From NCBI GenBank assembly GCA_938002015.1, contig CALLAU010000029.1:6169-70168 (forward strand): a stretch of 64,000 bases of DNA, given 5' to 3'. The translations under genes and the position numbers were made by a program. The notes under the pieces were generated by a model that worked only from the letters and a program-made list of their open reading frames with translations, ran no database searches and was not told the DNA's origin. This DNA comes from an uncultured Bdellovibrionales bacterium (GTDB lineage Bacteria; Bdellovibrionota; Bdellovibrionia; Bdellovibrionales; UBA1609). Positions within the stretch are counted from its first letter, which is position 1; every line of letters begins with the position of its first letter. Shown here in pieces: positions 1-64,000 of this stretch.

Positions 1-591
1 TCATGGGCTTATATTAAAATGATGGGCTCTAAAGGTTTAAGAAAAGCAACTGCAGTGGCTATTTTAAACGCTAACTACTTAGCTCATCGATTAAAAGATA
101 ATTATAAAATTCTTTATACTGGAAAGAACAACCACGTTGCTCATGAATGTATTCTTGATACAAGAGTTTTTAAGAACCAAGCAAATGTAACAGTAGATGA
201 TGTTGCTAAAAGACTTATGGACTATGGCTTTCACGCTCCTACAATGTCTTGGCCTGTGGTTGGAACCTTAATGGTTGAACCAACTGAATCAGAAAGTAAG
301 CAAGAGCTTGATCAGTTTGCTGATGCAATGAACTCTATTGCTAAAGAAGTAAAAGAAATTGAAAATGGAGAGGCAGATAAAGATAACAATGTTTTAAAAA
401 TGGCTCCACACACTTTTAGTGAGCTTTCTTCTGATTCATGGGATCACCCCTACTCTAGATCAAAAGCAGGTTACCCGCTTCCTTATATTAAAGATAAGAA
501 ATTCATGGTTTCAGTAGCAAGAGTAGATAACGCTCATGGAGACAGAAACTTTATGTGTAGCTGCCCACCATTAGAAGATTACTCCTCTTAA
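1..591 (+). CDS. gcvP: glycine dehydrogenase (decarboxylating) P-protein, C-terminal part (5' end outside window)
   Basis: Frame 1 is open from nt 1 (SWAYIKMMG...). [30 protein letters not shown] and [11 protein letters not shown] follow the conserved GcvP C-terminus as I recall it from E. coli. Confidence 0.9.
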
Positions 592-628
592 AAAAGGAAA
601 AATTATTCCTTAAGTGCTACTCAGCAAT

Positions 629-1666
629 TTAATAAAGAATTGATTTGCACTGGGAGACCACTATTTGAGGTACTGCAAAACACTGACCATCTTTACAAAC
701 AGTGCCTATATTATTTTGGGCTAGGACTTGCTGAGCTTCTTGGTTCTGACCTTGAGTGAGTGCATAGAGCAGCTGCGCTATTTCTAATTTTATACTCATG
801 ATTTTATCACTTTTATCAGAACCAATTGCATTACCTACTTCTTTAATAAGATAAATAAGCAAGTGCTCTCGGTCTTTTATTAGCTCGCTCATTTCATTAA
901 AGTGTATTTCTGCCTCATCGCCTTTATTGGCCTTGATAGCTAAAATAAGTGGAAGGTAAAACACATAGTTCTTTAAATCAGGCATAGTATTAATTTCACC
1001 CATTAAATACTCATAGGCCTCGTTTTCATTTTGAATGGATAAAAGTCTTTCTCTTACCTCTTTTGATTTATTATACACAGCTCTTTTATGCATGCCCTCT
1101 TCTCTAATTGGTGCAAATTTTCCCCTAGTTTCCTCAAAGTCCCAGTCCTTGTCTAAGATCATATCAATATTTCTGATAAACTCTTCTCTATCTTCTAAAC
1201 CAGGGCTAATAATGTCTGCTAAGACTCCGTCTGGTGAAATTACAAAAGAGACTGGTATACCAAACCAACCTCCATTAACCAAAAAATCTTCTTCAATCAC
1301 TCCACCGTCAAACTGATCTAATATGATAGAATAACCTGGAATGTCTGCATTACTGTTCATATATTCTTCTAAAGCTTTTTTTCTCTCACTCTCTGCGCTT
1401 CCTCGCTCTAGTGCAACTCCAATAACTTCAACATCACTTCTTTGATTTAACTCATTATAAAACGGAATAAACTCTTTACACGGGCCACACCAAGTACCCC
1501 AAAAATTAATAACACGAACAACTTCTTTTGATTGAGACTCATGTCCTAAAATATTTGGTGCAGGCTCTCCAATTTCAAGTGAAAAAGTTGAATAACAAGT
1601 AAGAAAAGAGAACAGAAAGGCTGTGCCTATTTTAAAAAGATTTACTCTCATTTGCTTTTTCAACAT
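629..1666 (-). CDS. TlpA/ResA-like thiol:disulfide oxidoreductase with a ~200-aa helical C-terminal extension
   Basis: Hydrophobic N-terminus. Thioredoxin-fold active site WCGPC (NFWGTWCGPCKEF). Confidence 0.75.
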   Translation of the reverse strand: MLKKQMRVNLFKIGTAFLFSFLTCYSTFSLEIGEPAPNILGHESQSKEVVRVINFWGTWCGPCKEFIPFYNELNQRSDVEVIGVALERGSAESERKKALEEYMNSNADIPGYSIILDQFDGGVIEEDFLVNGGWFGIPVSFVISPDGVLADIISPGLEDREEFIRNIDMILDKDWDFEETRGKFAPIREEGMHKRAVYNKSKEVRERLLSIQNENEAYEYLMGEINTMPDLKNYVFYLPLILAIKANKGDEAEIHFNEMSELIKDREHLLIYLIKEVGNAIGSDKSDKIMSIKLEIAQLLYALTQGQNQEAQQVLAQNNIGTVCKDGQCFAVPQIVVSQCKSILY

Positions 1667-1823
1667 ATCACAAATTCTGCATGAGATATGCCAATCAAAG
1701 CTTATTCTGCACTATACTGCAGAGCTCTTCACTGTATAACTTTTATACAAATAATAAGTTTAGGTTCACTTAATAATTCATTCACTTGTAATATATAGTA
1801 GTACGTAAACCAACTGAGTTAAT

Positions 1824-3179
1824 CTATTTACAAACTAGTGATCTCCTACTGTTTGCTTCACCACATAAAAGCTCTTCTAAATCCTTTGAAACCTCTTCAT
1901 GAGTTAAAATTTTAAAGTAGTCTTTGGCTGTTATTTTACTCAAGACTCTTAGTGAGTTGATAAACGTATGTAATATTTTTTTAAACTTCTCTTTTGAGCT
2001 TCTAATCAATTGGTACTCTCTATATCTCATTCGAGCATTATACCAATTGGACTGATAACCCACCTCTAACTGATCTTCGTAACTCTTTAGAGCCGACCTA
2101 AGTTCAAAGAACAACCTGTCTGTTGGAAACTCCACCACTTCAACCATAGAGGCTGTTCTGACGGCTCCTCCATAAGGAGCTCTAAACTCAAGATAGAAAT
2201 CTAGAAGACTATTAGATAAATAAACCAGATCACTCATTAACGCAAACTCGTCAAAGCTTACACTCTTAAGAATTGTAATTAACTCGTCTTCAGCGCCTTT
2301 TGACAAAGTAACCATCGTTTCATTAACTTCTCTAAAAAGGTCAATATCTGGATCTGATATAAGTTGATGAGAGATTTGATTTGCATCGATATCTTCTTTC
2401 TCCTCCTTCTTAACTAATGCTTTTGAAGTTTCTTTAAAGAACCTCATCATCTCTGGGCGCATTATAAAACCACCCATATGAGCTAAGTCATGCAGGAGTA
2501 TAGTTTCTTTGGGGTAAGGCACCCCATCTCTTGCTTCCACAAATTGTGTTGTCACATAAGATCTAAAGATTGGCACAAAACCATTTGCCACAGCTCTATT
2601 ATAATCCATATCACTAATAAGGTACTCTGCAGGAGTGTCCATTGAAAATGGCCTACCTGCTGATGTTTGTCTGTAGTAGTTTCGACCACTAGAGTCTGTT
2701 TTATAAATACCAAAATTTTGAGCTAAAAAAGGTGTAGCTCCATTTGGAGGGCTCTCTCCATACTTTACAAACCCTAAAGTTTGGTCTTTTAAAACATATG
2801 CATCGGCCCAGTAAACTGCATCAGCTTTATCTATTGTTTTATTTAAAATAAGCTCATCGACCATTTTATTTACTCTTAAAGCAGCCTCATGAACACTTTC
2901 AATAACAATTTTATCATCAGTTAAAACAGCTCCAAGACTTTCTAAAAAAGCTCGCTGCTCTTGATTTAGAGGGTCTAAGTAAGGGTTTTTAACCTTGTAT
3001 TTTTCATAATCAAAAACGTATTCTCCCTTAATAAGACCATCCACCGCTTTTTTAGGTGCCTCCTCAAGCAAAGTCTGACAATTATAAGTCACTGCTTTTG
3101 CATTAAAAGCAAAGAAATAGGACAGAAAACACCCCATGAAAGTTAATATGAGGTTTTTAAAAGGCGACTTGGCAAACAC
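1824..3179 (-). CDS. secreted hypothetical protein (HDLAH motif)
   Basis: 451-aa ORF with signal peptide (..FNAKA|VTYNCQTLL). Internal LLHDLAHMGG. No family recognised. Confidence 0.6.
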   Translation of the reverse strand: MFAKSPFKNLILTFMGCFLSYFFAFNAKAVTYNCQTLLEEAPKKAVDGLIKGEYVFDYEKYKVKNPYLDPLNQEQRAFLESLGAVLTDDKIVIESVHEAALRVNKMVDELILNKTIDKADAVYWADAYVLKDQTLGFVKYGESPPNGATPFLAQNFGIYKTDSSGRNYYRQTSAGRPFSMDTPAEYLISDMDYNRAVANGFVPIFRSYVTTQFVEARDGVPYPKETILLHDLAHMGGFIMRPEMMRFFKETSKALVKKEEKEDIDANQISHQLISDPDIDLFREVNETMVTLSKGAEDELITILKSVSFDEFALMSDLVYLSNSLLDFYLEFRAPYGGAVRTASMVEVVEFPTDRLFFELRSALKSYEDQLEVGYQSNWYNARMRYREYQLIRSSKEKFKKILHTFINSLRVLSKITAKDYFKILTHEEVSKDLEELLCGEANSRRSLVCK

Positions 3180-3298
3180 AAAATTTAGTTTTGCAAAATC
3201 TTTGCCAAGAAAAAAATAGATATAAGTATTAAATCTTGCAAACTATTAGAGTTGGCATGCCTTCATCTACAAACTAGTTATTTATTAAGTAATAAGGA

Positions 3299-3901
3299 TC
3301 AATTAACTTTTAAATCTTCAGGGTTCCAGTGCTTAACACCAAGAGCATTTGACAGTGTAGTTATTCTACCATTAACAGGGTTGATTGCGACAACAACACC
3401 TAGCTGTGTACCAATTGCAGAAATACTTACAGAATCACCCCGATTAAAACCTTTTTCTGATATTCCCTTTTCATAGCCAAGCTCACTTGGCAAAAACGAT
3501 TCTACAAAAGCTTCTTGATTAGCGCCTAGCTTTATACCACTTACAAAAACTCTTCCATTTACTGGATGTACTGCAACTACTCTCCCCACATCCATAATCT
3601 CTGCTTCAGGATAGACGATGTCTCCTTTTTGAAAACCATATACTGATACAATAGACTCTAGAGCAAGCTCATTAAATTTAAATTCTTTATCAACTAAGTC
3701 TGATTTTATAAAACCTCGCACCAGCACAATCCCCGTTGATCTATCAACACTTAAAACTACGCCCTCTGAATAAAGCTCATTCTCAGGATAAACAATCTCA
3801 CCGAACTCAATCTCATAAGAAGAGGCAAGAATATTTGAACATGAAAAAGCAAATAGACTCCCGGAGTAAAATAAAAATAAAAATAGTATTAGCGTCTTCA
3901 T
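3299..3901 (-). CDS. secreted protein built of three tandem ~55-aa repeats
   Basis: Signal peptide. Three copies of G(E/D)(I/S)V.......G.V(L/V)(S/A)(V/I)....G.(V/I) (GEIVYPENELYSEGVVLSVDRSTGIVLV / GDIVYPEAEIMDVGRVVAVHPVNGRVFV / GDSVSISAIGTQLGVVVAINPVNGRITT). Confidence 0.6.
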   Translation of the reverse strand: MKTLILFLFLFYSGSLFAFSCSNILASSYEIEFGEIVYPENELYSEGVVLSVDRSTGIVLVRGFIKSDLVDKEFKFNELALESIVSVYGFQKGDIVYPEAEIMDVGRVVAVHPVNGRVFVSGIKLGANQEAFVESFLPSELGYEKGISEKGFNRGDSVSISAIGTQLGVVVAINPVNGRITTLSNALGVKHWNPEDLKVN

Positions 3902-4069
3902 TTAACTAATTAGAAGCAATTTCTGTACTCAAAAATAATAAGAAAACAGAGCTTTAGACTGTCTACGAAGTATACAAACTACTTTTTTTGTCAGACATCT
4001 ATTAAATCAATTAATACCTTAACTTCCTCTGCACTTTAAAAACGTATAGAGTTGCCAGTAAAGATCGGC

Positions 4070-4906
4070 TTACTGGGTAGTGATTTTAAGTGCACAATGA
4101 TCAGAAATAAAGTCTCTATAGTAGTACTTATCAGAATATGGAGGCTCCACAGACTCTCCACTGCAAGGGCCATAAACACTCGCTTTTAAATTTAAAAATC
4201 CTCTTCCCCAGGCTCTATCAAAAACTCTTCCACCAAAGCCCATATAAGTTGGTATTTGGTTCTTAGCTAAAGTAAACTCTTCACCTAAACTTTGGCTAAT
4301 AAGAAGAGAGTCATCTTCTAAAAAGAAAGTCTTATCTGACTTATATGTATTAAAATCTCCAACTATCATTGTTGGCATGTCTTCATTTAAATCTACTTTT
4401 AACTCATGAATTTGATTAAGCCTTGTAACAGTTGAACCTCTTCCAGCTTTTAGGTGAACTCCAATAAGTCTTGTTACTTTATCACCACCGTCTTTATAAT
4501 CTCCTATGACAGCAGCTCTTAAACCAAGTCTATCAAGCCTTGACTCTTGATTTACATCAGATCTTATTAAAAGGCCTGGTTTAGAGCACATTACAACAAA
4601 CTGATGACTACTTGTTCCAGCATCATAGCTAAAGCACTCATAGTCTTTCATGATTTGATAAAGTCCTTCTTTATCAACGATCTCTTGAAAAACAAAAACA
4701 TCTGCTTTTGGAAGTTCGTCATGTATGTAATCAATAAGGTGTTCTGTTCTATTTTCATCTTCTATTGAACCATATAGATCACCACCACGCCCAAACCATT
4801 TAATGTTAAGAGATATAACTTCAAGAGACAGCGCTTGAAAGGAGAAGAGAAGGCTTAAAGAGATAATAAGAAATTTCACTGAATTACTAATGATTGAAGG
4901 TTTCAT
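4070..4906 (-). CDS. secreted endonuclease/exonuclease/phosphatase (EEP) family hydrolase
   Basis: Signal peptide. LNIKWFG near the N-terminus, IVGDFNTY and C-terminal ISDHCAL are typical EEP-fold catalytic motifs. Confidence 0.75.
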   Translation of the reverse strand: MKPSIISNSVKFLIISLSLLFSFQALSLEVISLNIKWFGRGGDLYGSIEDENRTEHLIDYIHDELPKADVFVFQEIVDKEGLYQIMKDYECFSYDAGTSSHQFVVMCSKPGLLIRSDVNQESRLDRLGLRAAVIGDYKDGGDKVTRLIGVHLKAGRGSTVTRLNQIHELKVDLNEDMPTMIVGDFNTYKSDKTFFLEDDSLLISQSLGEEFTLAKNQIPTYMGFGGRVFDRAWGRGFLNLKASVYGPCSGESVEPPYSDKYYYRDFISDHCALKITTQ

Positions 4907-5161
4907 TTAAATGCCCTCCCTGGCAAAAAGCTTTAATTTAAGAAAAAGCTTAAAGGCTTTCATATTGCCTCTTCTAAATTGTAGAAAGGAAGGCGGTCTA
5001 CTGAAAACATACAACAGACTGCACCATTAAAATTCTCACCTAATCGTAACAATGATTTAAGCTATCTTACTGAAATCACTCACTAGGAGAAGAAGCCTTA
5101 ATAATTCTTTTTAAGGAGATTTAATATTTTCAAGTTAGTTTTAAGTACCTAATTGTCAGAT

Positions 5162-6001
5162 TTAAAGATCACCATAAATATTTAAATCTATTAGGTAGTC
5201 ATCATCACAGATGCTCATAACAGAACCACCCGAAAGCTCTGAAAGCTCCATATACTTTAAACCAATAAAAGAAGGACTGCCTTCAGCATCTTGAGCTTTT
5301 CTACAAGCACTATCATCAACAACAATAGAGTGAACAGCAACTCTCTTAGAGCCACCAAACTTTGAAAAAACAGAGTCCATAAAAACAGAAGGAGAGTTTC
5401 TATTATTAAGTTTTTTATATTGAACAGAACTTAAACTCTGTTTTCCCCCAACACTTCTTTCATCTTCATCTGAAATAAGTATTACAGCTAAGGAAGCCCC
5501 ATCTCTAAAGCAGTTAGAGTTATCAGGCTCATTAATAGCTAAGTTCATAGCCTTAATACCCTGTTCATCATCACTCCAACCATGCCCAATCCACTCAATA
5601 GTTTTATTAAACACTCTTGGAATATTACTAGAGGCATTTACAATGTTTGAGTTGTTATTGGATTTCCAAAGGATAGTTCTTCCTTCATAGTAGCTAACAT
5701 CAGTTGTTGTAACACACATCTGCCAATCAATTCCCTCTAGGCTCATTTCATCTGCTAAATCACCTAGGTAACCTGCTAATTTTTCATTATCTTTATACAT
5801 TGAACCTGAATCATCTATTACTAACAGTATATCTAGGTCTGTATTTGTAAGATCGATATCATCATCACCGCTATCATCTGTGTCAGTATCTTCAACTGTA
5901 TCTGCATCAGTCGCTTTAAACTTACTTCCATTATCACACGCTAAAAAAATAACAAAAGTACCTAAAACACATAATCTTATCATATTCTTAAAAGTTTTCA
6001 T
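5162..6001 (-). CDS. von Willebrand factor A (vWA)-like lipoprotein
   Basis: Lipobox-like FLAC|D, acidic linker (DTDTDDSGDDDID), MIDAS-like DxSxS (LLVIDDSGSM). Confidence 0.7.
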   Translation of the reverse strand: MKTFKNMIRLCVLGTFVIFLACDNGSKFKATDADTVEDTDTDDSGDDDIDLTNTDLDILLVIDDSGSMYKDNEKLAGYLGDLADEMSLEGIDWQMCVTTTDVSYYEGRTILWKSNNNSNIVNASSNIPRVFNKTIEWIGHGWSDDEQGIKAMNLAINEPDNSNCFRDGASLAVILISDEDERSVGGKQSLSSVQYKKLNNRNSPSVFMDSVFSKFGGSKRVAVHSIVVDDSACRKAQDAEGSPSFIGLKYMELSELSGGSVMSICDDDYLIDLNIYGDL

Positions 6002-6267
6002 TATGAGATTAAATCGGCAACTTAAGGCTTTTGCTTTATATTGAGACTCCTTAAAACCAAAAAAAAAGGGCCTGTCTTATTTTGAGACAGTGCTCTACAG
6101 ACTGACAGCATTTTTAAAGAGCTTTTTTTTTAAGCAGTAAACTAGACCTCTTCTTTTAAGTTTTTAAAGATCGAGACTAAACATCTAAATTTGTTTGAGT
6201 TTTCTTAATTTTACGGTACCTTTTTAAGTGTTGGTTTTTCATCAATTTAATTATCTAAGGAGGAAAT

Positions 6268-6744
6268 ATGAAAAAACTATTTATCGCACTATGTGTGGCT
6301 GGACTTGTGGGCTGTTCATCAAGCAAAAAAGAGGTTGTTGATACAACTCAATCTGATGCTTCAAAAACTGCTCAAGAGGCTGCTGAGACTGCAAAAACTG
6401 CAACTGAAAACGCTAAAGACGCTATTGAAAATGCTGCTAAAGACTTAAAAGATGCTGCTGAAGATTTAAAGGAAAAAGCTACTGCTGAAACTCAAAACGC
6501 TTCAAATACAGCTGATTTTGGTGAGTACACTGGAACTGAGACTTCTAAGCTTACTTGCACTAACGGTGATGACGTAAGAACTATATCAGTTCTTGATGGC
6601 GCTGATGGTGGCTGTGGTGTTGTTTACAACAAAAATGGTGAGACTAAGACTGTAGCTGTTGCTAAGTACACAAAAGACCATTGCACTAAGGTACAAGATA
6701 AAATGAGAGCTAACCTAGAAGCTCCTGGTTTTACTTGCCAATAG
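6268..6744 (+). CDS. lipoprotein: Ala/Glu/Lys-rich helical region plus 4-Cys C-terminal domain
   Basis: SD aaggagga 7 nt upstream. Lipobox LVGC|SSS. GCT-rich, biased codon usage. Strong terminator downstream. Confidence 0.7.
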   Translation: MKKLFIALCVAGLVGCSSSKKEVVDTTQSDASKTAQEAAETAKTATENAKDAIENAAKDLKDAAEDLKEKATAETQNASNTADFGEYTGTETSKLTCTNGDDVRTISVLDGADGGCGVVYNKNGETKTVAVAKYTKDHCTKVQDKMRANLEAPGFTCQ

Positions 6745-6787
6745 TTTTAAAATAAATAATTCAAACACTCTCTTTCTAAAAGAGTTA

Positions 6788-6824
6788 AAAAACCGCTTTT
6801 ACTTTAAAAAGCGGTTTTTTTTTT
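6788..6824 (+). terminator. rho-independent terminator
   Basis: Perfect 10-bp stem AACCGCTTTT/AAAAGCGGTT (6791-6800 / 6807-6816) with 6-nt loop, followed by a T run to 6824. An A-run precedes it, so it could work in both directions. Confidence 0.85.
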
Positions 6825-6830
6825 CATCTT

Positions 6831-6856
6831 CTCTCCCTCTCCCTCTCCCTCTCCCT
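6831..6856. repeat. hexanucleotide microsatellite (CTCTCC)x4 + CT
   Basis: Read directly: ctctcc ctctcc ctctcc ctctcc ct. Pure polypyrimidine on the + strand, 7 nt after the terminator T-run. Confidence 0.95.
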
Positions 6857-7059
6857 ACTTACAACCTACTTAAAAAGCAGCTTTTTTACTTTCTACATTA
6901 CTGCACTCATTTTAAGCTTTATTGTGAGGATTCTTTTAGGATTTCTCATAGCCATTGCTTAAGACTCCTAGTATCAGACAATATAAGCCTCACTTGAATC
7001 TTTTTTTAATAGTTTAAGAAAAGAAAGCTACAAGTTTTAGTTTAAGGAAAATCTTATTT

Positions 7060-8001
7060 ATGCTTTTTATGATCTTAGGTTTTGCACTAGCTTGTTACGC
7101 TGTTATCGGTAATGACTCCATACAAACAATTGGAACTTTTCTAGCCTCAAATAAAAACAAGCCCTGGTGGGTTTTGTGGCTTTTTTTAGGAAGTATTATG
7201 ACTGCTGTACTTGTTACAGGCTGGGTTATAAATGGTGGAGACACATCCTATGGCCGCTTAAGTAAGATTCCTGAAACAACCATTCACTGGTGGCACATTA
7301 TCCCGATGATTGGACTCTTACTACTTACTAAAATTGGGATTCCTGTAAGTACGACCTTTATGGCCTTAAGTGTTTTTTCAGGCTCTATTGTTTTACAAAA
7401 AATCATTACAAAATCTCTTGTTGGATATGGCGTCGCTTTTTTAGCAACATTTATCATATGGCTTATTATTTATAAGTTTGAAAAACACATCTCTAAATCT
7501 GGCAACAAAAACCCTCACCACCTTTGGCTTGGAGCTCAGTGGGCCTCTACTGGCTTTCTTTGGAGTCAATGGCTCATGCAAGACCTTGCAAACATCTATG
7601 TCTTTGCTCCAAGAGTTGTCCCTCTTTGGTTTCTCATTCTCTCTGTTATCTTCTTACTCGCCTTACTAGCTTTTTTAGTAAAAGGGCAAGGTGGTAAAAT
7701 TCAAGAGATAGTACTTGTTAAAACAAACACTCTTGATATTAGGTCTGCAACCTTAATAAACCTCTTTTACGCACTTATTCTCTTTTACTTTAAGAATTTA
7801 AACAGTCTTCCTATGAGCACAACATGGGTTTTTCTAGGAACAATAGCAGGTAGAGAAATGATTCTCTCACTCATGATGAAACATAAATCTAGGCAACTTA
7901 CCTTAAAAGACATCAGCTCAGATGTTGGAAAAGCCACATTTGGACTTGTTATAAGTGTATCTCTAGCTTTAGCAGTAAAATATTTTTTTGCACTAGTGTG
8001 A
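7060..8001 (+). CDS. polytopic membrane protein, distant PiT/PHO4-superfamily-like transporter
   Basis: About 9 hydrophobic helices. GNDSIQTIGTF near the N-terminus plus PVSTTFMALSVFSG and PMSTTWVFLGTIAGR resemble the duplicated GANDVAN / P.STTH..(V/I)G motifs of PiT carriers. Weak. Confidence 0.45.
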   Translation: MLFMILGFALACYAVIGNDSIQTIGTFLASNKNKPWWVLWLFLGSIMTAVLVTGWVINGGDTSYGRLSKIPETTIHWWHIIPMIGLLLLTKIGIPVSTTFMALSVFSGSIVLQKIITKSLVGYGVAFLATFIIWLIIYKFEKHISKSGNKNPHHLWLGAQWASTGFLWSQWLMQDLANIYVFAPRVVPLWFLILSVIFLLALLAFLVKGQGGKIQEIVLVKTNTLDIRSATLINLFYALILFYFKNLNSLPMSTTWVFLGTIAGREMILSLMMKHKSRQLTLKDISSDVGKATFGLVISVSLALAVKYFFALV

Positions 8002-8125
8002 CAATTCACGCCTGGGCTTAAGCAGTTTAACCAAATCTGGTTAGTGCAATCTGTATGTAAACTTAAATTTTTCAATTAAAATTTTTGGCATATAGCTTGC
8101 TTAGTCAATCAAGAGGACTGTTGAA

Positions 8126-8998
8126 ATGAAAAAAGCTTTAATACTTATTTTACAATTAATTTATTTTCAAACTCTTCCTCAAGCAACCTTTGCAGAGTCA
8201 ATAAAAGAACTAGGTTATGCTCGTACATACACAACAATATTTGGAAGTAATTCCTGTAATATGGCTTTAGCAAGATTTGAAAGCCAGCCTTTAACTAGTC
8301 GTGTGTTAGTTCTTAGCGCAGGACACTGCCTTGGAACTAGATCTGACTTACTTATATATAATGAGGAAAGTGAAGATATTTTCAACCCCTCTCATATGCT
8401 TGTTAGTATACCAAGAGAATACTGTCCGATAGACACTAATCCATCTGACTGTGTTGGCAACCAACTTGAATTAGACAACCCTAATGAAACTCTTTCTATA
8501 AGCTACATCATTGATTATGCCAACAACCATTATGAACATGATATTTTGATAGGGCACTTAGAGATCAACTATATAGAGCTCATTGAGAAATATGGCTTAT
8601 CAGTTCCAATTATTGATGAAGCTTATAACTACCTAGATGATAGTTTTTATTTCTTTGGCACAGATTGGTCAAGAAAAGCTGGCAAAGTCAGATACTGTAA
8701 TTACGACAGTGAAGGAGAGTACACATTACCAGTACCATATGAAAATCCACATTATACAATGGATATAGTTAATGCTCTTATATTAAAAGATTGTACTGGA
8801 GAAGTTGGAGAATCCGGAAGTCCTGTTTATAACCTTTCGCACCACCGTATTGTCGGTATTGCTTCAACTATTGATAGAGAGCAGGGCCTTATTCGAATAC
8901 AAAAACTCGAACCACTGAGAAGTTGTTTTGATGATGAGTTTAAGTTCACCCCTAGTCTACCAGACTGCTCCATTCCTATTGAGCGTAAAAAAAATTAA
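8126..8998 (+). CDS. secreted trypsin-like (S1) serine protease
   Basis: Signal peptide. LSAGHCLG (catalytic His context) and GESGSPVY (catalytic Ser context). Confidence 0.7.
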   Translation: MKKALILILQLIYFQTLPQATFAESIKELGYARTYTTIFGSNSCNMALARFESQPLTSRVLVLSAGHCLGTRSDLLIYNEESEDIFNPSHMLVSIPREYCPIDTNPSDCVGNQLELDNPNETLSISYIIDYANNHYEHDILIGHLEINYIELIEKYGLSVPIIDEAYNYLDDSFYFFGTDWSRKAGKVRYCNYDSEGEYTLPVPYENPHYTMDIVNALILKDCTGEVGESGSPVYNLSHHRIVGIASTIDREQGLIRIQKLEPLRSCFDDEFKFTPSLPDCSIPIERKKN

Positions 8999-9033
8999 AA
9001 CTATTTTTGCAATCACAGCTTGAAATCACTAGT

Positions 9034-9738
9034 ATGAAATATATGAAGTATTTAATATGTATCATTTTACCATTTTGTTTTTCTTGCTCAAAAAATAAAA
9101 GTAAGAAAAAAGCAACTCCGAAAGTTGTCATCACACATCCTATATCTAAAGAGCCAGGGCTGTTTGGAAGAACTGTTAATTTTAAAATAACTGAAGGAGA
9201 GTGTAGTATTTTATGGGTAGCTGGTTCTCAAAAAGATGATAGCATTTATCTAAAAAATAAAAGTAATCAGACAGATGAAGCCATATGTGCGTTAAACTTT
9301 AAAAAACAAGTTGGTTTTCATAAAATGATATTTATTGAAGTTTTTAAGAAGTTTAAAAAGGAAAAACTAAAGTATATATATACCAGTGGCTTTAGGCAGT
9401 TTTCTCCTGACGAAACTTGGTCTTTAGAGCTTGCTAAAAGGTCTCTAAGTTCATCTGATTGGACAGATTATAAAAGAAACTACCCAAATCATAAAAGTCA
9501 AAAATCCACTAATAAAATTTTAATTGAACTTTCAAACCAAAACCCTTCAGTCTACTCTGAGCTTCAAGGTTTATTTAAAGGCTATGGTTTAGATATTAAA
9601 CTTATTGAAGTTGAAAAAGTGTTTACACCTAAATTAAGTGCTTGGAAACACAATAAACTCTTAACTGGTATCCCAAGAAATACCCGCATCATTACCGATT
9701 CAGGCTCAATGGTTTTTAGTGTAAGTCATCAAAACTAG
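9034..9738 (+). CDS. hypothetical lipoprotein or secreted protein
   Basis: The ORF track starts at a TTG (9007). The ATG at 9034 gives a typical signal sequence MKYMKYLICIILPFCFSC|SKN. Lys-rich, no family recognised. Confidence 0.55.
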   Translation: MKYMKYLICIILPFCFSCSKNKSKKKATPKVVITHPISKEPGLFGRTVNFKITEGECSILWVAGSQKDDSIYLKNKSNQTDEAICALNFKKQVGFHKMIFIEVFKKFKKEKLKYIYTSGFRQFSPDETWSLELAKRSLSSSDWTDYKRNYPNHKSQKSTNKILIELSNQNPSVYSELQGLFKGYGLDIKLIEVEKVFTPKLSAWKHNKLLTGIPRNTRIITDSGSMVFSVSHQN

Positions 9739-10712
9739 TCTACACTAGACTTCATTCTACCTAGCATAGGATAATATACTGAATCTTGCTTTAATCTTTT
9801 CATTGTCCTGCTAAAAATAGAATTATCAATAACAGTTTGTGAACTTAGCTTTCCTCTTTGGTTATAAGGAACTTCTGTTAAGTCAGCACAATCAATTTGT
9901 GTTTCAACATATCTACTTGAGCGTCTTAAAACATATTCAAAACAAGCATAATCTCTTTTCCCTATAAAAAACTTTGGATACCTTGAATTTGTTGTAGCAG
10001 CCCCTCTTCTTTTCGTATTGTACTTAATTCTTCCTTTAACTATATCATTGATGAGTTTAAGAGATTCAACACCAGTACCCTTATGCTTTCCAATAAATCT
10101 AGCAAGAATTGTTTTATCAATACTCTCCCATCTCATCATGCTGTTAATTGGTAAAATCTCTGCAGCGACGAGAGCTTTATGTGGATTACATGTTCTATGA
10201 AAATAGCCCATATTATAACAAAAAGTTTCCATACCAGCTTCTTTTGAAGCCCCGTCTACAGGAACTCTACAGACATAGTGCTTTCTGCTGTGATCATGAT
10301 TTCCATGACCATCATAATCACAAAGTGCAAAAATATATGGACCTGATTTAAAAGCGTATTTTAAGTGATTACCAATCTTAGGAGAGTAAAAGTTTGAAAC
10401 CATTTTCCTTGCATATGTAAGCTCGTATTGATTCTCACACCTTACTCTTACATGCCTTCCACCTTTATGATGATCAATAATACCATTTGCATCCCCAAAG
10501 CATGAAATATCTTTTCTAATGCTTGAATCATCCACTCTAAGCTCATCACTTATATGGTTCATAAGGTTATTTTCAAAATTAACTGAATTCGGTGCTAAAT
10601 CAGCTAAAACTTTTGATATTGGTCTTGTTATTGGTCCCCATGTATTTTGGGCAAAACTTAGGTTCGAAAATAAAAAAAGGCTTAAAGCTATAAATAGTGA
10701 TTTGTGGTGCAT
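9735..10712 (-). CDS. secreted hypothetical protein (Cys/His-rich)
   Basis: 325-aa ORF, signal peptide LSFAQ|N, several Cys and a His cluster (DGHGNHDHSRKH). Its stop overlaps the stop of the convergent gene within CTAG. Confidence 0.55.
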   Translation of the reverse strand: MHHKSLFIALSLFLFSNLSFAQNTWGPITRPISKVLADLAPNSVNFENNLMNHISDELRVDDSSIRKDISCFGDANGIIDHHKGGRHVRVRCENQYELTYARKMVSNFYSPKIGNHLKYAFKSGPYIFALCDYDGHGNHDHSRKHYVCRVPVDGASKEAGMETFCYNMGYFHRTCNPHKALVAAEILPINSMMRWESIDKTILARFIGKHKGTGVESLKLINDIVKGRIKYNTKRRGAATTNSRYPKFFIGKRDYACFEYVLRRSSRYVETQIDCADLTEVPYNQRGKLSSQTVIDNSIFSRTMKRLKQDSVYYPMLGRMKSSVD

Positions 10713-10847
10713 AGATCCCCCCTCTGCTCACAAACAAGATATATAGAATAAAGATCTTACTTAATCAAAAAACTTACACATTTTGTGTTTAAAAAAAGCT
10801 GCACAAGAAGAACTAAGACCGCCATCTATCATTAGCTTTGATTAGAG

Positions 10848-12197
10848 CTATATAAGCTTACCAACTAGGTCAAAAGAGAAGGTGTCTGTGATTTCAACTT
10901 TAACCATTTCCCCAGGCTTAACAGGCTTATCGTCAGTATCGTTTATGATCACACATCCATCAATATCAGGAGCTTGGCCATAAAAACGACCTTTAAGAAG
11001 AAGGTCAGTTTCTTCATGATAGCCTTCAACAAGGACCTCTAGTGTTTGTCCTACGTATTTTTCATGGTTCATTCCACTCACAATCTCTTCTTGAAGCTCA
11101 TAAACTTTATTAAACCTCTCATCAATAGTTTCTTGAGAGTTCTTTGGCTCTAACCTATACGCTGGAGTCCCCTCTTCATCTGAGTATTTAAAAACTCCTA
11201 AGTGATCAAACTTAGCTTTTCTTACACCTTCCATAAGAAGGTCAAAGTCTTCTTCTGTCTCTCCCGGAAATCCAACAATAAGAGATGTTCTAATCACTAT
11301 GTTTGGAAGCTTCTCTCTAAGTCTTGTGATCCTGTTATGAATTCTCTCAGTTGTAATTCGTCTGTTCATGCGTCGAAGTACAGGCTCAGAAAAATGCTGA
11401 ACAGGCATATCAAGGTAGGCACAAACTTTTTCACTCTTAGCCATAAAATCAATAACTTCATCTGTTAACTCATCAGGGTAGTAGTAAAAAAGCCTGACCC
11501 ACTTTAAGTCTTTAACAGTCTCTAAAGCCTTTAAAAGCTCAAGTAAATTGTTCTTATCTTGATCTAGATCAACACCATAACTAGAGAGATCTTGAGAGAT
11601 AATATTAAGTTCTTTAACTCCAGACTTAACAAGGTTTTCTGCTTCTACCTTAAGAGATTCAACAGACCTGCTTCTTAATGAGCCTCTAAGAGTTGGAATA
11701 ATACAAAATGTACACTTTCTATTACAACCTTCAGAAACCTTAAGCCATGCCATATGTTTTGGAGAAGTGTTAAGCCTGTGATCAAACTCTGTATGGATGT
11801 ATTTTGGAATTTCAACAAAAGACTTCTTCTCTAAAGAGCCTTCTTTTTTAGCTTCAAGAAACTGGTCGATTTTATTATACTCTCCAGTTCCAATAAAAAG
11901 ATCCACTTCAGGAAACTCAGCTTCAAGTTCAGCCGAGTGCCTTTGAGAAAGGCAACCTGAAACAACTAAAATCTGCCCATCTTTCTTCTCTTCACCAAAC
12001 TCAATAATATTTCTAATAGACTCTCTTTTTGCATCTTCTACAAAAGCACAAGTATTAACGATTAAGGCTTCAGCAGAACTAGACTCTTGTGAAATTTCAT
12101 AACCTTTGTTTTGAAGAGTCCCAAGCATGACTTGAGAGTCTACAAGGTTTTTTGAGCAGCCAAGAGATACGAAATGAACAGTTTTTTGATTTACCAT
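10848..12197 (-). CDS. rimO: ribosomal protein S12 methylthiotransferase RimO (radical SAM)
   Basis: VSLGCSKNLVDSQ N-terminus, radical-SAM CNRKCTFC, IVGFPGETEEDF and a C-terminal TRAM-like domain. Collinear with E. coli RimO as I recall it. Confidence 0.9.
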   Translation of the reverse strand: MVNQKTVHFVSLGCSKNLVDSQVMLGTLQNKGYEISQESSSAEALIVNTCAFVEDAKRESIRNIIEFGEEKKDGQILVVSGCLSQRHSAELEAEFPEVDLFIGTGEYNKIDQFLEAKKEGSLEKKSFVEIPKYIHTEFDHRLNTSPKHMAWLKVSEGCNRKCTFCIIPTLRGSLRSRSVESLKVEAENLVKSGVKELNIISQDLSSYGVDLDQDKNNLLELLKALETVKDLKWVRLFYYYPDELTDEVIDFMAKSEKVCAYLDMPVQHFSEPVLRRMNRRITTERIHNRITRLREKLPNIVIRTSLIVGFPGETEEDFDLLMEGVRKAKFDHLGVFKYSDEEGTPAYRLEPKNSQETIDERFNKVYELQEEIVSGMNHEKYVGQTLEVLVEGYHEETDLLLKGRFYGQAPDIDGCVIINDTDDKPVKPGEMVKVEITDTFSFDLVGKLI

Positions 12198-12372
12198 GAA
12201 ACTGTCTTACATCAGTAAAAATAAAATCACAATTACCAAGTAATTTCAGTGCTTTATACGCTCTTTTTTGAAGTTTTTTCTTAAGTGATTTAAAGTTTTA
12301 CAGCACAGTCTAAAAAACTAAGCCTCGATGCTTACTGCTCGAATTTTCTACTACAAAAAAACTCTAAACTGT

Positions 12373-13929
12373 TCACTCAGAATCTTGAGAGCGTATAAGC
12401 TCAAGCCTCTTAAAAGCAGGCTTGAAAAACTCAGAGCTTTGAAGCTTTCGTAAAAACTCTTGATAGTCTTTTGTATCAAGATCCGTAAAAGGACCCCCAA
12501 AAGACACCATTTGAGCTATATTCCGAAAGTCAGTTAAAACAAGATTAAAGTCATTCCACAAAGCTTCTAAATCCTTAGCACGTTTTAAGGCTAGACTCTC
12601 AGGAAAAGATTCTAAAATCAGGTCTGCAGGGAAAAGCTTTCTTTTTCTAGGGTAGTACGCATCACTACTCAGTCTATCCCACAAGGGCATGAAGGACTCT
12701 TTTGATCTACCAATCAACCCACGCACTCCAGTATTAGGAAAATCCTCGTCTGTTTCTTTATCTAACTCTTTTCCAACTAAGCTAAGTGTTTTCATAGAAT
12801 TAAAGTCTGTAAAGAGTATATATAAATTCCCCCAAGTATCTATCAAAGGAATTGTTTTCCCCATAATTTCAGAAAAATCGTTTTCAGAAGCTTCAACCTC
12901 ATTATTAAAATCTTCTAGATTCATATTGACCAAAGAGTTGATATCAAAATCTTGATCTTTAACATAATCAGCAAAAGCTACTTTTTGAAAAAAAGAAGAC
13001 CTGTTGAGCTTTATGTTCTCAAATTCATAAATACTTAGCACAATTCCTTTTCCACTTAAAAAAGATGACAGCGGCTCTTTTGAATTAATAAGCGCTTTTA
13101 AGTTAATATCACCTGATCTTAGAAACTCTAATGTTTGTAAGAATTCAAACCAAGCTTGACGAAGATCGAATAAAATTCTTACTTGCTCTCTTAAATGATC
13201 TATTAAAAGGTTATGACTTAAAAGCCCCTGTAAACTATGCCCCGAAATGTCATGATAAAACTGTCTATGAAAATCTGAAATTGGCAGCTTACCCTCAAAA
13301 GCAAAGTGCCAAAGATAGACAAGACTGTTGCTAAACGCTCCTTCACTCCAGTAATACTTTAAAGGAATTTTTATATCTTCATCAGATTTAGCCAGAGATG
13401 AGTTAAAAAAATCTGTAGCCTTATTTAGATACTCAACCGAAGGCACACTCACAAACTCAACCCTACTTGCCTCGGTCTCGCCGGCAGACAAGGGCAGCAT
13501 ATTTAAATCAAAATTATTAAATCCCCAAAAATCTGCTGCTTCTGGCCCTAAAGTGTACTTATACTCCCTTAAATCCCAGCTAATATCACCAGCATTTGGA
13601 TCGTTTTGATCAAAAATTTTTCTAGAATCACCCCATCCAGAGCTCACCTGTCTTTGCACAATAAAGCTTGATCCAAACCTACCTTCTAATTGATCAACAA
13701 CACGAAGAACTTGAGTTTCAAACTGAGAGTAACGAAAACTGTCACCTGCAACAGCTATATTTGTACTTAATAAAGACCTGCAGGAAAGTTCACTACTAGA
13801 AAGACTGTCCTGAGCTAAAGCCAGGGGCGAATACAGTGATGCAAGCACTGTTACTAATCTTATTAGTGAAAAAAATAGAGTCATGGTGATTTTATGATGC
13901 AAAAAGAACACCACTTTACTTAAAGGCAT
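12373..13929 (-). CDS. secreted hypothetical protein
   Basis: 518-aa ORF. An alternative ATG at 13884 gives the signal peptide MTLFFSLIRLVTVLASLYSPLALA|QD. YHDISGHS motif. No family recognised. Confidence 0.55.
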   Translation of the reverse strand: MPLSKVVFFLHHKITMTLFFSLIRLVTVLASLYSPLALAQDSLSSSELSCRSLLSTNIAVAGDSFRYSQFETQVLRVVDQLEGRFGSSFIVQRQVSSGWGDSRKIFDQNDPNAGDISWDLREYKYTLGPEAADFWGFNNFDLNMLPLSAGETEASRVEFVSVPSVEYLNKATDFFNSSLAKSDEDIKIPLKYYWSEGAFSNSLVYLWHFAFEGKLPISDFHRQFYHDISGHSLQGLLSHNLLIDHLREQVRILFDLRQAWFEFLQTLEFLRSGDINLKALINSKEPLSSFLSGKGIVLSIYEFENIKLNRSSFFQKVAFADYVKDQDFDINSLVNMNLEDFNNEVEASENDFSEIMGKTIPLIDTWGNLYILFTDFNSMKTLSLVGKELDKETDEDFPNTGVRGLIGRSKESFMPLWDRLSSDAYYPRKRKLFPADLILESFPESLALKRAKDLEALWNDFNLVLTDFRNIAQMVSFGGPFTDLDTKDYQEFLRKLQSSEFFKPAFKRLELIRSQDSE

Positions 13930-13966
13930 TTCATTAGGAGCAGCCCTTATACTTAACCTCTCACTT

Positions 13967-14803
13967 TCACCAAAAAAGTTGTTTCATACAAAAAACTGAC
14001 CCACCAGATTTAATATATTCAGACGTGTCTATTTCATGAACTTCAAAACCTAAATCTTTAGCCTTTGAAATGGCATAAGGATTGTCTTTTTGAATAACAA
14101 TATCAGTCCCATTTACAGCACACAAATTCCCAGCAAATCCATTTATAGCCTCATCAAGAGGGATCTCAATGAGATGAGTAAATTTAGTTTTTAAAAAATC
14201 AAAAGAAGTCTTATCAAAGCCCTCTTTTACCACAAAAGCTGTGTCTTTATTTACAATAGCTAGACACGTATCTAGGTGGTAAAAATTTTCGCTTACTAGT
14301 TTCAAACGATGTATTTTTTTATCAATGATTTGCTCTAATTCATCATATACAGCTTCAGATGTTCTAAAACCATAACCACCATAAACCTCATCACTTTCAT
14401 AGTTCCAAAGAGCATCCCCCATTCCCTCAAAACTTCCTTGAGTTTTATAAGCATAGGTCTCCATATTATTTTCATTTGCCCATTTACTAAAATAAGTGAC
14501 CTCGTCTTGTCTTTTTTTAGAGTTCATTTGGCTAAGAATAATTTGAGTTTTGTTATTTTTTAAAAAAGGAAAAGTTTGATTTGCTGTAAAAACCATATCT
14601 GGCAAACTCTCTACTGCAGGTAAAACATCAACACTTAATCCTAAGGTATTAAAGGTCTCCTTTAATACCTCCCACTGCTTAAGAGCTTTTTCTTTATCTA
14701 CCTTATTTAACCTCCCTTTAGCGTCTTTCATGTGAGGGTTGATTGCATATTCAATATCAAAACTATCTGGGTGTGCCATGAGCACTTTTTTAGGCCATTT
14801 CAT
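13967..14803 (-). CDS. amidinotransferase/DDAH/arginine-deiminase-like enzyme (guanidino-group-modifying superfamily)
   Basis: AHPDSFDIEYAINPHM N-terminus, FYHLDTCLAIV, C-terminal SGGSVFCM (catalytic Cys context). The ORF track starts at a TTG (14839); I prefer the ATG at 14803, but the start is uncertain. Confidence 0.65.
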   Translation of the reverse strand: MKWPKKVLMAHPDSFDIEYAINPHMKDAKGRLNKVDKEKALKQWEVLKETFNTLGLSVDVLPAVESLPDMVFTANQTFPFLKNNKTQIILSQMNSKKRQDEVTYFSKWANENNMETYAYKTQGSFEGMGDALWNYESDEVYGGYGFRTSEAVYDELEQIIDKKIHRLKLVSENFYHLDTCLAIVNKDTAFVVKEGFDKTSFDFLKTKFTHLIEIPLDEAINGFAGNLCAVNGTDIVIQKDNPYAISKAKDLGFEVHEIDTSEYIKSGGSVFCMKQLFW

Positions 14804-14900
14804 AAGTATGACTCTGCGAGTATGTGAATTTCTTGTCAAACTTTAATCTTTATTAGAAAGTATTCTCTATTTAAAAGCTCAGCTCTAAGGGGGACTCAGG

Positions 14901-15983
14901 ATGAAGCTTTATTTAAATGCAGCTGTATTTTTTATATTTGCAAATCTTTTTTCAATAAATTCTTACGCTCAAGCCAGAGTGCACTCTTTCACCAAAGAGC
15001 AGTCAAACTGGATGATGGAGATGAACTTTGAAACTAAAAAAAACACCTTAAACCAAAATCCAGAAGAAGGCTCTGTACTTCCTTATGGAGAGTATGAAAA
15101 CCAAGGTTATTTTTTATTTAATGATGAAACTGACTTTAATTCTTTTGACGCTAAAAGAGGTTTTTTAGAACACTTACCTGACTCTGTTACTCCAGTTATG
15201 TTTACTCAAAACGAATCACCCGAATACATTCAAAGTCTAAAAGATACCTTTGGTGTCTTTCTTAAAGATCCTTCAAAACTTAAAATCATGTATTTAAATA
15301 CTGGAGGCAATGGCTTTTGGGCAAGAGATGGAATACCTGTTCCTATGTATTATAGAAACAATAATAAAGACCACTTCTTAGTTGTTGATGCAAAGTACTA
15401 TCATGATTTTGAACCTGATCAGCTAGTTGCTGATCGCTTTAACGCTCTTACCTGGTCGCATGATTATTATTTTGAAGGTGGAAACTTTGTAGCTAATGCT
15501 AAAGGAGATTGCTTAGTTGTAAACACAAGACCTGTGAAACAAATTCCTAATTCAATTTTTAAACACCAGTATGGCTGTAGAAATCTTATAAGGCTTCCCT
15601 TTAAAAGAGGTATTGGACACGCTGATGAAAGTGTTAAATTCATTACTGAGGATATCGTGTTAACTGATCTTCCAAGCTATAAAGAAATCTTAGAATCAGA
15701 AGGCTTCTCTGTTGTAATGCTTCCAAAAGCTCGAAGACGGTACGAAACATACCTGAATTCAGTTATTTTAGAAGATACTATTTACATGCCAGCTTATGGC
15801 TACCCTTCAGATGAAGAGGCTTTAAACGTCTATAGAAGCCTTGGCTACAAGGCTATACCACTTAACAGCTATAGCCTTTCTAACAATGGCGCAGGCTCTC
15901 TACACTGCATTTCTATGGTTTACCCGGATGATATAAGCTTTAATGAGCTTCTACAAAACACAGGAGGAGAAGAGGTTTTTTAA
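14901..15983 (+). CDS. secreted agmatine deiminase / Porphyromonas-type peptidyl-arginine deiminase family protein
   Basis: SD aaggggga. Signal peptide ..INSYAQA|R. Family motifs FWARDGIP, GIGHADESVKF and C-terminal GAGSLHCISM (catalytic Cys). Confidence 0.75.
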   Translation: MKLYLNAAVFFIFANLFSINSYAQARVHSFTKEQSNWMMEMNFETKKNTLNQNPEEGSVLPYGEYENQGYFLFNDETDFNSFDAKRGFLEHLPDSVTPVMFTQNESPEYIQSLKDTFGVFLKDPSKLKIMYLNTGGNGFWARDGIPVPMYYRNNNKDHFLVVDAKYYHDFEPDQLVADRFNALTWSHDYYFEGGNFVANAKGDCLVVNTRPVKQIPNSIFKHQYGCRNLIRLPFKRGIGHADESVKFITEDIVLTDLPSYKEILESEGFSVVMLPKARRRYETYLNSVILEDTIYMPAYGYPSDEEALNVYRSLGYKAIPLNSYSLSNNGAGSLHCISMVYPDDISFNELLQNTGGEEVF

Positions 15984-16102
15984 AAACTTTTTCTCCTACT
16001 AAGAGAAGGTAAGTTTTTCAAGCCGTTAGCGCAGTCTTTGCGTATATTTAAGTCACTATATAGAGTCTCTTTTTAACTTTTAAGAGAGGCTTTTAAAGAA
16101 AA

Positions 16103-18097
16103 ATGAAATCACAGTTTTTTCTTACTATTTTAAGCCTTACACTTTTCACAACCTCTAGTTTTGCTCAACTAGACAAGCAAAGAGAAGACTCCTACCAAAG
16201 AGTTTTAAATAGATATTCTACCTCTACTGAAAGCAAAGATGAGAACACCACACCTCCTATTAATTTAAACACAAAAGAAGAAGAGCAAGAAGACGAAGAA
16301 AAATACCATACTGATTTTGGCGGTTCTTTTACTAGAAATAGTCTTAATATTTCTGGAGATAACATAGAAGAGCGAAAACAGTTTTTTGGTTTTATGATTA
16401 AAGAAGGCGATGAAGAAACTCTTAGACTTGATAGCTTTGCCTTTAGCACAGAAGAACTCCTCACTTTTGGTGTAGAACTTAATTCTGAGGAGACTCTTAG
16501 CTACAATATTTTTAATGAAATCAAGTCTACTCCTGGAACCACTATCGTTATTAAATCTGATACTAGCTTTAGAAGGAGTGATGAACTTAAAGCCTTCTCT
16601 ACAAGTTTAAGCCGTGAACAAGATAGCGGTTCTTTTAAATATATTCTCTTTGGTGAGATTGCGTTTCAAGAGCCAACTGAAGACATAAGAGATAATAGAG
16701 TTTCTGTTTTAACCACAATAGGCTTTAACCCATGCCTTCTTGAAGCAGGAGTTTCAAACACTGTTAGAAATCACTTGCTTGAAAAAAGAAGGGATCAACA
16801 AACACAAATTGATCTAGCAGCTCACTGTATTGTTGGTGAGGATTTTGAAGGAAAAATTTTTGCCTCTCTTATCTTAACTGATATAAACGGAGACTTTTAT
16901 GAGCAAGTACACCTAGAAACAGAGCTCACACTTAAAATTGCAGAATCTCTCTACCTTAGATATAATCTTACTAATAGACCAGAGCCTTCACTCCCCTCTC
17001 TTGGCCGACATTACCCAAGATTTGAATCTAAAAGAGTAGAAAGACCTATAAGGCTTTCAGCTGAAGAAAGCTTCTTCTACAGTCTGCATGATGCCTCAGG
17101 AAAACTTGAAACTATCACACTTGAGTATAAAACTGATGAAAAACAAGAGTGTATTAAAACTAAAGGCATAACTCTAGGCGCATATAAAAACTCTCTTGAG
17201 TCAGAGAGCACAAAACCAGTTTTTTTAATTGAAAGTCTAGATGACTGTGATCCAAATAGAATAACTGATGAAGATGAAGATATATTTGAAGCACCTGACT
17301 TAGATGGTGACGACTTTGATGAAGAATTAGCAAACGCTGTTACTTCTAGTACAAGTTTAAGCTTTGGTAATATACATAAGGTTAATGGTCACGATGCTCT
17401 AGCTTTTAGTTTTAGTAAAGCTTCAAGTGATTCTACACATTTAAACAAATACTCTGTTTTTGTTGCTGAAGTAAATGATTCTTTAAGTGAAGATGGTCAG
17501 TATAGACTTTATGAAGTAGGTATTAACCGAAGAAACCTAAACCAGTCTGGGAGCATTAACGAAACTAATTTTCGCATTATTAAAAACCAAGATAACACCT
17601 ACGCTGTAGCTGAAAGAGTTTTCATTGCACCAATTAATAATGCTCAAAATAGACTTAAGTTTCAAAAACCTCAAATTTCAAACGAAGATAGAGAAAAAGC
17701 ACTTGCTAGAGGCATCACCGAATCTCAACTTGAAGCTGCCTTAAATAATTTTTTTAGCATTGATTCTTTAAATTATTGTAGAGAGATAGACTGCTTTGAA
17801 CTTGGTCTTGGCTTAAGTTTTAGTGATCAAGGTGGTGTTTTTTTAACAGCTAGAGGTGAAACTGTAGTAGATATTTTTGATAAAAACTTTGACCTTGAAC
17901 TCACTTTTGGGCTTCCACTCAATGAGTTTGCAGAGAACTACAGCTGGGGGAGGCATTATGAAAATGACAGGCCTTTTTATGAGATCAGCTTCTCTGATAG
18001 CGATTGTGATAAATCTGAGACCTTTTGTGCTGAATTAAGTAACAGAAAAGACAGCGAATCAAACACTATACAGTTTGTTTATGAGTATGAGTTTTAA
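16103..18097 (+). CDS. secreted hypothetical protein, acidic (664 aa)
   Basis: Signal peptide SSFAQ|L. Acidic tracts (EEEQEDEEK, DEDEDIFEAPDLDGDDFDEE). No family recognised. Confidence 0.55.
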   Translation: MKSQFFLTILSLTLFTTSSFAQLDKQREDSYQRVLNRYSTSTESKDENTTPPINLNTKEEEQEDEEKYHTDFGGSFTRNSLNISGDNIEERKQFFGFMIKEGDEETLRLDSFAFSTEELLTFGVELNSEETLSYNIFNEIKSTPGTTIVIKSDTSFRRSDELKAFSTSLSREQDSGSFKYILFGEIAFQEPTEDIRDNRVSVLTTIGFNPCLLEAGVSNTVRNHLLEKRRDQQTQIDLAAHCIVGEDFEGKIFASLILTDINGDFYEQVHLETELTLKIAESLYLRYNLTNRPEPSLPSLGRHYPRFESKRVERPIRLSAEESFFYSLHDASGKLETITLEYKTDEKQECIKTKGITLGAYKNSLESESTKPVFLIESLDDCDPNRITDEDEDIFEAPDLDGDDFDEELANAVTSSTSLSFGNIHKVNGHDALAFSFSKASSDSTHLNKYSVFVAEVNDSLSEDGQYRLYEVGINRRNLNQSGSINETNFRIIKNQDNTYAVAERVFIAPINNAQNRLKFQKPQISNEDREKALARGITESQLEAALNNFFSIDSLNYCREIDCFELGLGLSFSDQGGVFLTARGETVVDIFDKNFDLELTFGLPLNEFAENYSWGRHYENDRPFYEISFSDSDCDKSETFCAELSNRKDSESNTIQFVYEYEF

Positions 18098-18171
18098 AGA
18101 TTTCATTGAAGTTTATTAGTTTTTAAAGCAAGACATTCTAAATACATACCTTTCTAGGAGACTTATAAATT

Positions 18172-18837
18172 TTGGCACATCACTTCTTTATTAAATCACT
18201 TCTCTTTATAAGTCTTATTTCTGCATCTACTTTTTCATTAGCAGCGATTAAAGAACCTTTTATTCGTCGCCCTCACTTTGACTCCTACATACCAGCAAAC
18301 TGCTGGCCCATTAACTTAAGTCAGTTTAGTGACACACAGACTATGACAGGCTTAACCATTGGACCACTTGGAAGTGAACAAGAAGGTTTTGATATTGAGT
18401 TTCCAATTTCTCATCAAGAGATTAAAGACCTTTGGAGTTTTTTAGGCCCTCTAGCATATGATGGAACTGTTGACCGCTACGCACTTAATAAAATTGAAAC
18501 AAATACTACATTAAATGACTACTTAGACCTTCTCCTTTTAGAATCTAAAAAAACAGGGCTTAAAATCTCATCTCAAGGTGTTATTTATGAACTTTTAGTA
18601 GCTCATAGACTGCGTGAAAAACTAAATGAGTTTGGCTTTTTTATAACTGGCGCAATCATATACGGAAAGAATAAAAACCGCATTATGGGAGAACTAGATT
18701 TAGTTATTGGCAGAATCTCTGACTGTAAAATTCTTATCGTCACTGAAGTAAAATCCTACACTAGCCCAAGAGCAGCTTTAAAAGGAAGAGAGCAGCTTGA
18801 TAGATTCTTTCAGTTTTTAGAAGATGTGCATAATTAA
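18172..18837 (+). CDS. secreted PD-(D/E)xK-like (YraN/restriction-endonuclease-fold-like) protein
   Basis: TTG start 11 nt after AGGAG. Signal peptide ..STFSLA|A. The C-terminal GELDLVIGR..x9..ILIVTEVKS matches the hGE(I/L)DLh...hhhVEVK nuclease core. Confidence 0.5.
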   Translation: MAHHFFIKSLLFISLISASTFSLAAIKEPFIRRPHFDSYIPANCWPINLSQFSDTQTMTGLTIGPLGSEQEGFDIEFPISHQEIKDLWSFLGPLAYDGTVDRYALNKIETNTTLNDYLDLLLLESKKTGLKISSQGVIYELLVAHRLREKLNEFGFFITGAIIYGKNKNRIMGELDLVIGRISDCKILIVTEVKSYTSPRAALKGREQLDRFFQFLEDVHN

Positions 18838-19029
18838 TATTTTGTATAAGAGAGCACAGGCATTATTTATTTTTTTATTACGACGTCGAAATAAAAGCTC
18901 CTTAAGTGACAATTTACGTAATAAAAAGAATGACTTAGTCAGTTTTAATATGCCTAAGTGGTTATCTTTTCTTCTTAGCATTGGCCAAGTGAGCATAGAA
19001 CTTGCTTTCCTAATTAAAAAGGAGAGAAA

Positions 19030-19389
19030 ATGTATAAATTTTTACTGATTACTATCTTGTTGCCAATTATGGCGTTTGCTGACGAGTCTCTTATTATTCA
19101 TACGGAAACAGCAAACGATCCATCACTTTTGATCGTTTGTGATGAAGGTTCAAGTGCTGTAAATGGGTTGTCTCGTTTTATAAGTGCAAATACAGGCCAT
19201 AGGGATGTGATAAGCGGTGTTTTCACTAGAGGCATGAGCGCTGTTGACTATGAACTTAATGATAACGGAGCTGTTACTATTAAAATTAACCTAATTAACC
19301 CAGGAGAAACACCGGCTTCGGAAAATAATGATAACTTAGTTGAATTTGTCATTATGAAATCATCTACTTGCTCACTTGGAAAAATCTAA
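19030..19389 (+). CDS. small secreted hypothetical protein
   Basis: SD aaaggagag 5 nt upstream. Signal peptide ..PIMAFA|DE. 119 aa. Confidence 0.6.
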   Translation: MYKFLLITILLPIMAFADESLIIHTETANDPSLLIVCDEGSSAVNGLSRFISANTGHRDVISGVFTRGMSAVDYELNDNGAVTIKINLINPGETPASENNDNLVEFVIMKSSTCSLGKI

Positions 19390-19614
19390 ATTAGTAAATT
19401 GTTTATAACACTATTGATTAATCTAAGAAATTTTAGATCTGAGGAGTTTTTCTGAGAATGAAAAGCTCTCTTTATTTTAAATTATAAAGATTTATCTATT
19501 CGGAATCGAGCATAGCGCATGTTCTCAAATACAATTAATTTAATTTAAAAAACTGGAATAGGTCTTGAATAGATAGAAGTATATACATCAGTTCATTTAT
19601 GACAGAGGCACAAA

Positions 19615-20574
19615 ATGTTTAAACCCTTTCTTATCTTTACAAATATAGTACTTACAAGCCTTATATATGCTCACGCAACTCCGTATCTATGTAAGAACGT
19701 ACTCTTAGACACTAAAGAAGCCATAAATATTAGCTCTATTAGACTTAAATTCTATCTAGACCCATTTGAGACCAATCAGCTTTGGGATATTTCTGAAAAA
19801 TCTCTTAAAGCTCCTCATCCTGACTTAAGCTGGCAGGAGAACGCTTTTCTAGTTTACCAAAGAGCTAGAGTAAAAAACCTTAACCTTACCGCTGAAGAAG
19901 AGAGTTATATTAATGAGCTTAAGCCTGAAGAAGGACCTTTTAAGGCACTTCATAACAAAATTAGTCTTCCTGGAGATTTATCTCATTCTATTCTAGCATG
20001 GCTCCTTGCCGTACACGAGCTTGAACATAGAGTTCAAATTATTGAACTTTTAAGTACAGGGCTTGATGAAAACTACGTTAACTTAATCATGCTACTAAAA
20101 ACTTATACAAATGAAGCTGATGCAATGAGAGCTGAGTATGAATTTGCAAAGGCTTTAGCTCCAAAAGCTCAAAGAAAGCTGCTTCAGCAATTAGAGCAGC
20201 TTAAGAGTCTTGTAAACGACAATGATGATATAAAACAGAAAATACCTCTTATTCCGAGGATATATGACCTTAGTGTAAGTGACTACATAGCTGAGAATCA
20301 CAGACATGGGATATACTCCTCACTCGCCTCTAAAAGCCATATCAAAGACTCAATCACACAAAGTATTAGCTTCACCCAAAATACTTACACCGAACAAGAA
20401 CAAGCTATAGCAAAAAGCTTTGAAGGTGAGTTTAGAATACCAAAAAGTCCGATTGATTACGCATTTGATTTTTTTACTTCAACACTTAATAGTATGTCCC
20501 CTCTTCCTCTAAAAATAGAGAAACTCAGTGAAGACAGTAGAGCTACATTAATACGAGTTAGTGTTATTAAATAA
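19615..20574 (+). CDS. secreted hypothetical protein with HExxH motif (possible zinc metallopeptidase)
   Basis: Signal peptide ..IYAHA|T. LLAVHELEHRVQ with Glu residues 11, 19 and 34 aa downstream. No family recognised. Confidence 0.45.
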   Translation: MFKPFLIFTNIVLTSLIYAHATPYLCKNVLLDTKEAINISSIRLKFYLDPFETNQLWDISEKSLKAPHPDLSWQENAFLVYQRARVKNLNLTAEEESYINELKPEEGPFKALHNKISLPGDLSHSILAWLLAVHELEHRVQIIELLSTGLDENYVNLIMLLKTYTNEADAMRAEYEFAKALAPKAQRKLLQQLEQLKSLVNDNDDIKQKIPLIPRIYDLSVSDYIAENHRHGIYSSLASKSHIKDSITQSISFTQNTYTEQEQAIAKSFEGEFRIPKSPIDYAFDFFTSTLNSMSPLPLKIEKLSEDSRATLIRVSVIK

Positions 20575-20583
20575 TAAAAAATA

Positions 20584-22149
20584 TTATGTACCACAAAAAG
20601 TGTTTTTAATTCGCTGCTCTATCTTTGGAGCACTACTAAACTTTAAATGATCCTCATCGTCTGATAAGTCAATATATGGTGACTTTAAAATTTCAGTAAA
20701 TTTATGAAACAAGCTAAAATCATTTTCATAAGCCTTCTTAATAACTTCTTCAATCATGTGATTTCTAGGTATATAAACAGGGTTTACTCGATCTGATATT
20801 TCTTTAAGAACAGTTCTAGATTCTACACCTTCAATCTTTAACTGTTCTTTCCATAAAGTTTTAAATGTGTTTAAATTTTCATTTTCTTTATATAGCTTTA
20901 AGTCATCATTTTCTTCTTCAAATAGATCTGGAAGATTTCTAAAAGCGTTTGTAAAATCTATTTTATATTTATCTAAGTACTTTATCCATAGATTAAGAAT
21001 TTTTCTTTTCTCTAATCGCTCATCTTCACTTTTTATACTATTACTTTCTTTAAAACCTAGTTTTTTAAACATGAGCTTTTCAAAGTAAGTTTCATATAAG
21101 TCTAAAAACCCTTCTAAAATTTTTGTATAATTCTGAGCTTTTGTATTTCTTTCTTCATCATCACTATAAATTTCTAGTAAACTCTCCGCTAGCCTTGCAA
21201 GATTCCATCTTAAAACTACAGGCTGATTTTTATAAGAATACCTCCCACCTTGATCTATAAAACTAAACACTTTATTTAAATCAGTTTCATCTAAGAAAGC
21301 ACACGGGCCATAATCAATTGTTAAGCCAAGGGCTGAGGTGTTATCTGTATTCATCACTCCATGAACAAAACCTAGGCTCATCCATTTAGCTACAAGCTTT
21401 GCTTGCTTATCTACAAGGTTTTTAAAGAATTCAAAAGGCAAATCATCTGATTTAAGATCAATATCTGGATAAGACCTCTTAACTAAATAAAAGAGCAGAG
21501 TTTTAAGTCCTTCTTTATCACCTCTAGATGCAAAGTACTCAAAATGACCTACTCGAATTAGACTCTCAGAAACTCTAGTTAAAATTCCTCCTGCTAGTTC
21601 CCCTTCACTTCTATATACAGTCTCTCCTGTCGTCACAGCACAAAGGCTTCTCGTTGTAGAAACTCCTAAGGCATACATAGCTTCACTTACAATATACTCT
21701 CTTAACACAGGCCCTAGAGGAGACCTTCCATCACCAGATCTAGAAAACTCTGTTCTTCCTGAACCTTTAAGCTGAACATCGTAGAGTTTTCCATCAAGGC
21801 CTTTGAGCTCACCTAAAAGATGTGCTCTACCATCTCCAAGAACAGGTGAAAAATGACCAAACTGATGTCCAGAGTAAGCTGTAGCTAAAGGAATTGAAGA
21901 CTTATGAACCTTAAACCCCGAAAACAGCTGCTCTATTTCCTTTAAATCAATTTGGTCTTTTGCTGAAAAAGAAATTTTTAAATCAAGAGCTAAATCCTCA
22001 TTCCATTTAATAATTTTTGGAGCGCTTGTGCTAGATGGATTGATTTTTTGAAAAAATCTAGATGGCAACTTAGAGTACGTGTTTATAAATTCAATTTTAT
22101 GTACAGCCACTTTATTTAATTTTTGCAATACACTTAAACTCAACAGCAA
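20584..22149 (-). CDS. selO: protein adenylyltransferase SelO (YdiU/UPF0061)
   Basis: ATAYSGHQFGHFSPVLGDGRAHLLGE..., LKGSGRTEFSR.GDGR, GVMNTDN are hallmark SelO pseudokinase-fold motifs. The ORF overlaps the upstream RidA gene by 38 nt. Confidence 0.85.
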   Translation of the reverse strand: MLLSLSVLQKLNKVAVHKIEFINTYSKLPSRFFQKINPSSTSAPKIIKWNEDLALDLKISFSAKDQIDLKEIEQLFSGFKVHKSSIPLATAYSGHQFGHFSPVLGDGRAHLLGELKGLDGKLYDVQLKGSGRTEFSRSGDGRSPLGPVLREYIVSEAMYALGVSTTRSLCAVTTGETVYRSEGELAGGILTRVSESLIRVGHFEYFASRGDKEGLKTLLFYLVKRSYPDIDLKSDDLPFEFFKNLVDKQAKLVAKWMSLGFVHGVMNTDNTSALGLTIDYGPCAFLDETDLNKVFSFIDQGGRYSYKNQPVVLRWNLARLAESLLEIYSDDEERNTKAQNYTKILEGFLDLYETYFEKLMFKKLGFKESNSIKSEDERLEKRKILNLWIKYLDKYKIDFTNAFRNLPDLFEEENDDLKLYKENENLNTFKTLWKEQLKIEGVESRTVLKEISDRVNPVYIPRNHMIEEVIKKAYENDFSLFHKFTEILKSPYIDLSDDEDHLKFSSAPKIEQRIKNTFCGT

Positions 22150-22534
22150 TTGGCGTTGGAAGAGAACCCACTTCTACAGTTGTTCTACATGGTCCTGACT
22201 CAACTGAGAAATATTCAGCATAAACTTTATTAAAGTCTTTAAAATCGTTTTTCATGTTGGTTAAAAAAACTTGCGTGTCTATTAAGTCTTCTAAACCTAA
22301 ACCTGAGGCTTCAAGTACAAGTCGTACATTCTCTATTACGGCGTGTGTTTGAACTTTAATATCATAACTTAAAATATTTCTATCTTCATCAAGCTTAACA
22401 CCAGGAATTTCTTTTGAGTTCTTTTTCCTTGGCCCAACACCAGATAAGAATAAAAAATCTCCAACACGTCTAGCGTGTGGATAGGCGCCAACAGGCTCAG
22501 GGGCTTTTTCACTATTTACAGTATTATCACTCAT
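22112..22534 (-). CDS. RidA/YjgF/TdcF-family deaminase (AmnD-like candidate)
   Basis: 140 aa. GAYPHARRVGDFLFLSG and C-terminal CRTTVEVGSLP..IAVEF.CIA follow the RidA fold signature. Confidence 0.75.
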   Translation of the reverse strand: MSDNTVNSEKAPEPVGAYPHARRVGDFLFLSGVGPRKKNSKEIPGVKLDEDRNILSYDIKVQTHAVIENVRLVLEASGLGLEDLIDTQVFLTNMKNDFKDFNKVYAEYFSVESGPCRTTVEVGSLPTPIAVEFKCIAKIK

Positions 22535-22558
22535 TATAAACTTTATCCTTTTATACTT

Positions 22559-23668
22559 TTAAGACCAACCACCAAGTGTGCCTTGGTGTGATTTCCAGTC
22601 AAAATACCATCTATCATGATCTGGGTCCCATTCATCCCATGTCGGGATCTCTTCTAACTTATTTTTATAGTTTTCAGGTACAAGCTCTTCAGCAATAAAA
22701 GCTTTTTGTCTTTTTAAAGGATATGGGTTTCTAAGTTCAAAACCTAAAACTCCAAGTACTGAACGCGCTACATACCAAGTAGCTTGAGGGTTCCAACCAT
22801 GCGCTATTTTTATAACAACACCTAAGCCTTCTGGATAATCTGGATGCTCTATAGCTAAACCTAAAAGTCCATCAGCCCCTTCTTTTGCAATCACTTTTCT
22901 ATTACAAGATTTAATAACTGTTGTATCAAGCCTATTAAACCCCCCAATAAGATCAGGGTTATCTAAAAAAGCATCCCATATCCAGTCTTCATCTTTATTT
23001 TTAACTAACCCAGCATAACACTGAGCAAGTTCTTTAACCGTCATTGCAACTGTTGGAAGTCCATCCCCGTCTCTTGCAATATGACTTGCTTCATAGTCAC
23101 TCCCTAAATATCTTTTTACAACATCAAGGTAGCCTTTAAAAATAAGGTGTGAGGGTAGAGTATACCCTGCTCTATTCCAGCCTTTAAGTTTTGCACCCTT
23201 TAATATAGCAGCATGATGACCAGATGAATTATTATACCACCTTCTTGGGCGTCTTACTTGTCTACCAAATTGAACAAGAGGAAGGTCAAGTGGAGTTTGC
23301 ATTAAGCCCCACTCCCCTTCACTTAAAAGAGACTGAGAGGCCGCAACATGAGCTGCAGTTCCATTGTGACTAGCTAAGGCTATAGATTTTTGCTCAGGTG
23401 TCGTTGTTTCTTTTAACTCATCAGCAAAAACTTTAATATAAAATGGCTTCATCATACTTCTACCATAGCAAAGCACATTCCCACCAAAAGAATGAATCAA
23501 TTTATCTCCAGAGTACCAAGCAATAGCTCCATGAACCGTATTTTCACTTACGTTATTTCTTCTAAAATCAACTAATGGCACCCATTCAACATCACGTCCA
23601 GAAGGAAGGCTTTTAACTTTTTCACCAAGTGGGCTTTTTGGATAAACTTCAGACTCAGTTTTTTTCAC
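22559..23668 (-). CDS. asparaginase-II (PF06089)-like Ser-Lys amidohydrolase
   Basis: GRSMMKPFY (SxxK) and KEGADGLLGLAI resemble the RS..KP and K.GAEG motifs of Rhizobium-type asparaginase II. From memory only. Confidence 0.5.
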   Translation of the reverse strand: MKKTESEVYPKSPLGEKVKSLPSGRDVEWVPLVDFRRNNVSENTVHGAIAWYSGDKLIHSFGGNVLCYGRSMMKPFYIKVFADELKETTTPEQKSIALASHNGTAAHVAASQSLLSEGEWGLMQTPLDLPLVQFGRQVRRPRRWYNNSSGHHAAILKGAKLKGWNRAGYTLPSHLIFKGYLDVVKRYLGSDYEASHIARDGDGLPTVAMTVKELAQCYAGLVKNKDEDWIWDAFLDNPDLIGGFNRLDTTVIKSCNRKVIAKEGADGLLGLAIEHPDYPEGLGVVIKIAHGWNPQATWYVARSVLGVLGFELRNPYPLKRQKAFIAEELVPENYKNKLEEIPTWDEWDPDHDRWYFDWKSHQGTLGGWS

Positions 23669-24656
23669 TTAAAACCTCATCACCATCTTTGCTGCTATCA
23701 TCAGAACTTAAAACATTTCTGTTACCCTTATAAACTTCAGCATTTTCTTCATCAAACTCTAAATCACCAGTAGATTTATCAGTTGGCGTAAGCCCTACAA
23801 CAGCTGCTCCAGTTCCGTGAACAGGTTTATAACAAAAAACTTCGCCTTTAAAATTATTAGTTGAACCCATTACAGTTGAAAACCACCAAAAAGGCTTGAA
23901 CGCTACAACCTTTTTACTCACTCTAGCTTCTCTATGAAACTGACGAGAAAGCTGAGCTACATCCTCTAATCTTCCTTGAGATAAAAACTCTAAATATTTT
24001 TGATTCCACTCTTCATCTTTAAGCGAATGGATCCTTTCAGGTTTTGAGTAATCTATTTCTTCATCAAGGTATCTGTTTGATAAAGAAGAAATCACTACAG
24101 CAACAGCTGTTTTTCCTTCTTTTTTAAGCGCTTCAACAGCTGCTTTACCTAGAACAACTGTTTCCGCTCTATCAGAATAAACATTACTTGAAACAATTGA
24201 AGCTTTAAATTTATTATCTGGGTTAAGTAGTTTTAAAGCCACAACAGAGCCTGTATCAATTGGAAAGCCTTTATAAGCAGTAGTTCTTGCCTTTAAGCCT
24301 CTTTCTCTTGCGCACTCAACATAGGTGTTAGCAAAGTCCACATCCATTTTTAATTTATAAGGAATAGATCCTAACTCATGCCATTCTTCATCAACTAAAG
24401 TCCACTCAGGCTCTTTCATAGCTTGGACTTGATGACCTAAAATACTAAACCAGTATGAAGAGTATATTAAAATCACATCTGGATTTATTTCTTCAATTTC
24501 ATCACGAACTTTTTTAAAAGCCTTATTAAGCTCAGTCCATTCAGGTTTTTTCTCAGGGCAAAGAAGTAAGTGTGGTAAACCAGGAACTAAAAATCCTTTT
24601 TTTATGGGAGAGTCAGTTTTAATTTCTTTTTTTATTTCTTTCTTACTAGTCTCCAT
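23655..24656 (-). CDS. LigB-fold extradiol dioxygenase subunit, AmnA (alpha, non-catalytic)-like, with Ser/Asp-rich C-terminal tail
   Basis: FLVPGLPHLL, PDVILIYSSYW, KGFPIDTGS, EARV, GTGAAVVGL parallel AmnA as I recall it. 4-nt gap from the beta-subunit gene. Confidence 0.65.
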   Translation of the reverse strand: METSKKEIKKEIKTDSPIKKGFLVPGLPHLLLCPEKKPEWTELNKAFKKVRDEIEEINPDVILIYSSYWFSILGHQVQAMKEPEWTLVDEEWHELGSIPYKLKMDVDFANTYVECARERGLKARTTAYKGFPIDTGSVVALKLLNPDNKFKASIVSSNVYSDRAETVVLGKAAVEALKKEGKTAVAVVISSLSNRYLDEEIDYSKPERIHSLKDEEWNQKYLEFLSQGRLEDVAQLSRQFHREARVSKKVVAFKPFWWFSTVMGSTNNFKGEVFCYKPVHGTGAAVVGLTPTDKSTGDLEFDEENAEVYKGNRNVLSSDDSSKDGDEVLSEKN

Positions 24657-24660
24657 AAAT

Positions 24661-25533
24661 TTAAGACCTCCACTCTACAACGGCGTTACCTGTTCCAATA
24701 ACTGTTCCATACCCATGAACAGTGGCAGGACTTGTTGGCATACCCATGGCTTCCATCATCCATGAAAGACCACCGGCATCTGTTTCAGCATTTGTTTGCT
24801 CCGTAAAATCAGGTAAGAAATCAATTAATGCTCTTGAATCCCCTGCTTTCATAAGGTCAATCATTTTCATATCCCAAATATACTGGCCGTGGTGTTCAAT
24901 ATGTTCTTTTGACATATCTTCAGGAAGCTCACTTTCTGTTGTAAAATGCCTATGTGAAAGTGAGTGACTTGCAAGAAGCACAACTTTTTTATCACTCTCT
25001 TCAATCGCTTTTTTTGTCGCTCTACCTAATTGTTTCATTTCTTCTTGTAAGACATCCATTGAAAAATACTTTGAAGCACCATTTGAAGAGATTCCAACAA
25101 TTTTTTTATCCCACAAAGGGTTTGTCATATGACATGAAACAATAGTTCCATAGTCCACTCTAAAATCTGGGTTTTTCATCATCTTTGTAAGCATTCCTTC
25201 ATGAGCTGCATTCTTACAAATACTCTCAGCTAACGGCACATCCACTTTTAGATCATAATGATATCTAAAAAGATTAGGAAAAATAGGATCTACTGATAAA
25301 GATTTAAACTCCTCTACTCCTAAAAAATGAGTCCCAATCTGTGTTCTCCAGTGCGGTGAATGAACAATTAAAGTATCATAATCAAGTTCACTTAAACTTT
25401 TTCTTAGTCTTTCATACGCCCAGCGAAGATTTTCCCAACCACACTCAGATTTTGGCTCATTCTGCTCAGGGTTTTCTCCATACACTAAGTGAGGAGGATG
25501 AGGCGCTAAAACACCTGCTACAATTTGTCCCAT
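24661..25533 (-). CDS. class III (LigB-type) extradiol dioxygenase, 2-aminophenol 1,6-dioxygenase beta subunit (AmnB)-like
   Basis: MGQIVAGVLAPHPPHLVYGENPEQNEP, HSPHW, DPIFPNLFRY, KMMKNPDFRVDYGT, LSHRHF, PEDMSKE, GYGTVIGTGNAVVEW track Pseudomonas AmnB almost motif for motif (from memory; needs BLAST). Confidence 0.75.
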   Translation of the reverse strand: MGQIVAGVLAPHPPHLVYGENPEQNEPKSECGWENLRWAYERLRKSLSELDYDTLIVHSPHWRTQIGTHFLGVEEFKSLSVDPIFPNLFRYHYDLKVDVPLAESICKNAAHEGMLTKMMKNPDFRVDYGTIVSCHMTNPLWDKKIVGISSNGASKYFSMDVLQEEMKQLGRATKKAIEESDKKVVLLASHSLSHRHFTTESELPEDMSKEHIEHHGQYIWDMKMIDLMKAGDSRALIDFLPDFTEQTNAETDAGGLSWMMEAMGMPTSPATVHGYGTVIGTGNAVVEWRS

Positions 25534-25859
25534 ATAGACCTCTTACTTTATACTGCTAATGCTTAATAAAAACCAAAAACTACGCTTTTTCCTTTTGATT
25601 TACAAATATCGAGTACCAAAAAGTAACTAATAAAACTTAAAAAAATTCGCTTTCCTATAAAACTTAAAAAAGCTATATAAAGTATTAAAAATACTCTTGT
25701 TTCCATTTGGAAATGACCCTCAAGCTCCCTATTTATAGGCATAATGTTTGTAATTTTTTTCAGTTTCTTGTTTATTTTTCACTCAAATAAAGAGTCTATG
25801 CATTAGGCAGTTTTGTGCAGTAGTTTTTCTGTTCAAACAAAACCATAAGGAGAATAATA

Positions 25860-26267
25860 ATGTCTAAAATTTTAACGACTCTAGCGCTTAGCCTAGTTTT
25901 AAATACAACAGCTCACGCACTTACAGACTCTGAGTTATCTCAGTGTAAACCACCAAATGTAGTTGCTGAGATTTCTGCTGAAAGCCAAGAACTAGCTCAA
26001 GGCCTGCAAATTTTAAATTCTTGGATGCAAAGCAGCCCTAAAACTGTAGAAGCAGCACCAGTTGCTCAAGAGGTTGTAAAGTCTTTTCTTGCAAGTGCTA
26101 CAAGTTGTGATGAGGCTTCTAGTTACTATTTAGCTTATTACAGAAATTTAGCTGAAACCGCATACAATGCTGCTGTTAAAATCACATCTGAAGAAATTAC
26201 TACTGAAGAGGCTGATGTATTAATGGTTAGAGCTTTCTCGTATAATCCAGCAGACATAGTGAACTAA
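25860..26267 (+). CDS. small secreted hypothetical protein
   Basis: SD aaggaga. Signal peptide ..TTAHA|L. 135 aa, followed by a terminator. Confidence 0.6.
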   Translation: MSKILTTLALSLVLNTTAHALTDSELSQCKPPNVVAEISAESQELAQGLQILNSWMQSSPKTVEAAPVAQEVVKSFLASATSCDEASSYYLAYYRNLAETAYNAAVKITSEEITTEEADVLMVRAFSYNPADIVN

Positions 26268-26297
26268 TAAATAATACTCTATTAGTTTAAACTTAAT

Positions 26298-26333
26298 AAA
26301 ATCACGTTTTTTTTAAAGACGTGATTTTTTTTT
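26298..26333. terminator. rho-independent terminator between convergent genes
   Basis: 10-bp stem AAAATCACGT/ACGTGATTTT (26298-26307 / 26319-26328), then a T run to 26333. Confidence 0.8.
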
Positions 26334-26367
26334 ACGAAAATATTAAATTTTGAAACTATACACATGG

Positions 26368-27270
26368 CTAGTCTAAATAATTAGGTGGAACAACTAACAA
26401 ACCACTTCTATACTTTTCAGATCTTGTCCATCTAGGGCCACCACCGTTAGCTAGTGGATTAAACGGGCTATACTCTAAGTTATCAGCCGAAAAAAGACTT
26501 CGTGTACTGTGAGCTTCAATAGCATTACCATAAGATACTAAAAAGACATGATAACCACCATTTGCTGTTCCTACTCCAAAAGGCATTGAGCTTAAGAACC
26601 TTGGAGGGTTTGTTCCAAAATTTACTAAGCTTCTTGCATCATCAACTTTATTAAAAAGATACGTCCCGCTTCTTATTACAGTATTATATCTAGCTTCATT
26701 ATAACCCCATACATTTAGTGGGTTTCCTGGAGCTATTGCTCTATCATCTCTATCCCAGTCAGCATTTTTTGATGGGTTTGGATTCCAGTAAAGCATTTTC
26801 CAGCCTAAGGCTTGAAGAGCATGCTGAAGTCTATTTCCTATTTTATCTGGAATATAAGAATCAATTTTTTTCCACTGATGATTTAAACCTACAGCTTCAA
26901 AACCTTGCTTTAAACAACGCCTTGAAAAATCAACACAACTCATATTCTCCATTTGATCTTCTAAGTTTGTATCAACACCGTTGTCTCTTAAAATAGGTTT
27001 AATGGGAGTAAGCCTTCTTCCGTTAGCCACCCTAACTTTCCACCCTTTAGTGTACTTCCTATTTCCATAAAACTTAGTAACACCATATTGATTTAAAAAA
27101 GATAGATGACTTTGATAAGTGTCTTCTAAGCACTTTGAAGCTTCAATTGTTAACTCTACTATTTTAGATTGATGAAGAGCCTTCTCTTCTTTAGAAAACT
27201 CGATTCCAGTATAAACAGCTGCATTTGAGTTAAACGAAGTAAACACTAATAACATAAATGAATATAACAT
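26368..27270 (-). CDS. secreted hypothetical protein
   Basis: 300-aa ORF with signal peptide ..FNSNA|A. No family recognised. Confidence 0.55.
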   Translation of the reverse strand: MLYSFMLLVFTSFNSNAAVYTGIEFSKEEKALHQSKIVELTIEASKCLEDTYQSHLSFLNQYGVTKFYGNRKYTKGWKVRVANGRRLTPIKPILRDNGVDTNLEDQMENMSCVDFSRRCLKQGFEAVGLNHQWKKIDSYIPDKIGNRLQHALQALGWKMLYWNPNPSKNADWDRDDRAIAPGNPLNVWGYNEARYNTVIRSGTYLFNKVDDARSLVNFGTNPPRFLSSMPFGVGTANGGYHVFLVSYGNAIEAHSTRSLFSADNLEYSPFNPLANGGGPRWTRSEKYRSGLLVVPPNYLD

Positions 27271-27351
27271 AAATCCCCCTAAGATTTAGTTTTCATTATG
27301 TAGTGTATTACTTAAAGCTAAGCAAACCCTTTAGCCTTTTAAAGAAGCAGA

Positions 27352-27894
27352 CTATGCTTCTTTTTTAGCTTCTACTACTTTTTTAAGGTTATTAAGACCC
27401 TTATTAAAGTCTTTTTGAATCATAGATTTTACACCAAAAGCAAAATAAAAGAATTTATCCACTAAGCCTTTATTACTAGATTCCATAAGCCAAGTTAATT
27501 CTGTTTTACTTTCTTCAACAGATTTAACTCTAAAAAAGGCATAAGCTTCACCTGTAAAAGGTTTATAAAACTCTAACTTCATCTTAACAAACTCATTCTC
27601 AACTACATCAGTAATTGTCTGCTTGCCATCACCTTCAGATTTACTTTTCCAGATAACACTTGCTCCCCTTCCTACTGAAGGGTCACTGTATTCTAACTCC
27701 ATCTCAGGGTCTCTTTCAAACCAAGGGCTCCACTGCCTCCAGGCTTTTAAATCCTGAATATGCGTGATCACGACAGCATTAGTCTGATTAAGCGTGATTG
27801 TTTCTTTAACACTGTATTCACTTGGCTGCATCATACTTATAATAATAAGGGCTAACACAAAACAAAAACCTATAATTGCAATTTTCTTTTTCAT
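27352..27894 (-). CDS. SRPBCC (START/Bet v1-like) superfamily protein with N-terminal membrane anchor
   Basis: Size, hydrophobic N-terminus and W.QWSPW, W.S...G.G motifs resemble polyketide-cyclase/SRPBCC proteins. AGGAG abuts the first ATG (27903), so the ATG at 27894 (9-nt spacing) is preferred. Confidence 0.55.
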   Translation of the reverse strand: MKKKIAIIGFCFVLALIIISMMQPSEYSVKETITLNQTNAVVITHIQDLKAWRQWSPWFERDPEMELEYSDPSVGRGASVIWKSKSEGDGKQTITDVVENEFVKMKLEFYKPFTGEAYAFFRVKSVEESKTELTWLMESSNKGLVDKFFYFAFGVKSMIQKDFNKGLNNLKKVVEAKKEA

Positions 27895-27908
27895 AATTCT
27901 CATCTCCT

Positions 27909-27942
27909 AAAAAAAAAGCTCTCTAAACTAATTAAGAGAGCT
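27909..27942 (-). terminator. rho-independent terminator after the alpha-2-macroglobulin gene
   Basis: On the minus strand: 8-bp stem AGCTCTCT/AGAGAGCT (27935-27942 / 27917-27924), 10-nt loop, then 9 T (complement of A-run 27909-27917). Confidence 0.75.
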
Positions 27943-27968
27943 CTTTTAAAATTTTAAACTGCTTTTAA

Positions 27969-30900
27969 TTACTTAACAACAGTCATCTTTGTATTTGGCA
28001 CTTCACCAAATAAGCCTGGCTCATATAAAGCTTCTACACGTGTTTGTGGAAGCTCAAAAGAACCCGGGTTATTAAGTTGATACTGATAACTTAAAGTCAC
28101 AGAACCTGCTGTTAAAAGCTCAAAATACACTTTATAACCACTGTATGATTTTTGAGCAGAACTATAAGCTCCCCAGCCATCACTTAAGATATTTGCTCCT
28201 GATGGAATTGGATCAAAAAGTGCTACATGTGGCTGAACAGATGGCGAATCAATCGTGATATCAACCTGAATAAGGTCTCCTGCAGAGAACACTCCACTAT
28301 TGTCAGATTTATTTGTTACTACTTTTGTAACTTTTAAACCTTGGTAGTTAGGTGCATCTAGTTTAACTGCAGCTTGAGCTACAACTGAAATCCACGGTTT
28401 ACCTTGTCCATCATGACCTACTGTTACTGTATCTTCAGTTCCTGTCCATGGAGCCGAAGTTCCTTGGTCTTCATCACTTGCACTACTCCAGTTAACTAAA
28501 GAAGTCGTGCTAGTAGTAGATACGATTGTCGTTCCACTTACTGCAACAGCTTCATAAGTTTTAGCAAAACCCATTAAGCCTTTTAAAACCCATGCTTTCG
28601 TTCTGCTTGTATACCACTTACCATTTTTATTAGCCTGAACTAGTCCAACAACAAGGTTATCTAAATAGTTCTCTGAGCTTTTCACACCCGTTGTAAGAGC
28701 AGCATTACTTTGAGCTTTTACAAGTCTAGCAGTAGCCACAACTTCATCTGCATACCCGTATAAGCCATAAGATGGAGAGCCCTTTAAAATTGCTGAAGTG
28801 TCTTTTAAAGATAAAGACGCTTCTTGAATGAACTTCATAACTGAAGAAGTCATTAATGCTTGCGGCTCAACATAAGCTGTAAGAGTAGCCATATCAGTTA
28901 AAATACTAATAGGATAAGTTCTAAACTCCTTTATTTCTTTAACTAAAGTCAAAACTTCTTGAGCATTACTTAATGCTCCTTCAAAACCCATTTCAAGCAT
29001 TGCATTAGCAACCTTAACTTTTGCAACTAACCAAAGTTCATCACTAGGGTTACTTGAAAGGTAAGTTGCATCAAGAGTTCCATCAGCTACCTTGCTAAAA
29101 GAATTTACTAATTTATCTCTAAGGCTTGATGGCATGATCTCCATTGCCCATGGCTTCATTGCTAACAATTGAACTAAATCAACAGTTAACCAAAAACTTC
29201 CTCTGCTAGCAGCAGAATAGTACTTAACAAAACCTTCACTATCTACTTGAGATAAAAGTTCAGAATATGCTCTTACCATTGCAGATCTGTTAGTCTCATC
29301 GCTTTCAACAAGCGCTTTAATCATTTTACCTTCAACTGTAATGTCAGCAAAGATATCCTCAGAAATTGCTTTTCTTACAGCATAATCAGCTGAATCAACT
29401 AAACTGCTAAAGACTTTAGTATCAATAAGACCCTGACCAGCTAGGGCTCTTTCATCTTTCTTTAAAGAAAACTCAACAGAACCAGACTCTATTTGAGCTA
29501 AGAACTCATCTTGTACTGTTAATGGTACTGATGGACTTACAACTTGAGTTGGAGGAGTTAAACCATCAACTCTAATACCGTTTTCATTATACACAGTAAT
29601 TGTATAATCAATAGTATTAGCTCCTTCAGGAATTTTAATATTCTCTAAAGCAAGTGATTTTGAACCACCTTTTTCTACAAGAACTGAAGATGTAGTCGAT
29701 CTTGGACTTACAACACCGTCATCACCTTTAACTATGTAATCAATCACTACTGTAAACGTCTCACCAACTTTACCGTTGTTTTGAACTGTTACTGTAGCTG
29801 GAAACTCATCACCTGTTCTAGCAACAGATGGAATATTTGAATACGTTTGAACTTCTTGGCTAGAAAGGTATGAAGTATCACCAGTTCCATACTTACTTAA
29901 AGAATCACTTACTACAGCAAAAACTTTAAATTTAGTTAATTTGTCGTTAAGCTTAAAACTAACTTGAGCTTGTCCGTTAACAACAGGAACGTTTGTTTCC
30001 CAAGCAACTAAAGCATCAAATAACTTTCTTTGAAAAGACTCTAGCTCACTACCTGAACCACCTTCTTCACCATATTTTGCACGATCATCTGCCGCCGCAG
30101 CGCTAACAATTGCTGCTTCAGCTTCTGCAACAGAATTTAAATAATCAAAGTTATTTACTGTAACAACATTATGCCCTCTCATTCCCATAAGAGATTCAAG
30201 AATATTCATTGATTTATTCTCTTTAAGTTCAAGAATTTTTTCTTCAACAGCAATAAGAGTTACTGAAGCTGAGCTTAGATCACCCATTTGAGCATCTACA
30301 TTCACAGTAGCAGTTGCTACATCGCCTGGCTTATACTCCTCTCTGTCCATATCAACACTTACATCAAGAGCATATTTTTCCCAGTCAATTTTTAAATTTG
30401 CAAAACCTAATCTGTAAGCAGGCTTTCCTAAATCAAGAGATTTAAAGTCTACATTCGTTTCAGATCTTCCAGCTACAAAGTATACTGAAGCAAAAACGTT
30501 TGGAGCACTCTTAGCACTTACAGGAACGCTTACAAACCCGTTTTGACAAGCTTTATTATCAATAAAAGACTCAACAACTTCTGCTCTTTCTAGAGTAACT
30601 AAAGCTGAGCAAGTTTCAAAAGGGCTCTCAAAACTAAGTTTCGCACTTTCTCCACCTTTGTAAGCCTCTTTATCAGCAGCTAACACTACACCTTTTACAT
30701 CTTCATCAAAGTAGTAGTAGTCGTTTTCAGCTTGAACAAGACCTTCAATATCCACAGAGAATTTAGAAAAAGTTTTTTGACCAAGTCCTTTACTAGCAAC
30801 ACTTAAGATGTAGTAACCTTGAGTTAAACCTTGAGCTGAGCAATTTGCCACACCTTCAACTAACTCACAGTTTGGCATCCAGTTAGTTGCAACAAGTTCC

Positions 30901-33809
30901 TTTTCAATAGTGTTTTTAATGAAACCACCAAAAACCTCTTCACCGATAACATGAGTCTTTACTTCAGAAACACTAATTTCAAGGTCAGAGATTTTTGTTA
31001 CAGGCTTACCTTCTACACTTAAGTCAACAGCCTGAAGTTTTGCTTCTTCTAAAGTACCAGAGGTTACTTTAGAACCAATGTATGAGTTAGAGCTATAAAT
31101 ATTTTTTGAAGTTGATACTGTTTGAAACTCACCCATTTGATCCTGGTATTTCATTCTGACAATCATCGCATATGGTCTTTTAGCTAGAGCTAAAAGGTCC
31201 GTAACAGTTTCTCCAGATTCTAAAGCCTGCTCAGCAAGATCAACACTAATTGTACCTTCACTATCAGTAACTAAACCTTTAAGGGTAGCTGGCTGCTCAA
31301 AGTCAGGAAGCTTCACTGCTTCTGTTTCGGAGTTTTCTTGACCAAACTCACCTTGAACAAAATCAAAACCTGTAAAGCCTTCTACATTTAAAGTGTTTGG
31401 AGCAAAGTAATAAGCCAATTCTTCTACTTCTTGATCTCTTGCACCTATACCATTAGCAAACCTAATATAGCCTGAAACTTTTAATTCAGCTGGCTTTATT
31501 AACGGTCCTTTTTCAAGATTTAAATTTGCCGACATTAATGGAACTTTAAACTCTGAAACTTCAATGTCTGTTCCAATAGCTTCATAATAAGAACTCTCTG
31601 GTCTAGATTTAATTCTTATACTGTATGAACCTAGGTCAGCTGTTACAGGAACCTGCCATTTAAAATCAGCAGCTCCATTTACCCAATTTAGCGGGAACGT
31701 GTATTCAACATCTGAATTGTTAGATGAAACTATAGCTTCTGGTGGTAACTTTGTTGAATCAACACTCGTAAAGCCTTCTTGATTTGGGAGAACAGCTGTA
31801 AGTTGCACAGGAACTGTTTGACCAGGTTTAACAAGGTTAATACCTACTAGTGAATGAATATAAACTGAACCATCATTTATATCAGAATATGTAAACTCAA
31901 CTCCTGGAGCATAGTTTGCAACTGTTCCATCAGCACGATTAGAACTATGAGTAAATGCCATATCTTCACTAGTCGACGCTGCCACAAAGTAGCTTCCCTC
32001 ATCGTATTTGTATGAACTACCTTCTGGGCAGTTTACTGAAATGCCATTTTGAGAGAACTTATAAAGTCCATCTGTATCCGTTTGTCCTGTTTTAACAATA
32101 TTGTTATTACAGTCATAAATATCAACTTTAGCACCTGCAACAGCAAGTCCTGTTGAGTAGCTCGTTACCCATGCTATTGACTCAGACTCACCTTTTTTAA
32201 GGTGAACGTTTAAGTCAGTTAGTACAGTTAAATTATAAGCAGGGACTTTTTCGTTTGAAATACTACTTTTAACTTCAACAGCGTATAATCCTGATTTTTT
32301 AGTGCCACCATACTCAAGACTTAAAAAAGTATTTAGAAAATCTTTTTGGTTTATTTCTCCATTTAAAACTACTTCTTCAGTTGTGTTTGAATAACCTAAT
32401 TGGTCAAGAGGGCTTACGTAGTACTCATCATCACCTAGATATGAACTCTTACTGTCATATGCAACAACTAGCTCTAAAATTTGAGACATATTAGTTATTG
32501 GCATCCAGTTTCCTACTGATGTCCCAGTTTTAACAACTGTTACTTTTTGATTTAAATTCATAATTGAAACTGGAAGAGCTGTATTCCCTTCAAGCTTTCT
32601 TTCCATAAAAGTAAGACGCTCTGGAAACTCAATAATCTCTGAGTAAGATCCAAAAATAAGATTATAAGTATTTGATAGCAAGCTTCTTCCATCTGCGTCT
32701 TGAAGGCCCTCAGGCAGATGAACTCTAGCTACAGTTTGAGGCTCAACCCTAACATTTCTAAAGTTTAGATTTGAAACTAGCGCATCATCTAAAGAAAAAA
32801 GTTTTAGCGAGTATGCAAGTCCACCAAGCCAGTTATAAGCAACACCATTTTCACTTGGGTATGCTTTAACAGTCTTTCCATCTTCAGAACCTTGAGGAAC
32901 GTACTCAATATAAGCCTCTTTTACATCACTCCATTTTGCACTTGCAGTTAAACTAACTCTAATAGAACTTTCAGGCATACATAGTGATGAATCTTGAGAA
33001 ACTCTAGAGCAGCTTACTTCTAGTTTAAACTTTTCTCTAACATTTAGAGTTTCGTTTTTATCTACACCTACAGCTGCAGATGAATAAGCTGATTTAAAAC
33101 CAGAAAGACTTAAATTAATTTCGGCACCAGGAATAAGGTCTCTGTTTACAGTTACTAAAGCCCAGTTTCCTTTTTCAAATTCTACACCGTTGTATCTTAA
33201 TCCATATTCTTTTCTAAAAGCTTCATAAAGCTCTTTTTGTTTATCAGCTGGTACTTCAGAAAGAGTGATTTTCTCTGAAGGGTAACCATCTTTAACCGGG
33301 TACCATAAAAAGTTACCATTTGAATTAAAAAGGCTCTCCTTATCAATATCTCCATCAAACGTTATCATAAAAACAGGAGAAGTTTCTCTTAATGAGTAAT
33401 TATATCCTGGAAGATTATATACTGAAGTAACCACTGGTCCTTCAACTACAAACTCATGTTTTAAACTTCCCACTGAATACTTAGTACCAGAAGTTGAAGT
33501 CAGCTCTACAGCCTGCTCAACTCTACAACCTGTACCACCTGGAAGTGGCGAAATATCTCCGTATACATTTTTCTCTAAATCAAGATTGTAAACCCATGTA
33601 GTATTATTATCTGCCCAGTTTCCATACCCTTTAACTTCAGGGTCACAGACAACATTAAAAGGCGTTTCTACTTTTTCCATAGATTCAGGAAAGGCCACTC
33701 TTATTTGCTCAACATCAGAAGAAGACTGCTTAGATGGACTAAAACTGACTTCTGCTTGAGCAGCATTAAATAAGAATAACGCTACAAACATAGTAAAAAA
33801 TATTTTCAT
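27969..33809 (-). CDS. bacterial alpha-2-macroglobulin family protein (1946 aa) lacking a thioester Cys
   Basis: Size. Signal peptide ..NAAQA|E. Repeated Ig-like MG-domain character. FQRKLFDALVAWETNVPV (A2M-domain R..F.ET.(A/F)W motif). Divergent pbpC neighbour. No Cys at all in the last ~870 aa. Confidence 0.8.
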   Translation of the reverse strand: MKIFFTMFVALFLFNAAQAEVSFSPSKQSSSDVEQIRVAFPESMEKVETPFNVVCDPEVKGYGNWADNNTTWVYNLDLEKNVYGDISPLPGGTGCRVEQAVELTSTSGTKYSVGSLKHEFVVEGPVVTSVYNLPGYNYSLRETSPVFMITFDGDIDKESLFNSNGNFLWYPVKDGYPSEKITLSEVPADKQKELYEAFRKEYGLRYNGVEFEKGNWALVTVNRDLIPGAEINLSLSGFKSAYSSAAVGVDKNETLNVREKFKLEVSCSRVSQDSSLCMPESSIRVSLTASAKWSDVKEAYIEYVPQGSEDGKTVKAYPSENGVAYNWLGGLAYSLKLFSLDDALVSNLNFRNVRVEPQTVARVHLPEGLQDADGRSLLSNTYNLIFGSYSEIIEFPERLTFMERKLEGNTALPVSIMNLNQKVTVVKTGTSVGNWMPITNMSQILELVVAYDSKSSYLGDDEYYVSPLDQLGYSNTTEEVVLNGEINQKDFLNTFLSLEYGGTKKSGLYAVEVKSSISNEKVPAYNLTVLTDLNVHLKKGESESIAWVTSYSTGLAVAGAKVDIYDCNNNIVKTGQTDTDGLYKFSQNGISVNCPEGSSYKYDEGSYFVAASTSEDMAFTHSSNRADGTVANYAPGVEFTYSDINDGSVYIHSLVGINLVKPGQTVPVQLTAVLPNQEGFTSVDSTKLPPEAIVSSNNSDVEYTFPLNWVNGAADFKWQVPVTADLGSYSIRIKSRPESSYYEAIGTDIEVSEFKVPLMSANLNLEKGPLIKPAELKVSGYIRFANGIGARDQEVEELAYYFAPNTLNVEGFTGFDFVQGEFGQENSETEAVKLPDFEQPATLKGLVTDSEGTISVDLAEQALESGETVTDLLALAKRPYAMIVRMKYQDQMGEFQTVSTSKNIYSSNSYIGSKVTSGTLEEAKLQAVDLSVEGKPVTKISDLEISVSEVKTHVIGEEVFGGFIKNTIEKELVATNWMPNCELVEGVANCSAQGLTQGYYILSVASKGLGQKTFSKFSVDIEGLVQAENDYYYFDEDVKGVVLAADKEAYKGGESAKLSFESPFETCSALVTLERAEVVESFIDNKACQNGFVSVPVSAKSAPNVFASVYFVAGRSETNVDFKSLDLGKPAYRLGFANLKIDWEKYALDVSVDMDREEYKPGDVATATVNVDAQMGDLSSASVTLIAVEEKILELKENKSMNILESLMGMRGHNVVTVNNFDYLNSVAEAEAAIVSAAAADDRAKYGEEGGSGSELESFQRKLFDALVAWETNVPVVNGQAQVSFKLNDKLTKFKVFAVVSDSLSKYGTGDTSYLSSQEVQTYSNIPSVARTGDEFPATVTVQNNGKVGETFTVVIDYIVKGDDGVVSPRSTTSSVLVEKGGSKSLALENIKIPEGANTIDYTITVYNENGIRVDGLTPPTQVVSPSVPLTVQDEFLAQIESGSVEFSLKKDERALAGQGLIDTKVFSSLVDSADYAVRKAISEDIFADITVEGKMIKALVESDETNRSAMVRAYSELLSQVDSEGFVKYYSAASRGSFWLTVDLVQLLAMKPWAMEIMPSSLRDKLVNSFSKVADGTLDATYLSSNPSDELWLVAKVKVANAMLEMGFEGALSNAQEVLTLVKEIKEFRTYPISILTDMATLTAYVEPQALMTSSVMKFIQEASLSLKDTSAILKGSPSYGLYGYADEVVATARLVKAQSNAALTTGVKSSENYLDNLVVGLVQANKNGKWYTSRTKAWVLKGLMGFAKTYEAVAVSGTTIVSTTSTTSLVNWSSASDEDQGTSAPWTGTEDTVTVGHDGQGKPWISVVAQAAVKLDAPNYQGLKVTKVVTNKSDNSGVFSAGDLIQVDITIDSPSVQPHVALFDPIPSGANILSDGWGAYSSAQKSYSGYKVYFELLTAGSVTLSYQYQLNNPGSFELPQTRVEALYEPGLFGEVPNTKMTVVK

Positions 33810-34059
33810 ATAACCCTCCAGGTATATTAATTTTGTTTATTTTATAGTTCCTTAATATTTTCTAAATAGCGTTTAAATACCATTTAGAGCAGCTTTCTTT
33901 ATATTTTGATAAAGTTTTCACATTTTAAAAGAAAGACCTAATAATGAAGTAATGCCTTAACAAAAAGCGACGAAATGTAACTGAAATTTCTTCAAACACT
34001 TAACATGATTTATTTTTTTGCTTATTTTGTTTGCTTTTTTAAGTGTATAAAGAGATCTG

Positions 34060-36210
34060 ATGAAAAGACTTATCTCAAAAAAGAAACAAGCTGTTGTTCT
34101 CACAAGCTTAATTTTATGCTCTGTTTTTGCTTTTTCATACTTTAAAAATCCGTCTTATCAAAAAATCAAATCCAGCGTTATAGGCTCAGACCAAGTTTTA
34201 CTAGATCGAAATGGACAGTACTTACAGGTCACAAGAACAAATTTTAAGAAAAGAAGAGTGAGCTGGCTTCCATTAAAATCTTATTCAAAAGAGCTCACTC
34301 AACTTATAGTTGCTGTTGAAGATAAAAGATTTTTTAGTCACTTTGGAATTGATCCTATTGCTTTAACAAGAGCTATGAAGTCTTACTTTATAGATAAAAA
34401 TCTAGAAGGCGGCAGTACAATTACAATGCAGCTTGCTGATTTAATTAGTAACGACGTTCTCTTAAAAAATAAAAAAATTAAAAAAGGTTTTATCTTAAGT
34501 AAAATAAATCAAATATATAGAGCTTTTTTTATAGACTTAAAATGGAATAAGGAAGAAATTCTAGAAGCATATTTAAATCTCATACATTTAAGAGGCGAAC
34601 ATCAAGGAGTATCTTCTTTTACTCAAGCCTATTTAAGTAAAACTCCGCACTATTTAAGCTTTGAAGAAAGTGTTGCTATTGCAAGTACTATAAAGAGGCC
34701 TAATGCTAAATATGAAAGGCTTTTTCAAAGAACTTGTTATAACACAACAAAGTTATCAAAAAATAAGGACTACGACTGCACTAAACTTAAACCAATCATC
34801 ACAAAAATCACAACGAACAAGCCATATATAGAAAATGATTACAAACTAGCTCCTCATTTAGCAAGAAAGCTCTTTAAAGAGAACAAGAAAAGTATTACAA
34901 CATCTTACTTAGATGCTGGCTTACAAAAAACTGTATACGGTATTTTAAAGAAAAACTTATCCTATCTTCAAAATAACAAAGTAAGTGATATTTCAGCTAT
35001 TGTTATCGATAACAAGACGGGTGAAGTTCTCTCCTATGTAGGGACTGTTGAAGAATTCTCTAAATCAAAAGATGTCGATGGAGCGGATTCACCAAGACAA
35101 GCTGGCTCCACTCTCAAGCCCTTTTTATACGCTAGAGCACTTGAGAAGAAATTGGTAACTACTGCTTCTATTATCTCAGATGAACCGACTGTTCTGCCTT
35201 GGTCAGGAGGTCTTTACCGACCAACTAATTATGATTCAAAATTTCATGGGAATGTAACTCTAAGACAAGCCCTTGCTTCTTCACTTAATGTACCTGCTGT
35301 TAAAATAGTAAAAATATTAGGACTAGCAGAAACTTATGAAACCATTAAATCTTTAAAATTTAGTGACTTAAATAATCCTGATTTTTATGGAGCCTCAATC
35401 GCCTTAGGAGCTGCCGAAGTAAGGCTTCACGAACTAGCCAATACTTACAGAGCCATTGCAAATGACGGTATTCTTAGTCCACTTAAATGGAGTGTAGAAC
35501 AAACTCATGACAAAACTAAAAACTTTAGAATAATGACACCGCAAACAGCCTTTCTTCTAAAGAGCATTTTATCAGACGGAAATGCTAGAGGTATTGGTTT
35601 TGGTTGGAATAGTGCTTTAGAGACCAGTTTTTGGGCTGCCGCTAAAACAGGTACAAGTAAAGCACTTAGAGATAACTGGTGTATTGGTTTTTCAAGTGAT
35701 TATACTGTTGGTGTTTGGGCAGGAAACTTCTCCTCAAAGAGCATGGTTGGTGTAAGTGGTGTTTCAGGTGCTGCACCATCTTGGTATGAAATAATGAACC
35801 ATCTCCATTCAAAACAAAGAAGCCACCCTCCAATAAAGCCTGCTGGTATTGTTGAAAAGAAAATAAAATTTGACTGGAGAGTTGGTGAGCTTACAGAGTT
35901 TTTTATAAAAGGAACTGAGCCTACTAATAGTATCATTAGCCTTCCTAAAAAGTATGATATTAGTATTACTTTTCCTGCTAAAGGCTCAACATTAGCTATC
36001 AACCCTCATAAGGGGGAGCAATCAAAAGCCATCTTTCTTAGGTATAAAGGTAAAGCTCCAGAGAACAGCTCTATTTATTTAAATGAAAAAAGAGTTGGCA
36101 CCCTTACAAACCCTTTTAAAATTAATAATATATATAGAGGTAAATTTAGAATATCCATAAAAGACCGAGAAAATAAGCTTTTAGACAGAACTCACTTTGA
36201 AATAAAGTGA
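34060..36210 (+). CDS. pbpC: penicillin-binding protein 1C (bifunctional glycosyltransferase/transpeptidase)
   Basis: GT51 motifs EDKRFFSHFGIDP, GGSTITMQL. Transpeptidase SxxK (GSTLKPF), SLN (SSLNVPA), KTGTS. C-terminal PBP1C-type beta domain. Adjacent to the A2M gene. Confidence 0.85.
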   Translation: MKRLISKKKQAVVLTSLILCSVFAFSYFKNPSYQKIKSSVIGSDQVLLDRNGQYLQVTRTNFKKRRVSWLPLKSYSKELTQLIVAVEDKRFFSHFGIDPIALTRAMKSYFIDKNLEGGSTITMQLADLISNDVLLKNKKIKKGFILSKINQIYRAFFIDLKWNKEEILEAYLNLIHLRGEHQGVSSFTQAYLSKTPHYLSFEESVAIASTIKRPNAKYERLFQRTCYNTTKLSKNKDYDCTKLKPIITKITTNKPYIENDYKLAPHLARKLFKENKKSITTSYLDAGLQKTVYGILKKNLSYLQNNKVSDISAIVIDNKTGEVLSYVGTVEEFSKSKDVDGADSPRQAGSTLKPFLYARALEKKLVTTASIISDEPTVLPWSGGLYRPTNYDSKFHGNVTLRQALASSLNVPAVKIVKILGLAETYETIKSLKFSDLNNPDFYGASIALGAAEVRLHELANTYRAIANDGILSPLKWSVEQTHDKTKNFRIMTPQTAFLLKSILSDGNARGIGFGWNSALETSFWAAAKTGTSKALRDNWCIGFSSDYTVGVWAGNFSSKSMVGVSGVSGAAPSWYEIMNHLHSKQRSHPPIKPAGIVEKKIKFDWRVGELTEFFIKGTEPTNSIISLPKKYDISITFPAKGSTLAINPHKGEQSKAIFLRYKGKAPENSSIYLNEKRVGTLTNPFKINNIYRGKFRISIKDRENKLLDRTHFEIK

Positions 36211-36272
36211 GTTTAGGTGTCTTATCTTTAAGCTTTTAAGGCCTTGCTTAATTACAAATCGCAAAACCATCT

Positions 36273-36338
36273 TTCGTCTTTTCATCAAGATGACGAACTA
36301 GACCCTCTTATTTTTCGTCACTTTACATAGTTGACGAA
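36273..36338. promoter_or_regulatory. two tandem inverted-repeat operator-like sites TTCGTC-N13-GACGAA
   Basis: TTCGTC 36273-36278 with GACGAA 36292-36297. TTCGTC 36314-36319 with GACGAA 36333-36338. Both have 13-nt spacers, both right arms extend to GACGAAC, and the centres are 41 bp apart. Confidence 0.6.
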
Positions 36339-36447
36339 CATACTTCTTACACACCCTCACCTTTTTTTGACCATTCAAGAAAAAAATTTCATAACTTGTT
36401 CCAAGAGGAAAAACTAAATTTTTAAATAAACCTTGAGGAGGGTATAA

Positions 36448-37074
36448 ATGAAATTATTAGTAGTATTAGTATCAATGTTCGTAGCAACTTCAGCTTTCGC
36501 TGACAGCCAAAGAGACGCTCAAAACGCTTTTAACAAAATGGGTGCTTTAGAAGCTTACAACTCTAGCATGTTCAGCAAAACTGTTGACAACATCTATATT
36601 CCAGGTACTTCAACTTGGGTTGATGGTAACTCACTTTGCAAAAAGAGCGGAATGATCATGACAAAAACTCCAGCTTACAGACAAGTTTGTGTAGCTTGGA
36701 ACTACCGTAACAGCGAAGGCGACAGAAAATCAACTACAAGCTTAAGAGTTGCTCTTAAGAATAACGCTACTTGCACGCAAAAAGTTAACGGCCCAATGCT
36801 TGCTCATCCAATCAACTACACTGCAGAAGTTACTATTTGGGGAGCTAGAAAATCAGGCGAACTTAAGACTGTTGCTGGCGGAAAAGCTAAAGTTTACAGA
36901 TCTTACCAAGAAGCTAAAGAAGCTGGTAGCCCAGTTGCTTTAGGAACAAAAACTGTTTCTAAGTCAGTAGCTACTACTTACAACGTAAACTTCTTTAGAA
37001 AAACAGCACACGACAGATTCGACAACAGCAAAAAAGTTGGATCACACAGATTTGGAGTTGCTACTTGTAACTAA
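36448..37074 (+). CDS. secreted hypothetical protein, probably highly expressed
   Basis: SD gaggaggg. Signal peptide ..TSAFA|D. Marked preference for C-ending Asn/Tyr/Phe codons and GCT Ala, unlike neighbouring genes. Strong terminator. Confidence 0.7.
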   Translation: MKLLVVLVSMFVATSAFADSQRDAQNAFNKMGALEAYNSSMFSKTVDNIYIPGTSTWVDGNSLCKKSGMIMTKTPAYRQVCVAWNYRNSEGDRKSTTSLRVALKNNATCTQKVNGPMLAHPINYTAEVTIWGARKSGELKTVAGGKAKVYRSYQEAKEAGSPVALGTKTVSKSVATTYNVNFFRKTAHDRFDNSKKVGSHRFGVATCN

Positions 37075-37095
37075 GAGTTAATCTCTACCAAATTT

Positions 37096-37129
37096 AAAAA
37101 GCCCAACTAATCTAGTTGGGCTTTTTTTT
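37096..37129 (+). terminator. rho-independent terminator
   Basis: 9-bp stem GCCCAACTA/TAGTTGGGC (37101-37109 / 37113-37121), 3-nt loop, 8 T. Confidence 0.9.
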
Positions 37130-37458
37130 GTTTTAAAAACAACACTTACTCTTAAACCTTAAGGCATGAACCTTTCATACGACTTGCACACTTTATATAC
37201 TCAACCAAAAGTATCTATACGCTTTTTGTTCTTTTAATAAGCAAAAACTAAAATAAGAGCCTCAATTAAAATCACCTTTATTGACTTTAATCTTTAAAAA
37301 AATGAAAGTTTTTCACAAGGGACTCGGGGGATTTTCTTGAAAGCAATTAAACACATTAATACGGGATTTTTACTACTAGCAAAGGCTTTTAAGCAGTTTG
37401 CTGTTTTCTCATTTTTATCTTTTATACGTAATCAAAATCCTAAAGAGGGAGTTTTATA

Positions 37459-38280
37459 ATGGAAACTCTCAAGCACTCTACGGTAAAACTTAAAGAACCT
37501 TCTGTAGATGAAGCTCTTGAACAGCTTTATAGTATTCTTGAAGATTATATGAGTACGCACACAAGTCTTACAGTTAATAGTTTAAGTAAAAGATGTAATG
37601 TAAGTGAGCCAACATTAAGACGTATTTATAAAAAGCAACTTAAAAGACTTCCAACAACTTCAACTGTCTTAAACCTCTTATCTCACATCTCTAAAAAGAA
37701 GAAAATTGCTGACCTAATAACTGCTTTTCCAGGCCCACTTATATCAAGGCTAGAAACCTCTATGTCACTTATCACAGAAAGAGAGCTTGATGAGACAAGA
37801 GATCTTTCTAAGCAGCTTCAAAACTCTATCACTTATCTAGTTTATAAATTAGCTGCTAATAAGTGCGGGGTTACGCTAAGTAAAGTAGTTGAGCTTTTTG
37901 GATCATATGGTGAACAACAAATTGAAAAACTTCTAAATGAGAATTTAATCAAAGAAGAAAATGGTGTTTTTAAAGCATCTCATCCAAACTTCTTTATTTC
38001 TCAAGAGATTTTTACTAGCCACTTTAAAGCTACAGCAGATTTTATTAAACCTGAAAACCTTACTAACTCTCCTTACAAATCATCTCAGCTTTTTTACAAC
38101 TGCTCTAGTTCTATTAACCTAAAAGCTTATAACGCTATTTTAAAACTTCAAAGAAACTCAATCCAAAAAATTGCTAAAATACTCGGGGATAAAGAATCTG
38201 AAGGAAATATACCTGTTTTTGCCATTGGAGCTATTGATACACTAGATAATGAAAGTGCTTTTGAAATTTCAAAAAAGTAA
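37459..38280 (+). CDS. hypothetical protein with N-terminal helix-turn-helix (putative transcription regulator)
   Basis: SD aagaggga. TVNSLSKRCNVSEPTLRRIYKKQ looks like a classical HTH. The remaining ~200 aa are unrecognised. Confidence 0.5.
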   Translation: METLKHSTVKLKEPSVDEALEQLYSILEDYMSTHTSLTVNSLSKRCNVSEPTLRRIYKKQLKRLPTTSTVLNLLSHISKKKKIADLITAFPGPLISRLETSMSLITERELDETRDLSKQLQNSITYLVYKLAANKCGVTLSKVVELFGSYGEQQIEKLLNENLIKEENGVFKASHPNFFISQEIFTSHFKATADFIKPENLTNSPYKSSQLFYNCSSSINLKAYNAILKLQRNSIQKIAKILGDKESEGNIPVFAIGAIDTLDNESAFEISKK

Positions 38281-38289
38281 GTTTCTTAT

Positions 38290-39735
38290 TTAAAGAGAGA
38301 TACAAACAGTCTTTGATTCAGTAAAAAACTTTAAAGAGTCTTCCCCGCCTTCTCTTCCAAGACCAGAAGCTTTAACACCACCAAAAGGCATTCTTAAATC
38401 TCTTTTTAGCCAAGTATTTACCCAAACCGTTCCAACATCGAGTTGAGCTGCCACCTTATGCGCTCTTGATATATCTTTAGTCCAAATAGATGCTGATAAA
38501 CCATAGGGAGTTGTGTTTGCCCATTTAACAGCTTCTTTAGGGTATTTAAAAGACCTTATTGTAACAACAGGTCCAAAAACTTCTTGCTGTTGAAGCTCAG
38601 AGCAGTCTGAAAGTTCATCTATAATAGTAGGCTCAAGGAAGTAGCCCTTACTTAAATCTTGAGGAAGGTCTTCTGGAGACTTGCCACCAGTTAAAACAAC
38701 CCCTTGATCTTTTTTTGCAAGCTCAATACAAGACATCACTTTATCAAGATGCCCCTTAGAAACTAACGGCCCACAAAATGTGCCTTCAGCTGTTGGATCC
38801 CCCACTTTAAGCTCTTTAACTTTTTTAACAAAAGATTCTTTAAACTCTTCAAAAATCTCTTCTTGAATAAAAATTCTAGATCCGCAAAGACATATCTCTC
38901 CTTGATTTAAAAAAGAGGATTTAATTGTTGTCTCTATTGCCTTATCTAAATCAGCATCTTTAAAAATAATATTAGCATTTTTACCACCAAGCTCTAAACT
39001 TGTTTTTTTAAACTGAGAAGCGACATCAGTGGCAATAACTGCACCTGTTTCAGTACCACCTGTAAAAGACACTAAATCAACACCTGGATGATTTACTAAA
39101 GCACTCCCTGTTTCTTTTCCAGAACCAAAGACAAAATTACACACCCCTTTTGGTAAGCCCACTTCATCCATTACTTTAGCAAGCATAAAGGCCGTAACAG
39201 GCGTAACTTCAGAGGGCTTACATACTGCTGTGTTTCCAGTTGCAAGAGCTGGAGCTATTTTCCAAGTAAGTAAGTAAAGTGGTAAGTTCCATGGAGATAT
39301 AAGAGCTGCAACACCAACTGGCTGCCTAAGCTCATAGTTAAGAGAGCCATCATCCATTGTTGTTGAGCGTTCTTCTTTATGAAGTATTTTTGAAGCAAAA
39401 AACCTAAAATTTTCAATTGCTCTTGTTATATCCATTTTCTTTGACAGCCATAATGGCTTTCCAACATCTGTTGTCTCAGCTAAAGCAAATTCATCAAACT
39501 TTTCTTCTAACTTATCAGCAATTTTATGAAGCCAATCTGCACGCTCTTGAGCGCCTGTTTTTGACCACTTCACAAAAGCTTTCTTAGATGATGTCACAGC
39601 AAGCACAACATCCAAAGCATCTGAATCTGGGCATTTTGAATACACTTCACCTGTGCTTGGATTAAAGTTATCCAGGTAGGAGTCAGAGTTTGGTTCTAAA
39701 AATTCACCATTAATATAGTTTTTAATTTTAAGCAT
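38290..39735 (-). CDS. NAD(P)-dependent aldehyde dehydrogenase, 2-hydroxy/2-aminomuconate-semialdehyde dehydrogenase (XylG/DmpC/AmnC/ALDH8)-like
   Basis: ELGGKNANIIF, catalytic-Cys context FLNQGEICLCGSRIFIQ, and DVGKPLWLSKKMDITRAIENFRFFA (the DI.R...NF(R/K).FA signature I associate with the muconate-semialdehyde clade). Confidence 0.65.
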   Translation of the reverse strand: MLKIKNYINGEFLEPNSDSYLDNFNPSTGEVYSKCPDSDALDVVLAVTSSKKAFVKWSKTGAQERADWLHKIADKLEEKFDEFALAETTDVGKPLWLSKKMDITRAIENFRFFASKILHKEERSTTMDDGSLNYELRQPVGVAALISPWNLPLYLLTWKIAPALATGNTAVCKPSEVTPVTAFMLAKVMDEVGLPKGVCNFVFGSGKETGSALVNHPGVDLVSFTGGTETGAVIATDVASQFKKTSLELGGKNANIIFKDADLDKAIETTIKSSFLNQGEICLCGSRIFIQEEIFEEFKESFVKKVKELKVGDPTAEGTFCGPLVSKGHLDKVMSCIELAKKDQGVVLTGGKSPEDLPQDLSKGYFLEPTIIDELSDCSELQQQEVFGPVVTIRSFKYPKEAVKWANTTPYGLSASIWTKDISRAHKVAAQLDVGTVWVNTWLKRDLRMPFGGVKASGLGREGGEDSLKFFTESKTVCISL

Positions 39736-39765
39736 AATTTAAAAAACCTTAAAGTTAGAAGTTTA

Positions 39766-41001
39766 TTATTTACCGTAAGAGTCTATAAGAGGAATCACTC
39801 TTTCATTAAAAAGAATCATAGATTTTTTCACATCTTCATTATCATGATTATTAAAATCAAACCAAAGCATCAATCTATCATGTGGATGATACTTCTCACA
39901 AATTTGCTCAGCGACTTCTTCAGGAGAGCCACATATCGTATTATCTACAGCATTTTCAACTTTTTTAGGGTCAATAGTCCCTGCCATTGCTTTCCAGTAG
40001 TTCTCCCAGGCTTTCTTAGCTTTTGCTTTTGCTGTTTCATTCTTCTTAAATTCAGTAGCACCTGGTGTGTCATCAATAAAAATCATTGCTGTTCTTGGCA
40101 TATACCACCTACGCCATCTTCCACCATCAGTATGATAAGCTTTTTGCATGCGCTGATGAGTTTCTTCAATTACTGCCGGAGGAGTTATTGATAGGTTAAA
40201 GACTCTTGTTGGAAAAAACTGATTACAAAGCTCTTGAACAGCTGGATCATGTGAGCCTACTGTTAATTGAAGTTTACTTAAGTCTGCTTCAAGAGGAATA
40301 AGTGAGAGGATCTCAAATTCAAAGAACTTTTTTAATTTAATTTGGTCATCAGAAAAGTCCCCATCTTCATTAGCAAGTTCAGCTGCGTTCTCCCAGTCAG
40401 CAATTTCTCTAAAATCACTTTTTGTTAGAATTTTTTGCTTAATAGAGGCTGAACTTAGTTCTTCTCCCCTTAAAAGGCGTAAGAAAATTTCTGAAGCTTC
40501 TTCTAATGCTTTAGATTTCACTTGATGCCACGCTGCCATTTCCCATTCAGTTCTTGGATAGACTTTGTACGGAGCGTTTGAAAAATCAAACCTTCCAGCT
40601 GCAAAACCTAATTCAAGAGTTCTATCAGCATAGGGGCTTTGTTGATTTAAAGCTAGAAAAGTTCTTACTGCTTCTGCGTGAGCTATTGGGCCACCGTTAC
40701 ACATTATATTTCTAATGGCTGAGCCGACGTTGATCTTTTTAGTTTGAGAAAATAAAAGGTGAGCAACTTGTAAGATATCAGTGTTTAAACCAATTTCTCC
40801 TTTAAACTCTGGAACTACTGCAAAAGAAGTTTTCTTTTGTGTCTGGCACGATAAATGAGTTTCAGCCACCCAAGCCGTTCCAAACTCTAATTGATCTGCT
40901 AATTTTACTTGATCAAAGAAGTCAGAAAACATTTTATTTGTTGAAGGGACTTTACCATCAACTTCAGTTTGAGAAATAGATAAAAAGATGTCGTACTTCA
41001 T
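39766..41001 (-). CDS. luciferase-like (LLM-class) flavin-dependent monooxygenase/oxidoreductase
   Basis: N-terminus MKYDIFLSIS...QVKLADQLEFGTAWVAETH.. is typical of the bacterial luciferase TIM-barrel family. 4-nt overlap with the upstream SDR gene. Confidence 0.6.
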   Translation of the reverse strand: MKYDIFLSISQTEVDGKVPSTNKMFSDFFDQVKLADQLEFGTAWVAETHLSCQTQKKTSFAVVPEFKGEIGLNTDILQVAHLLFSQTKKINVGSAIRNIMCNGGPIAHAEAVRTFLALNQQSPYADRTLELGFAAGRFDFSNAPYKVYPRTEWEMAAWHQVKSKALEEASEIFLRLLRGEELSSASIKQKILTKSDFREIADWENAAELANEDGDFSDDQIKLKKFFEFEILSLIPLEADLSKLQLTVGSHDPAVQELCNQFFPTRVFNLSITPPAVIEETHQRMQKAYHTDGGRWRRWYMPRTAMIFIDDTPGATEFKKNETAKAKAKKAWENYWKAMAGTIDPKKVENAVDNTICGSPEEVAEQICEKYHPHDRLMLWFDFNNHDNEDVKKSMILFNERVIPLIDSYGK

Positions 41002-41774
41002 ATAGAACCTGTTCTTCCACCATCAACTTGTAGGTTAACACCATTAATATAAGAGGCATGCTCACTTGCTAGAAAACAAACTGCAGAAGCCACCTCTTTT
41101 GCTTCTCCAAACCTTGCCATTGGCACTTTTGCTTTCCACATCTTATCAACCTCATCAGTTGATTTTGAAAGTCTGTCTGAAGCACTTTGAATAAGTTTTT
41201 CAAGGCGAGGAGTTTTTGTATAACCAGGAAGAACATTGTTTACGGTAATGTTTTTTGGACCTAGCTCTAAAGAAAGAGTTTTAGACCAACTTGCTACAGC
41301 CCCTCTTATTGTATTAGAAACTCCAAGGTTTGGAATTGGAATACGTACAGAGGTTGAGATAACATTAATAATTCTTCCCCAACCTGATTTTTCCATCATT
41401 GGCACAAGCTCTTTAAGAAGTGTTTGTGAGCTTAGTATGTGAGCCTGAAGCCCATCTTTAAAACTTTGATCTTCAGCATCAAAAAGTTTTCCTGCAGCTG
41501 GACCTCCAGAATTATTGACAAAGACCTGATAAGGCCCCGAATCTTTTATAAAATCAGCTAGAGCCTTAACATCATCTGGTTTAGTAAAATCAGCTGCAAA
41601 AATTTGGTGATCTTCAGGTGACTTTAGCTCACTCTTAACTTTTTCAAGTTTAGAAGGAGTTCTAGAAACAAGAGTAAGGCTTACTCCGTTTTCAGCTAAA
41701 AGGTGAGCAATTGCTTCGCCAATACCTTGCGAAGCACCACAAACAAGAGCTTTAGTATCTGGTGGAAATTTCAT
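40998..41774 (-). CDS. short-chain dehydrogenase/reductase (SDR)
   Basis: Cofactor motif CGASQGIGEAIA, NNSGG; about 258 aa. Confidence 0.8.
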   Translation of the reverse strand: MKFPPDTKALVCGASQGIGEAIAHLLAENGVSLTLVSRTPSKLEKVKSELKSPEDHQIFAADFTKPDDVKALADFIKDSGPYQVFVNNSGGPAAGKLFDAEDQSFKDGLQAHILSSQTLLKELVPMMEKSGWGRIINVISTSVRIPIPNLGVSNTIRGAVASWSKTLSLELGPKNITVNNVLPGYTKTPRLEKLIQSASDRLSKSTDEVDKMWKAKVPMARFGEAKEVASAVCFLASEHASYINGVNLQVDGGRTGSI

Positions 41775-42022
41775 AGTGATAAAGACTATCTTAAAAGAAC
41801 ATCAGCTACAATAAAGAGCAGCTAAACGAAAGGTTTTACTACTTAATTACAGTAGACTACCAAGAAGGTGGCACTTCATTTTTTGCATATATTTCACACA
41901 AAAATAATGCAGCTACAGGACCTTGTCAGATAAGCCATATAATTGTGCAAATAATAAAAAAAAGGTTGTTTAAATACAACTTCCTTATAAGTTACTATGT
42001 AAAAATAAAGGTACTAAAAATT

Positions 42023-43111
42023 ATGCAAACTAGTTACAGATCTCTACGAAAAGAACTCCCAAAGGACATTTTTAAACCTTATAATATGAGGTTGTTAAGC
42101 CTTATTATGGTTCAACTTGCAGGAGCAACATCAATTGCTTCAATTCTTTATTTCTCTCTTCCATGGTATTTAAATTTAAGTTTAGGCCTTTTTGCAGGTT
42201 ACTGCTGGGGTGTTAACGGGCTTATGGGCCATGAACTTATGCATGGAAATATTGTAAGAAATAAAACTGTTCAAAACTTTTTTGGCTTCTTTTGTTTTCT
42301 TCCCTTTATGATCTCATCAACTTTTTGGAAGTATTGGCATAACTACCTTCATCACAGCCATACTCAAAAAAACATATTAGATCCAGACGCCTACCCTACT
42401 AAAAGAATTTACACACATTCAAAGTTCATGCAGAGGATGTACCCTTTTACTCCAGGCTCAGGTAAGAAAAGAAGTTACTTATATTTTTTCTTTTTCTTTT
42501 CAGTAAATGTAGCAGCTTCACAGTTTTACTTTAGATTTAGAAACAAAATCTTTGATAAGCTTGACCATAAAAGAGTTAATATTGAGCTAGCTGCTCTTGT
42601 CATATGTCACGCAGGCTTCTTATATATAGCAGGACCTAGTAATTGGCTCTGGGTTTATATCATCCCTTTTGCTATACAAAACTACCTTCCCTTTTCATAT
42701 ATCTCCACAAACCATAACTTAAGCCCATTAACTAAAGAGAATGACCCTTTAATAAACTCACTTACAGTTACTAACCACCCTATTTTAGAGTTCTTTCATA
42801 TAAACTTTGGATATCATGTTGAGCACCACTTGTTTCCTACAGTAAGTAGTAAACATTTAAAGCTAGTTCATGAAGCCCTTAAAACAAACTACCCAGATAA
42901 ATATCAATATATGCCAAAATGGACTGCAATAAAAAAACTCTACTCTACTGCTAGAATTTATAAAAACAGCACAACTTTGATAAATCCACTTACAGGTAAC
43001 ACCTATGACACCATCAACCCAAAAGAGGCCAAAGTAGTCCCAAATCAAGGCGAGCCACAAACACCTCCTCCATCAAAACAAGCTTCAACTAGTTTTGAGG
43101 CTCAAATTTAA
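42023..43111 (+). CDS. membrane fatty-acid desaturase family protein
   Basis: Three His boxes: HELMHG, HNYLHH, HVEHHLFP. The ORF track begins at a GTG (41945); the ATG at 42023 (MQTSYRSL) is preferred. Confidence 0.8.
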   Translation: MQTSYRSLRKELPKDIFKPYNMRLLSLIMVQLAGATSIASILYFSLPWYLNLSLGLFAGYCWGVNGLMGHELMHGNIVRNKTVQNFFGFFCFLPFMISSTFWKYWHNYLHHSHTQKNILDPDAYPTKRIYTHSKFMQRMYPFTPGSGKKRSYLYFFFFFSVNVAASQFYFRFRNKIFDKLDHKRVNIELAALVICHAGFLYIAGPSNWLWVYIIPFAIQNYLPFSYISTNHNLSPLTKENDPLINSLTVTNHPILEFFHINFGYHVEHHLFPTVSSKHLKLVHEALKTNYPDKYQYMPKWTAIKKLYSTARIYKNSTTLINPLTGNTYDTINPKEAKVVPNQGEPQTPPPSKQASTSFEAQI

Positions 43112-43181
43112 TGACTTTAACTTAAGAGGCAACTAACTCTCTTGAAAAAAGCTTTTAAGTAACTAAACTACTCTACAATAT

Positions 43182-43907
43182 TTAAAACTCTAATTCTTTC
43201 TTCAGTTTAGTAGTAAAAAAATAAAAGAAAGGAGTGTCTAGTAAAGCTGCTCCTACCTTAAAAGCATAATTACTTCCAATAAGAACTAAAAAAGCTCCAA
43301 GTGCAATCTCTCCTCGCATGAAGGCAGCTCCAAAAGTAATTCCAATAACAGCTAGTGAGTCAACTAACTGACTTACTAATGTACTAAAATTATTTCTAAG
43401 CCAAAGATGCTTTCCTTTTGTTAAAGCTTTAAAATAATGAAAAAGATGAACATCACAAAGTTGAGCTGCTAGGTAGGCCACCATTGAAGCCATCACTGAG
43501 CCAGCAGTGCATTTATAAATAAAAGAAAAAAGTGAAACCTCTCCATTTGCTCTTGTACCATCTGCATAAAAAACTTCTTTAGCAAGCTCAATTGTTTGCC
43601 AAGGAGGTTGAAACATAAGGTCAACTGCAGGCAAGTTTTGAGCAAGCCAAACAAAAAAGAAAATCATTAAATTAATAAAAAAGCCAAGCCAGACAATAAA
43701 GTTAGCTCTTTTCTTACCATAAAGCTCACTTATAAGGTCTGTACAAAGAAAGGTAATTGGATATGGCAGTATTCCAACAGCAACACTAAGCCCAAAAACA
43801 TTAACAAACTTTGTAAGACCAATGATATTAAGCATAGCCATTGAGCTTAAGAAGACAGCTGAAAGTATCCAAAAAACCTGTTCTCTTTTATATTGAAGAT
43901 CTGTCAT
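43182..43907 (-). CDS. yhhQ: YhhQ/VUT-family queuosine-precursor transporter-like membrane protein
   Basis: Polytopic. PYPITFLCTDLISELYGKKRA matches the YhhQ signature (YP..F...D...E.YG...A). The ORF track start (TTG 43949) would abut the divergent Smr start; the ATG at 43907 is preferred. Confidence 0.65.
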   Translation of the reverse strand: MTDLQYKREQVFWILSAVFLSSMAMLNIIGLTKFVNVFGLSVAVGILPYPITFLCTDLISELYGKKRANFIVWLGFFINLMIFFFVWLAQNLPAVDLMFQPPWQTIELAKEVFYADGTRANGEVSLFSFIYKCTAGSVMASMVAYLAAQLCDVHLFHYFKALTKGKHLWLRNNFSTLVSQLVDSLAVIGITFGAAFMRGEIALGAFLVLIGSNYAFKVGAALLDTPFFYFFTTKLKKELEF

Positions 43908-43948
43908 AGGTTTACAACTTAACCAAAACCCCTCAGTATAAACAAGCA

Positions 43949-44194
43949 ATGAATTACAAATGGCCCTTACTAGATTTGCATGGAAAAAGAACAGATGAGG
44001 TTTTTGACCTAGTAGATAAGTTTGTCACTAAAAACAGCAACTCCGCTAAAGTTCTTATCATGACAGGAAAAGGAAGCGGGGCTGTAAAAAAAGAGGTTCT
44101 AAAGTATCTTAAAATGGGCGGTTTTGACTCAAGTGTTCACCAAGACTGGGCAGGGAAAAGAAACTCTGGAATACTAGAGGTCAGTTTAAAATAA
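43949..44194 (+). CDS. stand-alone Smr-domain protein
   Basis: LDLHGKRTDEVFDLVDKFV...VLIMTGKGSG..KKEVLKYL is the Smr (MutS2 C-terminal) domain pattern. Confidence 0.75.
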   Translation: MNYKWPLLDLHGKRTDEVFDLVDKFVTKNSNSAKVLIMTGKGSGAVKKEVLKYLKMGGFDSSVHQDWAGKRNSGILEVSLK

Positions 44195-44263
44195 TAAGTA
44201 AAATTAATAAGATAAAAAAAGAACAAGAAGGCTTTATCACTAAATAAGCGAAAGATTATATAT

Positions 44264-44836
44264 ATGAGCAATGAGAGAACTCCACCACCTGTTTCCTTTA
44301 CAAAATACCTTTGGATAGACCTAGAGATGACAGGCCTTGATGTAGAAATGGAAAGAATTATTGAAGTTGGAGCTATTATAACCGACACAGAACTTAATGA
44401 GATTTCAAGTTTTCACGCTGTCATTAAACAACCTCAAGAATATTTTGATAATATGGATGAGTGGAATCAAACTCATCATGAAAACTCAGGCCTTTTAGAT
44501 CTTATAAAAAAAGATGGTGAATCAGAAAAAAAAGTTGAGGCTGATCTTGTTGATTGGTGTACAAGTCACTTTGGTGATGAAAAAATTATTCTTGCAGGAA
44601 ACACAATAGGACAAGATAGAGTTTTCTTAAAAGCATACTTTAGAACATTCTTTAAACTACTCCATTATAGACAGCTTGACGTTACAAGCTTAAAACTTCC
44701 TTTTTTAACAAAAGGTGTTTGGTATGAAAAGCAAAACTCACATCGAGCAATTGATGACATCAGAGAAAGTATCTCTGAGTTTAAGTTTCTTTGGTCTTAT
44801 GTAGATCAAAATAAACTAGATAAAGCACAAAGTTAA
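44264..44836 (+). CDS. orn: oligoribonuclease
   Basis: LWIDLEMTGLD...IIE.A.I.TD, GN.I..DR.FL, H.A..DI.ES: DEDDh exonuclease motifs in Orn order and size. Confidence 0.9.
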   Translation: MSNERTPPPVSFTKYLWIDLEMTGLDVEMERIIEVGAIITDTELNEISSFHAVIKQPQEYFDNMDEWNQTHHENSGLLDLIKKDGESEKKVEADLVDWCTSHFGDEKIILAGNTIGQDRVFLKAYFRTFFKLLHYRQLDVTSLKLPFLTKGVWYEKQNSHRAIDDIRESISEFKFLWSYVDQNKLDKAQS

Positions 44837-44847
44837 AGGTTATTAAT

Positions 44848-45936
44848 ATGAAAGACTACTTTAATTCTTTAGTAGAAAGCGGGCAATTTTTATCAGTAAC
44901 TTACGGCCAGTGGTTACATATATTTTTTGTTATAACAACAGCCATAGTGATCTACTTTGTTTTAAAGTTCATTCTATCTCTAATTGATCATATTTTATTT
45001 CAAAGAACTTCTTTTTCTTTTGAAGCTTTTGAATCACTTAAAGGCCCTATTGCGATGTTTCTAGCAGCACTTTATCTAAGAGTGTCTGAAAACTCTATAG
45101 CACTGCCAAAAACTGCTGAAGGTATTTGGTACAAAGCTATTGCTGTTATTTTTTCAGCTGCCACCTTTTGGGCTCTTTATAAGCTTGTTGACCCAATAAG
45201 CAAAACAATGGCAAGAGCTGCAGAAAGAACAGAATCAAATCTAGATGACCAGCTTGTACCGCTCCTAAGTAAAACAGCAAAAATTGTTATAGTCATACTC
45301 GCATTACTAACTATCATTCAAAGCCTTGGAGTGAATGTTTTCTCTTTAGTTGCAGGACTTGGAATAGGCGGTTTAGCTATTGCACTAGCTGCAAAAGACA
45401 CAGCAGCTAATTTCTTTGGTTCTCTTATGATTCTTTTTGACCAACCTTTTAAAATTGGGGACTGGATTAAGATGGAGAACATAGAAGGAACTGTAACGGA
45501 TATTGGCTTTAGATCTACTAGAATTAAAACTTTTTATGACTCAGAAGTTGTTATTCCAAACTCCACAGTAGCTAATGCTAATATTGATAATATGGGGAGA
45601 AGACAGTTTCGACGAGTGTACACAAGTCTTGGACTCACCTACTCAACTACAAAAGAGCAAATGGAGTCTTTTACTAAAGGCTTAAAAGACATTATTACAA
45701 AACACCCTAATACTAGAAAAGATAAAATACATGTTAATTTTAACTCTATGGGAGAAAGTGCTTTAGATGTCTTAGTTTATTACTTTATAGCTGTAAATAA
45801 TTATGAGGCTGAATTAAAAACTAAAGAAGATGTTCTCTTAGAAGCTATGAAGCTTGCTAAAAACTGTGGTGTTGATTTTGCTTTTCCTTCTAGAAGTCTT
45901 TACTTAGAGAAGCAAAATCTTGATTTACTAACTTAA
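44848..45936 (+). CDS. mechanosensitive ion channel (MscS family)
   Basis: TM helices followed by QPFKIGDWIKMENIEGTVTDIGFRSTRIKTFYDSEVVIPNS, the MscS beta-domain signature. Confidence 0.8.
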   Translation: MKDYFNSLVESGQFLSVTYGQWLHIFFVITTAIVIYFVLKFILSLIDHILFQRTSFSFEAFESLKGPIAMFLAALYLRVSENSIALPKTAEGIWYKAIAVIFSAATFWALYKLVDPISKTMARAAERTESNLDDQLVPLLSKTAKIVIVILALLTIIQSLGVNVFSLVAGLGIGGLAIALAAKDTAANFFGSLMILFDQPFKIGDWIKMENIEGTVTDIGFRSTRIKTFYDSEVVIPNSTVANANIDNMGRRQFRRVYTSLGLTYSTTKEQMESFTKGLKDIITKHPNTRKDKIHVNFNSMGESALDVLVYYFIAVNNYEAELKTKEDVLLEAMKLAKNCGVDFAFPSRSLYLEKQNLDLLT

Positions 45937-46511
45937 AGGACTCTCTGCCCTTTTTCATCTACTTCTATAAACTTTCTTTTAGAATATTTAAATCTTATTG
46001 ATTTACCTAAAAAGTTTTCAATAACTACAGGCTTATTTGTTAATTTACCTGGTTCAGGATCTGACAGATAATCAAGTATATCAGTTTTATGATCTTTCTT
46101 ATGCTTTGAAAGCTTAGTACTACCTATATTTAAAGCTTTAAATTTATAAACCTTATGAATTTTATATCTATTTGTTGATGTTGAGATAGCTGCATAAACG
46201 ACCGTATTTTTAGCCTTTCCAAAAACATTGTTATATTTAGAAATAAAAACTAAATCCTTCTTACCATCTTGATTAAAATCAGCAAGATAGCCTTGAGGCA
46301 GATCTTTAGAGAAATCAGGGTAGAGGTCTCTTACTTGTTTGGGAAAATCTGTAAATTTTAAAGGCTTAAGTTTTGATTGCTTATTCATCTTAGCTTCTAA
46401 ATAGTTACCAAAAATAATACGCTTTGATTTTGTACTATTAATAAGACCCACCTCAGGTGTTGCATGAGATTTAAAACTAACTAATATGCAAAACAATAAC
46501 AATTTCTTCAT
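45933..46511 (-). CDS. secreted hypothetical protein (one FG-GAP/VCBS-like DxDxDGxxD motif)
   Basis: Signal peptide ..FKSHA|T. ADFNQDGKKDLVF. Its start codon (46509..46511) shares one nucleotide (46511) with the stop codon of the upstream gene 46511..47632. Its stop overlaps the convergent MscS stop in TTAA. Confidence 0.5.
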   Translation of the reverse strand: MKKLLLFCILVSFKSHATPEVGLINSTKSKRIIFGNYLEAKMNKQSKLKPLKFTDFPKQVRDLYPDFSKDLPQGYLADFNQDGKKDLVFISKYNNVFGKAKNTVVYAAISTSTNRYKIHKVYKFKALNIGSTKLSKHKKDHKTDILDYLSDPEPGKLTNKPVVIENFLGKSIRFKYSKRKFIEVDEKGQRVL

Positions 46512-47632
46512 TAATCAACCACTCCTTGAACGCTCACACCTTGACCAGACTCAATTAGAAATCTTTTCTCTCTTGGCTCACAAAAAGAAACATAGGTGTG
46601 CACTGTATTGACACTAAGACTTGCATCTAAAACATTCGGAACTTTTGAGATAACACTAGCAGGATTGTCACTCTTACAATCTCTATACCATTTTGGTAAA
46701 GTTGGAGCACCCTCTTTTTGACTTATAGGCTTATATACATTTTCATTCATATAGTATGAAGCAAAATAATCATCCTTAACTGATAGTGATGCTTTTACTT
46801 GAGACATACACAATCTATAAGAGGGTATATCACTAGCTGGTAACTCTGCTTCCCCTATTTGTTGATTCCTCTTGCTACTATGCTTTGCCCATGTAAAAGC
46901 ATTTCTATCATAAACAACCTGACATGCCTCATTTGCTGCGGTTTGAGGGTGCAGACTAACAATTGGGTCAAACATTGGAAAAATTGGGTTTAAAACTCTA
47001 GAATGTACAACTCTATTAACTGCATACATTTCTGAAGTACTTGTACCACGTGCTTCATGAAAACAGTTACAAACTAAACACTGGTTTGTTGTCATAGCGT
47101 TAGCAGGATTACAATTATAACTATCACCAACGCCTGCAAGTTCAACTTTTGGAATTGTTGTATTTAAATAGTATGTTCCTTCTTTAAAGGTCACTAAAGA
47201 GTTTGATATTGGTTTAGTAAGCCCTTCATCTAAATAAAAAGTATAATCGCTTGGGTTTACACTCATTTCATCTCTTAAAGGATTAACAAAAGAGCACATA
47301 TATAAATTAATATCGCCTTTAACATTACCCTCTTTATCTAATTGTTTAACCTGAACATCCGAGCATCCTGTAGCCATTCTAGTTACAGAACCTCCTTCAA
47401 GTTGTCTAAATACTCTTAATCCTTCTGCCTCAGGGTTTATAATCTGACTTCCACGAAAATATATAAAGCTATCATCAGAAGCACTATTACACACTTTTAG
47501 CTGAACCTGGGTTTCATTAGAATCTGCATAAGTGGAGTTGTAGCAAGTGCCATACCTCTTACCATCTGGCCCAATATCTGCTAAAGTTTGAAAATGAATA
47601 ATAAATAGAATTAATATGATCAAAGTTTTCAC
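46511..47632 (-). CDS. secreted protein with C-terminal SleB-like cell-wall hydrolase (Hydrolase_2) domain
   Basis: Signal peptide. CFHEARGTSTSEMYAVNRVVHSRVLNP...AFTW resembles the EARGE...A(V/I)..V(V/I).NR...FS(W/C) motif of the SleB/CwlJ family. Confidence 0.55.
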   Translation of the reverse strand: MKTLIILILFIIHFQTLADIGPDGKRYGTCYNSTYADSNETQVQLKVCNSASDDSFIYFRGSQIINPEAEGLRVFRQLEGGSVTRMATGCSDVQVKQLDKEGNVKGDINLYMCSFVNPLRDEMSVNPSDYTFYLDEGLTKPISNSLVTFKEGTYYLNTTIPKVELAGVGDSYNCNPANAMTTNQCLVCNCFHEARGTSTSEMYAVNRVVHSRVLNPIFPMFDPIVSLHPQTAANEACQVVYDRNAFTWAKHSSKRNQQIGEAELPASDIPSYRLCMSQVKASLSVKDDYFASYYMNENVYKPISQKEGAPTLPKWYRDCKSDNPASVISKVPNVLDASLSVNTVHTYVSFCEPREKRFLIESGQGVSVQGVVD

Positions 47633-47943
47633 ATATTAAACTTAGCAGTTCAGGCTTTATCCATCACACTTAAATTAGACTTTTACACACCTTGGTCCTG
47701 CATAAGTGCTTAAAATATGCATGCCATATACCGATATTTTAATTATGAAAGAGCTGCTTTTTATTGATCCTTCTAACAAGCTATCCTTTGGGTGCACAAG
47801 CTCAAGAAAAAGTGGCATCCCTCAACCCTAGAAAGGTTGTTGATTGCGCTAAATTCACTGTGATGCTGGCGAAGTTCAAGGGATTATTTCAGGAGAAGAT
47901 GAAGAAATATAGCTTAATATCAACTGATCGACTAATGCTATAA

Positions 47944-48534
47944 TTATTTCGCTTCCACTAACAGTTTTAAGATTTTATTTCTCCACTCTTCAGCAAATAC
48001 TTTTTGAGGAAGTAGACTCTCGCGCTCTATTGATTCAAAATCACCGCTTGCCTCACTTGGAAAGAAAATAGCAAGATCTGGATAATCAACAACCGGATAG
48101 TATTGCAGTTTATTGTTATCAGGCATCTCAAATTTCAAGCCCCATTTAGATGAATCTTCATCATGTAAAGCTTTATGAAAGAATAAAGAAGGAGGAGGGA
48201 CATCTGAAAAATCATAAACCTTTATAAACTTCAGTAACAAAATTTTCTTCATAAAAAATACTTTTTGAGTCTGATGATCAAATCTGAGTGTTTCCTGTCC
48301 AGAAAAAGCACTATGTAGCCCAGCTAAAGAAATAATAAAAAGTAGAACTGTCACAGCAATACCAAAGGTTAAATTCTCAATGGGTAATGCTATAAAGTCA
48401 GTTCGAGTAACATTATACAAAGCTAAAAGCCCGCCTAAAAACATGGGTACACTCACTATAGTCAAAATTAAGCGAGCCACTAAACTTATTGGATGAACCT
48501 TAATTAGGATGCTTTCACCATCATACTGAATCAA
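47944..48534 (-). CDS. hypothetical membrane protein (2 TM)
   Basis: TTG start 5 nt after AGAGGAGAG. Two hydrophobic helices. No family recognised. Confidence 0.5.
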   Translation of the reverse strand: MIQYDGESILIKVHPISLVARLILTIVSVPMFLGGLLALYNVTRTDFIALPIENLTFGIAVTVLLFIISLAGLHSAFSGQETLRFDHQTQKVFFMKKILLLKFIKVYDFSDVPPPSLFFHKALHDEDSSKWGLKFEMPDNNKLQYYPVVDYPDLAIFFPSEASGDFESIERESLLPQKVFAEEWRNKILKLLVEAK

Positions 48535-48694
48535 GAGCTCTCCTCTCTTTTGTGTTAAACCTTTACCTTGAGGGTTTGGATTAGTTCTTAAAAATCTTAG
48601 ACTATAATTAAAGCATGAGTCGATTTCATGCTCAAACCAAATATTAAAAACGAATGCATTAAGAAGAGAACATTAAAGCCTAAAAGGTACACAT

Positions 48695-48725
48695 AAAAAA
48701 AAGCCCACTTGAATAAAGTAGGCCT
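48695..48725 (-). terminator. rho-independent terminator after ahcY
   Basis: Minus strand: GGCCTACTT-tattc-AAGTGGGCT (two G:U pairs) followed by 8 T (A-run 48695-48702 on the + strand). Confidence 0.75.
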
Positions 48726-48753
48726 TAAATTATTAATTTTTTTAAAAACTAAT

Positions 48754-50115
48754 TTAGTATCTATAATGCTCAGGCTTATAAGGGCCAGCTTCTGCTAAAC
48801 CTAGATACTCAGACTGTTTATTACTTAAAGTTGAAATTTTAGCACCAACTTTTGATAAGTGAAGCATAGCAACTTTTTCATCTAAGTGTTTTGGAAGTCT
48901 GTAAAGACCAACCTCATACTTTCCTGGGTTCATGAAAAACTCCATTTGAGCAATCACTTGATTTGTAAATGAAGCACTCATTACAAATGATGGGTGACCA
49001 GTAGCGCAACCAAGATTTACTAATCTTCCTTTAGCAAGAACAATAATTGTTCTTCCATCTTTCATTGTATGAAGGTCAACTTGTGGTTTAATTTCCATAA
49101 CTTCTGAGTTTGCATTTAACCAAGCCATATCAATCTCAATATCAAAATGCCCAATATTACAAACAATCGCACCTGATTTCATTTTTTTAAAATGCTCTTC
49201 AGTTATGATATCGCAGCAACCTGTCGCTGTAACAAAAATGTCAGCTTTTTCACAAGCTTCTTCCATTGTTACAACTTCATAACCTTCCATTGCAGCTTGT
49301 AGAGCACAAATTGGATCGACTTCTGTTACTAAGATTCTTGCTGCTAAGCCTTTCATAGACTGAACAGAGCCTTTACCAACATCACCATAACCAGCAACAA
49401 CAACAACTTTACCTGCAATCATCACATCAGTTGCACGCTTAACAGCATCAACCAATGATTCTCTACATCCATAAAGGTTATCAAATTTTGATTTTGTTAC
49501 TGAATCATTTACGTTCATTGCAGGAATTTTTAATTTTCCTTCATCAAGCATTTTTTGTAAGTGATGTACACCAGTAGTAGTTTCTTCTGTAACACCCATT
49601 ACTTTATCAAGCATATGAACGTACTCAGGCTCGTGCATCATAGCAGTTAAATCACCACCATCATCTAAGATCATATTATAACCTTCTTCGCCCCATTTAA
49701 CAGTTTGTTCTAAGCACCATCTATACTCTTCTTCTGTCTCACCTTTCCAAGCAAAAACAGGAACTCCAGTAGCAGCAATTGCTACTGCGGCTTGGTCTTG
49801 AGTTGAGTAGATGTTACATGAACTCCATCTCACCTCTGCTCCAAGATGAGTCAAAGTTTCAATAAGAACTGCTGTTTGAATTGTCATATGAATGCAACCT
49901 GTTATTTTAGCACCTTTAAGAGGCTGTTGAGCACCATACTCTTCTCTTAAAGCCATTAAGCCTGGCATTTCAGTTTCTGCAATTTTAATTTCTTCTCTGC
50001 CCCATTTTGCTAAACGATCAAACTCTTCTTTAGAGTTCATTGCTGCTTCACACACTCTGTAATCTGGTGTTCCAGTTGCTGTAGTTGGGTTTGTAGATGT
50101 AGTCATAACTTCCAC
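48754..50115 (-). CDS. ahcY: adenosylhomocysteinase
   Basis: [31 protein letters not shown]-binding GYGDVGKG, C-terminal KPEHYRY. GTG start 6 nt after AAGGAGA. Confidence 0.95.
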
Positions 50116-50738
50116 CGTATTCTCCTTAATGTTTTAGAAGAACCTTACAAAAAAGTAAGGCTTCTTTAAATTAGTTTAATTAAATCGATCAGATGCTAAC
50201 ATATAGACTTGAGGTGTCCAATATTTCTTGCTTTTTCTTAACGCCTATCATTTAGGCTGATAATAATTATCTCTTCACTTTCATAAAGAAGCTAAAGGGC
50301 ATAGAGACCTCGATATGGTTTAATTTCGGCTCTATTCTTTAAAGACTAAGTAAGATTTACAGAATCTCTCTACATAAAAACCCAGAGCCGCTTTAATACG
50401 CTTTTCCTTTATCGCTCTACTTCCATTTAAAAAAGCTAGAAAAGCCTACAGTTGAGAATCTAACCTGATAACAAACACTAGTGGGACTCAAAAAGCCAAA
50501 AAACTACCACATAAAAATCTATAGGAACTAAAGCTTTTAATTGATTTAGCATTCTCAAATTCAATACCTTTAGATTAGGACTATTTACTTATAGAAATAT
50601 TATTTTTTTCTTAATATTTTTCTGCATCTCAACCTAAGCTTTTTAAATATTAAAAAAGTATAAACATTCTCAGATCGCCTGTATGCACCTTATGTAATCT
50701 CAAACTAAACCGATTAAGTTTAAAATTAAAAAACATAG

Positions 50739-52166
50739 GTGGTTCTTATCGAAACTCTAATTATAACTACATTTATAATTATATTAATATTTTCTCTACT
50801 TAACTTTATTGTCAGTGCGCTGATTTACTACACTTCAAAAAGAAAACTCTATTTAAGAGCAAGTTTTTTCTGGCTTGCATTGATTGTTAATTTTTTAGTT
50901 CAGTCAGCCGCTCAAAATGGAGAAACCGCAATTATTATGGGGTATGGATTCACGCTTATACCTTTAAACCTTCTATGCTACGCCTCTGTTTTCTTCGTAA
51001 ACACAAAATACCCGTGGAAAAGATTTGCTTCAATAGGAGTTTTAGGGGCTGCTACTTCTTACTTTTTATTACAATATGACTCTGTTTCTTTCTTATATAA
51101 ATCTCTCCCCTTAGCTTTCGCTACTGCTGCCCCGCTACTCTATGTAGCCCATCTCTTTTTGATTAGAAAAAGAGGCGAGGTCACTTCACTTATGAAATGT
51201 CATGCCGTCATTTTATTTGCCATCGTTATTCATTGTTTTAACTTTGCTTTTTTTAGAAATAATCCTGCAGCTCAACTCTGGGGATGGCCCGTTTCATATG
51301 CTGTATACCAGCTTTTAGCAGCCATTATTCCAGCCATGTCACTTGATTTCTATCACAGACAAGAAAAAGAGAGACTAACAGAAATCATTGATGAAAGAAC
51401 AAAAGAGTTAAACGACAGTAACAAGTTCTTAAGAACTGCCGTTAAGGAAAAGGATTTCTTATTTAAAACACTAGTACACGATGTATCAAACCCTCTTTCA
51501 GTAATCCAAGGACGAGTTAAGATCTTTCAAAGAAACAAGAATGTTGAAAAATTCGTAACTGTTGTTGATAGTATGTCGAATAGGATCAGTAGCTTAATTA
51601 GCCAAGTAAGAGCTTTTGAAAAAGCTATGAGTGAAGATGGGAAAATTGAAGTTGAAGAGATCGATCTACACGCTTGCATGACAGACATCATTCAAATGTT
51701 TGAAGATAAGTTAGAGAAGAAAAATGTTACTCTTGACTATAATGCTGATGATTTCAAAGGTATTTCAATATATTCAGAAGAAAAGATTTTCTCAAATTCA
51801 ATTATACCAAATATTATTAATAACGCCATTAAGTTTACTCATGATGGCGGCTGCATCAAAATACGTACTCTTATGGAAAGTAATGAACAATATGTGATTT
51901 CAATTAGTGATGAAGGAATTGGGATACCTCCAGAAACTTTAAAAAAGATTTTTGACTTCGATGCAAAAACATCTCGCCTAGGAACTTCTGGTGAAAAAGG
52001 AACTGGCTTTGGCCTTCCAATAATAAAACAACTCATTGATAAAAGTGGTGGCAGTATATGGATAGAGTCTGTAGAAGAAAATGAAAACTCACCTGGGTCA
52101 ACAACTGTTAACCTCTCCTTTAAGTCTAAACAAAGAGATGCTATTTTAATGCCAATTGCCGCTTGA
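50739..52166 (+). CDS. sensor histidine kinase with ~7-TM membrane-embedded N-terminal module
   Basis: About seven hydrophobic helices with no sizeable periplasmic loop. H-box LVHDVSNPL, N-box NNAIKFT, G1 DEGIGI, G2 GTGFGL. GTG start. Confidence 0.8.
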   Translation: MVLIETLIITTFIIILIFSLLNFIVSALIYYTSKRKLYLRASFFWLALIVNFLVQSAAQNGETAIIMGYGFTLIPLNLLCYASVFFVNTKYPWKRFASIGVLGAATSYFLLQYDSVSFLYKSLPLAFATAAPLLYVAHLFLIRKRGEVTSLMKCHAVILFAIVIHCFNFAFFRNNPAAQLWGWPVSYAVYQLLAAIIPAMSLDFYHRQEKERLTEIIDERTKELNDSNKFLRTAVKEKDFLFKTLVHDVSNPLSVIQGRVKIFQRNKNVEKFVTVVDSMSNRISSLISQVRAFEKAMSEDGKIEVEEIDLHACMTDIIQMFEDKLEKKNVTLDYNADDFKGISIYSEEKIFSNSIIPNIINNAIKFTHDGGCIKIRTLMESNEQYVISISDEGIGIPPETLKKIFDFDAKTSRLGTSGEKGTGFGLPIIKQLIDKSGGSIWIESVEENENSPGSTTVNLSFKSKQRDAILMPIAA

Positions 52167-52213
52167 TGTCTAAAGTAGAGTTTTATTAATAAAATCTTAA
52201 CACATGCTCTCTT

Positions 52214-52237
52214 CCCCTATTTAAAGATAAATAGGGG
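52214..52237 (+). terminator. possible terminator hairpin after the kinase gene (no T tract)
   Basis: Perfect 10-bp stem CCCCTATTTA/TAAATAGGGG with 4-nt loop, 48 nt after the stop codon. The trailing sequence is not T-rich. Confidence 0.35.
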
Positions 52238-52348
52238 CCTAAATTAAGTCACCGTTATTCAAAAATGAGTGAACTTTTATTTTGAAAAAAACTCCACCTT
52301 CGCAAACTAAATAATTTTTATTTGCTATTCAAAGCCTTTTATACTTAT

Positions 52349-52381
52349 CCTCTTTGTAAACAAAAATAATTTACAAAGAGG
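52349..52381 (+). promoter_or_regulatory. SD-sequestering hairpin in the 5' leader of the HDO-like gene
   Basis: Perfect 12-bp stem CCTCTTTGTAAA (52349-52360) / TTTACAAAGAGG (52370-52381), 9-nt loop. The 3' arm contains most of the SD AAGAGGAG (52376-52383). ATG at 52390. Confidence 0.65.
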
Positions 52382-52389
52382 AGACTGAA

Positions 52390-53049
52390 ATGATTACAAA
52401 TAAACTCACACAGCCAATGGCGCTGATGGAAGAAAAACTTAACCATATGAACATTGAAAATCCAGAAGTATACGCTGATTTTCTTGCACAAACATATTAC
52501 TACGTATCGCATTCAACAAGACTTCTTGCTGTTGGAGCTGGCCTTATGAAACAGAGTGAGGGCCAGTACTTTAGACGTTTCATAAAGCACATTACTGAAG
52601 AGTCTAACCATGAGATTCTAGCAAAACATGACCTTGAAGAACTTGGCTACAACCTTGAAGACTTCCCTGAAAGGCCTGAAACAAAAGCTCTATGGGAAGC
52701 TCAGTACTATAAAATAATGCAACAAGATCCAATGTATTTCATGGGCTATATATTAGCACTTGAGCAATTTGCATGCGTTTACTTCCCTGATTTTCTTCAA
52801 AGAATTGAAGCTGCTTATAAAGGAAAGGCTATTAGGTTTGTTAAACTACACGCTGAGGAAGATCCTGATCATGTAGAAAAAGCAATTAAATTTATTGAAT
52901 CACTTTCACAAGAAAGAGTTTTAAAGGTTGCTGAAAACATTGAGCAAACAGCTATGTCATACTCACAAATGTGTGAGGCATGCAGTGCACCTTCAAGTTT
53001 AAATATTGGTGTTGAATTAAAAACTCCTCAACCGACAATGAGCCTGTAA
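52390..53049 (+). CDS. heme-oxygenase-like diiron oxidase/oxygenase (HDO; Haem_oxygenas_2/CADD/UndA-like) family protein
   Basis: All-helical 219 aa. Ligand-like pattern in order: E-x2-H (TEESNHE), E (ALEQF), H-x3-D-x2-H (HAEEDPDH). Confidence 0.6.
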   Translation: MITNKLTQPMALMEEKLNHMNIENPEVYADFLAQTYYYVSHSTRLLAVGAGLMKQSEGQYFRRFIKHITEESNHEILAKHDLEELGYNLEDFPERPETKALWEAQYYKIMQQDPMYFMGYILALEQFACVYFPDFLQRIEAAYKGKAIRFVKLHAEEDPDHVEKAIKFIESLSQERVLKVAENIEQTAMSYSQMCEACSAPSSLNIGVELKTPQPTMSL

Positions 53050-53050
53050 A

Positions 53051-53770
53051 ATGCAAGTAGACTTACAAAGTCACTTATTAAAAAAAAGTACTGTTCTAAA
53101 CAAAAGAACAGTACTTGATTTAAGTTTTTTTGATGTAAACACCTCTATTTCTTTTACAAAGGATGACAGGCAAGAGGCTTTGTATAACTTTTGGAAATCT
53201 GCATGGGAAAAGTCTTTTTCTGATTTAGGCTATAAAGAGAGGCAGCAACTTTTTAGTGATGATTTTTACGCAAAAAGAATTCTAGCTTTTTTTGATAAAG
53301 ACAAGCCTGTAGGCTGCATATTTCTTGAATCTTATGATCTTTCTATTGAGTCACACAGGCACAGTAGATATCTTCAAACATTTCCTAAAGATATGTTTGA
53401 TGTCCTTTTAAGTAAAGGTCTTAGAAAAGCTTATGCACTATCAAATTTAGCAATAGATCCTGAATGGAGAAAGAGCCAAACTGACTTACAACTTTCACAA
53501 CTTTTAACGTCCATCGGTGTATGGAAAGCCTGTCAAGATCTTGGTGATGTTGTATTAGGCTGCACAAGAAATGACAGAAAGGTCAATAATATACTCGAAA
53601 ATCATAACTCAACTAAGTATGCATCAGATGAAAGATATAACTGTAGTGTGGATTTTACATATATAGATTTAAAGCAAGCTAAAGTCTTTCCAGATAAAGA
53701 CTTAATGGATGCCTGCTTATATTTTACAAGTGGTCACTTTTTTAATATTTCAAACAACGCTACGGCTTAA
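53051..53770 (+). CDS. hypothetical protein, possibly a GNAT/LuxI/thermostable-hemolysin-like acyltransferase fold
   Basis: Its start lies 1 nt after the upstream stop (taa a atg). LSNLAIDPEWRK ... LGCTRNDRKVNNILENH loosely resembles acyl-CoA/ACP-dependent N-acyltransferase cores. The family assignment is weak. Confidence 0.45.
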   Translation: MQVDLQSHLLKKSTVLNKRTVLDLSFFDVNTSISFTKDDRQEALYNFWKSAWEKSFSDLGYKERQQLFSDDFYAKRILAFFDKDKPVGCIFLESYDLSIESHRHSRYLQTFPKDMFDVLLSKGLRKAYALSNLAIDPEWRKSQTDLQLSQLLTSIGVWKACQDLGDVVLGCTRNDRKVNNILENHNSTKYASDERYNCSVDFTYIDLKQAKVFPDKDLMDACLYFTSGHFFNISNNATA

Positions 53771-53780
53771 ATTTAAGCCG
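53763..53780. other. perfect 18-bp palindrome containing the stop codons of two convergent genes
   Basis: CGGCTTAAATTTAAGCCG. The + gene ends gct TAA (53768-53770); the - gene ends gct TAA on the other strand (53773-53775). Confidence 0.9.
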
Positions 53781-54138
53781 CATCCGCCAAACTCTCATTG
53801 ATACGGTCAATAAGAGCAAATATATCAACAGGTTTTGTCAGCAGCCCCCCCATTGAATGCGCAAACTCTAAACCTTGCATGTTATTCTCCCCTGTTACTA
53901 GGAAGAAAGGAACTCCAGGAATATTTTGGTTAACGTGCTTAAGTAAATCCTCACCTGACACCTCACCCATATTATGATCACTAATAATAAGATCAAAACT
54001 GTTTTGCTCTAATGCTTCAAACGCTTTCTCTCCAGATTCGCAGGCCTTAACTTCAAAACCCTCTTCTTCAATAAGTTCTTTATACATCTCAAGGAGATCA
54101 GCTTCATCATCAACTATTAATATCTTTTTATCACTCAT
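53773..54138 (-). CDS. single-domain (CheY-like) response regulator
   Basis: ILIVDDEADLLEMY..., phospho-acceptor context LIISDHNM, ...LTKP. 121 aa. Confidence 0.85.
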   Translation of the reverse strand: MSDKKILIVDDEADLLEMYKELIEEEGFEVKACESGEKAFEALEQNSFDLIISDHNMGEVSGEDLLKHVNQNIPGVPFFLVTGENNMQGLEFAHSMGGLLTKPVDIFALIDRINESLADAA

Positions 54139-54196
54139 AAAGTCTAAACGGCATATTTAGAAAAGAGCTTAAGGGTAAATCAAGCCGTGCACCCTA

Positions 54197-54213
54197 TGTT
54201 TAGAAAAGTTTAA
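54197..54213 (+). promoter_or_regulatory. 17-nt box TGTTTAGAAAAGTTTAA (copy A); a related 10-mer TTTAGAAAAG lies at 54156-54165
   Basis: Identical to the reverse complement of 56206-56222. Lies in the divergent promoter region between two response-regulator genes. Confidence 0.6.
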
Positions 54214-54333
54214 TTTTAAGGTTAAACCTTCCTTTACAAAACACAGCATTACCCCCTCTTTTGGCTAAGTTTGATAAGAAACATTTAACTCAATTGCACT
54301 AATAAATATGGCTACAGTACCGATAAAAACTAC

Positions 54334-55020
54334 ATGGAAAAAGAACTTGAAAAGCTAAGAGTATTATTAATTGATGATGAAGAAGAACTTACTGAACAAA
54401 TTTGTGATCATTTAGAGCTAGAGGGTTTTGTAACAAAGGGGTTAAACTCACCAGAAGAAACACTCACTTTCATCGAAGAGTTTCGACCAGATATTGTTGT
54501 ACTTGACCGCCTTATGCCCGTTAAAGATGGTATAGATGTTTTATCTGACATAAGAAAACAAAGCTCTAAACCTAATGTTCCTGTAATCATGTTAACAGCA
54601 TGTACAACAAAATTTGACAAGCTTTGGGCATTTAACTCAGGTGTAGATGATTACCTTTCTAAGCCTTTTGATATTGATGAGCTTGTACTAAGGCTTAAGG
54701 CATTAACAAAAAGGTTTAATATGAACGTTAAGCTTCAAAAGGAAATAATCCAAGACTCTTTTAGTGTTGAAGTCAAAGGACAGTATATTACTCTAGGAGA
54801 TAAAGAAGTTCCCCTTACATCCTTTGAATTTGAATTCCTAAGTAAGCTTATTGAAAAAAAAGGCGGCACACTTTCAAATGAAGACATTCAAATGCAGCTA
54901 ACTAGCAATAACTCAAGCTTAGAAAAAATTCGAATCGACATTACAAACTTAAAAAATAAATTAGACTATGTTGGCAATAAAATAAAAGAAGTTAGAGGGG
55001 TGGGATATCGATTCTCTTAA
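54334..55020 (+). CDS. OmpR/PhoB-family response regulator (REC + winged helix)
   Basis: VLLIDDEEEL, VVLDRLMP, KPFDIDEL. C-terminal ...VRGVGYRFS. Confidence 0.85.
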   Translation: MEKELEKLRVLLIDDEEELTEQICDHLELEGFVTKGLNSPEETLTFIEEFRPDIVVLDRLMPVKDGIDVLSDIRKQSSKPNVPVIMLTACTTKFDKLWAFNSGVDDYLSKPFDIDELVLRLKALTKRFNMNVKLQKEIIQDSFSVEVKGQYITLGDKEVPLTSFEFEFLSKLIEKKGGTLSNEDIQMQLTSNNSSLEKIRIDITNLKNKLDYVGNKIKEVRGVGYRFS

Positions 55021-55075
55021 TAAAAATGATCTATCATTTAAAAAAATAGACGATTTAAATTATTTACTAGACAAT

Positions 55076-56137
55076 GTGACTGATAGTTACTGGGAGTGGA
55101 ACCTGGCAACCAAGCAAAGTTATATGTCCCCTCAATTTTGGAATATGTTTGGTTATAGTCCTGAAAGCATCGACGATGAAATTAAAAAATGGAACGAGAT
55201 GATATTTCCTGAAGACTTGATCACACTTAAACAAAACTTAAAAAAGCATTTTAAAACAAAAGGTCAACATCAGATAAAGCAAGAAATTAGATGTAGACAC
55301 AGAAATGGCTCCATAGTTTGGGTTGTTTGTGTTGGAAAAGTTATTGAATGGTCAGATGAGGGACGCCCCGTTCGAATGATAGGAACACATACTGATGTAA
55401 CTCAAATTAAAAAAATTCAAAAAAACTTAGACAACAACTTAAGACTTGCAGCATTAGGAGAAATGGCTGGAAGCATTTCACATGAAATCAACAACCCTCT
55501 TGCAATTATAAATATCTCGCTAGATTGGTTAAGCAAAGTGGTCTCACAACCCAACTTTGATGTAGAAAAAGTTGTTACAAAAATTCAGACCGCAAAAAAG
55601 AATATCACCAGAGCTTCTTCTATTATTGAAGGGCTAAAGCTGTACACAGGAAACTTACACAATGAGCTTCGAAAAGAACATAAGGCCTCAAGGATAATGG
55701 ACATCACTTTGTCACTACTTGCATCTAGAATAGACAAACACCACATTGAAGTTATCAATCAAGTCGATAGTGACCTTACTCTATATTGCGATGAGTCACA
55801 GATTTCCTATGTCTTTCATAGCCTAATTTCAAACTCCATTGATGCTTTAAATGGCGGCTTTAAGAAACGACTAGAGGTTTCATCTACAGTTATTGATGGC
55901 CAAGCTGTAATACGATTTACAGATACCGGGGGCGGCCCTGGGCTTGCTCAAAGTGCAACATCAAAAGAGCATCCCCTATTAAGTACAACCATCTCAAGCG
56001 GCTCAAGGCTTGGCCTAAGCGTTTCTAAATCTATTCTAGAAAACCACATGGGAAGTTTGGAGTTAGTGAATAATTCAAAGACCACTGTCTTTGAAATAAG
56101 ACTGCCAATGAGTGCAGCTAAAAACTGCGCAGCTTAA
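55076..56137 (+). CDS. cytoplasmic PAS/PAC sensor histidine kinase
   Basis: PAS/PAC (WEWNL...YMSPQFWNMFGY, RHRNGSIVWV), H-box SHEINNPLAI, N-box ISNSIDA, degenerate G boxes. GTG start; the start position is uncertain. Confidence 0.75.
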   Translation: MTDSYWEWNLATKQSYMSPQFWNMFGYSPESIDDEIKKWNEMIFPEDLITLKQNLKKHFKTKGQHQIKQEIRCRHRNGSIVWVVCVGKVIEWSDEGRPVRMIGTHTDVTQIKKIQKNLDNNLRLAALGEMAGSISHEINNPLAIINISLDWLSKVVSQPNFDVEKVVTKIQTAKKNITRASSIIEGLKLYTGNLHNELRKEHKASRIMDITLSLLASRIDKHHIEVINQVDSDLTLYCDESQISYVFHSLISNSIDALNGGFKKRLEVSSTVIDGQAVIRFTDTGGGPGLAQSATSKEHPLLSTTISSGSRLGLSVSKSILENHMGSLELVNNSKTTVFEIRLPMSAAKNCAA

Positions 56138-56168
56138 AATATGAGATAAGTTTTTAAAATAATTTATT

Positions 56169-56195
56169 GAATTGTAAATTATCTTTTTACAATTC
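56169..56195 (+). terminator. hairpin after the PAS kinase gene (possible terminator or protein-binding palindrome)
   Basis: Perfect 10-bp arms GAATTGTAAA / TTTACAATTC, 7-nt loop, 32 nt after the stop. No T tract. Confidence 0.4.
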
Positions 56196-56205
56196 ATTCA
56201 GTTAG

Positions 56206-56222
56206 TTAAACTTTTCTAAACA
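56206..56222 (-). promoter_or_regulatory. 17-nt box TGTTTAGAAAAGTTTAA (copy B, on the minus strand)
   Basis: The + strand reads TTAAACTTTTCTAAACA. It lies 93 bp upstream of the second OmpR-type regulator gene. Confidence 0.6.
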
Positions 56223-56314
56223 AGTCCAGTTTATTTTTTGCAAACCATGATAAATACTATTAGTTTATATATTATGAACATATCGCATTTAAACATATTA
56301 CCAAGGATGGCTTT

Positions 56315-57010
56315 ATGATCACAGAAACAATAAACAACGAAAATGTTAAAATTTTAATAGTAGATGATGAGAAAGAACTTGCAGGGCAAATATCTGATTC
56401 ACTAGAACTTGAGGGCTTTAAAACAAGAACTCTTAACAACCCCCTTCTCATCAGATCTTACATAGAAGATTTTGACCCAAGTATTATTCTCTTAGATAAA
56501 TTGATGCCCGAAAAAGACGGTATTGATGTCTTAAAGGAAATTAGAAGTGATGATTTTGCTAAATTCACTCCAATCATTATGCTCACAGCTTGCGCCGGAA
56601 AGTTTGATAAAATATGGGCTTTTAAATCAGGAGCTGATGATTATATCTGCAAGCCATTTGATATTGATGAACTGATTGAGAGAGTTTATGCGATCAAAAG
56701 ACGAAGCGCTCAAAGCCAAAAGAAGGTAATTGGTTATAATGGGCTTGAAATAGCTATTAGAGGTCAGTTTGTCTCGGTTGGTAATACGGAAGTGAATCTT
56801 ACTGTTACTGAATTTAATCTTTTAAAAGAGCTCATGAAAAGAAAAGGCGAAGTTTTGTCCAGAAAGGAAATTTGCCTGCAAGTTCTAGGAAAAGAATACA
56901 CCGTTGAAAGAACTGTAGATGTTCATATTGTTTCTTTAAGAAGAAAACTTAAACATGTTGGTGAAAAAATAAAAACCGTTCGAGGGGTTGGCTACAGGCT
57001 GGTCTCTTAA
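56315..57010 (+). CDS. OmpR/PhoB-family response regulator, paralogue of 54334..55020
   Basis: ILIVDDEKEL, ILLDKLMPEKDGIDVL, MLTACAGKFDKIWAFKSGADDYICKPFDIDEL, VRGVGYRLVS. Long identical stretches with the other OmpR-type protein. Confidence 0.85.
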   Translation: MITETINNENVKILIVDDEKELAGQISDSLELEGFKTRTLNNPLLIRSYIEDFDPSIILLDKLMPEKDGIDVLKEIRSDDFAKFTPIIMLTACAGKFDKIWAFKSGADDYICKPFDIDELIERVYAIKRRSAQSQKKVIGYNGLEIAIRGQFVSVGNTEVNLTVTEFNLLKELMKRKGEVLSRKEICLQVLGKEYTVERTVDVHIVSLRRKLKHVGEKIKTVRGVGYRLVS

Positions 57011-57028
57011 TTTAAGCTCTACTAATAG

Positions 57029-57058
57029 CATGAGGCTGAAAAATAAAACAGCCTCATG
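57029..57058. terminator. hairpin between convergent genes (possible bidirectional terminator)
   Basis: Perfect 10-bp stem CATGAGGCTG/CAGCCTCATG with A-rich 10-nt loop. The right arm contains the stop codon of the minus-strand gene. Confidence 0.5.
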
Positions 57059-57725
57059 AATTGCCTTGTGAAACAGGCATAATTATTTGAACCTTAAACC
57101 TCTCACCTGCTTTTGCTTCTATATTAAACTGACCATCAAAATTTTCGACAATCAATTTACAAAAAAACAAACCCAAGCCTAAACCTTCAGCCTCTTTTCC
57201 AATGTTGCAAAAAGGCTTTATTTGTCTAACTCCTTCCTTTAGTACACTTCCATTATCCAAAAGTTCTACAGTAAAAAACTCACCTCTTTTTCTAGATTTA
57301 ATTTTTAGCTCTAAGTTTTTATCACCAAATTTTTGAGAGTTACAAAAAAGCTCATAAAAAACTGATACAAATATTCTATCTTGAAAGACAACAGGAACTT
57401 CTTCTACAAGCTCTACATTAATACCTTTAAGTTCAGTCTTCTCTAAATTACAGGAAACACACTCCTTTAAAGAAACGGGCTTTTCTGATTTTTCTAACAA
57501 GAACTGACTAAACCTAAGGGTACCACTAATTATTTCTTGAAGTCTTAACGACGACGATTGAATAAAATCTATAGACTCATTAAATTCACTCCTAAGACTC
57601 TCACTAACAATTGCCTCTTCTTGCTTAAGCTTATTAGTGAAAAACTTAATATGCCGAGTAGGCGCTTCTATTTCATGACAAAAAGTGGAGACCAGGTCCC
57701 TTAAAAGATCATGCCTCACATTCAC
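57054..57725 (-). CDS. sensor-less histidine kinase core (DHp + HATPase only)
   Basis: H-box FCHEIEAPTRHI (SHDL..PLR type), N-box NSQKFG, G boxes DNGS / GLGLGL. Its GTG start overlaps the upstream TAG by 1 nt (taGtg). Confidence 0.7.
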   Translation of the reverse strand: MNVRHDLLRDLVSTFCHEIEAPTRHIKFFTNKLKQEEAIVSESLRSEFNESIDFIQSSSLRLQEIISGTLRFSQFLLEKSEKPVSLKECVSCNLEKTELKGINVELVEEVPVVFQDRIFVSVFYELFCNSQKFGDKNLELKIKSRKRGEFFTVELLDNGSVLKEGVRQIKPFCNIGKEAEGLGLGLFFCKLIVENFDGQFNIEAKAGERFKVQIIMPVSQGNS

Positions 57726-59224
57726 TAACCTAACTGGCCTCGATCCTCTAAGCAGAAATCAATAAGTTTTGCAGTATCAAATGGCTTTTGAAACAATGTA
57801 TAGTAGACATTGTCATTTAAGCTCTCTATTTCAGCTGCGAATTTTAAAGAATCCCCAATCAAAGCTATTTCGGGGTATGTCTCAAGCTGACTTACAATCG
57901 ATATAAAGTTATCCAATTCAAAACCGCTAATATCTGTATCTAAAACAATTTTCCCAATATCCTCATTCTTTCTTAATTTTAACAGTGCTTCACTATAGTC
58001 TGAGGCCTCATAGACTAAACAATTCTTTTCTTCAAGAATTGTGGCAAACAAAGCTCTCATCTTCTTCTTGTCATCAACAACGAGAACCTTTCTTTTTAGC
58101 GGCTGAAAACTTTTGGCATCCTTTGGTATAGATATCCTTACCCTTGTGTTACCTTCTTCACTTAAACCAAAGTTCATTTTTCCTGAGTGAGACTCAATAA
58201 TAGACTTACTGATGCTAAGGCCAAGGCCAGTACCTCCATCAGCTTTCTTAGTTGTAAAAAATGGAGTGTAAATCTTTTCCTGTAACTCGCTACTAATGCC
58301 ACGACCAGAGTCAATAATATTTATCTCAAAATAATTCACACTTTCTGTAGAGGTTATCTTAATCCACTTGTCTTCAAATTTTAATACTTCATCAACAGCA
58401 TTGTTGATTATGTTTACCAAGACTTGGATGATTTCTCCTGGACGACAATCAATGTAGTTTCCTTTAGAAATAGGTCCAATATCAATCTTAATTCTATTAG
58501 ATCTAATTTTTCCAAAACAAATCTCAACTGCTTCATCTACTAAAGTTTTAAAATCAACTCTTTCAAAAGGGTCAAGTTCTGAATTTCTACTATACCTAGT
58601 TAAACTCGCTGTTATTTTACTCATCCGCTTAACTGTAGTTTCTGCCTTCTCAAGTAAGTTAACCGCATCTTCTCCGGTCAACTTACCCATTAAGGCTTTC
58701 TTCTTCATATTTGCAAGGAGGAGTGATAACAAAGAGATTGGGTTATTAACCTCATGAGCCACTCCACTAACCAGCTCTCCAAGCATAGACATTTTAATTG
58801 ATTTTAATAACTTAGCTTGCTGCTCCATGAAAATGCTCTCAGTTTTTTTTCTCTCAAGAGCATAACGAATCGATTTATCCAGTGTATAAAAACTTAAATC
58901 TTCTTTGATTATGTACTCATCTACACCTAAAGCTTGAGCTTCTCTATCAACTGCCTCATGACCAAAGCTTGTTAAAAGAATAAATGGGTCTCCACAACCC
59001 TTCTCCTTAACCTCTTTGATTAAATCAATACCACTGTCTTGGCCTAAGTTATAGTCTACGATGTGGACATCATATTCATTGGATAGTATTTTTGACACGG
59101 CCTCAGATTTAGTTTTAACCCAGGATAACTTATACTGATGAAAACTGTTTTTCGCGAACAAACTCTTTAGAATCTCAAACTCTACTTCACTATCATCAAC
59201 AATTAGTACTTTGCGTGTTACCAT
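57725..59224 (-). CDS. hybrid REC - histidine kinase - REC protein
   Basis: N-terminal REC (VLIVDDSEVE, HIVDYNL), H-box AHEVNNPISL, N-box NNAVDE, G boxes DSGRGIS / GGTGLGL, C-terminal REC-like domain (VLVVDDKKKM, VLDTDI, QKPFD). Confidence 0.8.
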   Translation of the reverse strand: MVTRKVLIVDDSEVEFEILKSLFAKNSFHQYKLSWVKTKSEAVSKILSNEYDVHIVDYNLGQDSGIDLIKEVKEKGCGDPFILLTSFGHEAVDREAQALGVDEYIIKEDLSFYTLDKSIRYALERKKTESIFMEQQAKLLKSIKMSMLGELVSGVAHEVNNPISLLSLLLANMKKKALMGKLTGEDAVNLLEKAETTVKRMSKITASLTRYSRNSELDPFERVDFKTLVDEAVEICFGKIRSNRIKIDIGPISKGNYIDCRPGEIIQVLVNIINNAVDEVLKFEDKWIKITSTESVNYFEINIIDSGRGISSELQEKIYTPFFTTKKADGGTGLGLSISKSIIESHSGKMNFGLSEEGNTRVRISIPKDAKSFQPLKRKVLVVDDKKKMRALFATILEEKNCLVYEASDYSEALLKLRKNEDIGKIVLDTDISGFELDNFISIVSQLETYPEIALIGDSLKFAAEIESLNDNVYYTLFQKPFDTAKLIDFCLEDRGQLG

Positions 59225-59280
59225 AAAAGCATTCTAATGAAAGTTTGAATTAAAACAACAATTTAAATAAAATATGTTTA

Positions 59281-59700
59281 CTAAAAGTGCTTGTCAATTA
59301 TGCTCTTAAGACTTTCCGGGTCAACAGGTTTTACTAGATAGTCTCTGACAAAATCATAACCCATAGTACGCTCTTTATCTTCATGTAACTGTGAAGACGT
59401 AAACATCATAACAACAACAGAATCATAAAATTTATCATTTAAAGCTCTTAGTTTCTCAAATTCTTTTAAGAACTCAAATCCGTTCATTTTAGGCATATTC
59501 ACATCTAAAAGTATCAGTGTAGGAGGAAAGCGATCCCCAAACTCAGCCTTATGCTCGTCGTAACTTGCCAAGATACTCATTGCTTCTTCACCATCTCTTG
59601 CTTCAAAAATTAAATCTGCAATTTGGTTTTGCTTGATAGACCACTTAGCAATATAGCGATCAGCTTCTGTATCATCAACTATCATAACAGATTTTAACAT
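59281..59700 (-). CDS. single-domain response regulator
   Basis: VMIVDDTEADR, LILLDVNMPKMNGFEFL, LVKP. 139 aa. Confidence 0.85.
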   Translation of the reverse strand: MLKSVMIVDDTEADRYIAKWSIKQNQIADLIFEARDGEEAMSILASYDEHKAEFGDRFPPTLILLDVNMPKMNGFEFLKEFEKLRALNDKFYDSVVVMMFTSSQLHEDKERTMGYDFVRDYLVKPVDPESLKSIIDKHF

Positions 59701-59716
59701 GTAAAAATTATAAACA

Positions 59717-61543
59717 TTACATATTTAAAGGCAAGCAAATAACAAACTTAGAACCTTCAAACTCAGTACTTTCAAAATAAATCCTGCCCTTTAAAGCTTC
59801 TATATGCCTCTTAACCAGATAAAGCCCCAGACCAGAGCCTCTTTGTTCGTGGTGAAAACGCTGAAACATTTGAAAGACTTTAGAGTGTTGAGTTTTTGAT
59901 ATACCAAGTCCATTATCTTTGACCGTAACGAGAAGTTTATCAGTCTTTAAATCTTTTTCCACACTTATCTCTAAAGTAGATACCTCTTTATCATGATCTC
60001 TATACTTAATGGCATTGGAAACTAGGTTATGAATCACTTGCCTTAACCTAACAGGATTAGTCAAAACTGATTCTACTTGCAAATTTAATGTCACGATAAC
60101 TTGTGCTTCATAGTTTAAATCGCTTATGACTTCACTTATTTCTTTTTTAAAAACAAACTGATCTTGAGTTTCCTCTAAATGCGCTGACTTGCTTAAGCTT
60201 AGTAAATCGTTGATCAAACGCCTCAGCCTATCAGTTGTTTGGGATATTTTAATTAAATTGTTATTTACTTCTTCATAATCTTTGCTTCTCATTTGAGATT
60301 GAGCAATAAAAGATAGGCCTTTAATAGATGCTAGTGGAGCACCTAAATCATGGGAGATACGGTAGTTAAACTGTATCAATTCCTCATTTAATTTTCTTAA
60401 CTCCTCTTGCGCCTTCATCTGCTCATTCATATCAAACGCGCAAAGCACAACTCCTGTAACATTACCAAACTGATCATAATAAGGAGTTTTATCAGTCCTT
60501 ATCCAGTTCATATCGCCAAACTTATCCTCTACCTTTTCAATAATACCAAGTTTTGGCCGCCCAGATCGGATCACTTCCATATCATCCTCATGGTACTTAT
60601 CGCACATGACTTTATCATAAAAGTCCGAACTCTTTCTTCCGTTCATATCTTCTGGTTTAAGACCTTTCATATCGGCAGCATACTTATTTACTCGCACCAT
60701 AATGTCATCAGCACTTTTATGCATAACAAGTCCTGGAATAGCATCGAATACATTCTGTAATTCACGACTACTATGTTGATACTTAAGCTCATTTTCCTTC
60801 TCTAAAGTAATGTCCTTATTTATTCCTATCATGAGGCTTTTTTTTGATTGCCCATCAGATACGAATGTACCTACAGCTTTAATATACCGAACAGCCTGGT
60901 CACTCCCTCTAATAATTCTAAATTCTGTATCAAAAACTTCATTATTCTCAACAGCAGCCTCTAACTGCGTAAACACAATATCTCGATCTTCAGGAAATAT
61001 ACTGCCTTTCCAGAGATCATAATTTACTAGATCACTTGATTTTTCATGGCCATATATTTTCTTCATATTCTCATCCCAGATAAGCCGGTCAGATTCCAAA
61101 TTCCACTCCCAAAAACCAATACTAGCAGCATTTAAAACAACTGATATTTTCTGATTCGCTAAAGCTAACTGTGAGGAGAGTTTTTTTTGAGAGTCAATTT
61201 CTTGAAAAATCCCCTCTAATCCAACTAGCTTACTCTCTTTAAAAACTGGCTGCCCAAGAGCCCTTACCCACTTAACTTTGCCTGACTTAGTTAATATCTG
61301 AAGCTCAACGTCCCACGGTTTTTTATCTGCTATTGCTTGGTTAATACATTTTCGAATAACAGGCCTATGCTCAGGAATATAATAGTTGATACCTTCTTCA
61401 ACTAAAATCTTTGTTCCTCTTTTAACCTCATGAACATCATAAACAGCGTCACTCCAAAATAAGCTGTTTTCATTTATGTCTAAAAACCAAGTCCCTATTT
61501 TGGCAACTTCTTCTAGTTTTGTGATTATTCTTTGAGAGTTCAA
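59717..61543 (-). CDS. multi-PAS/PAC cytoplasmic sensor histidine kinase
   Basis: Three PAS/PAC-like segments (WFLDINENSLFWS, WEWNLESDRLIWD, third before residue 380), H-box SHDLGAPLASIKG, N-box NAIKY, G boxes DNGLGIS / GSGLGL. TTG start 7 nt after AGGAG. Confidence 0.8.
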   Translation of the reverse strand: MNSQRIITKLEEVAKIGTWFLDINENSLFWSDAVYDVHEVKRGTKILVEEGINYYIPEHRPVIRKCINQAIADKKPWDVELQILTKSGKVKWVRALGQPVFKESKLVGLEGIFQEIDSQKKLSSQLALANQKISVVLNAASIGFWEWNLESDRLIWDENMKKIYGHEKSSDLVNYDLWKGSIFPEDRDIVFTQLEAAVENNEVFDTEFRIIRGSDQAVRYIKAVGTFVSDGQSKKSLMIGINKDITLEKENELKYQHSSRELQNVFDAIPGLVMHKSADDIMVRVNKYAADMKGLKPEDMNGRKSSDFYDKVMCDKYHEDDMEVIRSGRPKLGIIEKVEDKFGDMNWIRTDKTPYYDQFGNVTGVVLCAFDMNEQMKAQEELRKLNEELIQFNYRISHDLGAPLASIKGLSFIAQSQMRSKDYEEVNNNLIKISQTTDRLRRLINDLLSLSKSAHLEETQDQFVFKKEISEVISDLNYEAQVIVTLNLQVESVLTNPVRLRQVIHNLVSNAIKYRDHDKEVSTLEISVEKDLKTDKLLVTVKDNGLGISKTQHSKVFQMFQRFHHEQRGSGLGLYLVKRHIEALKGRIYFESTEFEGSKFVICLPLNM

Positions 61544-61626
61544 AAAGCCGCTCCTAATATAAATACATTTTGTTTATATTCTTTCATATACAAAATAATT
61601 GCAAATAAGGAAGCTCTTTTTTTAAT

Positions 61627-62406
61627 CTAAAATGTAATTACTTCTTCTCCATCTAGAGTCATAAACTCATAACCAGAGTCTGTTATAAGCATTGTATGCT
61701 CAAACTGAGCTGAATTCGTGCCATCAGCTGTCAGGTAGTACTTAATATCTGAGCCTTCAATGCTATGCTCAGAGTAAGGCTTTGAATTCATATTAATCAT
61801 AGGCTCTACAGTCACACAGGTCCATGGCCTAAACATCTCTCCCTTTCCTTTTTTACCAAAAGAAGGAACAAAGGGGTCCTTATGGAAAGTCGTTCCTATG
61901 CCGTGACCACCAATCTCTCTTACAGCGAAGTAGCCCTGTTTCATAACATATTTATTTACTGCAAATCCCACATCACCAGTTTTTCCAAAAGGTTTGAGCT
62001 CATTTATACCTTTATGCATAGCAGTATAAGCCACCTCTGTTAGCTTACGGTCTTCTTCTGAAACCTCTCCCACAAAAAAAGTTGCCGATGTATCTCCGTG
62101 ATACCCACCAGCTACAATAGAGGTCACATCTACATTTATACTATCGCCTTCTTTTAAAGTATAATCTGTTGGAAGACCATGGCAGATACAATCATTAACA
62201 GACGTACAAACAGACTTAGGAAAGCCCTTATAGCCTAAAGGAGCTGGCTTAGCGTCATTTGAAAGCGTAAAGTCATAAACAATCTTATCAATTTCATTTG
62301 TAGTGATTCCTGGCTTAATAAATGGCTTTACATGTTTAAGAGTTCTCGCAGCAAGTCTACCTGCTTTCTCCATTCCTTGCACAAAACTTGCTCTTCCTGC
62401 TTCCAT
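61627..62406 (-). CDS. map: type I methionine aminopeptidase
   Basis: MEKAGRLAA, CHG.P, DVT...GY.GD, GHGIG..FH, EPM, QFEHT: the pita-bread metal-ligand motifs in order. Confidence 0.9.
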   Translation of the reverse strand: MEAGRASFVQGMEKAGRLAARTLKHVKPFIKPGITTNEIDKIVYDFTLSNDAKPAPLGYKGFPKSVCTSVNDCICHGLPTDYTLKEGDSINVDVTSIVAGGYHGDTSATFFVGEVSEEDRKLTEVAYTAMHKGINELKPFGKTGDVGFAVNKYVMKQGYFAVREIGGHGIGTTFHKDPFVPSFGKKGKGEMFRPWTCVTVEPMINMNSKPYSEHSIEGSDIKYYLTADGTNSAQFEHTMLITDSGYEFMTLDGEEVITF

Positions 62407-62518
62407 AAAAAAATACCTCTATCTTGTATAGAGGTACTTACCACCAGGAAAAAAAAACGACAAGACTTTAAGATAAGAGAATTTTAAAGTAAAAAAGAAT
62501 TGGCTTACTTAATGGACT

Positions 62519-63799
62519 CTACTCACTTGCTATAGACCTAACCCCTTCTGTATCTGGATCAAGGAGGTTTAAATCAGAATCATCTATTCCTTGAAACTTC
62601 ACAAAGCCCTTAAGGTGAGGGTTATCAATTAATACCGTATTGATGTCTTGAAACAAATTATCTCTTAAATCAATTTTAAAGGCTTTTTTGATCTTTTTTC
62701 TATTTAAGAAAACCACTGCCGTAAGTTTATTAAAGCTTAAATTAAGTTTCTTAATTTTAACTTTATCTGCAAAATTAATGTGAAGCTTGTCTTTTAGAGC
62801 ATTATCTCTTAGCGAGATTTTCTTAAGTTCAGAAAGTGTTGAAAAGTCTAAATTACCACTAATAAAGTTCTTTGCTAAGTTGAGATTTCTAAGCTTAAGT
62901 AGTGTAGAAATCACTGAAAGCGCATCTTTATCTAAACGGTTATTACTTAAATCAAGTACTTTAATCGAACTCAGTCCTAGTAAAAAACCTACCTGCAATA
63001 AATTATTATTCTTTAAAGTAAGCTTCTTTAAACGCATGTCAACACGACCTAAAGATGAGAAATCAAACTCTTTCATATTATTACAAATAAGCGTTTTTAA
63101 CGAAGTCAGGTCTTGTAAGTACTCTTCCCTAATCACTTTATTTCTACTTATATTAAGATGCTTTAATTTACTTAACTCACTTAATGAACTTATATCTATT
63201 CTATAAGGGAGGTTTGAAATATCGAGTGATTCAAGCTCAACTTTAGAGAATAGAACTGATAAATCAAAAATATCATTCCCTTTAAGATTAAGTTTTTTAA
63301 CAGAAAGCCTTGCTAGAGCAGTGATATCTTCAATCTTATTATTAGCTAAATTTAGGCTTTCTAATTCACTAAAACCAGACATAAATGAGATATCAGATAT
63401 GGCATTACCTTTTAGTTTTAACTTCTTAAGTTTCTTAAGACTAAGAAGAGGGCTGTAATCATCAATAATATTTCCTGATAAATCCAGCACTTCTAAATTA
63501 GAGAACATCGCAATATCTCTAATATCAAATATACCAGCATCTACAAATTTTAATTTTTTAATTTCTAAAAAATCCTCTTTTTTCATCTGATAAGGACTCT
63601 TATCCATTAACTTTATTGAAGCCTCTTCAATTGTTTTACTATAAAAAAGAGTTGAACTCGGTTTTTCATCTTCCTGAGTCACACTCCCGTTACTTGAAAA
63701 ACCTTGAGAATCAGTACTTTCAAAACCGTCTTGATTACAACCAAAAATCATGAAAGCGAGTACAATGAGTAGAATAGATCTTTTATATATATTTTGCAT
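62519..63799 (-). CDS. leucine-rich-repeat (internalin-like) lipoprotein
   Basis: The ATG at 63799 gives lipoprotein signal ..LAFMIFGC|NQD (the ORF track starts at TTG 63829). About 13-14 consecutive ~22-aa LRRs (L..L.L..N.I.D(I/L)..L..L). Confidence 0.75.
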   Translation of the reverse strand: MQNIYKRSILLIVLAFMIFGCNQDGFESTDSQGFSSNGSVTQEDEKPSSTLFYSKTIEEASIKLMDKSPYQMKKEDFLEIKKLKFVDAGIFDIRDIAMFSNLEVLDLSGNIIDDYSPLLSLKKLKKLKLKGNAISDISFMSGFSELESLNLANNKIEDITALARLSVKKLNLKGNDIFDLSVLFSKVELESLDISNLPYRIDISSLSELSKLKHLNISRNKVIREEYLQDLTSLKTLICNNMKEFDFSSLGRVDMRLKKLTLKNNNLLQVGFLLGLSSIKVLDLSNNRLDKDALSVISTLLKLRNLNLAKNFISGNLDFSTLSELKKISLRDNALKDKLHINFADKVKIKKLNLSFNKLTAVVFLNRKKIKKAFKIDLRDNLFQDINTVLIDNPHLKGFVKFQGIDDSDLNLLDPDTEGVRSIASE

Positions 63800-64000
63800 G
63801 TGTTTAAAATCGGATCGAGGTAGAGACAAGTGAAGTAAATCTCTTAAATAAAATCAATGTTAAGAATAGTTTAATTTTAACAAAAGCACTTTCTTGCTCA
63901 AATAAAAACAAAGAACATTCAGCACCAAAGAGCCATTAATAACTAGCAACAATATTAATATGTTGTTAACAAAAAAAAGCCCCTTACAAAAAGTAAGAGG

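What the first reader, a model, noticed from the sequence alone, without database searches (positions are those of the whole stretch)
20584..25533. amnB/amnA-like extradiol dioxygenase operon with an unconventional gene set (asparaginase-II-like, RidA, SelO)
Five minus-strand genes are packed with a 4-nt gap, a 14-nt overlap, a 24-nt gap and a 38-nt overlap. They encode an AmnB-like catalytic subunit, an AmnA-like subunit, an asparaginase-II-like Ser-Lys amidohydrolase, a RidA-family protein and the AMPylase SelO. In 2-aminophenol degraders, 2-aminomuconate deaminase AmnD is a RidA/YjgF-family protein. Classical amn clusters (amnBACFEDHG) continue with the semialdehyde dehydrogenase and the hydratase, aldolase and decarboxylase genes, and none of those is here. 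Instead there is an amidohydrolase and a protein adenylyltransferase. This suggests a different ortho-aminophenol substrate, for example an amide-bearing tryptophan- or kynurenine-derived or prey-derived compound. Alternatively the locus may belong to a biosynthetic route. Co-transcription with SelO is unexplained.
Basis: partly seen in the sequence, partly recalled or inferred. Interest (0 to 1): 0.7.

Follow-up and report, generated by a model that had tools for sequence, protein, structure and literature searches.

The report
Alternative tryptophan breakdown gene cluster
The flagged genes are the ring-opening half of a conserved seven-gene module, split in two in this genome, that most likely lets predatory and marine bacteria burn tryptophan by an undescribed route through 2-aminophenol; the neighbouring selO gene is only a chance neighbour.

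Summary
The five minus-strand ORFs and their spacings are real. AmnB, AmnA and the RidA protein are bona fide 2-aminophenol-pathway homologues: AmnB is 54-56% identical to solved 2-aminophenol 1,6-dioxygenase beta subunits with all Fe ligands, AmnA has lost them, and RidA best matches 2-aminomuconate deaminase. The "missing" semialdehyde dehydrogenase (AmnC) is in the window, 12.7 kb upstream on the same strand, behind an SDR and a divergent luciferase-like monooxygenase (LLM). In about 160 related loci from Bdellovibrionota, Myxococcota, Acidobacteriota and marine metagenomes, SDR, LLM, AmnC, AmnB, AmnA, the asparaginase-II-like protein (Asn2) and RidA form one operon. SelO appears in none of 172 loci. 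Several loci add tryptophan 2,3-dioxygenase and kynurenine formamidase, and paralogous Asn2-like proteins are fused to kynurenine formamidase beside TDO and an LLM. Asn2 keeps the catalytic Ser-Lys tandems of class 3 asparaginases but, in this clade, not their Zn ligands. Best model, inferred and not shown: Trp to kynurenine; LLM (Baeyer-Villiger) plus Asn2 release 2-aminophenol and aspartate; AmnBA, AmnC and RidA follow. I found no description of this route in the literature searched.

The parts
24661..25533 (-). amnB-like gene: catalytic beta subunit of 2-aminophenol 1,6-dioxygenase (290 aa)
   Evidence: PDB 8ihg_A E 7.5e-108, 3vsg_B 1e-103, 7txy_B 8e-98. The alignment is ungapped at 54-56% identity. 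His12, His61 and Glu250, plus His194 and Tyr128, match CnbCb His13, His62, Glu251, His195 and Tyr129 and are invariant in 31/31 orthologues.
23655..24656 (-). amnA-like gene: non-catalytic alpha subunit (333 aa, with N- and C-terminal extensions)
   Evidence: PDB 7txy_A 5.8e-47, 8ihg_B 2.3e-41. The Fe-ligand and catalytic positions are replaced by Gly, Tyr/Met, Lys, Asn and Thr in 31/31 orthologues. It lies 4 nt after amnB.
22559..23668 (-). asn2: class-3-asparaginase-fold Ser-Lys amidohydrolase (369 aa); proposed to release 2-aminophenol and L-aspartate
   Evidence: Pfam PF06089 2.6e-41. AF2 model matched by Foldseek to ReAV/ReAIV, E 2e-14, 20-24% identity. Arg70, Ser71, Lys74, Ser100 and Lys262 (ReAV Pattern II) are kept in 79/79 sequences. 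The Zn ligands Cys135/Lys138/Cys189 are replaced by Ser148/His151/Asp202 (PMC12292245). It is always in the operon with amnBA.
22112..22534 (-). ridA/amnD-like gene: 2-aminomuconate deaminase (140 aa)
   Evidence: Best PDB hit is 6izh '2-aminomuconate deaminase', 4.5e-25, sharing the ~13-residue insertion that archetypal RidA lacks. Present in 69/80 genome loci, usually directly after asn2. Fused to AmnA in L090, L091, L103 and L116.
20584..22149 (-). selO (YdiU) protein adenylyltransferase gene: an adjacent gene, not part of the conserved module; probable true start is GTG 22110
   Evidence: Pfam SelO 5e-117; NCBIfam NF000658 at 467 bits exceeds its cut-off of 431. No SelO hit in 172 related loci, including 55 with at least 2 kb downstream of ridA. 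Start analysis.
38290..39735 (-). amnC-like gene: 2-aminomuconate-6-semialdehyde dehydrogenase (481 aa)
   Evidence: PDB 4npi/4i1w E 8e-137. 53% identical to the Aldedh gene that directly precedes amnB in 51 genome loci. Present in 79/80 metagenome loci.
39766..41001 (-). LLM: divergent luciferase-like flavin-dependent monooxygenase (411 aa); proposed kynurenine Baeyer-Villiger monooxygenase
   Evidence: AF2 pLDDT 88.7. Foldseek shows an LLM TIM barrel, including luciferases, RutA and type II BVMO, at 12-16% identity. No PDB sequence hit. Conserved next to SDR, Asn2 and AmnC in 42/80 and 77/80 loci.
40998..41774 (-). SDR oxidoreductase gene (258 aa) heading the operon, overlapping LLM by 4 nt; role open
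   Evidence: Orthologue of cluster c4, found in 44 genome loci. PDB hits are generic SDRs, including BacG/YwfH at 2e-32.
25534..38289 (.). 12.7-kb intervening block that splits the ancestral operon (alpha-2-macroglobulin, PBP1C-like, SRPBCC and unknown ORFs)
   Evidence: Pfam. In most relatives amnC abuts amnB. The window's closest relatives (L028, L070) also carry insertions or a separation at this junction.

Best explanation
The region 22112-25533 (amnB, amnA, asn2, ridA) is the ring-cleavage half of a conserved seven-gene catabolic module: SDR, LLM, AmnC, AmnB, AmnA, Asn2, RidA. In this genome the module is split, and the other half lies at 38290-41774. Proposed pathway: tryptophan is opened by tryptophan 2,3-dioxygenase and deformylated by kynurenine formamidase; both are encoded elsewhere in this genome and inside the operon in some relatives. 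The LLM then oxidises the aryl ketone of kynurenine in a Baeyer-Villiger reaction with aryl migration. The product is the 2-aminophenyl ester of the aspartate beta-carboxyl, which can rearrange to N4-(2-hydroxyphenyl)-asparagine. Asn2 hydrolyses this through the same beta-aspartyl-serine intermediate as an asparaginase, releasing 2-aminophenol in place of ammonia, plus L-aspartate. AmnBA cleaves 2-aminophenol to 2-aminomuconic semialdehyde. AmnC oxidises that to 2-aminomuconate, and RidA/AmnD deaminates it to 2-oxohex-3-enedioate. Shown: the homologies, the active-site residues, the operon conservation and the links to kynA and kynB. Inferred: tryptophan as the source (about 0.7), 2-aminophenol as the intermediate (about 0.55), and the Baeyer-Villiger plus hydrolase chemistry (about 0.35-0.4). 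SelO is a lineage-specific neighbour that is probably read through from ridA, without a pathway role.
For: AmnB, AmnA, AmnC and RidA each best match the solved 2-aminophenol-pathway enzyme, with Fe ligands kept in AmnB and lost in AmnA. The seven-gene set is colinear in Bdellovibrionales, Myxococcota L091, Thermoanaerobaculia L092 and L089/L090. In a marine clade it occurs as Asn2 80, AmnC 79 and LLM 77 of 80 loci. kynA lies directly after ridA in L023, L033, L053 and L061, and near the operon in L091 and L093. kynB (E 4e-45 to solved kynurenine formamidases) overlaps ridA in L077 and also occurs in L023, L033, L056 and L158. Dozens of Asparaginase_II::KynB fusion proteins exist; the three examined each sit between an LLM and kynA. 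Kynurenine and asparagine share the 2-amino-4-oxobutanoate skeleton. Asn2 keeps the nucleophile, the bases and the carboxylate-binding Arg, and orthologues keep the Zn site that anchors the alpha-amino acid end (PMC12292245). No KMO, kynureninase, HAAO or ACMSD family appeared among the conserved neighbours that were annotated. An amino-acid permease follows the operon in the marine clade. Type II BVMOs share the LLM fold.
Against: No biochemical data exist. kynA and kynB are absent from the 64-kb window. They are adjacent in only about 9-12 of 172 loci, some of them closely related. The KynB-fused proteins are paralogues (about 30% identity) paired with a paralogous LLM (35-39% identity). The LLM has no specific similarity to known BVMOs, and no flavin reductase is recognised. 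In the window's own clade the Zn ligands that bind the amino-acid end in ReAV are replaced by Ser, His and Asp. Whole genomes could not be checked for kynureninase, KMO, HAAO or ACMSD. The roles of the SDR and the fate of 2-oxohex-3-enedioate are unassigned.
Confidence: 0.55

Rival explanations
1. Same tryptophan-to-2-aminophenol pathway with different chemistry. The LLM hydroxylates kynurenine at C3 like KMO, or acts on another step. Asn2 is a C-C hydrolase that attacks the aryl ketone of kynurenine or 3-hydroxykynurenine directly (retro-Friedel-Crafts), giving a beta-aspartyl-enzyme plus aniline or 2-aminophenol.
For: Same genomic evidence as the best model. Kynurenine is the aryl analogue of asparagine. 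Retro-Friedel-Crafts hydrolases are known (PhlG, phloretin hydrolase; from my own knowledge).
Against: An aryl carbanion is a poor leaving group for a Ser-Lys hydrolase. A 3-OH is meta to the ipso carbon and gives no activation. Aromatic hydroxylation is unusual for LLM enzymes, whereas Baeyer-Villiger oxidation is established for them.
Confidence: 0.13
2. Catabolism or detoxification of free or N-acylated 2-aminophenols unrelated to tryptophan. Asn2 would be an aryl acylamidase that frees 2-aminophenol from an amide conjugate, and AmnBACD would then degrade it.
For: AmnBACD homology to xenobiotic pathways. Asn2 is an amidohydrolase lacking the asparaginase Zn site in this clade.
Against: The module lies in housekeeping contexts without regulators or transporters, next to orn and ahcY. 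It is linked to kynA, kynB and an amino-acid permease. It is widely distributed in predators and marine plankton rather than in pollutant degraders.
Confidence: 0.12
3. Asn2 acts after ring cleavage, as an amidase-type deaminase or hydrolase on 2-aminomuconic semialdehyde or 2-aminomuconate. This would be analogous to the amidase-family deaminase CnbZ of Comamonas (from my own knowledge). It would prevent cyclisation to picolinate, with RidA as a helper.
For: Asn2 sits between amnA and ridA in Bdellovibrionales and directly after amnA in Holophagae, which lack an adjacent ridA. It has an invariant Arg-rich loop suited to dicarboxylates.
Against: In other phyla Asn2 is translationally coupled to the LLM and lies upstream of amnC. 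Paralogues are fused to KynB, an early-pathway enzyme. RidA/AmnD already covers the deamination.
Confidence: 0.08
4. A five-gene functional operon in which SelO AMPylates or regulates the pathway enzymes, or a biosynthetic route (picolinate, quinolinate or NAD, or a natural product).
For: selO abuts ridA with 1 nt or an overlap and no terminator. 2-Aminomuconic semialdehyde cyclises to picolinate (established chemistry).
Against: SelO is absent from all 172 related loci. AmnC and AmnD drain the semialdehyde away from picolinate. No NRPS, PKS or tailoring genes are conserved nearby.
Confidence: 0.03

Closest known systems
2-Aminophenol meta-cleavage pathway (amnBACD / cnbC of Pseudomonas sp. 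AP-3, P. pseudoalcaligenes JS45 and Comamonas CNB-1; the ARO microcompartment locus of Actinobacteria, PMC10470539)
   Same: It has a heterodimeric LigB-type dioxygenase with a catalytic beta subunit and a ligand-less alpha subunit. It also has an AMS dehydrogenase and a RidA-family 2-aminomuconate deaminase. All three are the best PDB matches.
   Different: The lower-pathway genes amnEFGH are absent from the window. Three extra conserved genes are present: SDR, LLM and Asn2. The module is linked to kynA and kynB and sits in a housekeeping context in predatory and marine bacteria, rather than in nitroarene degraders.
Bacterial kynurenine pathway of tryptophan catabolism (KynA, KynB, KMO, KynU, HAAO/NbaC, ACMSD, AMSDH, AMD; Burkholderia cenocepacia type, as summarised in bioRxiv 10.64898/2026.06.05.730449)
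   Same: KynA and KynB occur in or beside the operon in several relatives. The AMSDH and the RidA-family 2-aminomuconate deaminase are shared late steps.
   Different: No KMO, kynureninase, HAAO or ACMSD was seen in any annotated cluster. Their place is taken by the LLM, Asn2 and a 2-aminophenol-type dioxygenase. This implies 2-aminophenol, not 3-hydroxyanthranilate/ACMS, as the ring-cleavage substrate.
Class 3 L-asparaginases ReAIV/ReAV of Rhizobium etli (PF06089; PMC8602277, PMC11024299, PMC12292245)
   Same: The fold is the same. The two Ser-Lys tandems and the adjacent Arg are invariant, so a beta-acyl-serine mechanism is expected.
   Different: Identity is only 20-24%. The Zn ligands Cys/Lys/Cys are replaced by Ser/His/Asp in this clade, and the C135A and C189A mutations abolish asparaginase activity in ReAV. 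Asn2 has an added invariant Arg-rich loop and an acidic, Trp-rich C-terminal motif, and it sits in an aromatic ring-cleavage operon.
4-Hydroxyacetophenone pathway of Pseudomonas fluorescens ACB (HAPMO Baeyer-Villiger monooxygenase plus aryl-ester hydrolase; from my own knowledge)
   Same: The proposed logic is the same: aryl ketone, Baeyer-Villiger aryl ester, hydrolase, then a phenol that is ring-cleaved.
   Different: HAPMO is a class B FAD/NADPH enzyme, not an LLM, and its esterase is unrelated to Asn2. The analogy is mechanistic only and was not tested.

Membership tests
2-aminophenol 1,6-dioxygenase (AmnAB/CnbC, LigB superfamily) | Beta subunit with the 2-His-1-carboxylate Fe(II) triad plus the catalytic His and Tyr | tested here: met
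   His12, His61, Glu250, His194 and Tyr128 align ungapped to CnbCb His13, His62, Glu251, His195 and Tyr129 (residue numbers of CnbCb are from memory). They are invariant in 31/31 orthologues.
2-aminophenol 1,6-dioxygenase (AmnAB/CnbC, LigB superfamily) | Paralogous alpha subunit without metal ligands, encoded next to the beta subunit | tested here: met
   AmnA best matches the alpha subunits 7txy_A, 8ihg_B and 3vsg_A. The ligand positions are Gly, Tyr/Met and Lys. The gene lies 4 nt downstream of amnB.
2-aminophenol 1,6-dioxygenase (AmnAB/CnbC, LigB superfamily) | Closer to aminophenol dioxygenases than to other LigB enzymes (HpaD, MhpB, LigAB) | tested here: met
   E 1e-108 to 1e-98 against APD beta subunits, versus 2.6e-10 for HpaD. 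NCBIfam HpaD and MhpB models score far below their cut-offs.
2-aminophenol 1,6-dioxygenase (AmnAB/CnbC, LigB superfamily) | Catalytic preference for 2-aminophenol | not testable with these tools
   This needs an enzyme assay comparing 2-aminophenol, 3-hydroxyanthranilate and catechol.
amn-type 2-aminophenol pathway | AMS dehydrogenase (AmnC) and RidA-type 2-aminomuconate deaminase (AmnD) accompany AmnBA | tested here: met
   AmnC is at 38290-39735 (4i1w, E 8e-137). RidA best matches 6izh. Both are syntenic in relatives.
amn-type 2-aminophenol pathway | Lower pathway genes (4-oxalocrotonate decarboxylase, hydratase, aldolase, acetaldehyde dehydrogenase) in the cluster | tested here: not met
   No FAA_hydrolase, HMGL-like or tautomerase family was found among the window ORFs of at least 150 aa that were scanned. 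Two FAA_hydrolase genes were seen only in L086.
Class 3 L-asparaginase (ReAIV/ReAV) | Pattern II: Arg47, Ser48-Lys51, Ser80-Lys263 | tested here: met
   Arg70, Ser71, Lys74, Ser100 and Lys262 are kept in 79/79 sequences (PMC12292245).
Class 3 L-asparaginase (ReAIV/ReAV) | Pattern I: Zn site Cys135/Lys138/Cys189, required for asparaginase activity | tested here: not met
   The positions are Ser148 (79/79), His151 (77/79) and Asp202 (79/79). The C135A and C189A mutants of ReAV are inactive (PMC11024299). Asn2 is therefore not filed as an L-asparaginase.
Canonical kynurenine pathway | KynA and KynB associated with the downstream genes | tested here: inconclusive
   They are present in or beside the operon in L023, L033, L053, L056, L061, L077, L091, L093 and L158, and as fusions or neighbours in L086-L088. 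They are not in the window.
Canonical kynurenine pathway | KMO, kynureninase, HAAO and ACMSD | tested here: not met
   None of these families appeared among the annotated conserved neighbours in any locus. Whole genomes could not be examined.
SelO/YdiU protein adenylyltransferase as an operon member | Conserved co-location with the pathway genes | tested here: not met
   The gene is a genuine SelO (NF000658, 467 bits against a cut-off of 431), but no SelO hit occurs in 172 related loci.
Type II (LLM) Baeyer-Villiger monooxygenase | LLM TIM-barrel fold; FMNH2-dependent Baeyer-Villiger activity with a partner reductase | tested here: inconclusive
   The fold is met. There is no specific similarity to known BVMOs (12-16% identity), and no reductase was identified. 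The activity cannot be tested here.

The most novel reading that the evidence does not exclude
A widespread route of tryptophan catabolism that uses none of kynureninase, KMO, HAAO or ACMSD. A luciferase-like monooxygenase performs a Baeyer-Villiger insertion into kynurenine. An asparaginase-fold hydrolase then releases 2-aminophenol and L-aspartate. This would give the 'xenobiotic' amn 2-aminophenol pathway a natural, ancestral substrate. It would also assign two new enzyme activities to large uncharacterised subfamilies of PF00296 and PF06089.
Probability: 0.35. Interest if true: 0.9.

Novelty: new variant of a known kind. Interest (0 to 1): 0.75.

Why it matters
If the model holds, tryptophan, the most costly amino acid, is degraded in Bdellovibrionota, Myxococcota, Acidobacteriota and abundant marine bacteria by a route absent from textbooks and pathway databases. 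Metabolic reconstructions of these predators and of ocean metagenomes would then miss tryptophan catabolism or mis-call it as 'asparaginase' plus 'nitrobenzene degradation'. The model would explain where 2-aminophenol comes from in nature and why amn-type genes are so widespread, including in loci whose physiological substrate is unknown, such as the actinobacterial ARO microcompartment. It would define new reactions for a luciferase-like monooxygenase and a class-3-asparaginase-fold hydrolase, the latter with a naturally re-engineered metal site. It would also supply aspartate rather than alanine as the amino-acid product. Even if only the conservative part is right, the finding corrects the annotation of a roughly 370-aa 'asparaginase' family that is 70-90% conserved across phyla.

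Tried and rejected
1. Riboflavin link. In Acanthopleuribacter the amnB-amnA-asn2 trio sits among ribE, ribBA and ribH. This context is limited to close Holophagae relatives and is absent elsewhere, so I judged it coincidental.
2. Rut-like pyrimidine catabolism (LLM, amidohydrolase, RidA, SDR). I dropped this once AmnB, AmnA, AmnC and AmnD all matched the 2-aminophenol enzymes.
3. Genes inserted inside the operon in some relatives (L007, L013, L014, L019, L022). They encode TonB receptors, imelysin, AAA proteins and the like, and were uninformative.
4. PDB sequence and fold searches for the LLM gave only generic LLM matches, so no substrate clue emerged.
5. The alpha/beta-hydrolase upstream of the SDR in the marine clade is not specifically kynurenine-formamidase-like; its best hit is a carboxylesterase.
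6. Literature searches for aminophenol dioxygenase with asparaginase or Bdellovibrio, for Bdellovibrio with aminomuconate, and for kynurenine with Baeyer-Villiger or 2-aminophenol found no description of this module.
7. Attempts to extend the window's contig by exact-protein look-up failed.
8. The promoter and terminator scans were at background level.

Full report
**Observation.** The five minus-strand ORFs exist exactly as described, with a 4-nt gap, a 14-nt overlap, a 24-nt gap and a 38-nt overlap. Pfam assigns LigB, LigB, Asparaginase_II, Ribonuc_L-PSP and SelO. The last overlap depends on a TTG start at 22149. An in-frame GTG at 22110, one nucleotide after the ridA stop codon (22114-22112), fits the SelO family N-terminus better. 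The genes still abut, and no convincing terminator or promoter separates them.

**The dioxygenase.** The 290-aa protein matches the beta subunits of solved 2-aminophenol 1,6-dioxygenases at E 1e-108 to 1e-98, against 3e-10 for the next LigB family, HpaD.
- The alignment to CnbCb is ungapped over 287 residues at 54% identity, and 56% to 8ihg_A.
- The Fe ligands and catalytic residues are conserved: His12, His61, Glu250, His194 and Tyr128.
- The 333-aa protein best matches the alpha subunits. In 31 of 31 orthologues it has Gly, Tyr/Met, Lys, Asn and Thr at those five positions.

This is therefore a true AmnB/AmnA pair.

**RidA and AmnC.** The RidA protein's best solved relative is a 2-aminomuconate deaminase (6izh, 4.5e-25). 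It shares with 6izh an insertion that archetypal RidA proteins lack.

**The missing genes are in the window.** Clustering the neighbours of 80 related genome loci showed the usual Bdellovibrionales operon: SDR, luciferase-like monooxygenase (LLM), aldehyde dehydrogenase, AmnB, AmnA, Asn2, RidA.
- The window encodes orthologues of the first three at 40998-41774, 39766-41001 and 38290-39735, on the same strand, at 50-59% identity.
- The dehydrogenase's best PDB match is 2-aminomuconate-6-semialdehyde dehydrogenase, E 8e-137.
- A 12.7-kb block separates the two halves here. It carries an alpha-2-macroglobulin, a PBP1C-like gene and others.
- The same junction carries insertions in several relatives.
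- Lower meta-pathway genes were not found among the window ORFs that were scanned.

**SelO.** It is a genuine YdiU/SelO. However, tblastn finds no SelO in any of 172 related loci, including 55 with at least 2 kb downstream of ridA. Its position here is lineage-specific.

**Asn2.** It is 70-92% identical across Bdellovibrionales and Holophagae.
- It has the class 3 asparaginase fold.
- It keeps Arg70, Ser71, Lys74, Ser100 and Lys262 in 79 of 79 sequences. These correspond to the essential Arg47, Ser48-Lys51 and Ser80-Lys263 of ReAV (PMC12292245).
- The Zn ligands Cys135, Lys138 and Cys189, without which ReAV is inactive (PMC11024299), are Ser148, His151 and Asp202 here.
- Orthologues in other phyla keep Cys/(Lys or Glu)/Cys. 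They share Asn2's invariant Arg-rich loop and its WDxWDPDxDRW C-terminal motif.

**Link to tryptophan.** A search of 50%-identity representatives found Asparaginase_II proteins fused to a Cyclase (KynB) domain.
- Dozens of such fusions exist.
- The three examined each sit between an LLM gene and a tryptophan 2,3-dioxygenase gene. One of them also has RidA, Aldedh and two FAA_hydrolase genes close by.
- Among the original 80 loci, kynA directly follows ridA in L023, L033, L053 and L061.
- kynB occurs in L023, L033, L056 and L077, where it overlaps ridA. The L077 protein matches solved kynurenine formamidases at 4e-45.
- Orthologous seven-gene sets occur in a Myxococcota MAG with kynA nearby, in Thermoanaerobaculia and in other contigs. 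LLM and Asn2 overlap by 4 nt, and AmnA is fused to RidA.
- In 80 marine metagenome loci, Asn2 is present in 80, AmnC in 79 and LLM in 77. AmnB, AmnA and RidA are present wherever the contig is long enough, and an amino-acid permease follows.
- KMO, kynureninase, HAAO and ACMSD families never appeared among the annotated neighbours.

**Mechanism (inferred).** Kynurenine is asparagine with a 2-aminophenyl group in place of the amide nitrogen.
- A Baeyer-Villiger oxidation by the LLM, with aryl migration, would give the 2-aminophenyl beta-ester of aspartate or, after O-to-N shift, N4-(2-hydroxyphenyl)-asparagine.
- An asparaginase-type hydrolase would release 2-aminophenol and aspartate.
- AmnBA, AmnC and RidA then act as in the amn pathway.

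This accounts for every conserved gene except the SDR. It also explains the absence of HAAO and ACMSD and the LLM-Asn2 coupling. It remains untested. Literature searches found no prior description.

**Verdict.** The finding is a new variant of known pathways, and I rate its interest as high.

Noticed in passing
window 27969-36210: A 1946-aa bacterial alpha-2-macroglobulin (minus strand) lies beside a divergent class-A PBP with Transgly and Transpeptidase domains. This is the classic A2M/PBP1C pair. The block splits the ancestral amnC-amnB junction.
   Followed up: partly
window 52390-53049: A Haem_oxygenas_2/DUF455-like di-iron protein (CADD/PqqC-like). A similar TENA/Haem_oxygenas_2 gene sits in a folate-biosynthesis cluster in L003, so it may be an alternative pABA synthase.
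   Followed up: no
window 13967-15983: A divergent pair of guanidino-modifying enzymes: a DDAH/arginine-deiminase-like gene (minus strand) and a PAD_porph-like gene (plus strand).
   Followed up: no
window 50739-61543: A dense run of two-component signalling genes: PAS histidine kinases, two OmpR-type regulators and a hybrid kinase.
   Followed up: no
window 22559-23668 (Asn2 residues 125-144 and 344-354): An invariant Arg-rich loop (TPLDLPLVQFGRQVRRPRRW, AF2 pLDDT below 50) and an invariant acidic, Trp-rich C-terminal motif (WDEWDPDxDRW). Both are absent from ReAIV/ReAV and from the KynB-fused paralogues. They may be docking elements or a substrate lid.
   Followed up: partly
L090:11151-12632, L091:12864-14288, L103:15689-17116, L116:14877-16304: AmnA (the non-catalytic dioxygenase subunit) is fused to the RidA-type deaminase in several non-Bdellovibrionota lineages.
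   Followed up: partly
L086:9001-10566, L087:9001-10587, L088:9001-10581; P0253, P0385: A widespread family of Asparaginase_II::kynurenine-formamidase fusion proteins (505-546 aa), each next to an LLM gene and a tryptophan 2,3-dioxygenase gene.
   Followed up: yes
L103:17201-18853, L116:16361-18034: An amino-acid permease with a C-terminal EF-hand pair lies directly downstream of the operon in the marine clade.
   Followed up: no
L089:1-2424: In one genome the SDR-LLM-Asn2-AmnC block lies beside phenylalanine/tyrosine catabolic genes (Biopterin_H, HPPD, homogentisate dioxygenase), forming an aromatic amino-acid catabolic island.
   Followed up: no
window 43182-43949 and 44264-44836: A Vut_1 (YhhQ-type vitamin or queuosine-precursor transporter) gene. 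The oligoribonuclease gene orn is syntenic with the operon head in 27 relatives, which indicates a housekeeping neighbourhood.
   Followed up: partly

Follow-up and report, generated by a model that had tools for sequence, protein, structure and literature searches.

Fold, sequence motifs and gene neighbourhood point to a two-gene operon and an adjacent sensor histidine kinase in an uncultured Bdellovibrionales bacterium as a strong candidate for a small-molecule signalling system. Within the 64,000-nucleotide stretch of DNA that was analysed (the window), ORF A, a predicted heme-oxygenase-like diiron oxidase (HDO), is followed by ORF B, a putative acyltransferase, and a kinase with a predicted seven-segment membrane domain (7-TM kinase) is encoded upstream. 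On the evidence of sequence and structural models, we judge it an even call that ORF A and ORF B together make up a small-molecule pathway of two enzymes, with the 7-TM kinase as its dedicated receptor, which would make the locus an autoinducer-like synthase/receptor module. The locus provides a concrete three-gene hypothesis for a group of organisms, the Bdellovibrio-like predators, in which to our knowledge no self-produced signalling chemistry is established. If true, it would place an uncharacterised HDO clade, to which the orphan structure 3dde belongs, in a biological setting; approximately 400 GNAT representatives without a curated model would be defined as a new family, and sensor kinases would gain a new ligand-binding membrane domain.

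Organisation of the A-B locus

ORF A extends from the ATG at 52390 to the TAA at 53047-53049 (219 aa), with a strong Shine-Dalgarno sequence, AAGAGGAG, located 6 nt 5′ of its start. ORF B extends from the ATG at 53051 to 53770 (239 aa), leaving 1 nt between the ORF A stop and the ORF B start, and the two genes are translationally coupled in the window. These coordinates, the 1-nt gap and the motifs of both proteins are present exactly as given in the first-pass annotation, which had also described the pair as surrounded by signalling genes; Pfam analysis of 50739 to 61543 agreed, identifying only two-component genes (five kinase-type and five receiver-type ORFs) besides the A-B pair. The features of the region are as follows.

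50739 to 52166, + strand: sensor histidine kinase, 475 aa (Pfam HisKA and HATPase_c, hydropathy); proposed cognate receptor
52390 to 53049, + strand: ORF A, HDO, PF14518, 219 aa (Pfam, ligand conservation, AF2, Foldseek)
53051 to 53770, + strand: ORF B, FeeM-like GNAT fold, 239 aa (AF2, Foldseek); coupled to the HDO
53761 to 53782, no strand given: hairpin located where ORF B and the receiver gene converge; terminator-like site with a stem that covers the ORF B stop
53773 to 54138, - strand: stand-alone receiver (REC) protein, 121 aa (Pfam Response_reg, E 1e-21)
54334 to 61543, no strand given: lineage-specific two-component context (Pfam; synteny with locus L001 alone), containing the following seven ORFs
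54334 to 55020: OmpR-type response regulator (Pfam)
55076 to 56137: PAS kinase (Pfam)
56315 to 57010: OmpR-type response regulator (Pfam)
57054 to 57725: HATPase-only protein (Pfam)
57725 to 59224: REC-HisKA-HATPase-REC hybrid (Pfam)
59281 to 59700: REC protein (Pfam)
59717 to 61543: PAS-PAS kinase (Pfam)

The A-B operon probably ends at the hairpin at 53761 to 53782. With a uniform GC content of ~0.34, the region does not stand out as a compositional island. The first-pass annotation had linked the operon to the neighbouring sensors as a group, and this link holds for the upstream 7-TM kinase, which is conserved, but not for the remaining genes up to 61543: the arrangement from 54334 to 61543 is kept in the closest relative, L001, and not in the other 60-odd loci. 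The conserved signalling partner is therefore the 7-TM kinase at 50739 to 52166, possibly together with the small receiver at 53773 to 54138, and the other kinases and regulators of the window are lineage-specific. An Rfam search of the window matched no RNA family, and hence no riboswitch is indicated upstream of the operon; a sigma-70 scan gave no promoter upstream of the A-B operon, and no positive-feedback regulatory site was found.

A perfect palindrome of 13 nt that covers the ribosome-binding site of the HDO gene was considered as an operator or translational hairpin and is left unassigned, as the inverted repeat is not kept in L001. PADLOC returned no relevant defence-system match in the window; its Csn2 and PDC-M43B matches were weak or of the kind that any HATPase domain gives.

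Predicted activities of ORF A and ORF B

HDOs account for a rapidly growing range of unusual chemistry, including terminal alkenes and alkynes, nitriles and N-nitroso groups. ORF A matches PF14518 with 40.2 bits (Pfam gathering threshold 28.9), a domain present in all 120 ORF A homologues among the matches listed, and carries the motifs TEESNHE (residues 69-75), ALEQF (123-127) and HAEEDPDH (154-161). Residues E70, E71, H74, E125, H154, D158 and H161 are invariant across 22 homologues, down to 36% identity, and this invariance, together with the PF14518 match above the gathering threshold, indicates that the motifs are not due to chance. The AF2 model of ORF A (pLDDT 92.9) is made up of 8 helices, in keeping with the all-helical protein described earlier, and the predicted ligands are distributed over three of them: core helix 1 (residues 55-84) carries E71 (or E70) and H74, core helix 2 (114-143) carries E125, and core helix 3 (149-170), which is broken, carries H154, D158 and H161.

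Foldseek analysis using this model matched 3dde, UndA, CADD, BesC and the heme oxygenase HmuO. The best fold match, 3dde, is also the one solved structure that ORF A resembles significantly in sequence (E 2e-10 for the single sequence and 5e-13 for the profile); identity is about 21-23%, the ligand motifs and the His/Tyr residues of auxiliary helix 2 are kept, and every putative ORF A ligand aligns with the same residue in 3dde. This protein is Sden_3740 of Shewanella denitrificans, a structural-genomics ‘TENA/THI-4 protein, DUF with heme oxygenase-like fold’ with no function assigned. UndA, the Pseudomonas 1-undecene synthase, has the same heme-oxygenase-like helical fold (TM ~0.70-0.74) and ExxH / E / HxxxDxxH layout, with the HxxxDxxH of ORF A aligning to MHAQYDDAH of UndA; however, the two share only ~16% identity, UndA belongs to PF03070-type space whereas ORF A belongs to PF14518, and UndA acts alone on free fatty acids, without a linked acyltransferase or kinase. 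Judged by the defining HDO criteria (PMC7848743, PMC13133933), the aligned ligands and the model identify ORF A as an HDO with a complete, invariant 3-His/3-carboxylate set and a predicted diiron centre, as the first-pass annotation had proposed from the motifs.

The extra carboxylate of N-oxygenases such as SznF and RohS, which is located in a beta-turn insertion of auxiliary helix 2 and gives a 3-His/4-carboxylate set, is absent from ORF A; auxiliary helix 2 (residues 25-52) is continuous in the AF2 model and contains no invariant Asp or Glu, its invariant residues being Y37, Y38, H41 and S42. ORF A resembles UndA and BesC in this respect, and HDOs without the extra carboxylate are associated with substrate-triggered C-H chemistry (PMC7848743). 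Its absence favours C-H-activating chemistry over N-oxygenation for the HDO.

The AF2 model of ORF B (pLDDT 92.6) has the GNAT order of secondary-structure elements (beta1-alpha-alpha-beta2-4-alpha3-beta5-alpha4-beta6-7), and Foldseek returned 205 PDB matches at E <= 1e-3, with GNAT, FeeM or LuxI proteins throughout the matches listed. The best fold match was FeeM (2g0b; E 7.5e-7, TM 0.70 on target), although this similarity is structural only, with 8% identity in the structural alignment; EsaI, LasI, TofI, BjaI and RpaI matched more weakly than FeeM (E 2-6e-5, TM 0.42-0.54). The motifs noted in ORF B are LSNLAIDPEWRK at residues 130-141 and GCTRNDRKVNNILE at 170-183. Canonical GNAT motif A is a Q/R-x-x-G-x-G/A pyrophosphate-binding loop after beta4. 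ORF B has IDPEWRKSQTD (WRKSQTD) at this position and lacks the canonical Q/RxxGxG/A, and the consensus of its family (family B) in the post-beta4 segment is P-x-W-R-K-S-x-T, of which R140 alone is nearly invariant. In sequence, this segment resembles ACP-dependent FeeM/LuxI-type enzymes more closely than acetyl-CoA GNATs.

Assignment to a curated family was not obtained for ORF B. Autoind_synth (Pfam) matched neither ORF B nor the family B members tested, PF21926 scored 13.8 bits on ORF B relative to a threshold of 27, weak FeeM matches were seen in only 2 of 60 family B members (Pfam), and a single member gave a weak match to Acetyltransf_5. No NCBIfam family, the exosortase-associated acyltransferase model included, matched ORF B at E <= 1, and comparison of ORF B with the PDB by sequence and profile gave nothing meaningful. 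The acyltransferase likeness noted in the first-pass annotation is borne out at the level of fold, which is nearest FeeM and also LuxI-type, but not by curated profiles: as modelled, ORF B is a putative acyltransferase with a FeeM/LuxI-like GNAT fold that scores below the threshold of every curated FeeM, LuxI and hemolysin family. Relatives of ORF B numbered one by word-seeded search, only five by family profile, and 417 representatives by exhaustive HMMER search; family B therefore comprises approximately 400 representatives without a covering Pfam or NCBIfam model.

Conservation of the module and its kinase

A family B gene adjoins the HDO gene in 49 of 64 related loci, lying upstream in 36 (mostly overlapping the HDO gene), downstream in 12 and fused to it in one. 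Two natural B-HDO fusions were found in total (P0125 and L045 5958..7334), from which a complex of the two proteins would be predicted, and of three B genes found independently, two lie beside an HDO gene. The adjacency of the pair, and its strong linkage to signalling genes, are thus found in relatives as well as in the window, and chance was rejected as an explanation of the adjacency. The middle enzyme can be substituted by a SAM methyltransferase, an HpaB-type hydroxylase or a fatty-acid desaturase, and a swap between B and the methyltransferase leaves the other two proteins in place, at 66-71% identity for the HDO and 74-75% for the kinase. What stays constant is the HDO; ORF B belongs to a set of partners that can replace one another. 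Fatty-acid desaturases are encoded near the module in three loci (L021, L060 and L076), suggesting an acyl-chain substrate. The module is found widely among predatory Bdellovibrionota, with scattered representatives in Myxococcota and a few Proteobacteria. A role for ORF B as the maker of the HDO substrate sits awkwardly with its replacement by a methyltransferase or hydroxylase.

Pfam matches in the kinase at 50739 to 52166 (HisKA and HATPase_c) are confined to residues 238-462. The N-terminal ~200 aa have no Pfam match and contain ~7 TM segments with very short loops, hydropathy analysis indicating up to 7 segments ~30 aa apart, and this domain is conserved, with the motif FNFAFFRMxPxAQLWGWPVAYxLYQ. 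Of the 64 loci, 27 encode a 7-TM kinase within 1.5 kb of the HDO gene, whereas the distal flanks contain none; the density of kinases falls from 0.185 per kb close to the HDO gene to 0.029 per kb further out (a 6.4-fold difference). A reverse scan of metagenomes starting from the kinase domain, using a narrow kinase alignment that reaches close relatives only, found an adjacent HDO gene in all six assessable loci. Among the loci examined, the 7-TM sensor domain occurs beside the A-B module only. Small REC proteins are also encoded beside the kinase in many relatives (L002, L007, L008, L010-L012, L069, L071 and L074).

A small PAS-like protein, famC, is encoded in 24 of the 64 loci and never together with the 7-TM kinase; its gene is often accompanied by an XRE regulator, or by a kinase plus response regulator. 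As for ORF B, comparison of famC with the PDB by sequence and profile gave nothing meaningful. About 13 of the 64 loci, many of them on short contigs, have neither the 7-TM kinase nor famC.

Signalling and alternative explanations

In the proposed pathway, ORF B would acylate a small precursor at an amine or hydroxyl group; as in FeeM and LuxI-type enzymes, the group transferred is probably a fatty acyl chain, with acyl-ACP or acyl-CoA as donor. The HDO, using its predicted diiron centre and O2, would oxidise the same scaffold by desaturation, hydroxylation or oxidative decarboxylation, reactions comparable to those of UndA and BesC, and the combination of an HDO with an acyltransferase makes an unusual lipid-like molecule likely. 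This lipophilic product would enter membranes and be bound inside the loop-less 7-TM bundle of the kinase, which in turn would phosphorylate one or more nearby receiver proteins. The constancy of the HDO and kinase, with the middle enzyme swapped in fairly close relatives, suggests that the HDO probably builds or processes a common core that the partner enzyme diversifies.

A biosynthetic gene located beside a histidine kinase gene is characteristic of CqsA/CqsS, LqsA/LqsS, LuxM/LuxN and AinS/AinR, in which the kinase has a multi-pass membrane domain without a periplasmic domain and binds a lipophilic self-made signal. At the A-B locus a corresponding arrangement, a putative synthase gene beside the gene of a predicted multi-pass kinase, is conserved. 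The enzymes are unrelated, CqsA being a PLP acyl-CoA transferase and LuxM/AinS a distinct AHL synthase family, and the membrane domain of the A-B kinase matches no Pfam family. ORF B further differs from the Fee and Nas systems in being paired with an HDO, a pairing not known for either. Craig et al. 2011 (J Bacteriol 193:5707, cited in PMC8776678) reportedly tied N-acyl amino acid synthases genomically to another sensory system, PEP-CTERM/exosortase. Literature searches on HDOs with quorum sensing or kinases, Bdellovibrio with these enzymes, FeeM with diiron enzymes, and 3DDE found nothing relevant, and no published description of the gene combination was found, consistent with the earlier remark that it is not a described system. 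More tentatively, the module may be the first example of an unrecognised signalling family, mainly of Bdellovibrionota, acting between cells or between predator and prey, in which the HDO would supply the core of the signal, an exchangeable tailoring enzyme would turn it into lineage dialects, and the receiver would be the 7-TM kinase or famC.

The adjacency of the kinase fits equally well with a regulated enzyme system, as kinases are often encoded beside the genes they control. The 7-TM kinase would then sense an external, prey-derived or envelope cue and control the A-B genes, whose product would not be a self-made signal; the two enzymes would modify a membrane lipoamino acid (an N-acyl amino acid or ornithine-lipid-like molecule), or detoxify or degrade a foreign compound, for example the acyl signal of a different organism. 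We consider this explanation the less likely of the two, although several observations agree with it: like intramembrane-sensing kinases, the 7-TM kinase lacks an extracytoplasmic domain; OlsB/FeeM-type GNAT N-acyltransferases make membrane lipids, and the Acetyltransf_5 match in family B can be read in the same way; fatty-acid desaturases co-occur in some loci; and the B-HDO pair of Methylocystis has no signalling neighbour. However, a sensor domain found only beside the module (6/6 in the reverse scan) is more specific than would be expected of a general envelope sensor, the tailoring enzyme varies while the HDO and kinase stay, the 7-TM kinase and famC replace one another as receptor type, and the neighbourhood census contained no recurrent transporter or catabolic genes. 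A varying tailoring enzyme and an alternating receptor are hallmarks of signal/receptor pairs.

Two other explanations concern ORF A itself. The first, that the HDO is a CADD-like, self-sacrificing or amino-acid-consuming enzyme which supplies a primary-metabolism precursor and whose neighbours are incidental, is improbable. CADD, which makes pABA, has been proposed to use Tyr/Lys chemistry; its fold is near that of ORF A (TM ~0.66-0.69, Foldseek), and Tyr37, Tyr38 and Lys108 are invariant in the ORF A family, which recalls this chemistry. In contrast, CADD gave no sequence match even to the ORF A family profile, no folate or cofactor genes were present in any neighbourhood examined, the distribution of the ORF A family, mostly in Bdellovibrionota, does not suit a housekeeping role, and the family B fusions and dedicated kinase would be left unexplained.

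The second, that ORF A is a non-metal enzyme of the TenA/PqqC type (thiamin salvage or PQQ biosynthesis) with coincidental E/H/D motifs, has almost no probability in our assessment, although TenA proteins have the same fold (Foldseek), PF03070 matches ORF A weakly and the source annotations of some homologues read ‘thiaminase’ or ‘PqqC’. As fold likeness alone does not separate an HDO from TenA, the case is decided by ligands and profiles. No TenA or PqqC chain in the PDB was matched by the ORF A sequence or profile, and no thiamin or pqq genes were present near ORF A homologues in the neighbourhoods examined. TenA-type enzymes are metal-free and use a catalytic Cys; the 22 homologues share no invariant Cys, indicating that the conserved catalytic Cys is absent from the ORF A family, whereas all six metal ligands are invariant, and PF03070 scores 17.5 bits on ORF A, below its cutoff of 22, whereas PF14518 scores above its own.

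The diiron enzyme and its GNAT-fold partner

Both open reading frames described in the first-pass annotation, and the motifs quoted for them, were located precisely as claimed, and Pfam analysis bore out the description of their surroundings as signalling genes only, with two-component proteins alone at 50739-61543 apart from the pair itself.

The ORF A-ORF B pair and its surroundings
48754-50115, - strand: AdoHcy (S-adenosyl-L-homocysteine) hydrolase, outer flank, probably housekeeping; about 600 nt upstream of the 7-TM kinase and divergent from it
50739-52166: 7-TM kinase, a sensor histidine kinase with a predicted seven-helix membrane domain
52390-53049, + strand: ORF A, ATG to TAA, 219 aa, preceded by a strong ribosome-binding site (AAGAGGAG); TEESNHE at residues 69-75, ALEQF at 123-127, HAEEDPDH at 154-161
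53051-53770, + strand: ORF B, 239 aa, starting 1 base past the ORF A stop codon; LSNLAIDPEWRK at residues 130-141, GCTRNDRKVNNILE at 170-183
53773-54138: small stand-alone receiver
61627-62406: methionine aminopeptidase, outer flank, housekeeping

ORF A is a heme-oxygenase-like diiron oxidase (HDO), as had been proposed. It scores 40.2 bits (cutoff 28.9) against PF14518 (Haem_oxygenas_2), the Pfam family that also includes the HDOs SznF and RohS (PMC13133933). ORF A resembles just one solved structure in sequence, 3dde (E 2e-10, improved to 5e-13 by the family profile), a structural-genomics protein without assigned function, with which the EExxH, E and HxxxDxxH elements of ORF A all align; the profile also matches UndA and its homologue 3oql weakly, aligning the family motif lHaeeDpdH to UndA MHAQYDDAH. 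Across 22 homologues with identities as low as 36%, the predicted ligand residues E70, E71, H74, E125, H154, D158 and H161 do not vary, and neither do Y37, Y38, H41, S42, R63, H67, Q105, Y106, K108 and Y120. In a confident AF2 model (pLDDT 92.9), E70, E71 and H74 are placed on a helix spanning residues 55-84, E125 on a helix at 114-143, and H154, D158 and H161 on a helix broken at 156-159, a predicted break that recalls the conformationally mobile core helix 3 of SznF and UndA (PMC7848743). An additional carboxylate, located on a beta-turn within auxiliary helix 2, is proposed to be present in N-oxygenating HDOs and missing from the C-H-activating enzymes UndA and BesC (PMC7848743). Because auxiliary helix 2 of ORF A (residues 25-52) is unbroken in the model and has no invariant acidic residue among the 22 homologues, ORF A would appear to resemble the C-H-activating class.

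For ORF B, all Pfam matches were below threshold (FeeM, 13.8 bits against a cutoff of 27; Acetyltransf_9), NCBIfam and PDB sequence searches returned nothing, and a word-seeded search found one homologue. An exhaustive HMMER search recovered 417 representative family B proteins at E <= 1e-3, including 94 at E <= 1e-10, with no Pfam match among the top members. With 60 family members as input, AF2 gave a confident model (pLDDT 92.6) of GNAT topology; structural searching ranked FeeM (2g0b, E 7.5e-7) first, ahead of generic GNATs and, after these, the AHL synthases EsaI, RpaI, BjaI, LasI and TofI. The loop past strand 4 reads WRKSQTD rather than the canonical GNAT Q/RxxGxG/A, and W48, D70, Y107, R140 and R173 are near-invariant in the family. 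ORF B is thus, by its predicted structure, a FeeM-like GNAT-fold protein of an uncurated family, so that the resemblance to GNAT, LuxI or hemolysin-type acyltransferases noted in the first-pass annotation stands at the level of fold and not as membership in any curated family.

Conservation of the pair and exchange of the second enzyme

More than 200 HDO homologues were found, nearly all from Bdellovibrionota sources. A locus scan with the HDO as query, taking one genome per species, gave 60 loci, 51 of them with Bdellovibrio, Bacteriovorax or Pseudobdellovibrio-type labels and the others from Myxococcota, Methylocystis, a Zetaproteobacterium and unclassified Proteobacteria. When HMMs of both families were run on all ORFs of 64 loci, family B directly adjoined the HDO in 49, lying upstream in 36 (mostly overlapping the HDO), downstream in 12, as in the window, and fused to it in one. 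Two natural fusions exist: in P0125, a protein from a metagenome, family B occupies residues 2-209 and PF14518 residues 250-396, and the other is L045 5958-7334. In the reverse test, an HDO lay next to two of three family B proteins that had been identified without reference to it; in the third case a fatty-acid desaturase took its place, and the stretch available contained no HDO. The pair is a conserved module, and since the complete chromosome of the isolate Methylocystis sp. MJC1 carries an overlapping B-HDO pair with no signalling neighbour, the enzymes form its portable core.

The second enzyme is exchangeable. In three loci (L003, L005, L009) a distant HpaB-type flavin monooxygenase (about 205 bits; equivalog cutoff 480) takes the place of B after the HDO, in four (L007, L008, L010, L013) the partner of the HDO is a class I SAM methyltransferase, and L021 and L060 have an additional membrane fatty-acid desaturase. 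Gene order is alike in L011/L012 (HDO-B-kinase-REC) and L007/L008/L010 (HDO-methyltransferase-kinase-REC), and their HDOs are 66-71% and kinases 74-75% identical, indicating that the middle gene was swapped among fairly close relatives while HDO and kinase were kept. The AdoHcy hydrolase flanking the window's pair bears on SAM-dependent chemistry, given the methyltransferase partners at related loci. Two loci (L076 3675-5972 and L077 2384-4669) combine an XRE-HTH gene, family B, a fatty-acid desaturase and famC (described below) and show no HDO within the stretch available; some lineages may use a membrane diiron desaturase instead of the soluble HDO. Two separate modules occur in some MAGs (L033 and L058 in one, L018 and L020 in another).

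Putative receptors

The N-terminal domain of the kinase (about 200 aa, no Pfam match) contains as many as seven hydrophobic segments, spaced by about 30 residues and joined by very short loops, and a conserved motif, FNFAFFRMxPxAQLWGWPVAYxLYQ. In 27 of the 64 loci a kinase with this domain is found no more than 1.5 kb from the HDO, on either side and either strand, confirming the signalling linkage in relatives; none was found in about 620 kb of distal flanks of the same loci. When all kinase types are counted, their density is 6.4-fold higher inside the 2 kb around the HDO than farther out (0.185 versus 0.029 per kb). A reciprocal scan of metagenome contigs with the membrane domain alone returned seven loci, and in all six that were assessable an HDO lay within about 1 kb. 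The module has a dedicated sensor, often accompanied by a small stand-alone receiver, as in the window. Of the signalling island originally proposed, the 7-TM kinase and perhaps the small receiver belong to the module; the other kinases and regulators up to 61543 are common only to the closest relative, L001. Among these, a 223-aa HATPase_c-only protein (57054-57725, - strand) lies directly downstream of a REC-HisKA-HATPase-REC hybrid kinase (57725-59224, - strand) with a 1-base overlap, which looks like a split or accessory kinase arrangement. The single B-HDO pair of L015 (1157-5487) has a 7-TM kinase on each side, the two being paralogues.

An unbiased neighbour census across the loci yielded a third recurrent family, famC (164-262 aa; no Pfam model; weak PAS_9 matches in 3 of 19 members; invariant E, Y, Q, Y, L and E).

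Examples of famC, with 21 other loci
L047, 8426-9166, - strand
L040, 10542-11036, - strand
L078, 4669-5421, - strand

Its gene directly follows the HDO in 24 of 64 loci, none of which is among the 27 with the 7-TM kinase, and often sits beside an XRE-type HTH gene or a kinase of about 350 aa with a response regulator. FamC is a candidate alternative soluble receptor; one or other putative receptor is present in 51 of 64 loci, and many of the remainder are short contigs.

Possible function and local sequence features

The most economical reading, which we consider about as likely as not, pairs a cassette for small-molecule synthesis with its cognate receptor. The HDO would act on a shared core in an O2-dependent reaction, the partner enzyme would acylate, methylate or hydroxylate that core, and the 7-TM bundle or famC would detect the lipophilic product. 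The logic is analogous to that of CqsA/CqsS and LuxM/LuxN, with different enzymes and a different receptor domain. Co-occurring fatty-acid desaturases, together with a ligand sphere resembling that of UndA, point tentatively to a substrate with an acyl chain; more speculatively, the HpaB and methyltransferase alternatives suggest an aromatic or amino-acid-derived head group, for which the N-acyl-tyrosine-type chemistry of FeeM is a precedent. The main rival, which we consider less likely yet plausible, is that the kinase responds to another cue and simply controls enzymes whose role is to remodel a membrane lipoamino acid or to process a foreign compound. Other readings concern the HDO itself. 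Foldseek returned 3dde, UndA, TenA proteins, CADD and BesC at similar scores, so that the fold confirms the superfamily and cannot discriminate inside it; a CADD-like reading retains a small residual probability, and the family profile matched no CADD, TenA or PqqC sequence among solved structures. A TenA/PqqC identity, set beforehand as the alternative that would overturn the HDO call, was rejected on those unmatched sequences and a PF03070 (TENA/THI-4/PQQC) score of 17.5 bits against a cutoff of 22, leaving a TenA-like reading a similarly slight residue. Full-text literature searches found no published description of the gene combination, of the 3dde-containing family or of family B. Every part belongs to a known superfamily, and the synthase and receptor-kinase logic proposed here is of a known kind.

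GC content of the region is even (about 0.34), and an Rfam search found no families in the window. Elsewhere in it are a 1946-aa ORF (27969-33809, - strand) and a 436-aa leucine-rich-repeat protein with a hydrophobic, lipoprotein-like N-terminus (62519-63829, - strand). A perfect 10-bp hairpin without a T-tract (CCCCTATTTA / TAAATAGGGG, 52214-52237), 48 nt past the kinase stop codon, may keep the transcript of the kinase apart from that of the A-B operon. A perfect 13-nt inverted repeat (52348-52382; TCCTCTTTGTAAA / TTTACAAAGAGGA, arms 9 nt apart), whose right arm overlaps the HDO Shine-Dalgarno sequence, could be an operator or an RBS-sequestering hairpin; comparison with L001 showed that the TTTGTAAAC half is kept there and the inverted repeat as such is not. 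Just past the A/B junction, where the initial 22 codons of ORF B are weakly conserved, a perfect stem of 12 bp closing a 7-nt loop (53086-53116; AAGTACTGTTCT...AGAACAGTACTT) lies within those codons and may modulate translational coupling or mRNA stability.
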